Source of the DNA: Anthoceros angustus
Taxonomy: Eukaryota > Plantae > Anthocerotophyta
NCBI GenBank assembly: GCA_010909165.1
Contig: VJWM01000118.1
Coordinates: 124,001 to 188,000, forward strand
DNA: 64,000 nucleotides
Direction of reading: 5' to 3'
Part shown: positions 1 to 64,000 of the stretch, one piece after another
Layout of the letters: each line of letters begins with the position of its first letter
Numbering within the stretch: position 1 is the stretch's first letter
Translations under genes and position numbers: made by a program
The notes under the pieces: generated by a model
Seen by the model: the letters and a program-made list of their open reading frames with translations, nothing else
Told to the model about the DNA's origin: nothing
Database searches by the model: none

Positions 1-370
1 CGCCTACATATTAACACATCCAGGACAACCTACTGTTTTCTATGATCACATCTTCCTGTGGGGCGATGAGATCTGCACAGCCATTGGAATTCTGGTACCC
101 AGCTTTCTATGCCCTCCTTTTCTCCTTCCAAATGTACCTTCCTCGTTTTCACTCACTGTTCCTTCAACACACCGCGTGCAGATCTCTGTTAGAAGACGGT
201 GTGACATCCATAGCAGATCCCCAGTAGTGATTTACGAGGCAAATGCTGAGGTCTATGCAGCAGCAATAGGAGGTAACCTGTGCATGAAACTGGGGGAGGG
301 CAGCTGGAGTCCTGGAGCTGAGTGGAAACTAGCAACCTCTGGAGAAAGTTATGCAGTGTGGGAGAAATGA
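1..370 (+). CDS. Alpha-amylase (AMY2-like), last two exons; gene starts upstream of the window
   Basis: AYILTHPGQPTVFYDH (GH13 catalytic region IV), short GT-AG intron (~96-181), then C-terminal beta domain ...YAAAIGGNLCMKLGEGSWSP...LATSGESYAVWEK*. Confidence 0.9.
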   Translation, partial: AYILTHPGQPTVFYDHIFLWGDEICTAIGILVPSFLCPPFLLPNVPSSFSLTVPSTHRVQISVRRRCDIHSRSPVVIYEANAEVYAAAIGGNLCMKLGEGSWSPGAEWKLATSGESYAVWEK

Positions 371-1174
371 GCACATTGTGTACGTAATACCTTTCGTCTA
401 TATCTAGTTAAATTATCTTTCCTCGCCTGCTAAAGCATCTTCTGCTTCAAGAGAGCATCCCTTCCTATGTACAGTACATATGTACAAAGAAACGAGGAAG
501 TCCAAGAGCCTGTACTGCAGTGCTGGATGGTTCGCCCTTGTCATGTTCCTTACAACTAAGGACTGCCTGTCTCCTGATCCCCAACATTCCCCTCCTCACC
601 AAAAACGTGCGCCGCTCCGTACCTGGTACCCAACCTTTCCTGTCTGTTACGATACGTTTTTTTTCTAAGAAACGGCTCCACTCGGATTCTGCTGAGTGCG
701 GCGGCTTCTGTGCTATGAGTGGCGCGGTAGAAGGTGCGCGGCTGCTTGTGGCTGTCTGTTTTGTGGGTTCTTGCAAAAAGCTTCTGCATGTTGTCTATGC
801 TCAGCGTGGAGGAAAGAACGAGGGGATACGAAGCCTTCGCCTTGGAAGCTAAATGCATAGTCTGTTCATGCTTGTTTTGGTTTCTGTCTGGACTTGCAGC
901 TTCTTTCCCCCTTTGCAGCGTCAGAAGCAAGACGCTGAGGGGCAGAGCTTTTTTCGGATGTTTTCTGACTGAGCTGGCGACTTAACTGGTGCGTAGATCA
1001 TTGTAGGAATCTCCTGATGACTCCGCTGCAATGCTCTCCGTTGTTTTCTGAAGGTAGCATGGAATTAAAACATGCTATGGGGAGCATGAAGAGAGCAAAC
1101 GAAATGCTGCTTTCTTCTCACCTCTGTTCTTCGAGTTGTTGTTTCAGAAGGTGAATCCAAATCGACCTGGCGGC

Positions 1175-2616
1175 ATGGCTGTGGACGTTGTCCGTGCAAG
1201 TTCGGAATGGGTTGCCAGCCATGCATCACATGTTTCCATCAACTCTGAGGGTATGAAGTGTTTTACCGCAAGCAGCAAGTGTGATTTTCCGTGACGGAAG
1301 GCCACTGAAGCGGGAATGGTGGTGTTCATAGGGATTGAGAAGATTGCAGAGCAGATTGGTTATCAAGTTCCCACTGTGAAGTGGGACTTCGAAGGCATCC
1401 ACTATTTTGATGGAGGCCCTCTTACTGCACAATACTTGCTGGTGCTTGATGCTCTCAACTTCTGCTTTTGGCCTGGTACTTCACGCCTACCAGTTTATCG
1501 ATGTAGCAGCTGTGCGAATGCTTTTCATGTTATCCGTAAGGTCATCTGCCTTTTCGTGGTTCCAGATCCAGATTTGCAGTATGACCATCTGGCTGCTGGA
1601 TTAACCAACGCCTTGAAAAAGGACCCCACTGTGTTGGAGGCCGGTGTTCTGCAAACTTACACTGGTAAGCTCGGTGTCAGCCAACTCCATACCATTCGGC
1701 GCGGCTTCCCAGTGTTTTGACAATTGTTCTGCAGGTCCTATGTTGCGAGAGTTGATTCAGTGGCCTCGTCCTCTTCCTTTAGAAGACGAGCGGGCTCGCC
1801 TTTTGAATGAGGTGTGGAGACACTCCTTCTTACTCACCTTTTGCTCGCAATTTCTTTCTTACCTTTTGCTCGCAACGACAATCGCTCACTCTGATGCTAA
1901 TCTGTGACAGCTCGGAGCAGAACTAGAAGTGAGCTTCAACGGCCAAGCAGCTAACCTTGTCGCTGCCGCCAAGCAATCTGCGGTGACACTCGTCCATCTT
2001 GTTACCCAGCACTTTCCTGGTATGAGGCGTTTAGTCTGAGTCGCATCCTGCCTAACGACTTGCTGCATAGACCGTGACGTTGCCGCTTGTTTAGCTCACA
2101 TGTCTGGATTATGCAGGTTTCAGAGACCACTGTGTGTACAAGGGACACCAGATATTTCTATACAAAAGAGCCCAAATTTTTGTCGCGGATCTGTGGGGTG
2201 CTTTCAACGGAGAGGGCCTCGGGCGATTTGAAGACATGGCATCGATAACCATGTTCGCTGATTACGTGGTGCCCGCTGTTCTAAGGCATTGGGGAGTTCT
2301 CACCTTCAGCTCATCACTTGCCAGGACAGTGGATGAGCAGCAAGAAATTGCCTCGGGCTCGGAGGAGGAAGTGGAAATTCGTGCCTGCACCATTACAGCA
2401 GTCGAAAAGCTTCGGGAGCAGCTGCGAGCTAGAGCCACGAAAGAGGTAGGAGCAAGTCAGTGCGGCCTGTTTTTTCCTTGGCGTTACTTTGTGTTCATGA
2501 ACCTGTCTGGGCAGGTTCTCAGCGTACACCTGGACTGGTGGCTTTGGTCCTCCGGCGTGTTAGAGACAACGGAAAACATGCCTCCACATCACCGCACCCG
2601 GACCATATATTACTAG
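1175..2616 (+). CDS. QNG1: Queuosine salvage protein / queuosine 5'-phosphate N-glycosylase (DUF2419, C9orf64 homolog), multi-exon
   Basis: Exon peptides KWDFEGIHYFD..LTAQYLLVLDALNFCFWP, LPLEDERARLLNE, FPGFRDH, FLYKRAQIFVADLWGAF, ITMFADYVVPAVL, EEVEIRA, DWWLW, HHRTRTIYY*, separated by short introns. Confidence 0.93.
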
Positions 2617-2947
2617 TTACGATTTAGCTATGGTAATATATTGATTTATGACTTTAGGTGAGCGTCAGCTGGTAGGCCTTGTGGTTCCAGGGTTGGAGTC
2701 ACTGTTCGCGCCATGCGCAGCGTGGGCACAAATTTTTGTTATTAGTCTGGACAATTTTGTTAGAGGAGGTGACAACAGTCTGGTTGCAGCAGATGTGAAG
2801 GCTGAAACACACTCGGGCAGAGAAGGCATCTCCCTCCATCGTTTCAGATCCTGAATACCGACACGCCCAAACTCAATTCAGTTTCTTCTTCCGCACCATG
2901 ATGTACAGAAAAAATTGAATTCATATCCAGAACGGTACCGGCAGGAT

Positions 2948-4266
2948 TCAGACTCTCGTGGTGGCACCATACTCGTATGTCATAGAAGGAGGATTGTAAA
3001 AGCCAGACGTCCAGGTGCATGGAAACTTGGGCCAACTCTCCCATGATCTGCTACGGGAATCATATACCACCACTTGCCTGGACGTGAGAGTAGTGAGGCA
3101 GATAAAGTGCTCATGCGCAACCACGCTGAACCTGTCCCACTCGCTTAGTGGACAACTGGGTGTATGAAGAGTTGGTGTGCGAGTCTCCAAGGTCCATCTG
3201 CCCGCTTTCTCTTCAAGCCGGTAGATGTCCAAGGGTTGCCCGATACGCAGCTTGTTCGCCTGCAGCAGCATCACCTCTCCACCGCAAACCAGGAGCAGCG
3301 GCCCGTTACAGGAGTCCGGCACAATGCAAGGTCTAGTCCAGGAGCGCCGGCCCGGGTGGTATCCTACGAGACAGGTCTGGCTCCAACGCTCGTTGATGCG
3401 ATGGTATGCCAAAAAGTAGACCAAACCATTATGCAACACGCTCTGCGCCGGGCTCGCAAACAGCATGCCCGGTGTCGGCATCCCGCTGCTGGGAAGCAAA
3501 GTCCATGCGCCGGAAAGTGAGTCATACACTTCCACTCTGGCTAGCCCATAGTCTGCCACACAACCCTGAGCTTCAGACACCATCACAAGCTACCTCTTAC
3601 CCCCGAAAAACGAATCCTGCGGAACCCTCTCAAGCGGATGGACAGCGCGTACATACCTGCGTCTGGCATCGGCGCGCTCGTGTGCTGACAGCAGGTGACC
3701 GCAACCAGGCTGTAGGACTTGCCATCCTGAGCGACCTGAAGGTGCAGAGCCCCAGGACGCCTGCATCCCAACATTGCCGGCAGCGCCTTGTAGGTTTTCG
3801 TCATCGGATTGCAGACAAAGATGGACTGCTTATCCCTGCCCTGCACATGACGCACGCACAGCAGGCCCCTGTGGCTGGACAAGATGCAGAAGAGCTGCTT
3901 TCCCACCAGACAAGGGTCCACAGGGAGGAAGGTCAGGGACGGCATCCTCCTCCACTTCTGCCAAGCCATGTCAAATCCAAACCAAACCCTGCCCTTGCCG
4001 ATTACAGGGAAATGAATATCCCCCGCCGCCATGGGCAAGTGCGCACACAGGTTCTTGAATGTTGGACTGCTGATTAGCGAATTCCATTTCCGGCAGACGG
4101 AGCGGCACCGAACCCGGTCGTGAAAAGCCAGCCGAGACAACACTACCGTCACCAAATCTTCCGGCAGAGTGCTGAGCAGTAGACACCCCTCCTGCTGGTC
4201 CGTGCATATAGATCTTCTCGGCGGCTGAGTCTTCCGCCTCTTCCGACTGTGTACCTCATCAGACAT
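2948..4266 (-). CDS. F-box (kelch/beta-propeller-like) protein, two exons
   Basis: LSTLPEDLVTVVLSRLAFHDRVRCRSVCRKWNSLI F-box; GLLCV..IFVCNPMTK..LP; VEVYDSLSGAW; one intron ~3571-3656. Confidence 0.85.
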
Positions 4267-4484
4267 AGCGACAAATATCCCCAGACCAGCTCGTGCCAGT
4301 CGCGACAACACGCAGGGCCCTACATCTGTTAGGGCTTCTCCAGACTCCTCCGCTTCACACTAATAAACAACCACGGTACAACCTAGACTACGTATAACCT
4401 AAAAAAATTCTTCAGTCTTCGTCTTGCTGACCTCTCATCTACGAGCACCTACAACAGTGGTTTTCTTACCAAAGCACAGACCCC

Positions 4485-5455
4485 CTAAGACGCCTCAAAG
4501 TCGTGCCCCCGATCGCCTCTGTTCTTCGTGCTGAAGTCCATCGGCACAGGCATGAAAGCCACCGTGATCTGTTTTTCATCCACATGACCCCGAATCATAG
4601 ACTCCGACTCTTGCAGCAACAACCGAGTCTCCTGCCTCCTCCTGAAAACGCCAATACACACATTTGCAAAGATTGCTCTTCTATTCCCTTCCAAAACAAA
4701 ATCAACAATCACATCCACTACCTCCGAATATCCTCCACAGCTTCCTTCCGGCGCTGTATCTGTGACTCCAGCATCTGAATCATGGTAGATCGTGCCTGGC
4801 CAGATCCAAAGTTTGGATCACTTTGTGCGTTCCTCAAACGCAGACAAACAAGGCATCCAGGTATCCATCTTCGGAAAACAAACACACCTGATGCGGCCGC
4901 AGAGAGTTTAAAAGATGATTCATGTTCCTAAGAAACAAGGACATATCTTCCACCCTCCGTGCATACTGCGACGGCCTCTCAACCAGAATCTCCGCCAACT
5001 CCAGCATGTTGAGCATCAATTCGCTATTCAGTTGCTTCAATTCCTTCCGGTGATCTGGAGTCAGCGTACATCCTTTCATTCTGCGTCGATCAAACAAATG
5101 CTAAACGGAGAACGACGGACTGCACCCGAGATGCCACCGCCTCTGTCGCCTGCGGTGCCGCATTCTGGTACAAACCGTGGAACCGGAGTTTCTGGGCGCG
5201 GCCTGGTCCCATCAAGCCCGCCCCGTGATTCGGAGCTGGTTGACCTACTTCTGCAGCGAACAGGTTTGGCTCTGAAAAGGAAACATAGAAGGTGCTTCGA
5301 GGCCCCCTACTACGGCTTGAAGGAGGAACAGTGGATGCTGCGGTCTCTTTGGCAAGATGCATTCCATGTTGTTCAGAGCAAATGCGGTAGTCACGTTTGG
5401 CATCACGGTTCTGGCCATTCTGTGCGCGCTCGCCTCGGTGACGGATTCCCTTCAT
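4485..5455 (-). CDS. MED7: Mediator subunit 7 (5' end uncertain)
   Basis: DHRKELKQLNSELMLNMLELAEILVERPSQYARRVEDMSLFLRNMNHLLNSLRPHQ|ARSTMIQMLESQIQRRKEAVEDIRR matches the MED7 core; N-terminal exons inferred only. Confidence 0.82.
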
Positions 5456-6496
5456 CGCGCTGATCCTTTGGTGGACGTGCAGGTGAGTACACCAGATGGA
5501 ATTGCAACGTGATGGAGGTTGTGTGCGCTTTGAAGTCCGGTTCTTGCTTGGCAATTGGGAAACCTTAGCTAGGTAGTTGTGCAGGAGTTGCTGACGATTG
5601 AGCTGGAATGTCTGTTGCAGATACTAGGTGTTGAATCCTTGCACAAACAGGAAGGAGGGAATGATGAGGTGAGGTCTTGTCAAGTGGTGACATGTAACTT
5701 CGTGCTGGTTGTGCTTGAATTGCGAGGATGCTGAGCTTGTGAGCTTGCAGGCGAGGCTGGTTCTGAACATCTCAGCAGATCTGCAGTCGGTTTTCACCTG
5801 GAACACGAAGCAGGTTGTGTGTACTGCAGTTCTATCTTATTCTGTTGCGGAAAACTAACAAGGGTTTTATCTAAAGGGTTTCCTTGCGTGTTTGGGTGGG
5901 TTTGCAGCTGTTCGTTTTTCTCGCAGCAGAGTATGAGACGCCAGATAATCCTTTCAATCAGGTAGGCTGGCTGACTGTAGGAGTGGTGATCTGGCATGGA
6001 CCACTTGGTTGAATGCTGAAAAGCCTATGCTTTCCGTGACCAGATTAGTCTCTGGGACGCCATCATAGAGAAGAAAGAAGATGCCAAGTTTTTGCGGCGA
6101 ACAAGGAACAAATATGCTTTCGTTGATCAGGTTTGTTTCATTTATAGTCTTGCCCACGTTGAGTTGTTGAAGGCAGTTTTCAGCTGATGGACTTCATTTG
6201 GCTTGCTTACAGGGTAACAATCTACGAGGCTTGGACTTTAATTTAACCCTGTACTGGAACGTGATGCCTATAACAGGCCGAATGTTTACCGACAAGAAAG
6301 AGATCACTGGGTTCAGATTGCCTAAGCAATACAGATAGATAGGGACTTGATCCAACTCCGTGGTTTTGTACATGGCTGCAGAGCCTGACTTCTTTGACAA
6401 ATTATTGGAGCAAGGAGAAGTGACCAGTAATTTATACAACTAATCAGTAACATTTCAATTCCTTCCGACAGCTGAGGCTTCAATTTCAGAGACAGG

Positions 6497-9400
6497 CTAC
6501 TCATATTCCAGTATCACGTCATCTGCGGCCAGTGTTACTCCGGGCAGCTTGCAGACACTCTTAACCACAACCTCGTTTTCGGCTCGCAGAACGTTTCGCA
6601 TCTTCATAGCCTCTATCACAGCTAGTTCGTCCCCAGGCACAACCTGCAAATCCAAATTGTTCAGCCACAAGCAAAGGAAGAAGGACGAACGAAAAGTAGG
6701 CTTCCTTGAAGTTCACCTGTTGCCCTGGGATGACTGATATAGAAATGAGGGACCCTGGCATCGGCGACCTTAAGACCTGCAAGATCCATTCCCAAATGGT
6801 TCCTATGAGAGTTTAGCGGGACATTAATTCACGACCGCTGAAAGAAACATGTTCACTCAAAGCCACCTTGCTGAAGTCCTCTTCTTGAGGAGGAGGCATG
6901 TGTTCTTGGAGAGCAGCTTCCAAAACTGACTGAACCAATACGTCCATCTGCAAAGTTCCACCCCTTCAGTCTACTCCACCGAAAGCAACCCAACATTCCA
7001 TAGTTGCAAGCACTGGTACCTCCATGCCACAGAAAAGGATGTGGAAGCCACGAGGAAGTCGTCGAAGAACTTGGCAAGTTACCACTTTCCCATCTATAAC
7101 GGCCTCGATGGCCCAAGGCTTTGAAGTTACTAGAGTCACTTTCTTTGTTGCACTGCCATGAAGTACCTCCTGCCGATCTCCCACATCAGCATACCAATTG
7201 GTATCTCTTGTATGGAAGAAACAAGACTTCGGCAACAAAAGTTAAGAGTAGAAGTTGAGGGGCAAGCATTTGGGTGATAATCCATACCAGAGAGAGAGCT
7301 CCTGGTGACTGTTGGGATTCACCAGTCAACTTGATCAGATGGTTCTGCCCACCCAGAGTTATGACCAAGTCCTTTGGCTTGGGCACCTTGTCGGCTACTA
7401 CGGGATTATAGTACCTAGTGATGTGCAAGAGGACCAGGATAGGTAGAAGCTCCTCCTGATCGAAGTTTTTAGACAAAGGAAGTTAATACGATTCTCAAGT
7501 TTCAATCCAGCGATTTGAAGGGCACAAACTTCACCATCAACTTCGGATTTACCTTCTGGTCATCGCTAATATCTGAAGGCTTCCATCCATCTGGATAATG
7601 CTGCTGTAGGAACTTCGTTGTGATGTTTCCTGCAACAAACTCCTGTTGCAATCAACATCAACAGGAACCATTAAATGGCATACACAAGACATTAAGTTCA
7701 GACTACACTAGTTTCTCACAACTGAGTATAGAAAGTGATCAATGACTACAGTCTTGAGGTATTACTGGATGGGAGATGATGGAGCGCAGGAAAGGGATGT
7801 TATGTGTCAAGCCTCGCACAACATATCTGTCCAACGCTGTCTGCCACAAGCCGAGGGAGGGCACCCTTAGACACTCCCCAGGCAGCAACCACGGACGGAC
7901 TATAGTGGCAAAGTCGAGAGGCTGGACTTTGCTAAAAAGTGCTGACCTCCATTGTTGCAAGAGCACTGTCACGATTGGGCCCCCAAGTTGTGACCTACAA
8001 GTACAATTCAGGATAACTGGATAAAGTTATAACATAAAATACACAAACATAGAAAGTTTATGTGATTTAAGAGAGCAGAACCTTGGAGATGAGTGGATCG
8101 TAGAATATGCTGATCTCACTTCCTTCTTCTACGCCTGAGTCGACACGGACAAATTCATGGGCTTCTCGAGCAGATGGCTCAACATAAGTTCTTAACCTCC
8201 CATTTCCGCTGCAAGTCCAAATCAACACGATGTGATTTCAAGAGACAATGGAGACCTTGGGAGACCGCAAACGAAATTACAAAGCAACGAACGAAAGGTC
8301 CGCCTACGGCAAAAAGCCTCGGTTTGGATCCTCCGCATAAACACGCGACTCAACAGCCCATCCCTTAATCTCTGAGGCCCTCTCCTGACTGAGCAGCAGT
8401 TTCTCGCCAGCAGCGACCTGCCAGAAACCATAATCACATTGAACTCCATGCAGAAGACTGACTGTGCATGACAACCTGTGTAATTGACTTGCACATATAA
8501 CCACCGCAAAGCTCTGATATAGAAGATGCCCAAACCTGACCACATACGGAACACAACGTACTGGGGCCCAAGAACTTCTACAAGTGCTGGAGGTGCAACA
8601 GCATGAATCAAGCAGTGCTCAACACCGTCTCACCTTCAACATCAACTCCACCAGGTCAAGACCTGTTACACACTCAGTGACAGGATGCTCCACCTAGAAT
8701 GAACCAATAACTCCTCTTAAGTCCATCTATGAGTCGGGTCTTCACAATGGCATCAAGAACAGAAGGATGTCAACGTGAAACCAAATTTCGAATCTCACAA
8801 GACTGTTCAATTACTTGCAAGCGTGTGTTCATCTCTAGAAAGTAGAACTTCAAATGCTTGTCCACCAAAAACTCCACAGTGCCTGTGATGCTTCAGCCAA
8901 TGCCATAAGTTACCTAGAATAGGGAAAGCTCCTTTGAATACAAGCCAAGTTGAAACAAGCAAATAACCTATTCCCAGGGCATTGAGACCACATACCAGAA
9001 GAGCGATAGTTAACCGCTTTAGCCAGAGCAACAGCTTGCTGCCCCATGGCAGCCCTTGTGGCGACATCTAGGACCACACTTGGAGCCTCCTCAATAACCT
9101 GCACAAGCCTAAAAGTCAACCTCAGACATTGCCGACAAGTCTCAGAGTGTTACTCCACAATGCACACAGATGAACCCTGCCATCTATACCTTCTGGTTCC
9201 TCCGCTGTACTGAACACTCACGCTCAGGAAGATACACCTGGATAGGTCAGCAAAGACCATGCACCATTGAATACCTCAAGCTGCCGGATACATTGCTGGA
9301 GATAAGATTCTTGTGCACAAAACAGAGAAATTATTACCACATTTCCATGGGCATCTCCCAATATCTGGATCTCTATGTGTCTTGGGTCCTCAATGAACCT

Positions 9401-10882
9401 AATCACTCAGAGTCTCTCAGAAGCAGAAGGAATGGCCATAAACAAGCATACCTGCTACACCTGATTGGCTGAAGCCGAGGGGAAGACCCTCGGCTGGCTA
9501 GTGAGTGGAAAGTGACATGGTCTCGACCTTGAACTTAGTTAACATAAGGTCTGACAAGGATCCAAATCCTTACTTTTCAATGAAGATCCGCCCATCACCA
9601 AAGCTTGACGATGCCTCAGCTTGACACAACTGAAACGACTGCCGAACCTCCAACTCAGTCCTGCAAATAATCAAGCCTTTGGTGACGTTCAATACTGTGT
9701 TGTGGCAGTTGGGGAACTCCAAATGCTGTAAGATCAGCAAATGCTGTATGTGTCCGGGAACGGAAAGCCAAACTTCTCGGCATGCTCGAAATGGTAAAGA
9801 GATGACAAAACGTTCTCATACCAAGCTATGCGCATGCCTTTTCCTCCGCCTCCTGCTGATGCCTTAAGCATTACTGGATACCCAATGGCTGCAGCTGCAA
9901 TCCCACCAGACCCACAGTGACGAAAATGCAGCACTTACTCATAACTCAGTGAGTCACTCTCATGTTATACGTACCAACATTTGCTGCATGGTTCTCATCA
10001 GTGATGACATCCTGACAACCAGGAATTGTGTTCACACCAGCGTCCATCGCCAATTGCTTACTCCTGATCTGGATAACAAAAACCATACTCTTGTTTTTCA
10101 GTTCCACTAGCCCTGCCAGAACTACGACAAACGAGCTGAGAGTATTCATGACTTGCCTTATCCCCCATAGCACTTATTGCTGAAGCAGTTGGACCCACAA
10201 AAACTACTCCAGCTTCTTCAAGCCGCTCCACAAACCCAGCATTTTCAGATAAAAAGCCATACCCAGGATGGACCGCATCAGCTTTGGTCTCTCGAATAGC
10301 AGCCATCACCGCATCAATATTCAGGTAGCTCTTGAGGGGTGGTGCAGGCCCCTGACCATCCGGATTCCCCTTCACAAGATTAGTTCCTTGGTTGTGCAGA
10401 GCAGCCACCACACAAACACAACCCATAACTTCTCACACCCATGCAGGAACAACCAAGCGGGACACTTACCAGGCACACTGCTTCATCGGCAAGTCGAACA
10501 TGAAGACTGTTAACATCGGCATCACTGTAGACAGCCACAGTCTTCATCCCCATGCGCTTGATGGTCTGCATTAGTCTGCAGGCAATTTCGCCTCGATTGG
10601 CCACCAGAACTTTCGACAGTTGCTGCCAAAGTGCCACCATCAGAATCCAAATCATAATCTGGCACTCCCAAGCAACAATGGTGCACTGACCTTGGCAGGA
10701 GCCGTGTCCTCCGCCACTGTATGGGACGCCCTCACAATCACAGCCCTCCATCCGCTGAGCTGAACAATCTGAGAATGGGAGCTCGCAGTCACCAGACCCA
10801 AGCTCCCTGTCCAGTAAGCCTGCTGCGCGCAGTGAGATGGCAGCATCCACCATCTCCGACCCGTCCTCAAGCTACGAGCCAT
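6497..10882 (-). CDS. PCCA: Propionyl-CoA carboxylase alpha chain, mitochondrial (biotin carboxylase + BCCP), many short introns
   Basis: [91 protein letters not shown], biotinylation motif IEAMKMRN; Arg/Ser-rich N-terminal presequence. Confidence 0.88.
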
Positions 10883-11117
10883 GTTTAACAATAATACATC
10901 CGACGAACATCCAGGTACAGTAATGGTTTCCGATAACCTATGTATGTACATTTCCCATGTATGTTGGTAGTATATATGACTGCTGAAACGGAAACAGAGC
11001 CTAAATGTGCTATATAGGCTGAAACAGAAAGTGTGATAAATCGGAGAACCGGGACGAATGAAGAAACGAGGACCTGCTGTGTCTTACCGATTGCTCGATT
11101 TATGAGGGGCGCGGGGC
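10883..11117. promoter_or_regulatory. Probable bidirectional promoter between head-to-head genes
   Basis: Only ~235 bp separate the divergent ATGs of PCCA (10882, -) and the Sel1-like gene (11118, +); TATATA elements near 10971 and 11011. Confidence 0.5.
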
Positions 11118-11498
11118 ATGGCTGATGCGGGCAAGGAGGCGGAAGAGGCAGAGATGCGGGTGCCGCTGCGGGTTGTGGTGGCCGATTGCGTTAGACGCTT
11201 CTTCGAATCTACGCTCAAGGCTGCAGAAAGCGGTGACTCTTCCATGCAGATGCTTGTGGGAGAGATGTACTGTTGCGGCTACGGCGTGCCGCGCAACATG
11301 GTTGAGGTTTGTGGTTTTCTGCTAGCAGCTCCAACTTTTTTCCCTCTCTGCATCCCGTTTGATGCGGATCTGGTGCGGCCGGAGGGTGTTTGATATTGGC
11401 TTGTGTTTGCTGACGCGCAGGGGAGGTTTTGGCTGAAGAAAGCTGGTGAGACTGTGTCCGAGGCGAGAATGATTCTAGCAAGCTTGTCGGACGAGTGA
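11118..11498 (+). CDS. Small Sel1/HCP-like repeat protein (conserved plant uncharacterised protein)
   Basis: VPLRVVVADCVRRFFESTLKAAESGDSSMQMLVGEMYCCGYGVPRN + exon 2 (11421-11498) GRFWLKKAG..: Sel1 signature A..G...Q..LG.MY..G.GV..D....W..KA. Confidence 0.7.
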
Positions 11499-11973
11499 GT
11501 TAGTGATTCGCTGTGCTTGTCTCTTTGTGTTCGCAGTTGTTGGTGGTTTTAGGTGTTTGTCTCTTCGTGTTTGTAGTTGTCGCTGGTTTTAGGTGAAGTG
11601 AAGTGGAGCTCACTGCTTTCCCCTGTTGTGCATGAATTCAGCAGGTGATCTGCAGCAGGCTCCTTTGACGCACCTGAAGGTGAAGTTGCGGTGAATGGTT
11701 GGGGCTATTGGAGGAGTGTGGATTGGAATCCTGGAATGGTATGTGGACCTAGGGGGGGGTGGTTGTATGGTTTTCATAGGTCGGAGTCCCTGGTTTCTGA
11801 GAACCGGTTTGGTGCAGGAGTTCAATGGGGTTGAACATCTGGGGAACAGATTCTGTTCGAGTGTTTCTTTCGTTGGGATTTGTCGCTAGGGTTCTTGTAG
11901 TTGGCACCGTTTGACACAGTGGGACAAGCCAGCTTTAAGTCTTTTTAGCTGGGATCTGGCTTCTCAGAGAAGT

Positions 11974-12930
11974 ATGGCAGAGGGAGAATGGCATGTAGTG
12001 AAATATCGCAAGAACAGGCTGCGAGTTTCGGTGAAGCCTTCGCCATGCTCTACAGTGAGCGAAAGCAATAGCAGGACCATCTTGCAGGTGCTCGGAGCTG
12101 TTGAAGTTCCAACAGCCCCGGGGAAGGATCAGGAAATACAGGTGCTGATGAGTGTGGCGGGAGGAACGGACACAGACAACACTGTTGATCAAGAGTTTGG
12201 TCATCAAAAGCAGGAGTTATTGGCTAAGTACACGAAATCAAAGGAGAGGGTAAAGACCTCGGAATTTTATAGGAGATTCTTGGAGCAGCTGCGGGATTTG
12301 GAACTTGCGGAGTGCCGAAGCTGGTTTCCTACCGCTTCATCTACAGTTGACTCTTTTGGACAGAGTGGTGGTCTTGATTGCCAAGCTCCGGAGAAGGGCC
12401 AGCAAATTCAGCTGGTTGTATATGGATTAGGGAGTATAGACAGAACAGAACGATCACGGTGCCAGTTATCGCTTGCACTCTTGTTGAAAGAGTCTCTTCC
12501 ACATGTGGTCCGAGTATTGGTGCACGATCCTATCCTTACACGTTTGGAATGCCGTGTTCTGGAGGACCTCGGGTGCTTTCCGATGATGCACAACTGCAAC
12601 GGTAACTTGCGCTTCTCTGAGCCCACTTTGTTCTACATGCCGCATTGCTCACTCCAGCTGTATGTCAATGTGGTGGCGTCGAACATGCACCTGGTGACCT
12701 CGAGTCAAGCTGTTATCCTGGGAAACAGTTTCAACTCTTACATCGCAAAGCTGCCTGCGCCGTTAAGGTCAGTCGAAGCCGATTGCCCTTGGGAAAATAT
12801 GAGGCGGATGTGTGACAGGGTAGTGGAGTATGCCATTGACGAAATGAGGTTCCCAGACAATTCAGCTTTCAACTCCACGAGTTGGCACTTATTTCCTGCT
12901 GGTCGGTCTTCTCCGGTAGACGATTTTTGA
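11974..12930 (+). CDS. SRR1: SENSITIVITY TO RED LIGHT REDUCED 1 (SRR1 domain) protein, single coding exon
   Basis: LVVYGLGSID..SRCQLSLALLL, VHDPIL, PTLFYMPHC..LY.N, VILGNSF..Y, AFNSTSWH.F. Confidence 0.85.
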   Translation: MAEGEWHVVKYRKNRLRVSVKPSPCSTVSESNSRTILQVLGAVEVPTAPGKDQEIQVLMSVAGGTDTDNTVDQEFGHQKQELLAKYTKSKERVKTSEFYRRFLEQLRDLELAECRSWFPTASSTVDSFGQSGGLDCQAPEKGQQIQLVVYGLGSIDRTERSRCQLSLALLLKESLPHVVRVLVHDPILTRLECRVLEDLGCFPMMHNCNGNLRFSEPTLFYMPHCSLQLYVNVVASNMHLVTSSQAVILGNSFNSYIAKLPAPLRSVEADCPWENMRRMCDRVVEYAIDEMRFPDNSAFNSTSWHLFPAGRSSPVDDF

Positions 12931-13159
12931 CTCGGTACTCACAGGCATCCTTGGTTAGAAAAGACATTTAGAAATGGCCCTTTGCAATTTTTAGTGGATA
13001 GATCAAATACCTGTATACTTCACTTAATTGTAGAGACCCCTGAGTGGCTTTAACAAAAGCGGAGACCTTGGAGGGTTTTACGGCGGGCCATTGACGGCAG
13101 AAATCGTATATGTACAAATCAGAAATCACATATTGGCTCTGAGAGCTTCGCAAAAATCA

Positions 13160-13450
13160 TAGATCACGAACGCGGGGGAAAGGCGAGTGGCAAGCGTTTG
13201 CACCCGATGCACCGATCCACACAACCCACGCTCGGCACACATGCATGTTCAGTAATTTGCTCTCTAAAAACACGTCACCTTCATGGCGTCCTTCTCTAAT
13301 TTGCTCATGAATCTGCTTCCCCGCGGTCTCCAGAGCTGAGGTGCCCACACCCTGTGCATCATTTGTTCAGACATCCTGATTTGGGCCCCGCAACGTCATA
13401 GCCGTTTTTAAGGTTTGTTGCATCCAGCCGGCGGCTCCTTCTTGGGTCTC
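13160..13450 (-). pseudogene. Degraded PLS-class PPR fragment
   Basis: ALETAGKQIHEQIREGRHEGDVFLESKLLNMH resembles a PPR L/S motif; disrupted frames. Confidence 0.5.
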
Positions 13451-13503
13451 TTGAGCAGCTGCCCCCTCGCTGCAACTTCACATGTTTTGTGGCCAAGCTA
13501 CTG

Positions 13504-14020
13504 TTGTTGTGGAAGGACTGGAATTCTGTGAGCTTCTGTGCAGATTGCCTTCATTCCCTACCTCGTTGCCGGGGACCCGGATCTGGACTTCACTGTGGAG
13601 GCATTGTTGTTGTTGGACCGGAGCGGATATTTTGGAGCTGGGAGTGCCGTACAGCTGATGGTGTGGTAATTCAGGTCAGCTCTGGTGGTAATTCTAGACT
13701 GCTGCTCTGGTCTGGTGTAGGAGCAATCGAGGTTGCATGGGACGTAGTAGAGGATTCAGGGCTTAGTACAGGGTTTTGGAGGGATAGATGGAAGGAGGTA
13801 GGGAGTGTTTGGGTTTTTGAGGGTGCACAATCACAGCTGATGGAAGGCTGGCTGTTTGGCTGGAGAGTTCGGGCTAGGTTGCCTTCATGAAAATGTAGCA
13901 TTAACGTTCTAACAATTCTGCCCGGTCCATGATGCAGGATGTCTCAGCACGTGCTTTGGAAAAGGGGTTTATCCGGGAGACGGTCCTGGAAATGCAACGG
14001 TCTTTCCTGCACTAATCTGA
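13504..14020 (+). pseudogene. Partial genomic duplicate of tryptophan synthase alpha (exons 2-3 with introns)
   Basis: Colinear with 18645-19170 (ttgccttcattccctacct.gttgccggggacccggat, intron 2, caggatg.ctca.cacgtgctttgga.aa.gg) but with deletions and frameshifts. Confidence 0.85.
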
Positions 14021-14034
14021 GATGTTTACATTCA

Positions 14035-14330
14035 CTTTCTGCAATTAAATCGATCAGCCATTCACTCAAAATTGTTCTCTAATCACCTTTATCGGCTGTT
14101 CACTAAACATCCCACTTTTAAAACTCCCATTGTTCTTTATTAACTAAATCAGCTATTCACTAATAGTCCGACTATTTTCTTATTAACTCGATCACCCATT
14201 CATTAAAAAGTCCATAGTTCTCTAATTAACTCGATCCGTTATTCACTAAATATTCCTTGTTCTCTAATTAGTCTGATTTAATAATTTTAGGAAAATATTT
14301 TTCTAATTAACTCAATCATCTTTTCATAAA
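14035..14330. repeat. AT-rich degenerate tandem array (attcactaaa / ttctctaattaactc units, ~40 bp)
   Basis: Motifs recur about 7 times. Confidence 0.55.
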
Positions 14331-14344
14331 AAACCTACTTTCTC

Positions 14345-14835
14345 TATGAGTTGTAGGCGCCGAGTTGAAGAGCGATCAGCGGCGTCAGCTAAAGAGGAGT
14401 TGTTGGAGGCATCACCACATGTGTTTGCTTTCACACTTGTGAAGTTGGGGAAGTACACCAAGGAGAAGTTCCACATAATGCTCATTGCGAATGAACCAAT
14501 GTCCCGCAGGAGGCACATGCTCAGCAAGGCTAAGTGGGATTTGATTGAGAATCGATGCCAAGAGCTCGTCAAGCTAGGGCTGATTCGACGATCTAACTCG
14601 TAGTACGCAGCTGCAACAGTGCTTTCCAAAAAGAAGGATGAGAATAGACTGTGGACGAAGAGGAGAATATGTGGCGACTATCGCCCATTGAACGAGCGAA
14701 TCCCACATGACCATGCCGACGACCGAAGAGATCTTTGATACTATTAGATTTACCAAGTTCTTCTCAACATTGGACTTAAGGCTAGGGTTTCACCAAGTAG
14801 ACATCGCCGAAGAAGACAAGAAGAAAACGGCAAAT
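14345..14835 (+). mobile_element. Ty3/Gypsy reverse transcriptase N-terminal fragment, same family as the element at 46.4-52.4 kb
   Basis: ELVKLGLIRRSNS*YAAATVL..KK..RRICGDYRPLN..MPTTEEIFD..FFSTLDLRLGFHQV.IAEEDKKKTA; 14345-14520 aligns to 51231-51405. Confidence 0.85.
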
Positions 14836-14869
14836 ATTGCTGGCGAAGTCCCTGCACGGAAACAATGTT

Positions 14870-15240
14870 CCCCCAGGATATTGACGAGAGCGTGGGATGC
14901 TCGAGGAGGACCAAACCTTGCACTTCAGGATCTTGGCCCTCAAACCTAGGCGGGATGGCTCCGAGGAGAAGAGTTCGAACACCTCCCTGACCTTGTCCCC
15001 TGGTCTTAAGATATGATTGTCATCCTCTACGGACGGAAAGAGACACTCCCCGACCGCAAAGGCAATAGTGGAAAGCGCCTTGAAGTACACCACGGCAAAG
15101 AGGACATCCCTGTCTCGTGTCTGTCGCCGAGTCAAGCACGAAAACCCCTTCTATATATGGTCCATACTGGAAGTAGAGGTTAGACGGAGAACCGTAGAAA
15201 GAGTGGACAAATGGAATAAGGCTTGCCAACTGCTGCTTGC
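14870..15240 (-). mobile_element. Non-LTR retrotransposon RT fragment (CRE-like)
   Basis: LIPFVHSFYGSPSNLYF...SATDTRQG(D)P...LFPSVEDDNHIL...LGLRAKILKCKVWS = RT domains 4-7 (QGDP and YxDD equivalents). Confidence 0.65.
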
Positions 15241-15241
15241 A

Positions 15242-16250
15242 TGATGAAATACCTTTAGTTTATGGCACTATTCACTAGGGCATCATAGGGTACTAAGTAG
15301 TTTCCTTAGGTAGTTATTTAAGTAGTTAGATATCATATTAGTTATATTGGTTACAACTACTCTTAACCACCTCCACTATATAAACACTCTTATACTTTCT
15401 ATTATACAATGCAATGCTACAAGCTCTTTTGCAAGTGTGTATGCGTGACTTTCATCGTGGTATCAGAGCTTTGACTCTAGATGCTTGAGCATATTCCTTG
15501 CCTGCTTATTTTGCATGAATTCATTTGCGCACATTCAACTTTGATGCGAGGAGACTTGCTTTTAGGCTGCATTCCAACTATGCTCAATATTATATATTGA
15601 CGATGCACATTTTGTGCATCACTTTCTTGTCAATCACCATGGTACAAGAAAGTAGGAGGAGATTGAAGGCTACAATACAAGAGAATCGATCACAGGACAA
15701 CAATTCTAAGAAGATTAGAGATCTCATTGAGAGAGATTCTAAATCTATGAGTAATTACATTGGAGCTATTCTAATCAAATCAGAATCAAGGGCAGTTGAT
15801 TAAGCTTGCTAGAAGAGATTTGCTTACTTGTTTTAGTCTTTTGCAAGTAGAAATACTAGAACTTGCACTGCAACACATTCCTAATTCAGTTGGTGGTCCA
15901 TTTGTTTGTAGTAGCACTAATTCTTTGCAACATTTTATAGAATCTATCAAATTAGATACCAAACTAAACCATGACGCCACTAATGAAAAGTTATCATTGT
16001 TGGTTTATGGCTTCAATCATTTAGCCAAATGTATTGAAATATTAGATTCCAAAATTTTAAATAGTTCCCTGCAGAGATCACCAAGTTCACTTGCAGATTC
16101 TAATTCTGATGAAGATTTCTAGCCACCACCTCGCGTGATCTCTTCTAAGAACACACATACACACAACGTAGTCATGTACTCTAAATTCACCTGCTGTGGC
16201 TGGATCAGGCGAAGACAATGAGCAACTCATCGACGACCAACCTAATAATT
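15242..16250 (+). mobile_element. Truncated Copia: 5' LTR (15242-15457), PBS, leader ORF; related to the element at 32989
   Basis: TGATGAAAT...TTCATCG LTR, PBS TGGTATCAGAGC (tRNA-iMet) at 15458; internal sequence colinear with 33259-34000. Confidence 0.85.
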
Positions 16251-17589
16251 ATGTCCCCCGGTGCCGACAGCAGGCACGAGACTGCCTAGGGAGGTTTACT
16301 TCAACTAGGACAGCTGTCTGAGCCAGCGAGGAGACAAGGCAAGCAGCGTAGAGAAGCCGGAGAGTGGAGGCCAGCCCTAGTCGTGGAAGACGCCCCAGAG
16401 GATGGCTGCCTGGCACGACCGAAGCTGTGCTTGAACAGAGGAGGCCGGCTCAAGGAGCACCCATGGTAAGTGTCACATCACCGGTCTACCTCCCGCTTGA
16501 ATTCCTCGATCCTGCCCTCCAGGAGTTCGTTCCTTTCTTTAACCACATGGAGCCGCAGTTCCAAGGTCTCCTTCTCCGCCTCCCTTAGCTGCCGCATCTC
16601 CTCGACTCCTTGGAGTTGCGTACGGAGCTCTCTTAGCTCGCCCAACCGTTCCTGCATTTCATTCCCATGGGCAGCCTGGACTTGCTTCCAAGATGCCTAC
16701 TCTCCCTTCAGGCTGGTGACCTCCTGCTCGCTCCCTCAACCGGGTTGTGGTTACTCCGGCCACCTCCCTCCATCGGTTCCGGTCCCTGCGGTTGTGTTTC
16801 CAGTCCGTCCTTGCTCTTGCCTCCGTGTGCCTTACTTCCTTAAGTTGGGACTCTAGGGCTTATCGCTCTTCTTGCTGAATGGACTTCGCTGTCTCTCAGG
16901 CTTCCTCTGCTGCCTGCCTCGTGACCTCCGCCATTGCCCGTTCTTTCTCTGTCACGTGCTGTGCCTTCTCTAGCCCTTGGCTCAAGGCCTATGCCCGGGC
17001 TTGTGCCTCTTGCGCCTACTTCAGCTGTTCACACAGTTGAAGGACCCTGGCCTGATCCTGTAGGGCGGACTAGCCTCCCGCTTCTCCTCCTTGACTCTGG
17101 CCAGGGTTTTCGCCTTCCGCCTGGCAGCCTGGGCTGCTTCTGCCTGGCCTTGGAGCTCGACCATGCGCTCCGAGTGGCACCCAAGCCATGTCATCCGCTA
17201 TGGCGGCTGGACTCGCCTAGCCTCTTCCACTGCTGTGGCGGGCAAACTCCCCTCAAACCCCACTGAGGGCGCGAGCATCTCCCGGCCCACCAAGGATTGA
17301 GTGCTTCAGCCTCAATCAGGAGGCCTAGGTCTTGTCCATCTGGCAGTGGACCTTCCACCTCCTTGGTCCTTTTGGCGGCCAACTCCTTTTCTGCCCTCCT
17401 ACGCCTGGGGTCCGGTGGGGGCAACGGCCCAAAGCTCCGGCACACTTCTTACACACACATATCATATTGCCCACTACTCAGCCATGGCCCAGCTTACATA
17501 TGTATAGGGCCAGCTCCAAATGCTTTCATCTAGAAACTCCCAACAGTCTCAGAATATTGTAGTGGTATATCTACACATGACCTCGGACT

Positions 17590-17905
17590 TTGTTTAATAA
17601 GGGAAAAAACGATGGGAAGAAGCCCATCCAACAGGAGACAATCAAGGAGGAACCCGAGGGTCAAGATAAAAGGGAGCGACTAAGCCCCCTACCTAAAGCT
17701 ACCTACTACTCCCAAAACATCATATGCAGGAAGAACAAAAGGCCTGCCAACCACGAAGGGAGAGGAAGATGTATCACCTGCCGTTGCCACCTTATGAAGG
17801 ATTGCCATCGAGAGAGCCCTTTGAAGAGCAATGGAGACCCGCTGTTTGAAGTAAGCTATGAAATAGGAAAATAGGAAAGAGACAACCCTGCACCATGCAT
17901 GCGGG
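17590..17905. repeat. Dispersed repeat, copy 1 (copy 2 at ~27200-27560)
   Basis: Shared blocks aagggagcgactaag, catatgcaggaagaacaaa, aaccacgaag, ccctttgaag.gcaat.gagac. Confidence 0.65.
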
Positions 17906-18236
17906 CGTAGTAGGATTTGGCACAAGACTTGAGAAATTCATTGAAGTACTAGTGATGACTTGAGCATAGATGTACTGCGAGCAAGGTGAGTAACCACTAC
18001 ATCGCCCACGGGTCACCGCCGAGAAGATACAAGCAGATCTACTATATTTTGTCCGAGGTCAAACACCTCGGTCAGAGTTGCTCGATGTTTTCCTCGGTGG
18101 CTGAAGCTGTGTACATGTTGAAATAGTATAAATTCGATGTTTTCCTCGGTGGCTGAAGCTGTGTACATGTTGAAATTGTATAAATTTTTCATCGGCAGCA
18201 ATCGAGACGCAGTTTACAGTTGTTGAGCTGGAGAGC

Positions 18237-20420
18237 ATGGCGTTTGCCTGTGACCGCTTGCTGCGGGCGAAAAATCCTGTGGCGTTTTCGGAGGCTGCCG
18301 GGGCTTGCTGTCCGACCCGCCTCCCATCTTTCCTGCGCTTGGAGTCCAGGAATGGTGCTGTGCTTGGGGCAGCCGGTAAGTCGGTGCATTGGAGCTTGGG
18401 CTCAGCAGGGAAGGCGGGACCCCGTGGTGGGTTGTGCATTCGCTGTGCCGTGGCCTCTGACACCCTGAACCTGGCGTCCACGTTTGCCGAGGTGAAGAAG
18501 GCAGGAAAGGTGCGGGCTGCGTATCAAATCGGGTTGGATTGGGTTGGGTTGTTTGTTTGAGAAGGAATGAGGGAATGTAGAGCATGGTGTTCTGTGAATG
18601 TGTTGAAGAGGTGGCAATGTGATGGGAATGCATTGCCGATGCTGATTTGTTCTGGTGGAAGGACTGGAATTTTGTGGTTTTCTGTGCAGGTTGCCTTCAT
18701 TCCCTACCTTGTTGCCGGGGACCCGGATTTGGAGACCACTGAGAAGGCCTTGTTGGTGTTGGACCAACGGGGAGCGGATGTTCTGGAGCTGGGAGTGCCG
18801 TACGCGGACCCTCTGGCTGATGGTCCGGTCATTCAGGTCAGTTCTGGTGGTAGTTCTGCTGCTCTGTTCTGGTGTAGGATCAGTCGAGGTTGCGTCGGAC
18901 GGTGAAACAGGGTTCAGGGTTTAGAGCAGGGTTTTGGAGGGAGGGAAGGAGGTAGTGAGCGATTGAGGGTGCACAGCTGATGGAAGGCTGGCTGTTTTGG
19001 CTGGCAGGTTCCGGCTTGATTGCCTTCATGAAATGTTGGTGGCCTTTGCGTTCTGACAGTTCTGCCTGGTCCATGATGCAGGATGCCTCAACACGTGCTT
19101 TGGAGAAAGGCATCACCCTGGAGGCAGTCCTGGAGATGCTGAGAAAGGTCTTTCCTGCTCCAGTCTGAGTGGATTGGTATCTGTTCGAAAATCTCTAGGG
19201 GATGGCCGGCTGACCTTAAACCCTAATTCCCTCCAGATGCAGTGTCCCTGTACAGGCTAGCTCCATGATGTATCGAGTGTGTTTCAGAAATCAGGAGCAG
19301 TTGGCTTGGTTGTTGACAACAATTTGTCTTGGCTTGATTGTGCAGGTTTCACCACAGTTGCGTGCTCCTGTTGTACTGTTCACATATTACAATCCCATTA
19401 TGAAGCGGGGTATAGAGAATTTCTTGAAGAGTATCAAGGATGCCGGTGCTTCAGGTGCTTTGTCATGACGCCGGGCATGTGATGACTCTTACTGGTTTTC
19501 AACCTTTAACCCTAGGTTGGCAGTTAATTGTGGGCAATTTGGCTGAAGTACTGATCTCATAATGGGGGTGTCATCCTTGCAGGTCTGCTTGTACCTGACC
19601 TGGTGCTAGAGGACACAGACGAACTGCGGGTCCTCACAGGGAAGCATGGGCTGGAGCTGGTACGATCTCCGGTTTTTGGGGTTTTGTCCCTAAGCTGGTA
19701 CTGTCCACTAACCTTCTCTCCTTTGGTAGGTGCTCGCGACCACGCCAACCACTTCTAAGGCACGGATGCGAGCCATAGCCCGTGCAACACGAGGCTTTCT
19801 CTACTTGGTAAGCTTCAGGCCTAAGCTTTTTTCCTGAGCAAGAGTACCGAGATTCCCTTATAGATGAACCTGGTGTCTTATTGGAGCCACCAGTAGATGA
19901 CTCACTACCTCTCCTGCACTCATGCAGGTGAGTCTGACAGGTGTGACAGGAGCTCGCGCAGCTGTATCTCCGAGGGTTCAAAAACTCCTGAAAGACATCA
20001 AGGAGGTGTGTTCTCTGCCTTTTGTGCTTCTAGCACAATTTTCTTTCACTTAAGGCTGGAAATGCAAATGCCGAGTATCGTACTCAGTCCCCTAATCAAA
20101 TTCGAAACTCCCGCAGGAGGTCCCCACAGTCCCGGTTGCTGTTGGCTTCGGAATCTCTAAACCAGAACATGCAACCCAGGTATGCCCATACCTGTATTGG
20201 AGAATGTTCCTTCCATGACTTGATACCTCGGATGAGTGTAGTGACACCCCCATGTCTTACATTGCAGATCGCGGAATGGGGGGCAGATGGTGTCATCATT
20301 GGCAGCAGTATAGTGAAATTGCTTGGAGAAGCAGCAACCCCAGAGGAGGGACTCGCTTCAATCGGATCCTTCGCTGACTCCATCCGGGCAGCAGTTCGAC
20401 ACAGTCACCTCCCGGAATAG
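18237..20420 (+). CDS. TSA1: Tryptophan synthase alpha chain with plastid transit peptide, multi-exon
   Basis: [88 protein letters not shown]. Confidence 0.95.
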
Positions 20421-20854
20421 CATTCAGAACTCTAGAGCATCCAGAGGCTGCCAGCTGTCCTCATCCATTTTTGTTCGTCAGGCTTCTCATTTTTTGGCCC
20501 CAGATGCGACCCCCCAGTCCTCTCTGAGATGCGCATGCATGGACTCGGGCCTCGGAACTCGGAACTCGTTAACTGGGTGTCAGGATACAGCAATAACCAT
20601 GTTAAAGGGTCCTGGATGGATCAACTACCCAATGTAGGTATTATGTACTAGGTTTTAATTACCTGGTCAGGAAATTAGCCTGCCCTCCTTCTCGACATTG
20701 GTCGGCACAGTCTCGGGCTTTCCAGTGCAGTGAGCAGGGTTGAGCAGCAAGAGCGGACGCGGAGCCTATCGGAACTGGAGCGGGCGCGCTCCACGATCGG
20801 CAGCGCGGGTCCAATTAGGAGCAATTGCGCTTGCAGGCAAGCAGAGAAGCAGCC

Positions 20855-21281
20855 ATGGTTGAGTCGGATCGATCCTCTGGACAGGTCTGTCTCTGCTGCG
20901 CCACCAGATCTGTCACTCGCATGTTTGCTATCGCTCCCTGTGATGCCTGCGGCTCCCGCTGTGGTTTGCTCTTGTGATGAACAATGTCCAGATCTTCCAT
21001 TTTTGTGTTAAACTGCGGGGATTTGGCGCTAACGCTGTAGCTAACGCGTTTTGGTCCTGTTGCAGGAGTTTTTCTCTTCTAAGAACTTGAAATCGGGATA
21101 TAACCCCGGAATTGTAGTGGTTCTTGTGGTTGTCGGATTGGTGTTGGCATTCCTCATCGGCAACTATTACTTGTACACCTATGCACACAAGGCTCATCCT
21201 GCCAGGAAGAAGAAGCCGGTGTCTAAGAAGAAGTTGAGGAGGGAGCGGTTGAAGCAGGGCATGGGCCCTGTCGGAGATTGA
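20855..21281 (+). CDS. S1FA: DNA-binding protein S1FA family, two exons (20855-20884, 21066-21281)
   Basis: [52 protein letters not shown]. Confidence 0.9.
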
Positions 21282-23831
21282 ACTTCTCTTTGTCAGCTTG
21301 AGCAGTTACAGTGGTGTGATAGCTGCGGATTAGTAAGCCTATGCCCGAAGCGGTTTTGGGGAGGTGGTGATCGGAGAAGATGGATCCGCAATTTCTTTGC
21401 TGGTTGGTAGCATCTGTGTAGTATCACGCTGCGGAATAGATTGCAGGAAGAGTCCCAAGGTCCTCAGGGAAGGGTCTTGTGAGAGGAGCAGGAAGCAGGG
21501 TTAGCACATACTTTGTACTCTATGCCTGAACTTTTTCTGAGCATAGCTGTTGTCAGTGGCAATTTGATCACAAGTGTCTTGGACCAATTAGGTAGGTGTG
21601 CCCATTGGTGACATAGCTAAAGCTCCCAGCTAAATATGGTGTCGCAATATAGTGTCTCTCCACAGCTACCTTTGCATTACCTATTTGATACGATGATGAT
21701 CAGTTAAATGAGTTGATGCAAATTATGATTTGATATTTATATATGTCTCAAATAGAAATAATAATTATAATACAAATTTTAGCTCCATATTTTAGATGAA
21801 AATTTTAAGCTTCGGTGTGTGAAAACAAATGAGGCACGCCCAACAACCGAACGCCTTGTCAGAAGAAAGCGTCCGTTCAAAAAACACGAGTGGGGCCCAC
21901 CACATACACTTGGTGGGCCCATTGCCTTCCTCGTTTCCATCCATCCTTGGCATGCCAGAGTCCGTAGGTCCATCCGCATGGCCCCCCATCGTCCACACCG
22001 CTCGGCGGCATGGGGCATCCGGCATTGCGCGCAATATTGTTTGTGGGTGTGGATGGTCGGTATAGGGTTTATGAGGTTTGCCTTAAACATGAATTCCTCC
22101 TACCAAGTATGGTTGTCCTATTTAGTGGGTATTTAATTGATTGAGAAATACCGTAGGTAGAAAGATAATTTGTCTCAACTTGCCAAAGAATACGATGAAA
22201 GGGGACATGGCCATGGCGGCACCTTCAGGCTGTTCAGCAATGCGTGTACATATGTCTGCAATCTCCCCCAGCTGTCTAACGTGTGGCTATGCGCCACAAG
22301 CTTCCCGAACCCATCAGCTGCAGCTCCAGTATGCCAGACTAATATCTATGGAGACTGCAAGTTGCACCAAATTGCCACTTGTCGCCTCCTTCCTGTCTAT
22401 CAAACTTAGGACCGATGAAGCTTACTCCCTGCCCTACAACATGCAAAGTGTTCAACCGAGATACCACGTACACAGGTAGGTTGAACAACTAGGTATTCCG
22501 TGTGGACCCGGTAATCCAACGGACATCTCCATAGCAACCTTCTCTGCTGGAGGCAGGCTGCACGGCGGAGACAGGGCCTCTTTTGGCAACATCCCAGCAG
22601 CGACAGGCAAGTTGTGCAAAAGCACCCACAACTGATATGGACTGTCCTGAAGGCCATCCTGCACCTGCACCCTGCCCAATTGAGTGTTCGAGAGGCCTCG
22701 TCTTTCCTTATGCACTCCGAATCACGTCACATGAATGTCCCTCCACCACAGATTCTGCCACATTGTGCATGACACCCCAGGGGAAATGCAGCGCTCTGCA
22801 TAAATTCTAAGCTCTTGATTCTTGAAGCCATGGAGCCAGGACAGCCTCACCTAATGTGCTTACATCAGCCATACCCAAGGTCACAATCACGTCACGTGGG
22901 TGCCACCACATACATTCATGTGTTGTCTCTAGTGCATGCTTTTGCATACATGAAATGGAGATGGCGGTGTTTGTTACATGTAGGAAGGAGGAGAGGAGTG
23001 AGAGGCAGTTCACCTGGGCATGCGCATGGCACTGTTGCTGGGCACCGGGCTGCGTGCCGCTGCTGTGCCTTGTCTTGTTCTTGTCAAGTTGGGGAATCGA
23101 AGGGGAGCCGAATGGCTGCATCCTTCCACCTGGCCGCTTGTCCGTGCCCCGGCTGCGCCATGCTGAACGGCGCTGCCCTTCCGGGCACCCGAGCTCCAGT
23201 CGTGACGACAAATTGCGTCAGAGAGCTACCTCTCTCGGGCCGGGCCGGGCCGGGTCGCGGGCGGGAGAGAGTAGAGTAGAGTACCGGTGGTGACATCGGG
23301 TACGGTGCTGCGTCCTCCGGATGCGCTGGGATTGGCGCCCGTAACACGCCCGGGTTTGCAATTTGCACGTTCCCTCCCGTCACCTCGCGCGTGCCTGCTG
23401 CCCGCGGCATTCAGGCCCGCAGCGGAGCGCAGGGGTCGAGGGGATAGGAGAACGCACCTCCTGTCGGCCGGTTCCCTGGACTTTCGAGCGGAGGCGATGC
23501 GAGGAAGGCAATGCTGGCTTGTTGGGTTGCTGCTGCGTGAGAGATTTTTTGTTGGGCAGTCGCTCGTGCGCTCGCATTTGAGGGATTTAATACGCGGGTG
23601 ACGGGGGAAGAAGCAGCGAAGATGAGGGAGCATTGTGGGCGCTTCCGGTTTAGGACTGGGAGCGGTATCGGAGCTCCCCGTGGGGCTGGGGAGGTGCGTG
23701 CATTGCAGAAGCTGAGGCCTGCGTATGCTCTGTTTCGGGGAACAGGAAGGAAACGGACAGAATGAGTTGAAGACGGGGAGGAGGATATTTTGTCAGTGGG
23801 CTTAGCTTGCAGCGCAGTGGAGGAGGTGGCT

Positions 23832-26800
23832 ATGGGGGCTCTGTTTCTGCTGTATGTTGCGGTGATAAGCATGCTGTGCTCTTTTGTGGGCGGGACGATT
23901 ATCCCCCCTGGCGTTAGCTTGGAAGGTGGGGAGCCTACTTCTGCGGTTGTTCATTTTGTCTGGCGGAATGCAGTGGTGCTGTGCTGACGTTTGAGGTTTT
24001 GCGTTCTTGCAGTGAATGCGCTGATCACCATGAAGCAGTACCTGGCGGACCCAGGAAATAATCTTGAGTCGTGGGACAGGCTTGCAGTTGACGCATGCGG
24101 TTTTTTCCACGTTACCTGCTCAAATCAGCTGTCAGTCATCAGGATGTTAGTGTTGGACCATGGGCCTTCTTCTTCCCGTGATGCACCTGGTATGTGCTTG
24201 TTCTTGGGCTGACGTACCGTGCTCTGTTTTGGTTTGTGCCAGAGATCTTTCAGGTGCAAGGTTATCCGGAACCCTTTCACCGGCGATAGGGAGCTTACCA
24301 AACCTTCAGCACTTGTACGTAGCTGGTCCTCTCATGGAGGGCGTCGAGGAGTGCATGACATGGATACCTTTGCTGTGCAGAGTGTCTAATTCATGGATTG
24401 TTCTTGTTCAAGGGTCATGCCATACAACTCCCTGTCAGGAACGCTACCCCCGGAATTGGGTAACTTGACTGGGCTGGTGGAATTGGATCTCTCCAACAAC
24501 AAGTTCAATGGGACTATCCCTTCGACAATCGGGCAGCTGCAAAGTCTTATTTACCTGTAAGAGAACCGTCGTTGTAGAGTGAAAAACCCTTGCTTCTTTG
24601 TGTGTTTCTCGGTCGGAGGAAGTTAAACAAAACGATGCCTCCTTTGCTCTACTGCATTGTTGCCGTAGATGAGAAACCACAACTTCAAATTCTGTGTCCA
24701 AGCTGTACAGATTAGCTGACATCCTGTAGTTTTTTTTCCTGTCCAGGCGTCCAAACTGTACAGATTAGCTGACATCATGTAGTTTTTTTTCCTGTCCAGG
24801 CGCTTGAACAACAATAATCTTTCCGGAGACTTGTCGTTTTTTTCCAACATGACCAACCTTCAAGTCTTGTAAATCCCTGATTCATTCCAGACGATGTTGT
24901 TTATGTGTCTGAGTCAGTCATGACTGCAAACTCATAGTGCCAGCAACACCTTGCATCAGGGATCTGTCGTCCAACAACTTCAACGGGACTGGCCCACGAA
25001 TCTCATCTGCCAATTTCAAGTAGGATAAACCAGTTCCACCTCCAAGCTACATTTCTGAATGCCATTGAATGCATTTCAAGCAAGAGATGCTTATCTGCGA
25101 GCCATCAGGTTACTGACTGAATCAGACATGCAGCTTTTCGAATAACCCAGCTTGCCTACTGGGTCCGACACAGGGCTGCCCGACCATCATCGAAGAACAG
25201 CCCCTCACTCAGGCCGAAGGTACACGCTTTTCCATCCCTTTCTCCGCCCCATCACTCCTCTGCTTCTCCTTCCATGCAGCATGATAAAACAAATCCTCCT
25301 TCCTTCCATGCAGGCAGCAGCAGCCTAGGCGTAGGCATGGCAAAGTCTGGGAGACCCAGCATCTGGTTTCTGGCCTGTGGGCTCATCAGCGCCGGTCTTC
25401 TACTGGCCATCTTGATGCTCGCTGCCCTATCTTGGATGCGTCGCCAAACCAAGCAAGCCTTCTTCGACGTCCACGGTAACCATCCCCTTCCCTTCCTCTC
25501 CACCCACCTCAAACTTGTCCAACATCCGCCATCCTAACACCAACCCAAATCTTTCACTCCAGCCCAAGGCCCAGATGCTTCCCTGGGCCAGCTCAAGAAA
25601 TTCTCCCTCCGAGAACTGCAGATCGCCACAGACAACTTCGACAACAAGAACGTTCTGGGGAAAGGAGGCTTCGGGCACGTTTACAAAGGCAGCCTGTCCG
25701 ACGGATCCACCATCGCCGTCAAGCGCTTGAAGGACGGCAACATAGCAGGAGGCGAGCTCCAGTTCCAGATGGAGGTGGAGATGATCAGCTTGGCTGTGCA
25801 CCGCAACCTCCTCCGACTGGTGGGTTTCTGCATGACGCCCACAGAAAGGCTCCTTGTCTACCCCTTCATGTGCAACGGTAGTGTGGCGTCCCGACTCCAC
25901 GGTGCGTTGATCTCCATGCCATTCCTTCCCTTTCAAATTTCCTTTCCTCTCCAACACCTTTATCTTCACCTCCAACCGTGGTTTTTCCTCACATTCTCCT
26001 TCAACACCTATATTTCTCCTTTGTCCACCCCGGTTTTCCTCAGATTCTCTCCCACCTCCTTCATCTTCACCTCCAACCCTGGTTCTCACGTTCTCATCGA
26101 ACACCTGGGTTCTCACATTCTGCACCACCACCTTTTTAAAATTCTTCACCTCCAACCATTAGTTTTCTCACTTTCTCCTCCAACACCTGGGTTTTCTCAC
26201 ATCCTCCTCCACCACCTTTTCCTTCACCTCCAACCATGGTTTTCTCACATTCTCCTCCAACACCTGATCTTGGCCTCATCTTTTCTCTTGGCTGATCCAG
26301 ACACGATTCTGGGCAAGCCGGTGCTGGACTGGCCAGCCCGGAAGCGGATCGCCCTGGGGGCGGCGCGGGGTCTGCTCTACCTGCACGAGCACTGCGACCC
26401 CAAGATCATCCACCGGGACGTGAAGGCGGCCAACATCCTGCTGGACGACACGTTCGAGGCGGTGGTGGGCGATTTCGGGCTGGCTAAGCTGCTGGACCAC
26501 CAGGACACCCACATCACCACGGCGGTGCGGGGGACGGTGGGCCACATCGCACCAGAATACCTCTCGACGGGCCAGTCCTCCGAGAAGACGGACGTGTTCG
26601 GCTACGGCATCCTGCTGCTGGAGCTCATCACGGGCGAGCGGGCCTTCGACTTCGGCCGCATCAAGCAGCGCAAGGACGTGATGCTGCTGGACTGGGTGAA
26701 GACGCTGCACCACGACAAGAAGCTGGAGTGCCTGGCCGACGCGCGCCTCAAGGCCGACTTCAACGCCTTCGAGCTGGAGGAGATGGTGCAGGTGGCGCTG

Positions 26801-27013
26801 CTGTGCACCCAGTTCTCCCCCGCCGACCGGCCCTCCATGGCCGTGGTTGTGCGCATGCTGGAGGGCGACGGCCTCGCTGAGCGCTGGGAGGAGTGGCAGA
26901 AGGTGGAGCTCCGGCGGACCCAACAGGCCCGCCTGCTTCCCCGAAGGTTCGACAGGATGGTCGAGGACTCCACCTTCGATCTCGAGGCCGTGGAACTCTC
27001 CGGTCCTCGCTAG
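23832..27013 (+). CDS. LRR receptor-like kinase, LRR-II (NIK/CIK-SERK) family
   Basis: Signal peptide, LRRNT ([21 protein letters not shown]), one-LRR-per-exon structure, [65 protein letters not shown]-terminus AVELSGPR*. Confidence 0.93.
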
Positions 27014-27199
27014 CTTGCTTGCTTGCTTGCTTGTATCGCTGTTTTAATCATGCCGGGACTGGAATATTCGAAACGCTCGGGGGACGCAAAGCTGGCACGG
27101 AACCGGGAATTTCTGATAACTGCAATTTTTAAGCCCGATTCAAAAGAAAAGCCATGTTTACACGGATACTCATGTAATACTCCATGGAAACTAAAGAAG

Positions 27200-27560
27200 T
27201 CTTTTAGTAAGGGGAAAAAAAGCTCATCCAGCAGGCATGACCAACACGGACCTGAGGATCAAGGTGAAAGGGAGCGACCAAGTTTCCTACCTATGGACAC
27301 TTCTCATTAAGGAGAAGACCTGAAAGGGAGCGACTAAGTTTCCTACCTATGGTCACATCTCTTTCCTTAATGTCATATGCAGGAAGAACAAATGGCTTGC
27401 AAACCACGAAGAAAGAGGAAGAAGCGTCACCTGTGGTCTCCGCTTTGTGAAAAACATCGTCCAGAGGGCCCTTTGAAGGGCAATTGAGACTTGTTGTCTG
27501 AAGTATACTGTGAAGTAGGAAAAAGACAGCCCTGTGCCGTGCCTGCAGGCGTGGTAACCT
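27200..27560. repeat. Dispersed repeat, copy 2
   Basis: Similar to 17590-17905. Confidence 0.65.
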
Positions 27561-27566
27561 TTGGTG

Positions 27567-27760
27567 CATGTAAACTTATGCAACACAACATATAAACTTA
27601 TACAAGACAAAATATAAACTCATGCAACACAACATGTAAACTTATGTAAGAGAACATGTAAACTCATGCAACACAACATGTAAACTCATATAACACATCA
27701 TGTAAACTCATGCAACACAACATGTAAACTCATGCAACACATCATGTAAAGTCATACAAT
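27567..27760. repeat. 22-bp tandem repeat (catgtaaactcatgcaacacaa)
   Basis: About 8 imperfect copies. Confidence 0.85.
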
Positions 27761-27812
27761 ATAGCATAAGAGTTCTCTAAAATTCGTTGCAAGAAACAAA
27801 TACATCGAAGAA

Positions 27813-28320
27813 ATAGGTTACAATTGGATGGCTTTGAATTGGTTGAATAAGGAATAGGTTACATTTGGATGAGTTTGAATAGATGGAATAAGGACTAGGT
27901 TACATTTGGATGAGTTTGAATAGATAGAATAAGGAATAGGTACAATTGGATGGTTTTGAATAGGATGAATAAGGATTAGGTTACAATTGGATGGCTTTAT
28001 TAGAATAAGTTGCAATCGGATAGCTGCTTAATTTGGAGTAGTGCCTTCCTCATCAGGAGTCCATCTTTAGCATATAAAAGGTTGCAAGACCTACTATAAG
28101 TAGATTACAATTGGATAACTGCCTAACCTGGAGTGACCCATGATCTAGAGTAGCCCCATCCTAATTAAGAGTTGTGGAAAGTCTACTTTGAGTAGGTTAG
28201 AATTGTATAGCTGCCTAGTAAGGAGTGACCCCTGACTTGAAGTAGCACATTCTAATTAGGAGTCGTGGAAGACCTACTTTGAGTAAGTTACAATTGGATG
28301 ACCGCCCAATATGGAGTAGC
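27813..28320. repeat. Degenerate tandem array (taggttacaattggat core) upstream of RRM gene 1
   Basis: Core recurs about 9 times with 35-90 bp spacing. Confidence 0.75.
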
Positions 28321-28572
28321 ATGTTTCCTAGTTCGGAGTCTATCATATGTATATAAAGGGTTGTGAGGTAGCTATAGTGCTCAACATTTCTTATTTTATG
28401 TAATGATATGCTAACTAGAGAAGTGTATCGTGTATAATATTTGCTTGCTTAACTTAAGAGAAGATCAGGAAAAAAAGCAAAGGAGCAAGTTATTACTCAT
28501 TTCTTGTAGTGACGTGTAAGCTTGAGAACACTCGAGCGTTGTATTACTTGAGGTTACTTACTTTTGTCGGAG

Positions 28573-29496
28573 ATGACAATAAACGATACAAACATGGAAC
28601 AAAATGTTTTGGCATCTACATGTTTGTGCGTTCAAAATCTTGACCCTGCAATTACAAAAGATCATCTATTTGACCTTTGTATTGGCTTTGGGACTATTGA
28701 GTCTATACGAATAATGCCCTCAATAGAAGATTCAGAACAATTTGCATTTATTAATTTTTATCATCTACAAGATGCTAAACGAGCTGTACGAATGTTAAAC
28801 TCAATTTTTATGGATGGAATGCCTATAATTCGCATCAAATTTAACCAAGTTTCAAGTTCGAGCTCTGAAGAAGAAATGTTAAGCAAATATAACAAAATCT
28901 CGACCTCGAGCTCTAAAGAAGAAATCTCAAGCAAGAATAACAAAATCTCAACTACAAGCTCTGAAGGACAAATGTCAAAATGTAACCAAATATCGAGTTT
29001 GAGCTCTAAAGAAATCTCAAGCAAATATAGCCAAATCTTGAGCTCGAGCTCTGAAGAAAAAATATCAAGAAATTCTAAGCAAATCTTGAGATCGACCTTT
29101 GAAGAAAAAATCTCAAGCGAATCTAACCAAATCTTGAGCTCGAGCTCTGAAGAAAAAATCTCAAGCAAATCTAACGAAATCTTGAACTCGAGCTCTAAGG
29201 AAGAAATCTCAAGCAAATATGACAAATCCCCGAGCAAATATAATACTATCTCAAGCAAACATAACCAAATCTCGAGCTCGAGCTCTTTACAGAAAATCTC
29301 AAGCAAATATAACAAACTCTCGAGCCAATATAATGAAATTGCGAGCAAGTATAGTGAAATCTCAAGCAAATATAACGAAATCTCGAGCTCGAGGTCTAGA
29401 GAAGAAATCTTGAGCAAATATAAGGAAATCTCGAGCAAATATAAGGAAATCTCAAGTAAATATAAGGAAATCTCGAGCAAATATAATGAGATCTAA
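28573..29496 (+). CDS. Intronless AT-rich RRM protein with Ser/Lys/Glu repeat tail
   Basis: RNP2-like LCVQNL, FGTIESIRIM, RNP1-like QFAFINF, DAKRAVRMLN; tail of SSSSEEKISSK and KYKEISS repeats; TATATAAAGG at ~28350. Confidence 0.7.
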   Translation: MTINDTNMEQNVLASTCLCVQNLDPAITKDHLFDLCIGFGTIESIRIMPSIEDSEQFAFINFYHLQDAKRAVRMLNSIFMDGMPIIRIKFNQVSSSSSEEEMLSKYNKISTSSSKEEISSKNNKISTTSSEGQMSKCNQISSLSSKEISSKYSQILSSSSEEKISRNSKQILRSTFEEKISSESNQILSSSSEEKISSKSNEILNSSSKEEISSKYDKSPSKYNTISSKHNQISSSSSLQKISSKYNKLSSQYNEIASKYSEISSKYNEISSSRSREEILSKYKEISSKYKEISSKYKEISSKYNEI

Positions 29497-32249
29497 AGCT
29501 CAAGGTCTAAAAAATAATTTTCGAGCTCAAGTTGGGGGTATGAAGATGATAAAGAAGCAACAAGAACAAGAATGAAGAAAGATATTTTTTTGGTCCACTA
29601 AGCATATGAACATTAGTTTCTCATTTCAAACATCAAATAAAATAAAGAGCCAAGATTGTAATGATATTTATTAGATACGATATAATAGGATAGAAAGGCA
29701 GACACACTAATTTATATTTTGAATCACAATTTATAAAGATGAATTTAGTTTTGATTATAATAAATTAAATTAAATATATATTATTGTAATGATTGTACAA
29801 ATGTTTTAGCTAGGTAATGGTTTCTATGGAACATGTAGTCTTCCTATCTTGAGCCAATTTCCGGGCTTCGGCTTAGCAAAGCTTAATAGAGGCAATTCTT
29901 TACTTTCATTACAAGAGCTACCAAGATCGGCCACCAATGAAGTTATATTTATTTTTTGTGTGTTGCGACTCTAGCCAGAAGTTCAAAGACCTGGTTTGTG
30001 CCCCAACGTGGTACACCCGCGGCAAGGCCGCAATGGCTCGATTGACTGGCCTTGATGATCATGATCTTTAATGAGGCCAAGCCGCGACGACCTCATCAGC
30101 CTACCAGGCCATCAATACATGAGAATGCACCCATTTGGCTGACCAAGAACTTGATCGATGATCGAGCAACCATGATCGATCAGCTGATTACCACCTAATC
30201 CAACAGCTAATTGATCCTACTCTCTAGATCGATGAGCTTTAGACCCTGTTGCTTGATATGAAGTGGAACAGCTGGGATTGACCTTGGCACATTTGAAGTT
30301 GAGTTTCTCGATCCTGTACGCTTTCCAAGTTCAGGCTTATGTAGAGAGCTAGACTTTGAAGGAGAGGCACCATGACCCATATGCATGTCGAAGGAAGTTC
30401 TCCAGGCGAGGACAAAGAAAGCTGTAGACCTAAATCAAAAACCAACCCCTTCATGCTTGAATCGAAAGCTACATCAGCCAAACCTAGTTGAATCGCCTGA
30501 GCCGATTCAGGCCAGGCTTGATTCATGCGTGAAGGTCATGGGACACCTATCATATATCAAGCTTGAATGGTTGAGGCCTGAATCAATCAGGTGTCTGAAT
30601 GAGATTAAAAGCCTGAACATCATGGCTTTCCGCAGGACTTGGCTCTCCAAAACGACGGCTCATCACTTTCGCACCGACAGCTTTCCCAATAAACTTTGGC
30701 TCACAGCCTTCACGCTGAGCGACGGCTTTTGCTGAGCACTTTCCGCTGAGACGGCTTTACTGGTAACCGCTCTGAGCGACGCTTTCCGCCTGAACAGCTT
30801 CACTTTCCGCCTGAATGAGCGAATTCTAGCCCAATCACTAGGCATGGCAGCCTAATAACGGCCCGGCTGCTGGCTTGCAACCACGGCCAAGCCTGATGAT
30901 CACGGCCTAGCCGTTATCGCACGTTGGCCCGATCGAGATTATGCCCAGCCTTTTGTGGCCACTAGGTCTAGTTGGAGCTCCATCTGACTCCGTGTACCAA
31001 GTAGGAGATCCAACTCGGTGCACCGAGTCAGGTGAAGGGCTAGCTCCGCCAAAAAGAAAAGAAAGAAAGTAAGGATTTTCCCTTGCTTGAAACGGTACAC
31101 CATATATATGATCTTTGATGTAAGGTCCTTCAGGGGTATGATGTAACGAATGCACATCCTCAGCCATTTCAGGCTTATGTCAGTCTTTTACTCTCGCTCT
31201 ACAATATGAAATACATGTTTCATATGTACTTTTTGCCAAGTGGTATGAAATATATATAAATCACGGTTTTATATACGGTTCAATACCATATACAAATTCA
31301 TAAGTTTTGTTTGCACGGTTCAAGCGCGCCAAACCCGCACTAGAGGTGTTCGGCTTTTGGAGAGTTTATGGTGCCGCTTCTAGAGCCATTCGGCTTCTAG
31401 AGAAAGTTTATGTTGCCACTTTAGGCTTTTATTTTTGCATCCAGCTCCCAAAAAGTCCTTGTTCATGTGTGCATATCCTGGTGTAGGGTTTCACACGGGA
31501 GCCATGTCAAAGTTTGCTTGCTAATCTGTCAATCAAGTCGGCCATTAGGGGCCAGTCCGGAACCATGTCAATAAATATCTCTGCAATGAAGTAGATTGCA
31601 ATCCTACCTTTAGTCTGCAACCACAAGCAACAGCAGACAAGCGTTGCTGCCTGTAATTGTCTGTATCACTCGGGCTTCCACTTAATCTGTCAACACATCC
31701 ATACAAGTACACATGTCACAATGGATGGTAGACCTCTCGCGAGCACAACTTTATCCAGCCCGGTGCATGACCAAACAAGGTTGGTGATGATTCAAGCATT
31801 CCATGTGCATTCCGTGCAAACCTTTAAGTAACTAACCATAATATAACAGACTCTAACCCTAGGTACGAACATATTCGTAGATAGTATAAAATCGATATAC
31901 CCGGAAGTGGATTGTGCGAACCGATTTGACAGTTGCAACACTCCGGAACAAAGTTTTCCGTGGGACCGTATATTGTATGGAGAGTCGTTTTGAAGTGAGC
32001 TTTCCACACACCATAGGGGGCCTCTAAATTACGTAGACTGTAAATAATCGATTACATTCACCAAAAAGAAATTATGATTTTTTTTAAATCGTTCGAGTTA
32101 AAGAACATGGTGAAGCCAGCTTGGGTTGATGAGTTGCTCGTTCCCTTGGGTATGCAGATGTATCCTGGTACCTCTCCTTCCAAGTCGAACTCTCCGGGTA
32201 AGCCTGAACCTGGCAGGAGTGCAGGATCGGAAATGGGCGTGGTACCGGG

Positions 32250-32988
32250 TGGAACTATGGGCATGTTATGTCAGCAGGGGAAACTTTCTGAGGACGTTGG
32301 ACCCCTGGACTCTCTTGCGCAGGCAGACGCTGTTCTTTCTCTGTCCCTGTTATATATATGCTGCGGATTTGTTGCGGGGCGACGAGTTCCTAATCTCACT
32401 GCCAAACGTGGATACGAGTCGAGTGCATATTTGGGGAACCAGATCTTGCGCATGTATGCATGCGGAGGTAGGCCATGGATGTGTTCTCGAGGGTGGGCAA
32501 ACCAAATGTCTTCATGTGGTTTTCCATAATCTCTGCTCATACGAAGCACAGGAACCTAAGAATGAATGGAGCAGGAGGGCCTGATTTTGGACAACCATGG
32601 TACTTTTGCTTGCCTTCTGAATGCTTGTGCAAACACCGTGTCCCTCTAAGGCGGTACACTCCTGCATGGGAAGAGGACTACTGGGCGACGTAATCTTGGG
32701 CAACTGCCTCGTTGTATGCAAAATGTGGTGAATTTGAAGATGCACGCCAGGTGTTTGACTGGATGAACACAAAGGATGTGTGGCATGGACCGCCGTGATT
32801 GCTGGGCGGTTGCTGGCAGGATGTCCTCGTTTTGGTTGCGCATGTTACTTTTGATTGGCTTCTAAACGCCTGTGCAAGCACTGATGCTTTACAGAAGGGC
32901 AGGCAGCTGCAGTCACTCATATTTGTCGAAAGATGACTGTTGGATGACGTGAGGGTGGGCAAGTGCCTGATGGACATGTATGCAAAAT
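32250..32988 (+). pseudogene. PLS-class PPR gene, 5' part, interrupted by Copia
   Basis: YLGNQILRMYACG, PNVFMWFSIISAH, LLNACAS..ALQKGRQL, VGKCLMDMYAK| resumes CGE at 41801. Confidence 0.8.
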
Positions 32989-35900
32989 TGATGAAATATA
33001 TTAGGTATAGGGCACTATTCACTAGGGCACCTTTACTTAATGATTATTATATGCCTAGGGCACTAAGTAGTTTTCTTTAGGTGGTTATTTAGGTAGTTAG
33101 TTGTTATAACCACTTATGGTTATAACCACTTATAGTTACAACAACTTATGGTTGTAACCACCGACTCTACCTACTATTTAAACACTCTTGTATTTTCTAT
33201 TATGTAATGCAACTCTACAAGACTCTTTTGCAAGTGCGTTTGTGCGTGATTCTCATCATGGTATCGAGCTTGGCTCTAGATGCTTGAGCACCTTGCTTGC
33301 CTCTTCTTTAGGCATGAATTCTTTTGTGCATTACTAATTTTGCAGCATGGAATTTTGGCTTGGAGGCAACTTTACAATTATGCTCAACATCATATTTTTA
33401 TGATGCACAAATTGTGCATCACTTTCTTGACTCCTTCTCATGGGGCAAGGAAGTAGGAGGAGATTGAAGGCTGCATCAAGGAGAATGCATCAAATTATAA
33501 TAATTCGATAAATTTATAGATCCAATTGAAAGAGATTCTAAATTTATTAGCAATTTTATTGGTGCAATCCTTATAAAATCAGAGAATCAAGGAGAGTTGA
33601 TTGAGGTTGGCTAAGAGAGATTTACTTACTTGTTTTAGTTTATCACAAGTAGAATCTCTAGTTTTAGCACTCCAACACATTCCTAATCTACATCTGGTCT
33701 GTTGTGATTAGTAGCAGATTCTCTGACCTCTCCTTAAATCTATCAAAATAGATTCGAACTTAGACATGATGTCATTAGTAGACAATTGTCGTCTTTGGCT
33801 CATGCCTTCAATCATTTAGTGGATGCATTGAAGACTTAGATACTAAAATGTCTAAAAGTTCCTGAAATTCACATTTTTACAGATTGTTTTGATATGATTG
33901 GAGCATCGTCGTGAAATCTCCTCCAAGACGCACGCGACGTAGTCGTGGTCTTTAAACATCACCTGCCATGGCTAGTCGGGAAGATGAGGGAGAGCAACTT
34001 GTGAAGAAGTCAACATCAACAAGGACCCTATTGAGACCAAATCAATGGTTGTCAATAATTATGGAGACGACTTCAAAGAAAAGGGATTCAATGGCAAGGA
34101 CTACGGCGTCTGCGAATGAGGGAGTATTGCGTAACCGTGACCTATGGGATATTGTCGGGAGCCTTAGAGCGCCCAAGATGGGGTCTTGTCACGGGATGCG
34201 AAGGATGAGAGAGCCGGATATGATTATCGATGGTCTCTCTCTCCATATGGTACGGCAAATCGTGAGGATCCTCCAAGGAAATGTGGGATCACCTCGCACA
34301 ATTATACTCCTCCAAGGATGTTATGAGTCCGATGACTACTGCTCGTAACTTCCACAACCTTAAGATGAGGGAATCGACACCATTGAACACCATATTAGTG
34401 CTTTTCGAATGGCAAGATCCCAACTTGAAGCTTCCAACTCCAAGCTCTCCGAGTTAACATGCTTTGTTGCATTATTATCCTCTCTTCCATCCTCCTATAG
34501 ATCATTTGTGACAACTCAAAATCTGTATTGAGAACAGCCGGAAAAATATGGACAAGCATGATACCTTGGACATAAGTATAAATGAGTTGATCGGAGCATT
34601 GATACGGAGGAGTCCAATCGTCAAGACTCACGAACTAGCCGGCAAGTGATGTACAGGAAGAGGCGGAGGAAGTGGTCGAGGCCGCAAACGGACCTCCTTC
34701 CACTAAGCCCGCCACTTCATCCAGCTTCTAGGAGCTTCTCCGTCTTCTTCTACACCGCAAGAGGTAATAAGAAGGCGGAATTATTTGCAATTGGTGCGTA
34801 ATCCCAAATCACATGGAGAAGGATGCGAAGGAAGAAAATGGTGAGCCTAGGAAAGAGGCCTCACCGCGCACATGTTCTTGTGAAGAAACCATCCTCTTCA
34901 ACTCTTCGCCTTACAGATGCTGCATCCTCCCGCCTACAAATCAATTGTACCTTGATAGTGGAGCTACCTCACACATCTGTCATGACAAAGACTCCTTTGA
35001 GTCATATTCCCCAACCACAGGACACCGTGTCCTCTTGGGTGATGATCACAACCTCCCAATAGCTGGTGCGAGTTCAGTTGTCCTCAGATGTTCCACAGGT
35101 CAGACTCTTCACTTACGTCATGTCCTTCATGTACCAGCCATGTGTAAAAATCTAGTCTCCGCTAGTTTATGTCATGCACATACTATGCAAGTCACACTTT
35201 ATGCAGATAGTTGTCTTATTTCATACACCTCCAATAAGTCACATGCCATCCGCATAGGCATACTAGAAGATGGGCTATACAAACTTTCAGCTCAAGTGGG
35301 TCCCACATTCCATCAATGTCCCCAATTACACCACCCGGCCATACCATGTTGTGGCATTGTCGTCTCGGTCATCCTAATAGCCAAAAATTAGTACAAATGT
35401 CTAAGGCGGAAATCTATACCGCACACCCCTTTCTCAAATTCAACACCTTCCATGGTGTGAGACTTGTGTCATTACCAAAAGACATCAAGCCCCTTTCCGA
35501 ACATCTCTCCACAGGCGACATCTCCTCTAGAGCTTGTTCATACAGACATTTGTGGCCCTATCTCTACACCTTCCTTCGGTGGTAGCGAGATATTTTTGAC
35601 CTTCATCGTGACTACTCCCGCTTTACACTCACCTATATCCTTAATCACAAGGGTGATACTTATCATTTCTTCAAGGACTATATGGCTGGCGGAGAGATTG
35701 AGAAGAAACTCAAGACCTTACGTTGACAATGGTGGCGAGTTTACTTCTAAGCTTTGAGGACTTTTGCCGAGCTCAAGGTATAGCTCAACAACTCCTTCGC
35801 TTACAAGATGCCTGCATCCTCCCGCCTACAAATCAAGGTACCTTGATAGTGGAGCTACCTCACACATCGTCATGACAAAGACTCCTTTGAGTCATATTCC

Positions 35901-38900
35901 CCAACCACGGACACCGATGTCCTCTTGGGTGATGATCACAACCTCCCAATAGCTGGTGCAGTTCTTGTCCTCGATGTTCCACAGTCGACTCTTCACTTAC
36001 GCCATGTCCTTCATGTACCATGTGTAAAAATCTAGTCTCGCCGCTAGTTTATGTCATGCACATACTATGCAAGTCACACTTTATGCGATAGTTGTCTTAT
36101 TTCATACACCTCCAATAAGTCACATGCCATCTGCATAGGCATACTAGAAGATGGGCTATACAAACTTTCAGCTCAAGTGGGTCCCACATTCCATCAATGT
36201 CCCCAATTACACCACCCGGCCATACCATGTTGTGGCATTGTCGTCTCGGTCATCCTAATAGCCAAAAATTAGTACAAATGTCTAAGGCGGAAATCTATAC
36301 CGCACACCCCTTTCTCAAATTCAACACCTTCCATGGTGTGAGACTTGTGTCATTACCAAAAGACATCAAGCCCCTTCCGAACATCTCTCCACAGGCGACA
36401 TCTCCTCTAGAGCTTGTTCATACAGACATTTGTGGCCCTATCTCTACACCTTCCTTCGGTGGTAGCGAGATATTTTTGACCTTCATCGTGACTACTCCCG
36501 CTTTACACTCACCTATATCCTTAATCACAAGGGTGATACTTATCATTTCTTCAAGGACTATATGGCTGGCGGAGAGATTGAGAGAAGAAACTCAAGACCT
36601 TACGTTGACAATGGTGGCGAGTTTACTTCTAAGCTTTGAGGACTTTTGCCGAGCTCAAGGTATAGCTCAACAACTCCTTCGCTTACAAGATGCCTGCATC
36701 CTCCCGCCTACAAATCAAGGTACCTTGATAGTGGAGCTACCTCACACATCGTCATGACAAAGACTCCTTTGAGTCATATTCCCCAACCACGGACACCGAT
36801 GTCCTCTTGGGTGATGATCACAACCTCCCAATAGCTGGTGCAGTTCGTTGTCCTCGATGTTCCACAGTCGACTCTTCACTTACGCCATGTCCTTCATGTA
36901 CCATGTGTAAAAATCTAGTCTCGCCGCTAGTTTATGTCATGCACATACTATGCAAGTCACACTTTATGCGATAGTTGTCTTATTTCATACACCTCCAATA
37001 AGTCACATGCCATCTGCATAGGCATACTAGAAGATGGGCTATACAAACTTTCAGCTCAAGTGGGTCCCACATTCACATTCCATCAATGTCGCCCCCACCG
37101 CACATACCATACCATGTTGTGGCATTGTCGTCTCGGTCATCCTAATAGCCAAAAATTAGTACAAATGTCTAAGGTGAAATCTATACCGCACACCGCCTTC
37201 TCAAATTCAACACCTTCCATGGTGTGAGACTTGTGTCATTACCAAAAGACATCAAGCCCCTTTCGAACATCTCTCCACAGAGGCGACATCTCCTCTAGAG
37301 CTTGTTCATACAGACATTTGTGGCCCTATCTACACCTTCCTTCTGGTAGATATTTTTGACCTTCATCGACTACTCCCGCTTTACACTCACCTATATCCTT
37401 AATCACAAGGGTGATACTTATCATTTCTTCAAGGACTATATGGCTCGGAGAGATTGAGAAGAAACTCAAGACCTTACGTTGACAATGGTGGCGAGTTTAC
37501 TTCTAAGCTTTGAGGACTTTTGCCGAGCTCAAGGTATAGCTCAACAACTCACCGTTGTATACACTCCTCAACAAAATGGCGTAGCTGAAAATAAAAATCT
37601 GCGCCTTCAAGAGATCACGCTTGTTAACCCAAGCAAATTTACCCAAAGTATATTGGGCTGAGGCACTCCTCACAGCCACATATCTCATGAATCGATCGCC
37701 CACTGCGGTCAAGGTATGACACCTTATGAAGCCTTTCTTGGCAAGAAGCCTTCTATTGATCATCTCGCATTTTGGATCTCCGCATATGTCTTTATTCCTA
37801 AAGCATTGCGTAAGTTAGATCCGAAGCGGCCGATATACTTTTATTGGTTATACGGAAGGAATCAAGGGCTATAAATTATTTGATCCTTCCACCAAAAGCT
37901 TCTTTATGCTCGCGTCACTTTTCATGAACATTCCCTATTTTCTCCTTGATGGGAGATCTAATGCCTCCCATCCTTCATCTCGATGCGGAGCTGAATGTTC
38001 TTCTTTTGATACTAGTGACTACATTATGGACTTCCCTGTTCACCTCTCCGTGTCCCTTCCGATGGACCTATTATGCAAGAGGAGGAGGAGTTAGCCCCCG
38101 TCTTACGTCCCGACTCACCTTCATTAGATACCGAGGAACCTCAACATTTTGAGGATATTCCTGCTGATCTGGACGAACCTGAGCGTGACCCTGAGTAAAT
38201 ATTTAGTCGAGGACCCTCCTCAGGAATCAACCCTTCTTGAAGACGTAGAAGACGAGCAACCTGCACAAAGGTACAATCTCAGAACCAGACCAACCATCCC
38301 TGGTCCTGCAGGTTGGAAGGAGCCTCCTTTGGGATACCTAGCTACTTCCGAAGCCGTATATCAGGCAACTATTGACCCAGAAGAACCCACTACTCTCAAA
38401 CAAGCCTTCTCATCCCCTGAAAAGGACTTATGGAAGGCAGCAGTAGATTCTGAATATGACTCCTTGATCAAGAATTCTACATGGGAACTGGTCAAACCCC
38501 CTAAGGGGAGGAAGATAGTGACAAGCAAATGGGTATTTAAAATCAAGAGAAAAGGAGATGGTTCCATTGAAAGATATAAGGCACGTCTAGTAGCCAGAGG
38601 CTTTACACAAATTCTGGCCTAGACTACGTACCTTGGGCCACTTATGCCCCTGTAGCCAAATTTGCTAGCCTTCGAATGATATTTGCCTTATCTGCCCAGT
38701 ATGATCTTGAACTCCATATGATGGATGTAAAGACAGCATATTTACATGGGCATCTACAAGAAGAAATATACATGAAACAACCCGAGGGTTATGAGGTTAA
38801 AGGCAAAGAAGATTTGGTGTGTAAGCTTATTAAATGTATCTACGGATTGAAGCAATCCGGTAAGGAATGGAACAATAATACATATTAAGCTTATTAAACG

Positions 38901-41796
38901 AGGTTTTAGACAAGCAAGGCGATTCTTGCATGTATATCTTAATCTCGGAAAAGAGATAATTTACCTCTTACTCTCGTCGACGTATTGTAGCTTCCTCTTC
39001 ATCCTCTCTCCTAGCCGAGATTAAAGCTTGGTTAAGAAGTCATTTTGAAATGACTGATCTTGGAGAGTCGACTTACGACTTGGTGTTAATATTATGAGAG
39101 ATAGAAGCCGTAAGACTTTAAGCGTTTTCAAACAAAATATATTAAGGAAAGCTTAATCAAATTTGGATTAGAAGACGCTAAACCACTCCCACTCCTTTTG
39201 CTAGTGGGATCGACTCACGTTGGAAATGAGTCCTAAAGCAGATGAGACAAATTCGGATGTCAGTTCCTTATCGACATGCTGTTGGCACACTTATATATTT
39301 GAGCAACTTCACTAGGCCTGACATAGCTTTTGAAGTTAGTGCTTGTTCACAATTTTTGGAGAATCACGGTCGTGAACATTGGGCATCTCAAACGTATATT
39401 TAGGTACCTTAAGGGTACAATGAATACGAGATTAGTTTATCAACATACACCAAGTATGAACAAACCAATATTAACGGCATATCGATGCCGACTATCGTGA
39501 TCCCGACACGGCGATCGATGTCGGCTATGTACTTATGCTATGCAAAGCTCCCATATCATGGTCAAGTAAGAAACAAACGACCATTGCCCTTTCAAGCACT
39601 GAGTCAGAGTATAGAGTACTAACCTCAGTTGCCAAGGATATTGTATGGAGTAGGTTAGCCTTAAGTGAGCTCAATCACACACAAGACAACCCTACACCTC
39701 TATACAGTGATAGTCAAGGAGCCATAGCATTAGCCAGAAATCCTGTTTTCCATTCTAGGACTAAACACATAGCTGTCGAATACCATTACATTAGAGAAAT
39801 GTTGGGAAATAAAACTATTGATATTAGTTATATTCAAACTCAGGATAACGCAGCTGATTTATTCACAAAGTCCCTTGGTCGGGAATTACATATTAAACAT
39901 ATGAAGACCTTAGGTATATTAGATACCAAGTCAATACCAACCTAACCAAGAAGATCAGCAGCTATCTGGGCCGATTAAGTTAACCTTATTTCTTCAAGCC
40001 CATTTCTTAACTACATATTCCATTTCCTCTTCAATTTCTAAATGGTCTTCGTAGTATTCCCCAGCATCCTTGCTAAGTGCCCAAGCAGATCCTAAACCAT
40101 AGTGCAAGAAGGGTCAAAATAATATTTCTTTATTATAACTTTTGCTTATTGAGAACACTTACTATAGATGTGCTTAGTGTGTCCTCTGAACTCCTTACAC
40201 AGTTCGGAACCTAGTCACACCATGTGGATTCCGGTAATTTGGTACACATATTCAACTGGAGGGTTAGAAGCCGCATAATCTCCAGGGCACACTATGTAAG
40301 TGGTAGTGGTCAATCCACCTTCAGGCATGCAAAAGCTTGGACTTCCTTGCAATATAGCTTGGACTCGCGGCTTAATGGGGTGGATCACAAGTCTTAGGAG
40401 ACTTGCCCTTGCATAAATTTTCTTGATGAAATCATCAATTTCGTGAATCAAGGAGTGGAACATTTCAGCACGTATGAGCATATGTGGGCATGAAAGTTGG
40501 TTCCTACCTTTGCTATTAGATTCTTCATGAAGGTTATCACTATATTTTTTGTCGATGATATCTCGATTACACCAACGTGCCGCAGAGGTGTGTTGTGATG
40601 AAGATCAATTGCTGGCATTCCAGCTGCCATTCGCGATTCAACCCATGTTTTCATATACAGAAGTTCAGAAAATTTGAGGCTTCACCATCTGCTGAGGTTC
40701 CAATTCTGTCACAGCTGTTGTTGTTTCCAATGGTATAGTCATGGCGGCCATCTTCCACAGCTACGATGCCGTCGTGCCTTCTGCTTGACCTTATGATATG
40801 TGAATTTCCAGCCACTTTAGGAAACAGATGGATATCTGCCATGATTGCATCAGTGGCAATCTGCTGCTTATTCTTCCTTGTGGTGCTGCAGCAGCCATCT
40901 GACCTGGCCGCAATGCCGTTGTGGTATGAAATTGTGGTCTGGCAATGGAAGGAATCCTCCCCAACGGGACTGGTGTTGTAGGAGGTCGGAGGATCTTTTT
41001 GCAAATTCAGCAGTTCCTTCTGGATGCGTTTCCCCGCCATGGATGTCCTGTGAGCACAGCCTAAGGGCGCCCTGTTTGGAGGGGAGAACACAAGCAGACA
41101 ATGGCCGCAATGGCCGCAACAGCAGGAAGGTATGAAGACGGTATCGCAATCAAGCCCCACACATGCGGCCACTATTTTGTTGACTAGAACTCTAGGCCTG
41201 GGCGCCCGGAAATGGTCGACAGGAAAAATCGGCTGGACGGCGCACCGGCGAGCGTGGCTCCGCCGTCGCCATAGCCGCGGGCGAAGCTTCTTGTGTGGCT
41301 CCGTGTCAGTGGACGACGGTGGGCGAACCGCCAAGCCCGTCCGTTAAGTTTTCTTTTCGGCATTTTCATTTTAAAAATATTTTCCTATTTTCTTATATAG
41401 GTTATTTCCTTTATGTTTTTAAATTAATTTTGCTTAAGGTCTAGTCTTGATTTTAGGCCTATTTTGGCTCATTTTGAAGCTAGAAAAATCCTCTATTTTG
41501 TCACCCCTAGTTCACGTGAGTGGGAGTGATGAAATATATTAGGTATAGGGCACTATTCACTAGGGCACCTTTACTTAATGATTATTATATGCCTAGGGCA
41601 CTAAGTAGTTTTCTTTAGGTGGTTATTTAGGTAGTTAGTTGTTATAACCACTTATGGTTATAACCACTTATAGTTACAACAACTTATGGTTGTAACCACC
41701 GACTCTACCTACTATATAAACACTCTTGTATTTTCTATTATGTAATGCAACTCTACAAGACTCTTTTGCAAGTGCGTTTGTGCGTGATTCTCATCA
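32989..41796 (+). mobile_element. Full-length Ty1/Copia LTR retrotransposon
   Basis: Near-identical 270-bp LTRs 32989-33258 and 41527-41796 (TGATG...CATCA), 5-bp TSD AAAAT, PBS at 33259, PPT before 41527; gag (LRNRDLWDIV), protease YLDSGATSH, LWHCRLGH, integrase LELVHTDICGP, RT KARLVARGF/MDVKTAYLHG, RNaseH ISWSSKKQ..IALSSTESEY. Confidence 0.95.
40930..41040 (-). pseudogene. Captured ubiquitin-conjugating enzyme E2 (UBC4/5 class) N-terminal fragment inside Copia
   Basis: [37 protein letters not shown] vs plant consensus [37 protein letters not shown]. Confidence 0.8.
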
Positions 41797-42150
41797 AAAA
41801 TGTGGCGAATCGAAATATGGACCAGGTTCTTAACAGCATGGCCACAAGGAATGCCTGACATCTGGGAATGCAAATGCGGTGAATGTAAAGATCTCCAGAG
41901 CCGAATCTGGGTATGCAAAATGCGGTGAATTGAAAGGCCTCCCTCGCAAAGGCTGCACAAGGCAGGAAAGAATTCCGCAGTACAGAAGCCATACAGTCCA
42001 CGTTCTTTACAGTCGGGGGTGCTCGAGATCGGCAGCTTGGTATGCCTTCTAGGCATGTAGCAAGGGACCAATACAGAGGGATGGGGAGGGGGGGGAAGAA
42101 GGGGTGCTCGCGATCGATAGCTTGGTATGCCTTCCAGGAATGTAGAGGCT
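41797..42150 (+). pseudogene. PPR gene, 3' part after the Copia insertion
   Basis: KCGESKY..QVLNSMATRN, repeated MYAKCG-like segments, IDSLVCL. Confidence 0.6.
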
Positions 42151-42364
42151 TAGATTGCCATGGGTAGCTTGTCTAATTAGGTACAAAATTCTCCATCTCC
42201 ATCACTTTAATTTATTCCAAAACAATAAAAATCAATTATGATCATGATGAAAACTATAACCTTAGTCAAGGGTTAAACTAGAAAAGGTGATTCTAGAGTT
42301 AAACAAGGAAAGGTCGATAGGTTGAAACTAGAAAAGGTCAATCTAGGATTAAATTAGGAATGGT

Positions 42365-43150
42365 CACTAGGGCACCTTTACTTAATGATTATTATATGCC
42401 TAGGGCACTAAGTAGTTTTCTTTAGGTGGTTATTTAGGTAGTTAGTTGTTATAACCACTTATGGTTATAACCACTTATAGTTACAACAACTTATGGTTGT
42501 AACCACCGACTCTACCTACTATATAAACACTCTTGTATTTTCTATTATGTAATGCAACTCTACAAGACTCTTTTGCAAGTGCGTTTGTGCGTGATTCTCA
42601 TCAAAAATGTGGCGAATCGAAATATGGACCAGGTTCTTAACAAGATGGCCACAAGGAATGCCCGACATCCGGGAATGCAAAATGCGGTGAATGTAAAGAT
42701 CTCCGAGCGAACTGGGTATGCAAAATGCGGTGAATTGAAAGGCCTCCTCGCAAAGGTCGCACAAGGCGGGAAAGAATTCCAGCATGTGGCCCACCCACGC
42801 TCTTTACACGGGGTGCTCGAGATCGTTGGTATGCCTTCTAGGCATGTAGCAAGGGACCAACATGAGGATGGGAGGGGAAGAAGGGTGCTCGCGATCGATA
42901 GCTTGGTATGCCTTCCAGGAATGTAGAGGCTTAGATTGCCATGGGTAGCTTGTCTAATTAGGTACAAAATTCTCCATCTCCATCACTTTAATTTATTCCA
43001 AAACAATAAAAATCAATTATGATCATGATGAAAACTATAACCGGTTAGTCAAGGGTTAAACTAGAAAAGGTGATTCTAGAGTTAAACAAGGAAAGGTCAG
43101 TATAGGTTGAAACTAGAAAAGGTCAATCTAGGATTAAATTAGGAATGGTC
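42365..43150 (+). repeat. Tandem re-copy of ~41558-42364 (partial LTR + PPR 3' part)
   Basis: Direct repeat restarting inside the LTR at cactagggcacc. Confidence 0.85.
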
Positions 43151-43560
43151 AGTCTAGGGTTAAACTAGGGAAGGTCAGTCTAAAGTTAAACTAGGAAGTA
43201 GCTAAATAAGTGAACCAATGGAGGATCAATCATCAATTTGAATGAGCAACAATTAAATATTCTCTTAATTGGGAGTGGTATTTTCCTTGTTAGGAAACTC
43301 TCAATTAGTAAACAGTGGAAGACCACTCGTTATATTTGAATAGGCTGCAATTAGATATGAGAGGGTGGCTTCCTAGTTGAGGATCCCTAACTCGTATATA
43401 AAGGATTGTAGGCCCTAGAAGTATAACTCACTTATTATAGTGTATGTAAGCTTCAGATAATTGATCTATAATTGATTGATTTCACGCTTTTAGTACTGCA
43501 TAGGGAAAGGAACAAAGCCTCTTAGGTTATACTACTCAAGCTTCATTACTTTTGTTGAGA

Positions 43561-44769
43561 ATGGCCAGTAACAGTAGGAACATGGAACATCATGCTTACA
43601 CATCTAGAAATTTGTGTGTTGAAAATCTCAATCCCTTGATTACAGAAGATGATCTATATCAAGTTTTTATTGCATTTGGGTTCATTGAGTCTGTGCAGAT
43701 AGAGCGCAATGTCTTGAAAGGAGATTCAAAAGGCATCGTTAATTATAGTCATGTACAAGACGCTGAATTTGCCTTACAAAGTCTAAGCTCTGTTTGTATG
43801 GAAGGAAAGCTCATGCAAATCAGTTTCTTAGCCGACGAATCAAACATAGTAAAAATTGGTGAACGAAATCTAACAAAAATTGGCGAATCAAATCTAACAA
43901 AAATTGGCAAATTAAGTGTAGCAAAAAACGGCAAACCAAATATAACAAAAAACGATGAATCAAATATAATAAAAAACGGTAAATCAAATATAACAATAAA
44001 TGTTGAATCAAATATAACAAAGAACAGTGAATCGAATATAATAATGAGTGATGAATCAAATCTAACGAAAGGTGGTGAATCGAATATAAAAATAAGCCGA
44101 GCTGCAAAGAAGATGAACCATAAGGATTTGACATTCACATCTGAGTTTTTGTGTGTGGAAAATCTTAATTTTGATATTACAGAAGGTGATATATATAAGA
44201 TATTTGTTCCGTTTGGGCCTATTAAGTCTATGCGTATAGTGCGAAATGTCTCCACAAGAGATTCGAGAGGCTTAATTAAATATTGTTATGAACAAGATGC
44301 TATATATGCTATACAAAGCCTAAACTCAGTTCGTATGGGAGAAAAGCGTATGCGAATCAATTTCGTATTGAGTGCATCAAATATAAGAAAAACTTGGGCT
44401 GCGAAGGTCATGGACAATGACTCCACATCTAGATGTTTGTGTGTGAGAAATCTTGATTTTGCTATTACAGAAGGTGAAATATATGAGGCCTTTATTCCAT
44501 TTGGGCCTATTGAGTCTATTCAAATAGTGCGCGAGGATAAGAAAACAAATGCACAAACATTCACTTCATTAATTATCGTGTACAAGGCCTAAATGTGCTT
44601 TGCAAACCCTAGACTTAGTTTGTAAGGAACAACAACAACAACAGACATTAGTTTCTCATTTGGCACATCAAATATGATAACAAAACATAAAGGTCCCATA
44701 TTAGATACAAAAAATAAAATTGGCAGGTTTGTTAAAGCCATAAAATCTTTTTTTGCGGATAAATCATAA
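43561..44769 (+). CDS. Intronless AT-rich triple-RRM protein with ESNITK repeat linker (one apparent frameshift near 44570)
   Basis: Three LCV(E/R)NL...F..FG.I.S units; the duplicate copy supplies an intact third RRM (FSFINYRRVQDAKCALQTL). Confidence 0.7.
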
Positions 44770-45056
44770 TATTTTATCCTTGCACCAAGTGGTGCATCAA
44801 GTGCATAAAAACAAGAATATGATTACTCACTTGAAAAAGTGGGATATGATTATAAAGAGTTTGCCATCGTTTTGAAAGTGATTTATAGAAAATATTCTAA
44901 TCAAAATTGTCTTAAATCCTCAATCCAACCCCTACCTCATTATGATGTATTTATAATGATATAATAATTTAATAGATTGGAAACCGGATGGAGTTGTGAC
45001 CGAGTTCATCTTTGCCAAGACATCCCGATAGTCCAAAGGGATGCCGATGGCGTTTT

Positions 45057-46400
45057 CTTGAAAGGAGATTCAAAAGGCATCGTTAATTATAGTCATGTAC
45101 AAGACGCTGAATTTGCCTTACAAAGTCTAAGCTCTGTTTGTATGGAAGGAAAGCTCATGCAAATCAGTTTCTTAGCCGACGAATCAAACATAGTAAAAAT
45201 TGGTGAACGAAATCTAACAAAATTGGCGAATCAAATCTAACAAAATTGGCAAATTATGTAGCAAAAAAGCAAACCAAATATAACAAAAACGATGAATCAA
45301 ATATAATAAAAACGGTAAATCAAATATAACAATAAATGTTGAATCAAATATAACAAAGAACAGTGAATCGAATATAATAATGAGTGATGAATCAAATCTA
45401 ACGAAAGGTGGTGAATCGAATATAAAAATAAGCCGAGCTGCAAAGAAGAAGATGAACCATAAGGATTTGACATTCACATCCGAGTTTTTGTGTGGAAAAT
45501 CTTAATTTTGATATTACAAGGTGATATATATAAGATATTTGTTAGTTTGGGCCTATTAAGTCTATGCGTATAGTAAATGTCTCCACAAGAGATTCGAGAG
45601 GCTTAATTAAATATTGTTATGAACAAGATGCTATATATATACAAAGCCTAAACTCCAGATGGGAGAAAAGCGTATGCGAATCAATTTCGTATTGAGTGCA
45701 TCAAATATAAGAAAAACTTGGGCTGCGAAGGTCATGGACAATGACTCCACATCTAGATGTTTGTGTGTGAGAAATCTTGATTTTGCTATTACAGAAGGTG
45801 AAATATATGAGGCCTTTATTCCATTTGGGCCTATTGAGTCTATTCAAATAGTGCGCGAGGATAAGAAAACAAATGCACAAACATTCAGCTTCATTAATTA
45901 TCGTCGTGTACAAGACGCTAAATGTGCTTTGCAAACCCTAGACTTAGTTTGTAAGGAACAACAACAACAGCTTCTGTACATTAGTTTCTCATTTGGCACA
46001 TCAAATATGATAACAAAACATAAAGGTCCCATATTAGATACAAAAAATAAAATTGGCAGGTTTGTTAAAGCCATAAAATCTTTTTTTGCGGATAAATCAT
46101 AATATTTTATCCTTGCACCAAGTGGTGCATCAAGTGCATAAAACAAGAATATGATTACTCACTTGAAAAGTGGGATATGATTATAAAGAGTTTGCCATCG
46201 TTTTGAAAGTGATTTATAGAAAATATTCTAATCAAAATTGTCTTAAATCCTCAATCCAACCCCTACCTCATTATGATGTATTTATAATGATATAATAATT
46301 TAATAGAATTGGAAACCGGTCAGCGTGACCGGAGTTGTGACCCGAGTTCATCTTTGCCAGCACATCCTGATAGTCCAAAGGGATGCCGATGAGCGTTTTC
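45057..46400 (+). repeat. Tandem partial duplicate of the triple-RRM gene (~43712-45056)
   Basis: Restarts at tcttgaaaggagattc; near-identical apart from 1-3 bp indels. Confidence 0.85.
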
Positions 46401-47024
46401 TTGAGCAGGCCATCGTGGGGATGTAATCAGCCCTGTCATGCCGTGTGATACTAATCTCTGCACTTGGGTTTAGTGTTTGATTAGCATTAGTTAATCTAAT
46501 TACTTATCTTTAAGTAAGTAATTAGTGTTAATTAATCTAAAGTGCTTATGTTAATTAAGCATTGATTAGTGTTAATTAATCTAATGTGCTTATGTTAATT
46601 AAGCATTGATTAGTGTTAATTAAACATGGTTAGCAATAGTGGATAAGCTCAAGTAATATGCTTTGGCATATTCCTTGCATATTATAGTGTATTCTTAGGA
46701 TACAATAGCTAAGTGGATAAGCTCAAGTAATATGCTTTGGCATATTCCTTGCATATTATAGTGTATTCTTAGGATATTTGGCATATCTTGCCAATAGGAT
46801 ATCTTAGGAATATGCCGATGCGGTCTAGTATATATACTTCCATTGAGGACAAGCTCGGATCATAGCTTGTCCTCTAGATATCTAATGCAAGGCGTTGTGA
46901 GGAGGCCAAAGCTATGACTCAGAGGCGATGTGTGAGGAATTTGCGTGTTGTTCGTGGGGAGGTGTGTTTGTGCCACGACGCGAGCTACTCCCTCCTGTTA
47001 CAAGCTATGATCCTGCACGCTGGG

Positions 47025-47345
47025 TGATGCTAGGCGATGCTGATGCTAGGCGGTGCTAGGCGATGCTAGGCGGTGCTAGGCGATGCTAGGTGACACTGGC
47101 GGCGCTAGGCGTGCTAGGCGATGCTAGGCGATGCTAGGCGATGCTAGGCCGTGCTGGGGAGGCCAGAGCTAGAAGCAAGTGGCAAGGGACTCTCAAGTGC
47201 CCAAGTCAAGGCCAAGGAGGAGGCGAAGCCCAAGTCCAAGGCCAAGGAGGCGAAGAAGCCCAAGTCCAAGGCCAAGGAGGCGAAGAAGCCCAAGTCAAGG
47301 CCAAGGAGAGGAGGCGAAGCCCAAGGCCAAGGAGAGGAATGAGGC
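47025..47345. repeat. Tandem arrays in the element leader: 10-bp (gatgctaggc) and ~27-bp (aagcccaagtccaaggccaaggaggcg)
   Basis: Directly visible, about 11 and 5 copies. Confidence 0.9.
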
Positions 47346-47497
47346 CTCCACAGGGGCTGGCCTTTTAAGGCCAACCAACCAAGGGAGAAACAAGAGTATT
47401 TTACTCTTGGGGATTCAAGGGATAAGGGGAAGCGGATAGACATGGGTATGTCATCAGTCCATTTGATTTCACTTTCTGTCCAAGTCCTAGTTTGTCA

Positions 47498-47551
47498 GCA
47501 CCCCATCCAAGTACTGATCCACCCCGGTGCTTAACTCTGGAGTTCTTATGC
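47498..47551 (-). other. 5S rRNA-derived internal control region (A box to C box)
   Basis: Reverse complement CATAAGAACTCCAGAGTTAAGCAC...AGTACTTGGATGGGGTG vs plant 5S CATCAGAACTCCGCAGTTAAGCGT...AGTACTAGGATGGGTG. Confidence 0.65.
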
Positions 47552-50190
47552 CTTTGCTATCCAACTCACCCAGCTCACATTTTTGACTAAAGTATAGCCT
47601 GCAGAGTATTTGTATGCAATTTAAACATGCATAGATACTTAGAGGTTTCACTAATCACGATCTAAGTTAGCGGGGTGTGTTAACCTTGATTAAGGGTTTG
47701 ACCTAGCCACTAACCGCCTGGAGTGCATGCCTGGACACACTCGATCCGGACGGAGCTACCAACCAGTCCAGTCCAGGCGAATTCAAGTCCCACCAAGAGG
47801 AGAAGTGCGAACACCGATTTTGGTACCACCGAAGGACGGAGGAACCCAGCGACAATCAACAATCTTTGAAGGATCAGTGGCAACACACAAGACACGTTAG
47901 TGCTGCGGACAACTCGGTGAGCGGCGGCGAGGAGGACTTGTCTCTTGGAGTCGCCAAGATGGGAGGAGACAAGGATCGAATGGAGTTGTTCACAGGACGG
48001 CGGGCACCTTGCCACCGGAGGACTTCATCGAGAAATACGGTGCGGTGTGCGGAGATGGAATTGAAGACCGGATACACGAAGCGATACGGCTTCATCCAAA
48101 TGCCAAGTACTTGGGGATGAAGCATTGGCGTGCTATCGCGAGCACAAGGCGAGGCTTGGCCGTTGGAGGACCAGTGAGTAGCAGTTCAAGCTCAAGGAAC
48201 CGTGCGACGGAGCGGTGGCCGAGTGGGCACGATCCCATCGAGAGATGTTTGACATCTTCCGGCTGGAGTTTCCTGCAAGCACGGATGAGAAGATCTCCGA
48301 GCTGACACACTTCAAGATGAAGTCAGGCGAGACTGCGAAGATGGCTTACCGAAGAATCGACCAGTTGGTACGTGACACCAAGATCATGAGTGACCGTGGC
48401 GAGAATACTTACGGGCATTGCCATATGCTGCGCATGAAGGTGCAACAAGCGGTGCACAGACGAAGGGCAACACTACACCCTCAAGGAAGTGTACGAGATG
48501 GCTGACAAGATAGGGCCCGCTGACACTTTCTCTCGTGCTGTTGCAAGTGATTACTCCAGCACAAGTAGGAGTGGTGGACGACATGACCGACGCGGAGGTC
48601 GAGTGGAGGAGCTCGGAGACAAGCCAGCCCACAGCCCAAGTGAGCCCTGCGTGAGGTGCCGAGGGACGGACCATTCCCTCATGAGTGCGAGCATGCATTC
48701 GGAGGAGTCAAGGGTGAGGAGCCATGCCCTAGGTGTGGATGCAGGCACAATGAAGCGGCATGTTGGGAGAAGCATCCGAATTGCGGCCTCACGGGTTATC
48801 GAGCAGCAACCCGGCCAATGCATCTCGTCAACCTCATCCACAAAATCGCGAGCAAAGGCGTGTGGAGGCAGGCGAAGTCCCGTGGACAAAAGAAACGGGA
48901 AGCATCAAAGAAGACGATGGACAGCTACGTGGCACGCCTCGCAAAGCTGGAGAAGTTGGTGCGGAAGGCGAAGATCAAGGAGAGCGGTTCATCATCGGAG
49001 GACGAAGAAGATGAGCACAAGCTTGGATACATGGCGGCGTGACCAGATCCAAGGGCAGGAAGAAACCGCTCTACGAGAGAAGATAGCTCGGAGGAAGAAG
49101 AGGATGTCTTGACACCAGTCACGGAAGACACGGAAGCTTGGGGATCCTCTTCCGAACCTATGCCAAGATGCCAAAGTCGTTTGAGCCATTGCCAGCGAGC
49201 AACTGTGGGAGCAACATCAAAGTCCAGTGGGCGATGTGGAGAAACCCATGCAGTTCGGGAGGCGATGGCACAAAAGCTTCGGAGATGCCATGTTTCACCT
49301 ACAAGACATGGGGTTGAGCGTGAAGGAAGTCGGGGTTTGACTCGGCGGATGTTGACAACCCTTGAAGACAAGTGTCGATTGTGCCACACAGTGGCAATGA
49401 TGTCATTCGACCTCGCCAAGCATCTCGTGGAGAAGCGGAATCTGCAGTGGGAGTGGCTTTGGTCAACAATCGGAGAGGCACATTGAAATCAATGGATTCG
49501 CACCAAGGAGGTGTTGATTGACACCGAGCACAGCCGTGATCGTTGGAAGAAGAGTGAAGGAAGCGTTGGGTCTCCACCAAGAAAGGTTGAAGGAAACCAA
49601 GTGGAAGATCCGGACCGGTGGGACCACGGAGCATGTGTTGGGGTGACAAGGTACAAGCTGAAGGTTTCATTCAAACCAAGAATGAGACTTCACCTTTGTC
49701 GAGGTACAATTGCTTGGTCATGCGAGACACTTTTGATGTCTTCTTTGGGAGCGGACGCTTTGTACAAACCTGAGTCATGGTGGATTTGTGGGAGAGATCT
49801 ACTATCGACCAGTGGAGAAATGGAGCAAAACCGATGAGATTGCCCGCATCCCTCTGCATGGCAAGGATCATGAGAACCTCATTGCCTCTACCCAGTGTTT
49901 GGCCGTGGTGAAGGACACGCCATACGTGCTTGAACCTCTTGGCGTGTGTCTAACAACCAATGACGATGGAGGATTTCGACGAGGAGGAGGAAAACAAGCT
50001 AGGGTTGCAACCACCCTCGGAGGAGGTTCTTCAAGTCACTCGGACGGAGCTGGTGGACTGATGAGCCGTGCAAAGGCTGTGGAGGATGGTGCAAGAGGAC
50101 CAGTCCTATGAGGAGAACTACTAAGTTCTTGCCTAGGGTTGAGCCTGTGACCTAAACACCAGGTCATCACATGGCGACCTCGGGAAGAAG

Positions 50191-51065
50191 GGCATAGTGC
50201 TCGTGGAACTCTTTGGAGGCATCGATCGCTTGAAGCGGTGCTAAAGTGTGGCATCAAAGTGCGAAGATACGTGCATTGTGACCCGGATCCAAAAGCAAGG
50301 ATTGTGTCACGAGCGTAAGAGACTTGATGGGGAGTACCTAACCTCCGACGTGGGAGTCGGTGAAGGGTTACCGGAAGGCGCCGATGGATGTTCGCATGAT
50401 AGGGTTGTCCCATTTGAGTTGTCTTGGGCTGGACCTTGTCATCGCAGTTGGGAGTGTCAAGGACTATCCTCTGCAGGCAAGGGTCAAGGTCAAGGATCCA
50501 CGAACAGCATTGTTCTATGACCTGAGGATCTTGCGCTTGATCCGAAAGGGCAAGAAAGGCCTTGTGGATACATGTTGGAGAATGTGCCAGCATGCATGAG
50601 CGTGAAGAAGCAAGTTCGGAGGACTTTGCCACGATCCGAGGAGTGTTGGGTCGAGCTTCTATTGGATGCAGCTCAATTTGGTTCGAGGGCTCATAGGTTG
50701 AGGTCCATGTGGACTAACCTTGCTCCCTTGGAACATTTGAAGTGTGCGAGGTCGTTCACCAAGCGACCTAATCATGTTGTCAAGGATGTGCTAGCATCGG
50801 AAGGCATGCCCAACAAGTCATCAAGAGACAAGCCGCACTTCCTGTGAACACGCTGGACACCCCATGGCGGCCAACCTTTGTGTCTAAGTCCAAGTCTTAC
50901 GCCGAACCATGGCCCGGCGTTGTGGTGACAGACATGGCGAGGCCTTGGGAGAGCCAACACCACAGAGAGGAGTTGGCCATGGGATTTGATCCGGAGCCAC
51001 GGACAGGAGTGACCGAGAAGGCAGTGTCGATTGCTTGGGCAAGCATTTGACGTGAACATGATGAC
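50191..51065 (+). CDS. DNMT3-like C5 cytosine methyltransferase domain in the retrotransposon polyprotein (frameshifted in this assembly)
   Basis: GIVLVELFGGI (I), LEAVLKCGIKVRRYVHCD (II), MDVR (III), DLVIA(G)WECQGLSSAG (IV), DPRTALF (V), YMLENVP (VI), LDAAQFGSRAHRLRSMWTNL (VIII), ELAMGF (IX), RLLGQAFDV (X), all in canonical order. Confidence 0.88.
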
Positions 51066-53234
51066 TGGTTGTTTAGCTGGGTCGCTTACCAACTTCGAAA
51101 CCAAGAAGGCGGGGTTGAAGCGGGTTCGGTGGGTGAAGGACATTCGCACTCGCATCTCAACAGGAGAAGGCGAGTTTGGAGGGCAAGGAGAGTACGTAGA
51201 GGAAGCGTGCAAGCCATCGAGCCACAACACATGAGTGGTTACAGGTCGAGTTGAAGAGCAATCAAGCGTCGGCTAAAGGAGTTGTTGGAGGCATCGCGAC
51301 ATGTGTTTGCTTTCACGCTTGCGGAGATGGGGAAGTACACCAAAGGGAAGTTCCACATAGAACTAATCAAGAATGAACCCGTGTTTGCAGGAGGCACAGC
51401 TCGATGAGGCAAGAAGAAAATGGCGAGCAAGCGGGAGAGTAGTCCACATGACAGGCCCATAAGGATGTCAAGACAAGCCTCCACTCATGGACAAGGTTCA
51501 TAACCTCGACATTCCGAAGGAGATTGGTTTTGTGCACAATGCGCTACATGAGGTGCGTGCGTGTGTAGTCCTACTAATGATAATGTTTTGACTTAGAGTC
51601 TCACATTATCAGGGGGGGATTGGTTGCACCTATATATCAGCGTATCCGATTTGTTTGCTTGGTTGTTGGTCGAGGAAGTGCTTATATGAATTCAAGTGCT
51701 TACCTCGTGCGACAACTGTCATGCGGTGTGATACTAATCTCTGCACTTGGGTTTAGTGTTTGATTAGCATTAATTAATCTAATTACTTATCTTTAAGTAA
51801 GTAATTAGTGGTAATTAATCTAAGATGCTTATGTTAATTAAGCATTGATTAGTGTTAATTAATCTAAGGCGTTTATGTTAATTAAGCATTTATTAGTGTT
51901 AATTAAACATGGTTAGCAATAGCTAAGTGGATAAGCTCAAGTAATATGCTTTGGCATATTCCTTGCATATTATAGTGTATTCTTAGGATACAATAGCTAA
52001 GTGGATAAGCTCAAGTAATATGCTTTGGCATATTCCTTGCATATTATAGTGTATTCTTAGGATATTTGGCATATCGATGCCAATAGGATATCTTAGGAAT
52101 ATGCCGATGCAGTCTAGTATATATAGACCCTTCCATTGAGGACAAGCTCGGATCATAGCTTGTCCTCTAGATATCTAATGCAAGGCGTTGTGAGGAGGCC
52201 AAAGCTATGACTCAGGAGGCGATGTGTGAGGAATTTGCGTGTTGTTCGTGGGGAGGTGTGTTTGTGCCACCGATGTGCGAGCTACTCCCTCCTGTTGTTA
52301 TTGGTTGCACCTATATATCTGCGTATTCGATTTGTTCGCTTGGTTGTTGGTCGAGGAAGTGCTTACATGAATTCAAGTGCTTACCTCGTGCGACAGCCCA
52401 CTCCTTGAAATTCATCCGGTTACGCGATAATGACTTAAGAAACTGGATCACGTTAGCCAGCTAGGAAGGAAGGGGCCGAAATTCTTCCGCAAGGAGGAGG
52501 TTGAAGAATTTTTTTCGCACCGTTCGTCGGGGGGGAGTACCACCATTCCATTGGGGAGAGAGAGGCCTAAGAACATACAATGTTGCTTGAGCCAAGTCAA
52601 GTGAGTAAGTACGACACGAATATCTTCCATACCAAGCTTACCTTCAAGCTTGGCTGCAAGCGGCTTGAGTTTAGCTAGGAGAATTTTTGGCAAGGTTTCT
52701 CTATATTCATTTCCAAGAAAGGTCCAGCAATCGAGCCCCGAGAAGGATGTAAAAGTCTAGGGAAAGCCTGAACTAAACTATCACACATGTTTCAAACTAC
52801 ATAGAACACTATTATAGTCGGAGAGTGCTAGTGTGCTACTACCTTGGCCGGCAGCTTGAGTGAAGAAAAACATCTCTAGCCCACAAAATTAGGCTATGGT
52901 TTAGGAGAGTGATGTTTTCTAATAAAACATAAGTGAACTTTTTTGTAATTATTATCTTTCAACTAAAAGAATCAAGTCTTTGAGTCTTTGAGTCTTCTCT
53001 CTTTTCACTTGGTATGAAAGCGATTCAGTGCTCACATTTTAGTGTGGGATGCTGTAAACTTCGATGTACAAGGAAAAGGGAAAACAGTGCCCGCCACGTG
53101 GCGCCTCCATGTCTTGTAAACGAAGGGATGCAAAATTAGAAAGTCGGGCCGCTTCCAACCACCCATCGTCCTCCTGAAAAGTAATGTCCTGTAAACCAAG
53201 GGATGCTGAATTAGAAAGCTGGCCTGCTTCCATC

Positions 53235-53329
53235 AGATGGAGGCTTATGTTATTCTATGTTCCTTACTAGATGACCTCATCATCCCTGGCCTTACAAGCA
53301 AGATAAGAGAATAACATAAGCCTCCATCT
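53235..53329. repeat. Perfect 22-bp inverted repeat enclosing 51 bp (MITE-like or hairpin)
   Basis: agatggaggcttatgttattct ... agaataacataagcctccatct. Confidence 0.8.
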
Positions 53330-53901
53330 CATATGTCGTTTGCAAATTGTAGTTGAGATCTTGCCATTTGAAACACGCTGACATGGCGTTCGATGGTGTC
53401 TGACTCCTTCATTGAAAGATTACGAAAAAACAATGCTCATAGCATCTTTAAATAAGTATGGTTTGAAAGATTGCGCAAAATATGCGAAGCTGCAGCAATA
53501 CTCATAGCATCCTGTGTGAGTCCACTAACCAATAGATCTTGTGCCTTCTTGTCCTTGGTATCTCAAGCAAGTTCAAGGTCAAGGTCGAAGTATGTAGTGG
53601 GCTCGGGAATTATTCCATTGACTACAATGTCCCACAAATCTCTTTGCAACAAAGCTCCTTTCATTCTTAGGGATCAAAGATCGATATAATCTTTTCCATT
53701 ACATCTTTGTTTTTTTTTCAAAGTTATCACTATAATTTTAACCACAGTGTTGTTAGTGCTATGATTTAGATGGATTACTCCATGGGGTAAAAGGAGCAGC
53801 GAACTTTTCGAGCCACTACAAGTGGTTTGTAAAATTGCCCCTTGCCTGGTAGACTCTGTTCTCTCTTACATACTCTTACATATTCTCTCTTCTCTCTTAC
53901 A

Positions 53902-54125
53902 TGATGAGAATCATTCTATTCCTTCAAGTATTATATTATGATTACAAAGCAATATGCAATGGAATGTTTGTGAGGGTGTTATGACCTCTTATAACCAATC
54001 ACCTAATTAAATAACCAATCCTAGCCCTAACAATTAAATAATATCTTAATCTATAACTTAATGCTAAGACTTTAATATGAAGAGTGCCCTAATTTAGATA
54101 GTGCACCTAATATGTTATTTCATCA
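53902..54125 (-). mobile_element. Isolated, diverged LTR of the same Copia family
   Basis: Reverse complement begins TGATGAAATA and ends GATTCTCATCA like the LTRs at 32989 and 15242; no matching TSD seen. Confidence 0.65.
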
Positions 54126-55129
54126 AGATTATGATCCACACACCACCGGATACAGCAGCCACTTGCAACAAGGTATGTTGTTAACACCCATGATTAGTTT
54201 TACATTAGCCCAGATGGTTACCTAGCTTCGCAAGAAACCTTTTCTGTCAACAGACATTGCATGGGTTTGTTCCCTAGCTTCCTGTAAGCGCTTAAAGATG
54301 GAGATGAGTTACTTTATGTATGGTGCGCTTGATCTGGTTGATAGCTTGAAGAATCACTCCAAATGTGAGTTCAATATCTAATTGCCTAGAAACGGTAAGC
54401 CTTCCTTGACATAAAGATGCATGTTAGGTGCAGGATTTTCCAAGGCTGTGCAGAAAAGACACGAAATTCCTTCTCTCACTGAAACATTCTTGTCCTTGTT
54501 GTCAATTTCTCCTACCTATATCTTGAGGAGGGGCATCCAATTATGGTGAGTATTGGTTATGCTATGATTGCAGTGTGGAGGTGCCTAATTTTCTAACGGA
54601 TTATTGCATAATTGTACTCTCACTCTTGATGCTTTTCAGGATCGGAGGACGATGGAATCACCCATATAAATTATAATTGTAACCAAACTTAACCTTTTTC
54701 AAATCAATAATCTTTTCTTCACCATCCCACCATTTTTCTAAGTTGGGTAACAAGCTACTACTTTTAAGCAGGGAGCGCAAGATCACCCATGTAAATAATA
54801 ATATTATAGATCTATTTTAGGAGATTCTATTTAGATCTCACCCATACTTGTTTTCATTTTGCAATCTCCCCCATGTTTTTTATGTGGGTTTGTCGGGCAA
54901 ATCATTTGACTCTTCGGAATGGCTTTGTTTCATTCGTCTTTGTGTTTTGTCACACTTGTATTTATGATTGTTGCGATTGAAGCACGTCCGCTATCATCTC
55001 AAACCAAGTGCACAAACAAGATTTAGTTTGTGCAACATGTCATGATGACCTAGATACGCAAACTTGTTTGTGCAACTGGGCGTAGACCCTTTGCCTCCAA
55101 TTTGCGCACCTATAAGCCTATATATACCT

Positions 55130-56124
55130 TAGGTCACTTATGCCCCATTAGCCAAATTAGCCACTTTTCAGATGACATTTGCCTTAACAGCCCAACACGA
55201 CCTTGAACTCCACATGACGGACGTAAAGACAACATACTTATATGGGCATTTATAAGAGGAAATATATATGAGACAACCAGAGGGTTACGAAGTAAAAGGC
55301 AAAGAAAATTGGTTGAACTTTAAGTATACATGTACAATTTGTCAAGAGAGGATTCAAGCAAAACAAGGCTGATGCTCGTACGTACATCCTTATGTTTCAA
55401 TATGACATATATTTTATCTTCTGCTCTTATGACATGTATTTTATCTTCTCCTCGTAGACAAGTTGTTGGCACTCTAATATATTTATGTTATTTTCCAAGA
55501 CCATATATATTTTTGAAGTAAACTCATGTTCACAATTCCTAGAGAATCTTGGGCGTAAATACTAGATGTCAGTGAAGCGCATATTCAAATACCTGAAAGG
55601 CACCATGCACACAAGACTGATGTCCAAGCATACACCAAGCATAGAGAAATTAACATTAACGGCATATATTGATGCTCGATTATGCTGGTGACCCTGACAC
55701 ACGCAAATCCATATCAGGTTACATACTACTCTTGAAAGGAGGTCCTATATCTTGGTGAAGAAAAAAACAACCAGCCATTGTTTCACGAAGCATGGAGTCT
55801 GAATATAGAGTACTAACCTCAATATCCAAAGATATAATTTGAGGTAGTCCAGTGTTGAGTGAACTTCAGCATTTCAAGCTAAGCCCACTCGTCTATATAG
55901 GGATAGTCAAGGGGGCTATAGCATTAGCCAGAAATCATATCTTTCATTCTAGAACTAGACAGATTGTTGTTGAATATCATTTTATAAAAGAAATGCTAGA
56001 AAATAAGACTAAAATCATTATTTACATACAAAATCTGAACAATACTGCAGATTTGATGACTAAATTCCTAGGTAGGAAATTACATAGTAAATATATGTTC
56101 GTTTTAGGGATAGTAGACACCTAA
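55130..56124 (+). mobile_element. Degraded Copia pol (RT/RNaseH) relic
   Basis: Colinear with 38640-39945; GAIALARNHIFHSRTRQI.VEYHFI.E..., ADLMTKFLG. Confidence 0.85.
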
Positions 56125-56172
56125 TCCAAACCCTCAAAAACAACTACCTAACACCTGCAATCAATGGGTAGG

Positions 56173-59100
56173 TGTCACAGGAGTGACCACTCAGAACCCT
56201 CGTGACACGGGCGTGGGCGAGGACCAGCTAAGTCCATGGTGCGGGGGCAGCAGACACCCCTCTTTTCACGTCCGAGCAGAGGCGGATCTCCAAGCAGCGG
56301 ACACACTCGGCCGCCTTAGATTCCGTAATAGGCCATATAACAGGATAATCACCCGTGGGTAAACCAGTATAAGTAAATAGCCGGTAGTTTAGTTTCAACC
56401 GTATTAGTTAGGAATACATTCTTGTCACTAGACCAGGGACCCCTATATGTACACATGATGCAAAGATCAACACGGCTTGTTCGGGCTCATTCGCAAGAGA
56501 TCGACATTCCGATCGAGGCTTGCGACATATCGAGCCTCGTTCCCGGCATCCGGATCCTTGCCGGCCAGAATCATGGGCTCAGGCCGAAGATGAGCGACAG
56601 TGTCCCGGAGAGGTGGAGATCACGAATCTCCAGCGAGGATGAACGACCCTCGAAGGATTGGTGGCCGAGTGCGCCGAGGTGGCGGCCGATCCCCTCCGCC
56701 GTGCTGCTGGCAGAGATCCGAGTCCTCGGGCGGGAGCTGCGGCAGACGAGAAGGACAAATCGAGACGGAACAAGATCGCCCTCCGGCGGCGCGCGAGCAG
56801 CGTGGCGAGCCTACCGGAGGAAGGTGGCGAGCACGCCGCGAGGCAGGATGGCGGATTATGCCACGAGATCTGCGCGGCGAGCGGCGCGCAAGCGGGAGAC
56901 GCCTCTCCCGCCAGCGGCGCGCAAACACCCGGCCACCCACCAATCGGACACGACCGATGAAGCGGCAAGAACCGGATCGGCGGATCGGCCACGAGGACCG
57001 CCGTTGGCAAGCGCACCTCGGAACTCGAAAGAACTGCGAGAAGGCGATTCCACAGCCGTCGAGGACACGGATCAGTTGTGACGGCTAAATCGGGTTGAAG
57101 CCCGTGGGAGGAGGTCGAGCCGCCTCGACGCCCGGCCGAGTGCTCGGGCCCTCGATCCGGCCCGTCCGGCACCGCACCACGCAAGCCATGTGCGGTCGGT
57201 CCCGGCGCTAACGGCCGAGGCTCGCTTGGCAACAATGTCGACATGCCGCATCGGTCGACCAGTGAGCGTGAGAGAAGGGGCATGGCGGTAATGACCCAAC
57301 CCGGAGTATGGGCGAGGATCACCTCCGGAAGTTGGTGGTCGAGCCGAGGAGAGGGGAGAACAAGGACATCAAAGCCCTTGTTCGCCGCAACTCCTCCGCT
57401 ATGAACACCGGGAGGCCCAAAAGGGCTTACCAAGACGGTGGAATCCATGGGGCGACCCCATCTTCAAGCCGGCTCGGTGGATAAGGAGCTCCAAAGGAAA
57501 ATCCGCACCACCATTCAACGGAAATGAGAAAGGCGCCCAAGTACATGGTGCTTGATAAGCTAGACAAGTACACGTGCCACCGGAAAAGGATGACCCGTGA
57601 TCCAATTTTGTGTGATGTCTCTCGGAAGGATACTACCTGGTGGGTGGAGGAGAAGCAGTCGAGTTGGGCATGGAGGCTCCAATCTACACAGCCCACGTTC
57701 CTGGTCTTCTTGGAGCACTTCACGATTAACCATCGGCGAATTATATCATCAATTACGGAAGATTCAAAGAAGCAATGTCAGAGTATTGTGACAAGTTTCT
57801 CAACTCACCTTGGATATGCCTCGCCTCGACGAGAAGATTGAAAAATTCATTGATGGACTCAAGCCCGACCTCAGCCGATGTCAACCAGACGAATCCGGAA
57901 CCGGTGGGCGCCATGAAGAGGCGCCATAACTATGGCGTTAATAAGTAAACAAGCGAGCAGCCAACCACAAGGCGAGATGGGGTCGGGCATCGATAAATCT
58001 TTGCAAAGAAACCCGTCTTCAAGATCGGAGGAGGAGAGGAAAAAGTATCATGAACGCCACATGTGCTTTACCTGCACCTCGACGGAGCACGGCTCCAAGA
58101 CCTGTCCTCACCGTCGCGACTTCATCAAGTGGCTAAAGGAGACCGGCCAGACCACACGCGCTCCCGCCTCCTTTGGCTCCAGCGTGAAGAGTGGCCACTC
58201 CGTCAAGATTGAAGAGATGACCGACACCACGAAATCGGTCGCAGCCTCCTCCAAGCTTTGCCAGTGCGGTCGGTCGAGATACATGACTGAACCATGTCCC
58301 CATCAAGCTGCAGTCAAGCGCAAGGTGTCACGCCACGGTGTTGGGCAATGATGCCGCCACCACTACATGACCCGTCACGGCCGCTCTCGGGCCGGGCTGC
58401 ACATACAAGACACGGGACATGAGTCCACGATGAATTCTGACTGCAGCCGGTAGGGATCGACAAGGAAGACACCTCGTGGTCACCTTCCGGCGGATATGAG
58501 GAAATTCTTTTGTTCACCGTCATGCCCAGCTGTGCCATGACCTCATTATCGGCAAAACCTGGCTCAGACACTCCGGTGAACATCGTGGGCAAACAACATC
58601 GTCGGGTTAGCCCACGCCGCCACGTCATGTCGAGACAAATGCGTGCGGACAAACACTGCTTGCGATCCTGCTCTAAATAAAGCCACGCCCAGGGCGGCTT
58701 CTGCAAGACTAAAGAAAGTCTTACCTTTGGAGGCACCCGAGTCCCGTGCAGCCAAGGCACAAGGACGAGGATGCCCCTAAGATGAAGGAACCTGCGGGGT
58801 ATCGATCTCTTCGCCGTGCCAGGCGCCACGCAGGCCATAGATCACGCCATCAGCTGATCCACGGCCACAAACAGTATCCCGCCCCTGGGACATCCGGAAA
58901 ATGAAGAGATAAAGCGGCAAGTTGAGTTCCTCCAACGGGGTTCGCTGAGCTTGATCTCACCTTTTGGCGCTCAGTCCTTACTGGGAAAGCCCGATGGCGG
59001 TTGGCGCCTGCACGCCGATTACAAGGGCCTCAATCGAGCCACAATAAATGTATATCGATGCCCCGGGTGGATGAGATCTCGGATCAAGCGCATGGAGCAA

Positions 59101-62100
59101 AATACTTCGATTGACTTACGCTCGGGCTTCCATCGATCCGCATCGGCGGGGGGCAAGTACAAGAAGACTTCGACACGGACACTTGAGTTTGTGGTCATGC
59201 CGTTGCCTCACAAACGCCGCCCGCCACCTTTCAATGTCTAATGCAGAACTCCTCCTTCTCGGCCATGGCGTTGAAGTTTTCGACGACATACTCATCCACA
59301 TCCCCGACCGCCACTACAAGTTGGTCGGACAAGTATTTGAGACACTCGTAACACACAAGCTATTCGCCAAAGTGTGTGTTTTTGACAGTCACGAATACCT
59401 CGGTCATATAATGGCGGCATCCGAGTGGATACCAGAAGATTCGGGCAATCTCCGAAGCGCGAGATCTCACCTCCGTGGGTTCCTAGGTATTTGGATTCTA
59501 CCGGAGGTTCGTCGAGACTTGACAAAGATTGCGCGCTCCCTATGCCCTCCGATCGCATCCAAGGAATTACAACTAGGTCGGGGGCAACAGCCTTCCTCAA
59601 ACTCAAGACCCTCACACGGCCCTTGCCGTGGTCGAGCCGAGAGGAGAGAACAAGGACATCAAAGCCCTTGTTCGCCGCGCAACTCCTCCGCTATGAACAC
59701 CGGGAGGCCCAAAAGGGCGTGGCTTACCAAGACTGTGGAATCCATGGGGAACCCCATCTTCAAGCCCCGGCTCACCGGATAAGGAGCTCCAAGGAAAATC
59801 CGCACCACCACATTCAACGAAATGAGAGAGCAAGACATGACCGGGTTTGATAAGCTAGACAAGTACCGAGTGCCACTAAAAGGATGACCAAGATCCAATT
59901 TTGTGTGATGTCTCTCGAAGGATACGCCACGGCAGGAGGCCGGGAGAAGCAGTCGAGTTGGGCATGGAGGCTCCAATCTACACCGCCCACGCCCGCCAGT
60001 CTTCTTGGAGCACTTCCCGCCGCTAACCATCGACGAGAATTATATCATCAATTCGAAGATTCAAGAAGAAGGCACAATACAGAGTATTGTGACAAGTTTC
60101 TCAACTCACCTTGGATATGCCTCGACGAAGAAATTGAAAAATTCATTGATGGACTCAAGCCCGACTCTCCGCTACGACGCCAACCGACGAATCCCGAACG
60201 TGGACGCTTATGAAGACGCCATAAACTATGGCAAGAACAAACAAAGGTAACGCAGCCCAACCCTCGCCAAGGCGAGATGGGGTCGCATCGCAATGCCGCA
60301 AAAAGAAACCTGCCTTCAAGATCCGACGGAGGAGGAGAGGAAAAGTATCATGAACGCCACATGTGCTTTACTCGCACTGACGAGCACGGCCCAAGACCGC
60401 CCTCACCGCCGCGACTTCATCAAGTGGCTAAAGGAGACCGCTGCACCACACGCCTCCTTGGCTCCGGGCAGAAGAGTGGCCATCTGGCCAAGATTGAAGA
60501 GGTGACCGACACCACGAAATCGGCCGCAGCCTCCTCCAAGCTTTGCCACTGTGCAATACATGTGACCAACCATGTCCCCATCAAACCGCAGTCAAGCAGG
60601 TGTCATGTATTGGTCTGGACAAGGCCACCACTACATGACCGTAAGGCCGCCTCGTGCCGACATACAAGACACGGGACATGAGTCCATGAGTTCCCGACAG
60701 CCGGATACGGAATACACAAGACCGCGCTGGTCACCTTCCTATGAGGAAATTTCCACCGTCATGCCCATGCCCGGTACATGACCTCATTATCGCAGAACTG
60801 GCTCGCCAAAGACTCCGCCACCAACATCGATCGGCAAACAATCGTTAGCCAAAGATCAAGACGTCATGTCGAGACAAGTACGTGCTTGACAAACACCGCT
60901 TGCCGCCTAAATAAAGCCACCGCCTGTGCACTTGCAGCAAGACTAAAGAAAGTCTTACCTTTGGAGGCACCCCGAGTCCTGCGGCCAAGGCAAGCACGAG
61001 GATGCCCTACCGCCGAGATGAAGGAACCGCCGCAGGAGTATGCGATCTCTTCGCCGTGCTGTCGCCACACGCAGGCCATAGATCACGCCAGCCGATCCTC
61101 GCCACAAACTCGTAGTATCCCCCCTACGTGACATCCGTAGGGAAAATGAAGAGATAAATGGCAAGTTGACGAAGTTCCTCCAACAGGGTTCGCCGAAGCC
61201 TCACCTTTTGCTTGGCGCCCTTCCGTGGGAAAGCCCGATGGCGGTTGGCGCTCGCATCGATTGGGCCTCAATCGAGCCATGCCGAAATGTATATCGATGC
61301 CCCGGTGGATGAGATATCGATCAATCCGCATGGAGCAAAATATCACAAAGATTGACTTACGCCAAAGCCCATCGATCCGCATCCGAGCAGGGACAGTACA
61401 AGATGCCTTTCGAACTCGACCCGACACTCGAGTTTGTGGTCATGCTCGCCTCACAAACGCGCCCGCCACCTTTCAATGTCTAATGCAGAACCCCTCCGCC
61501 TTCTGGCCATGGCTGAAGTTTTTCCGACGACATACTCATCCACACATCCGACCGACCCACTACATGTTGGTCGACAAGTATTTGAGACACTGTAACACAC
61601 AAGCTATTCCCGCCAAACGTGCAAGTGTGTGCAGAAAAGTACCGGCCATATAATCACGGCGACGCATCCGAGTGGATACTGTGAAGATTCGGCAATCTCC
61701 GACCGCCCAGATCTCACATGCCCGTGGGTTCCTAGGTATGGCTGATTCTACCGGAGGTTCGGCTGGCGACTTCAAGATCAAGGCCCCTCCGACAGATGCC
61801 CTCCGCCACCGCATCCAAGGAATTACAACTAGGTCAGACGGCAACAGCCTTCCTCAAACTCAAGATGCTCCCGCACGGCCCCGATTTGCCGTGGCCAACC
61901 CGCACTCACCTTATGTGATACACACAGATGAAATACTACGCCATTGGAGCGCTTCTTCCCAAGATGGCCGGGTTATCGATATGAATCAAAGAAGTCAAGG
62001 AGCAGTGAACTACCACGATAAAGAAATGTTCGCGATCGTCCCACGACCGAAACTCGAGGCACCACAAGACTTCACATGCCACACCATCATTCACTTCAAC

Positions 62101-64000
62101 ATTTCTTCGTCACCAACTTGAATGCACGCCAACGACGTCATCATACCTGATTTCAACTTCGACATCCGCTATGTTGCGTGCCCTCGAACGTTGCCGATGC
62201 CCTCACGGCACTCATGACAACGCACCGACACCATCCGCTGCACGGAAGCTCCCGCAGACGGTGCTCCTCGTTGTACCAAGAATTACTCTCGATGCGTGCA
62301 TGTGTCACCCCACCATGCAAGAGTACACAATCAAGGATGCTTGCTCAGTATAAGAAGGGACGCTTGGTCATCCTTCGCACCACCGACATCAAGAAAGCAA
62401 TCCTACATGATCTCCACGATACCCTCGGACATCTCGGCGTGATAAGACATACGCTGGAACATTTTATTGGGATGGCCTCCGAGCGACGCCATCAATCGGG
62501 TGCGGCCTTGTACTCTCCCCAATGTGCCAAGACCGACAATCGAAATCGCCAAGTGTTGCTCCCACTACCAATCCTCATTGTAGGTTCAATCCATCTCCAT
62601 GGATTTCATTACCACCCGCCTGTGACCAGCCTGAAAGAATGATCTGGCCATGGACCGACTCTCAAGATGTGCCATTTCATCCCCACCACCGACACCATAA
62701 AGACCCAAGTTAGTACATATTCCTACGGAAATATTCATCGCATGGTATTCTCACCAAGATTGTCTCCGACCGAGACACCAAGTTCATACCGATTCGAAAT
62801 GCTCAGAGTCCCCAAGACGCTTATCATCACCTTGCCATCCCAATCAAATGGGCAAACCGAAAAATGTAACTGGCATCAAGACATGCTTTACACTTCACCC
62901 ATGAGAAACAAGGCAACTGGAAATTATGTTACCTTTGCTCGAGTATGCATACAACACCTCAAAGCACGCAATGGGTGGCGCCTTCGCTTCTTTATGGATC
63001 ATGCCCGCCACCTCCCGCCTCCTGACAGACAAATGGGCCAGCAGTAATCGCCGAGGACGTATCATGAGGTTCAAGAAGCCCGCAAGAAACTATCCGCAGC
63101 AGATCGGCATACAAAGTGCGCAACAAACACCGCAGGAAGTGACTTACGGTTAGGCGGAAGGTATGGCCGTATGCGCCCTCAGGTATCCCTCACTCATCCA
63201 TTGAGGGAAGCTCACCTACCGATTCTTTGGACCCTTTGAGATCCTGGCAGATCAATCCGGTGGCATACCACGCCCTTCCGCATGGAAGATGCGCAAGACC
63301 TTCCACGTGCTCGATGCTCAAGCCGATCGTCACCGAGCTCCACACCTGCCAAGACCCAACACCGGTCGGTGGATACCCTCGGTCGAGCGCGCCCGACTCA
63401 ACACGGCCTCCACCAACTCACCGGCCCGGCTCTACGATCGGACTCCAGGCGTCCTTCGCGCCGACTCACCGCACTCGGCGGTCCCTAGCTCCGGCGCTCT
63501 TCAACGGCCGCCGCCACCGCCCGCCGCGGTCGCCCCGATCCGTCGTCAAGCACCGGCGACTCGGCCACATGTGGACCCACGCATCCTCCGGGTTAGATAT
63601 CAGCTTCGCCGCACTGATTGCTTGGTAGGTTGGTCCAAGCGGCCGACGCCCTAGCTACTTGGGAACCCCTACTTTGGTGTCAGCAGTTCCAGCGGCTCAA
63701 TAGCGGCTCCAAGGTGCGGAGGACCAGCCCTCGCTAAGTGGGGAGAATGTCACGAGTGACCACTCGAACCCTCGGTAGCGGGCCGTGGGCGAGACCAGCT
63801 AAGTCCATGGAGGCGGCTTGGACACCCCTCTTTTCAGCGTCCGAGCAGAGGCGGATCTCCAGCACGGACAACAACTCGGCTGCCAGTTCCGTAATAGGCC
63901 ATCTTGGGATAATCACCCGTGGGTAAACCGGTATAAGTAAATAGCCGGTGTAGTTTAGTTTCAACCGTATTAGTTAGGAATACATTCTTGTCACTAGACG
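56173..64000 (+). mobile_element. Ty3/Gypsy chromovirus-type element with internal ~2.3 kb tandem duplication; 3' LTR runs off the window
   Basis: LTR starts TGTCAC at 56173 and 63748 (PPT aagtggggagaa); gag knuckle CFTCTSTEHGSKTCP; RT KPDGGWRL..DY.GLN, IDLRSGFH, LTNAPATFQ; RH YHDKEMFAIV; IN AILHDLHD..GHLG, QSNGQTEK; chromodomain-like LVGWSKRP..ATWEP (~63620-63670). Confidence 0.88.

Follow-up and report, generated by a model that had tools for sequence, protein, structure and literature searches.

What kind of mobile element would carry a cytosine DNA methyltransferase (DNMT) within its pol region, and how would such an element copy itself? Both questions arise from one locus in the window, the whole 64,000-nucleotide stretch of DNA analysed here, where a sequence-only reading had proposed that a Gypsy retrotransposon encodes its own DNMT3-like enzyme. 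We found a 5,962-bp Ty3/Gypsy element at 46434-52395 (+ strand) that runs from gag through protease and DNMT to the start of reverse transcriptase (RT), is interrupted by a deletion and closes with the tail of a PHD finger (Table 1). Our reading, to which we give a probability of roughly two in three (0.68), is that this is a deleted Ty3/Gypsy copy of the KnitGypsy-Dnmt3 kind, with the DNMT between protease and RT, and that reverse transcription of the intact form is likely self-primed and its insertion likely proceeds from end-joined cDNA.

The kinase, F-box/kelch, SRR1 and RRM genes of the window and a PPR-like remnant indicate a land-plant host. Genes at 1295-4359, 11974-12930, 25538-27013 and 32044-33100 include those for a queuosine salvage protein, an F-box/kelch protein, a single-exon SRR1, a SERK-like kinase domain with one in-frame intron and a PPR-like protein, the last of which looks broken by eye. 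In a tree of SRR1 proteins, that of the window pairs with one unnamed protein (support 99/99) outside a clade of seed plants and three unnamed rows taken for ferns, and apart from Selaginella moellendorffii, Diphasiastrum, mosses and liverworts, with algal rows sharing the open base; AU tests rejected none of four alternative groupings (Selaginella p 0.18, lycophytes p 0.07, liverworts p 0.43, mosses p 0.29). The host is probably a seedless land plant, which we put, partly from PPR motifs, at about even odds for a hornwort and lower for a spike moss; a vascular host is not supported. The RRM genes (28552-29496 and 43504-46100) show local duplications and internal tandem repeats of 21-48 bp. 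A Copia element at 34770-39945 contains three near-identical 881-bp tandem units, the first two of which are separated by 1 substitution and 4 indels, which points to indel noise in the assembly. Another Gypsy element at 57000-64000, chromovirus-like by eye, has many frameshifts and a 2.3-kb internal duplication that is 79% identical.

Two sets of sequences served for comparison: 25 loci from a motif scan of metagenome contigs (L numbers), most of which were shown by translation to be relatives, and 90 protein relatives (P0001-P0090) among 7,991 scored candidates of 553-2,000 residues. Gag, protease and DNMT of the window are colinear with P0015 from Marchantia across 48242-51117. The gag region aligned to L025 gag with a score of 124 (shuffles 43 +/- 5, n=5) and the RT start to L007 pol 38-77 with a score of 67 (shuffles 29 +/- 2), while the PHD tail reached a weak 42 against 29.6 +/- 3.0 (maximum 37 in 20 shuffles) at the position expected for it. 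The protease of the relatives matched Asp_protease_2 below the curated cut-off. RT ends after about 45 codons near 51400 and the PHD tail follows, so some 2.2 kb has been lost, and with it RNase H, integrase and the greater part of RT, a loss that the sequence-only reading missed. The window copy is internally deleted, broken and non-autonomous. A second RT fragment of the same family elsewhere in the window is 83% identical to the element over 162 nt and scored 287 against L007 RT (shuffles 35 +/- 3).

Table 1. Features of the DNMT-bearing element and of a separate fragment of the same family, in window coordinates
Feature	Position	Strand	Remark
Target site duplication, left copy GCCC	46430..46433	+	right copy 52396-52399
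Repeat A1	46434..46999	+	begins TGTC; contains predicted R and U5 and a TATA-like box, 46829-46836
Predicted transcript 5' end	46857..46870	+	perfect complement of primer binding site
Predicted self-priming primer binding site	47000..47013	+	adjoins A1
gag (capsid part and two Cys/His knuckles), broken	48242..49099	+	alignment to L025 gag
Aspartic protease, broken	49493..49800	+	VLIDT at 49511; alignment to P0012, P0028, P0015
DNMT3-like C5 cytosine methyltransferase domain, broken	50160..51075	+	frameshift-aware alignment, motif order
Reverse transcriptase start, truncated by internal deletion	51255..51400	+	alignment to L007 pol 38-77
PHD finger, C-terminal half (…GDWFCAQC), pol end	51403..51545	+	weak score, expected place
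Polypurine tract	51609..51619	+	between pol end and B1
Repeat B1	51620..51714	+	GACA at end; 4 substitutions vs B2
Internal junction GACA-AC-TGTC, predicted integrase attachment site	51711..51720	+	same motif in L003, L007, L019
Repeat A2	51717..52296	+	repeat comparison with A1
Repeat B2	52300..52395	+	GACA at end; 3 extra bases between A2 end and B2
Target site duplication, right copy GCCC	52396..52399	+	pairs with left copy
Second, separate RT fragment, same family	14361..14832	+	nucleotide and protein alignment

Repeats A1 and A2 differ by 12 substitutions and 7 indel events, and the A and B pairs together carry 16 substitutions in 660 bases, so the insertion is young, though its coding part is full of breaks. 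Some of these breaks may be assembly noise, because near-identical duplications elsewhere in the window carry 4-6 indels per 370-880 bases. Contig alignments at 12 of the 45 indel sites revealed two sites inside the DNMT that are carried by most of the depth in run X1; others are in the minority in run X1 and in the majority in run X3. All 30 bins of the element were covered by thousands of contigs from three DNA runs and two organisms, so the family, DNMT part included, is repeated; the depth does not equate to copy number.

The DNMT motifs named in the sequence-only reading were all found, in the right order and spread over three + strand frames: VELFGGI at 50203-50223, then GIKVRRYVHCD, DVR, DLVIA and WECQGLSSAG (from 50449), followed by ENVP (from 50578), DAAQFGSRAHRLRSMWTNL (from 50665), ELAMGF (50970-50987) and LLGQAFDV (from 51031). 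Read across the breaks, they make up motifs I, IV (W-E-C-Q), VI, VIII, IX and X in linear order, with the catalytic Cys present, and alignment confirmed that they lie between the protease and the RT start of the Gypsy element. We aligned window 50000-51300, allowing for frameshifts, to the DNMT domains of four relatives and obtained local scores of 291, 268, 243 and 233, against 32-35 +/- 4 (maxima 39-50) in 40 shuffles each; the aligned part, 50160-51000, is about 40% identical to the relatives and includes 8-12 frameshifts or stops. Because these scores lie far above the shuffle maxima, we regard the domain as real. A phage Dcm scored 87 by the same method (shuffles 32 +/- 3), and three bacterial or viral enzymes scored 52-68. 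The observation that no single ORF shows the whole domain was borne out, with a Pfam DNA_methylase match in 0 of 19 stop-free window pieces and in 0 of 3 frames over the domain. The window's own DNMT frames likewise matched no PDB chain, word-based protein searches with the DNMT and RT pieces found no match, nor did searches of viral contigs, and among 50,697 phage records the best tblastn match of one frame was a dcm gene, at no better than E = 1. In the ESM Atlas, unnamed clusters ranked first and a PF00145 cluster stood at 0.89, which serves as a lead only.

The type of the domain is read from the relatives. All five of their long, open DNMT-bearing frames (L002, L005, L007, L019 and L025) matched PF00145 above the curated cut-off (E 4e-7 to 2e-13). 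When relatives were compared with the PDB by sequence, by profile and by fold, DNMT3A/B/C came first each time, before HaeIII, HhaI, DRM, DNMT2 and DNMT1; with one profile (A2), E values were 2e-16 to 9e-13 for DNMT3, 1e-7 for HaeIII, 1.5e-6 for DRM and 0.017 for DNMT2. A structure model of L007 also ranks DNMT3A/B first, but with a pLDDT of 60 and an rmsd near 15 it adds little. The domain thus appears to be DNMT3-type and non-permuted, as first proposed, the ranking of nearest type coming from the relatives and the linear motif order from the window itself. The residue before the catalytic Cys is E in the window and in 28 of the 90 relatives and P in 58 (4 unread), and W-E-C-Q in motif IV is a family variant. 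A motif-pattern ranking of the 90 relatives was partial, with 29 rows missed and several mis-centred.

Relatives carry the DNMT in two places. It lies after the protease or before RT in 56 of 90 and after RNase H or before integrase in 30, and the remaining 4 show the DNMT only; RVT_1 occurs in the same protein as the DNMT in 26 of 90. In a quick tree built from 90 of 95 relatives (five dropped for a short or overlong domain) without host DNMT3 rows, the type with DNMT after RNase H forms a 31-row clade with support of 99 that includes a Haematococcus protein, and the window DNMT forms its own long, unresolved branch outside the liverwort clades. The domain has thus moved within pol, and the family, with Haematococcus in the second type, reaches chlorophytes. 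Named relatives include Marchantia (7), Calypogeia (2), Closterium (4) and Haematococcus (1); none of the 90 bears a vascular plant, moss or hornwort name, and none is a protein of Klebsormidium nitens. One relative, P0070, is labelled as a Minisyncoccia bacterium bin and is probably algal DNA in a metagenome bin. The seven Marchantia polymorpha gene models (P0015, P0017, P0022, P0029, P0030, P0033 and P0041) are gag-protease-DNMT polyproteins, annotated as hypothetical genes (e.g., Mp4g09160 and Mp8g17980).

L007 and L019 preserve the full order: gag, protease and DNMT, a stop, then RT, RNase H, integrase and PHD. The best solved-structure match of L007 RT was Ty3 RT (E 2e-75). The ORFs of both loci contain an rve integrase, and none of their Pfam matches was to a tyrosine recombinase (phage-integrase), which rules out DIRS/Ngaro identity. 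At the end of ORF1 in L002 (2081-2089), L007 (5083-5091), L019 and L025 we found an in-frame TAG followed by CARYYA (CAR-YYA), in frame with pol; CARYYA after TAG is a plant-virus read-through signal. In these four relatives, where ORF1 ends before TAG-CARYYA, DNMT would be made at the level of Gag; no TAG-CARYYA was found between DNMT and RT in the window. Among L002, L007 and L019, dN/dS was 0.10-0.13 for the DNMT and 0.06 for pol, with dS above 1.3 in two of the three pairs. Together with the 90 relatives and the multi-contig coverage in two organisms, these ratios show that the DNMT is a family trait under selection and no one-off host fragment.

DNMT-bearing retrotransposons had already been reported, as the sequence-only reading noted, in the form of KnitGypsy-Dnmt3 and SymbioDIRS-Dnmt3 (PMC5890265). 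KnitGypsy-Dnmt3 of K. nitens (de Mendoza et al. 2018, PMC5890265) has an intronless, non-permuted DNMT3-like domain in a Gypsy polyprotein, purifying selection on that domain and, according to the Fig. 4c legend, DIRS-like A-coding-B-A-B repeats. All of these features recur in the window family, which appears to be of this kind, direct kinship with K. nitens resting on architecture. Unlike the published element, the window copy is deleted and broken, and the genes around it are those of a land plant. The main text of that paper is silent on a PHD finger, a read-through stop, a self-priming site, an internal junction or a 4-bp duplication, which its figures may show. SymbioDIRS-Dnmt3 shares a DNMT3-type domain in Pol and the A-coding-B-A-B repeats, but has a DIRS RT and a tyrosine recombinase (PMC5890265), unlike the Ty3-like RT, rve integrase and target duplication of the window family. 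EpiLTRs of Cymbomonas and Euglena also combine a cytosine DNMT with a chromatin reader in an LTR element. Their enzyme, which occurs alongside DAM and a chromodomain, groups as sister to DNMT4 and is described as separate from streptophyte Gypsy-DNMT3 (bioRxiv 10.64898/2026.05.21.726589). The family itself is not new: annotated gene models of liverworts and Closterium already contain it, and the Gypsy-DNMT3 kind is in print for K. nitens and cited as streptophyte Gypsy-DNMT3. What appears to be new here is the anatomy of the ends, with split repeats, an internal junction below the tract and a self-complementary primer site. In the open-licence literature we found no paper on land-plant members, the internal junction or self-priming, on which the supplementary figures of PMC5890265 may bear.

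The likeliest job of the enzyme, at about even odds, is to methylate new cDNA: the protease would release the DNMT inside the particle, where it would act most likely at CG, and the new copy would arrive in the genome already methylated. The odds are set this way because the related enzymes of SymbioDIRS-Dnmt3 methylated CG de novo in yeast, while the K. nitens domain produced no methylation there, a result its authors called inconclusive (PMC5890265). That failure, and the E that replaces P before the catalytic Cys in 28 of 90 relatives and the window, would also fit a domain kept for a non-catalytic task (binding DNA or RNA, or shielding the cDNA or its junction) or for RNA methylation. We consider this unlikely, though it deserves real weight, since human DNMT3B likewise failed in the same yeast assay (PMC5890265), the Cys, the Glu of ENV and the R-x-R of motif VIII are retained in nearly all alignment rows shown, and dN/dS is low. 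Of the proposal that the element acts as a methylator, therefore, the DNMT3-type domain stands, but the window copy, with its breaks and deletion, can neither encode a working enzyme nor move by itself.

The ends of the element depart from the usual Ty3/Gypsy plan. The order is A1-coding-B1-A2-B2, and the whole begins with TGTC and ends with GACA between 4-bp target duplications; L003, a complete 9,127-bp element, has the same layout and the same four terminal bases, with AAGG as its target duplication. TG...CA ends and a target site duplication are thus as in Ty3/Gypsy, but in place of two complete TG...CA LTRs of the same layout the repeats are split, A on one side and B-A-B on the other. 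GACA-NN-TGTC lies about 100 bp (102-122 nt) below a G-rich or polypurine tract in all 4 elements that reach that far (the window, L003, L007 and L019). The 10-bp motif occurs at 4 other places in the window, where no G-run precedes it, and about 3 occurrences are expected by chance in 200 kb, so only its position counts. In both complete elements, the primer-site end of A meets the tract-side start of B within 1-3 bases at the A2|B2 seam. Troyka (CG...CG ends, 3-bp duplication, animals only) was ruled out by the TGTC...GACA ends and the 4-bp duplication, and Phygy/Selgy (tRNA-Trp or tRNA-Ala primer site, no extra domain) has only the 4-bp duplication in common.

The predicted primer site complements a stretch of the element's own predicted 5' end, which sits about 20-25 bases below the TATA-like box in A. 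The complement is 14 nt in the window, a length reached in 0 of 300 control windows (maximum 9), and 17 nt in L003, L004 and L021 (0 of 300 each); it is 15 nt in L007 (without a control), 11 nt in L016 and only 7 nt in L014, where 109 of 300 controls reach 7. The LTRs of the window, L003 and L007 share no blastn similarity, so primer pairing has been kept through turnover of the LTR sequence. A hairpin overlaps the predicted transcript start at 46846-46875 and is found at the same place in L003 and L007, whose LTRs are unrelated. Folded as RNA, 46840-47030 did no better than its shuffles (z -1.3), and the best fold did not contain the primer pairing. Tf1/Sushi elements and plant Tcn1 also have a primer site that complements the element's own 5' end and not a tRNA, but they belong to the chromoviruses and their LTRs are ordinary (Neumann et al. 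2019, PMC6317226), unlike the window family with its PHD finger, DNMT and split LTRs.

From this anatomy, read in genomic sequence that includes two complete elements, we infer that self-priming and end-joined integration are likely. The transcript would start in A1 below the TATA box and end in A2, and its 5' end would pair with the site beside A1 and prime minus-strand synthesis, as in Tf1. The true LTR would then be B-att-A, reaching from the polypurine tract to the primer site, and linear cDNA would therefore lack TG/CA ends. Joining of the two cDNA ends, in a 2-LTR circle or by an end-to-end RT jump, would create the A2|B2 seam, and the DDE integrase would cut the internal GACA-NN-TGTC of the left LTR with the loss of two bases, so that the cut, joined cDNA would insert as A-coding-B-A-B with a 4-bp duplication. 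IS3-family elements form circle junctions. Foamy virus integrase acts on 2-LTR circle junctions (PMC1180852), and the proposed reaction resembles both in that a DDE enzyme would cut abutted inverted ends in joined DNA; unlike theirs, where the cut falls at the seam, the predicted cut falls within the LTR and the seam travels with the insert into the genome.

Ty3/Gypsy elements as a rule integrate from linear cDNA, and A2+B2 alone does read as a normal TG...CA LTR, so with only two complete elements examined the LTR might simply be A+B and the split layout a rearrangement of a single copy. We hold this to be quite improbable: a normal LTR begins after the polypurine tract and ends before the primer site, whereas here B comes after the tract in 4 of 4 elements and it is A, not B, that adjoins the primer site. 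L003 repeats the layout, which has also been reported for K. nitens (PMC5890265). Just as doubtful is a route without circles, in which the transcript would pass through B2 and integrase would trim linear cDNA at the junctions by extended 3' processing. Such a route would require no ligase, and split-repeat elements of the DIRS type probably take both repeats from their RNA, but by the anatomy priming beside A1 with transfer to A2 would leave B2 uncopied, and cutting linear cDNA at both junctions would yield A-coding-B only. That the window copy merely captured a host DNMT3 fragment, or that its motifs are chance, is almost certainly wrong: its own frames lack a Pfam or PDB match, but the 90 relatives, the absence of introns, alignment scores far above shuffles and a gag-protease-DNMT order colinear with the 56 of 90 relatives that share it refute it.

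Beyond the end-joined, self-primed element favoured here, we tentatively suggest, at somewhat less than even odds, an old green-plant lineage of Ty3/Gypsy elements with PHD and DNMT3 domains, spanning chlorophytes, liverworts and the window host. Such elements would have their attachment site inside the LTR and integrate only from self-primed, end-joined cDNA, making the 2-LTR circle productive; their own DNMT, at two pol places in two clades, would methylate the cDNA before insertion. Should the host prove to be a spike moss, this would also be the first case in a vascular plant among those we found.

Transposon-borne de novo methyltransferases thus persist in land plants that rely on DNMT3 for their own de novo methylation and are no mere algal oddity, and some Marchantia gene models are DNMT-bearing retrotransposons. 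Software that looks for paired TG...CA repeats would miss split LTRs, a possible reason why no clade has been named. Joined (2-LTR) cDNA is usually regarded as a dead end; in this family, to judge by the end anatomy, the integrase of an LTR retrotransposon would depend on it, which can be tested.
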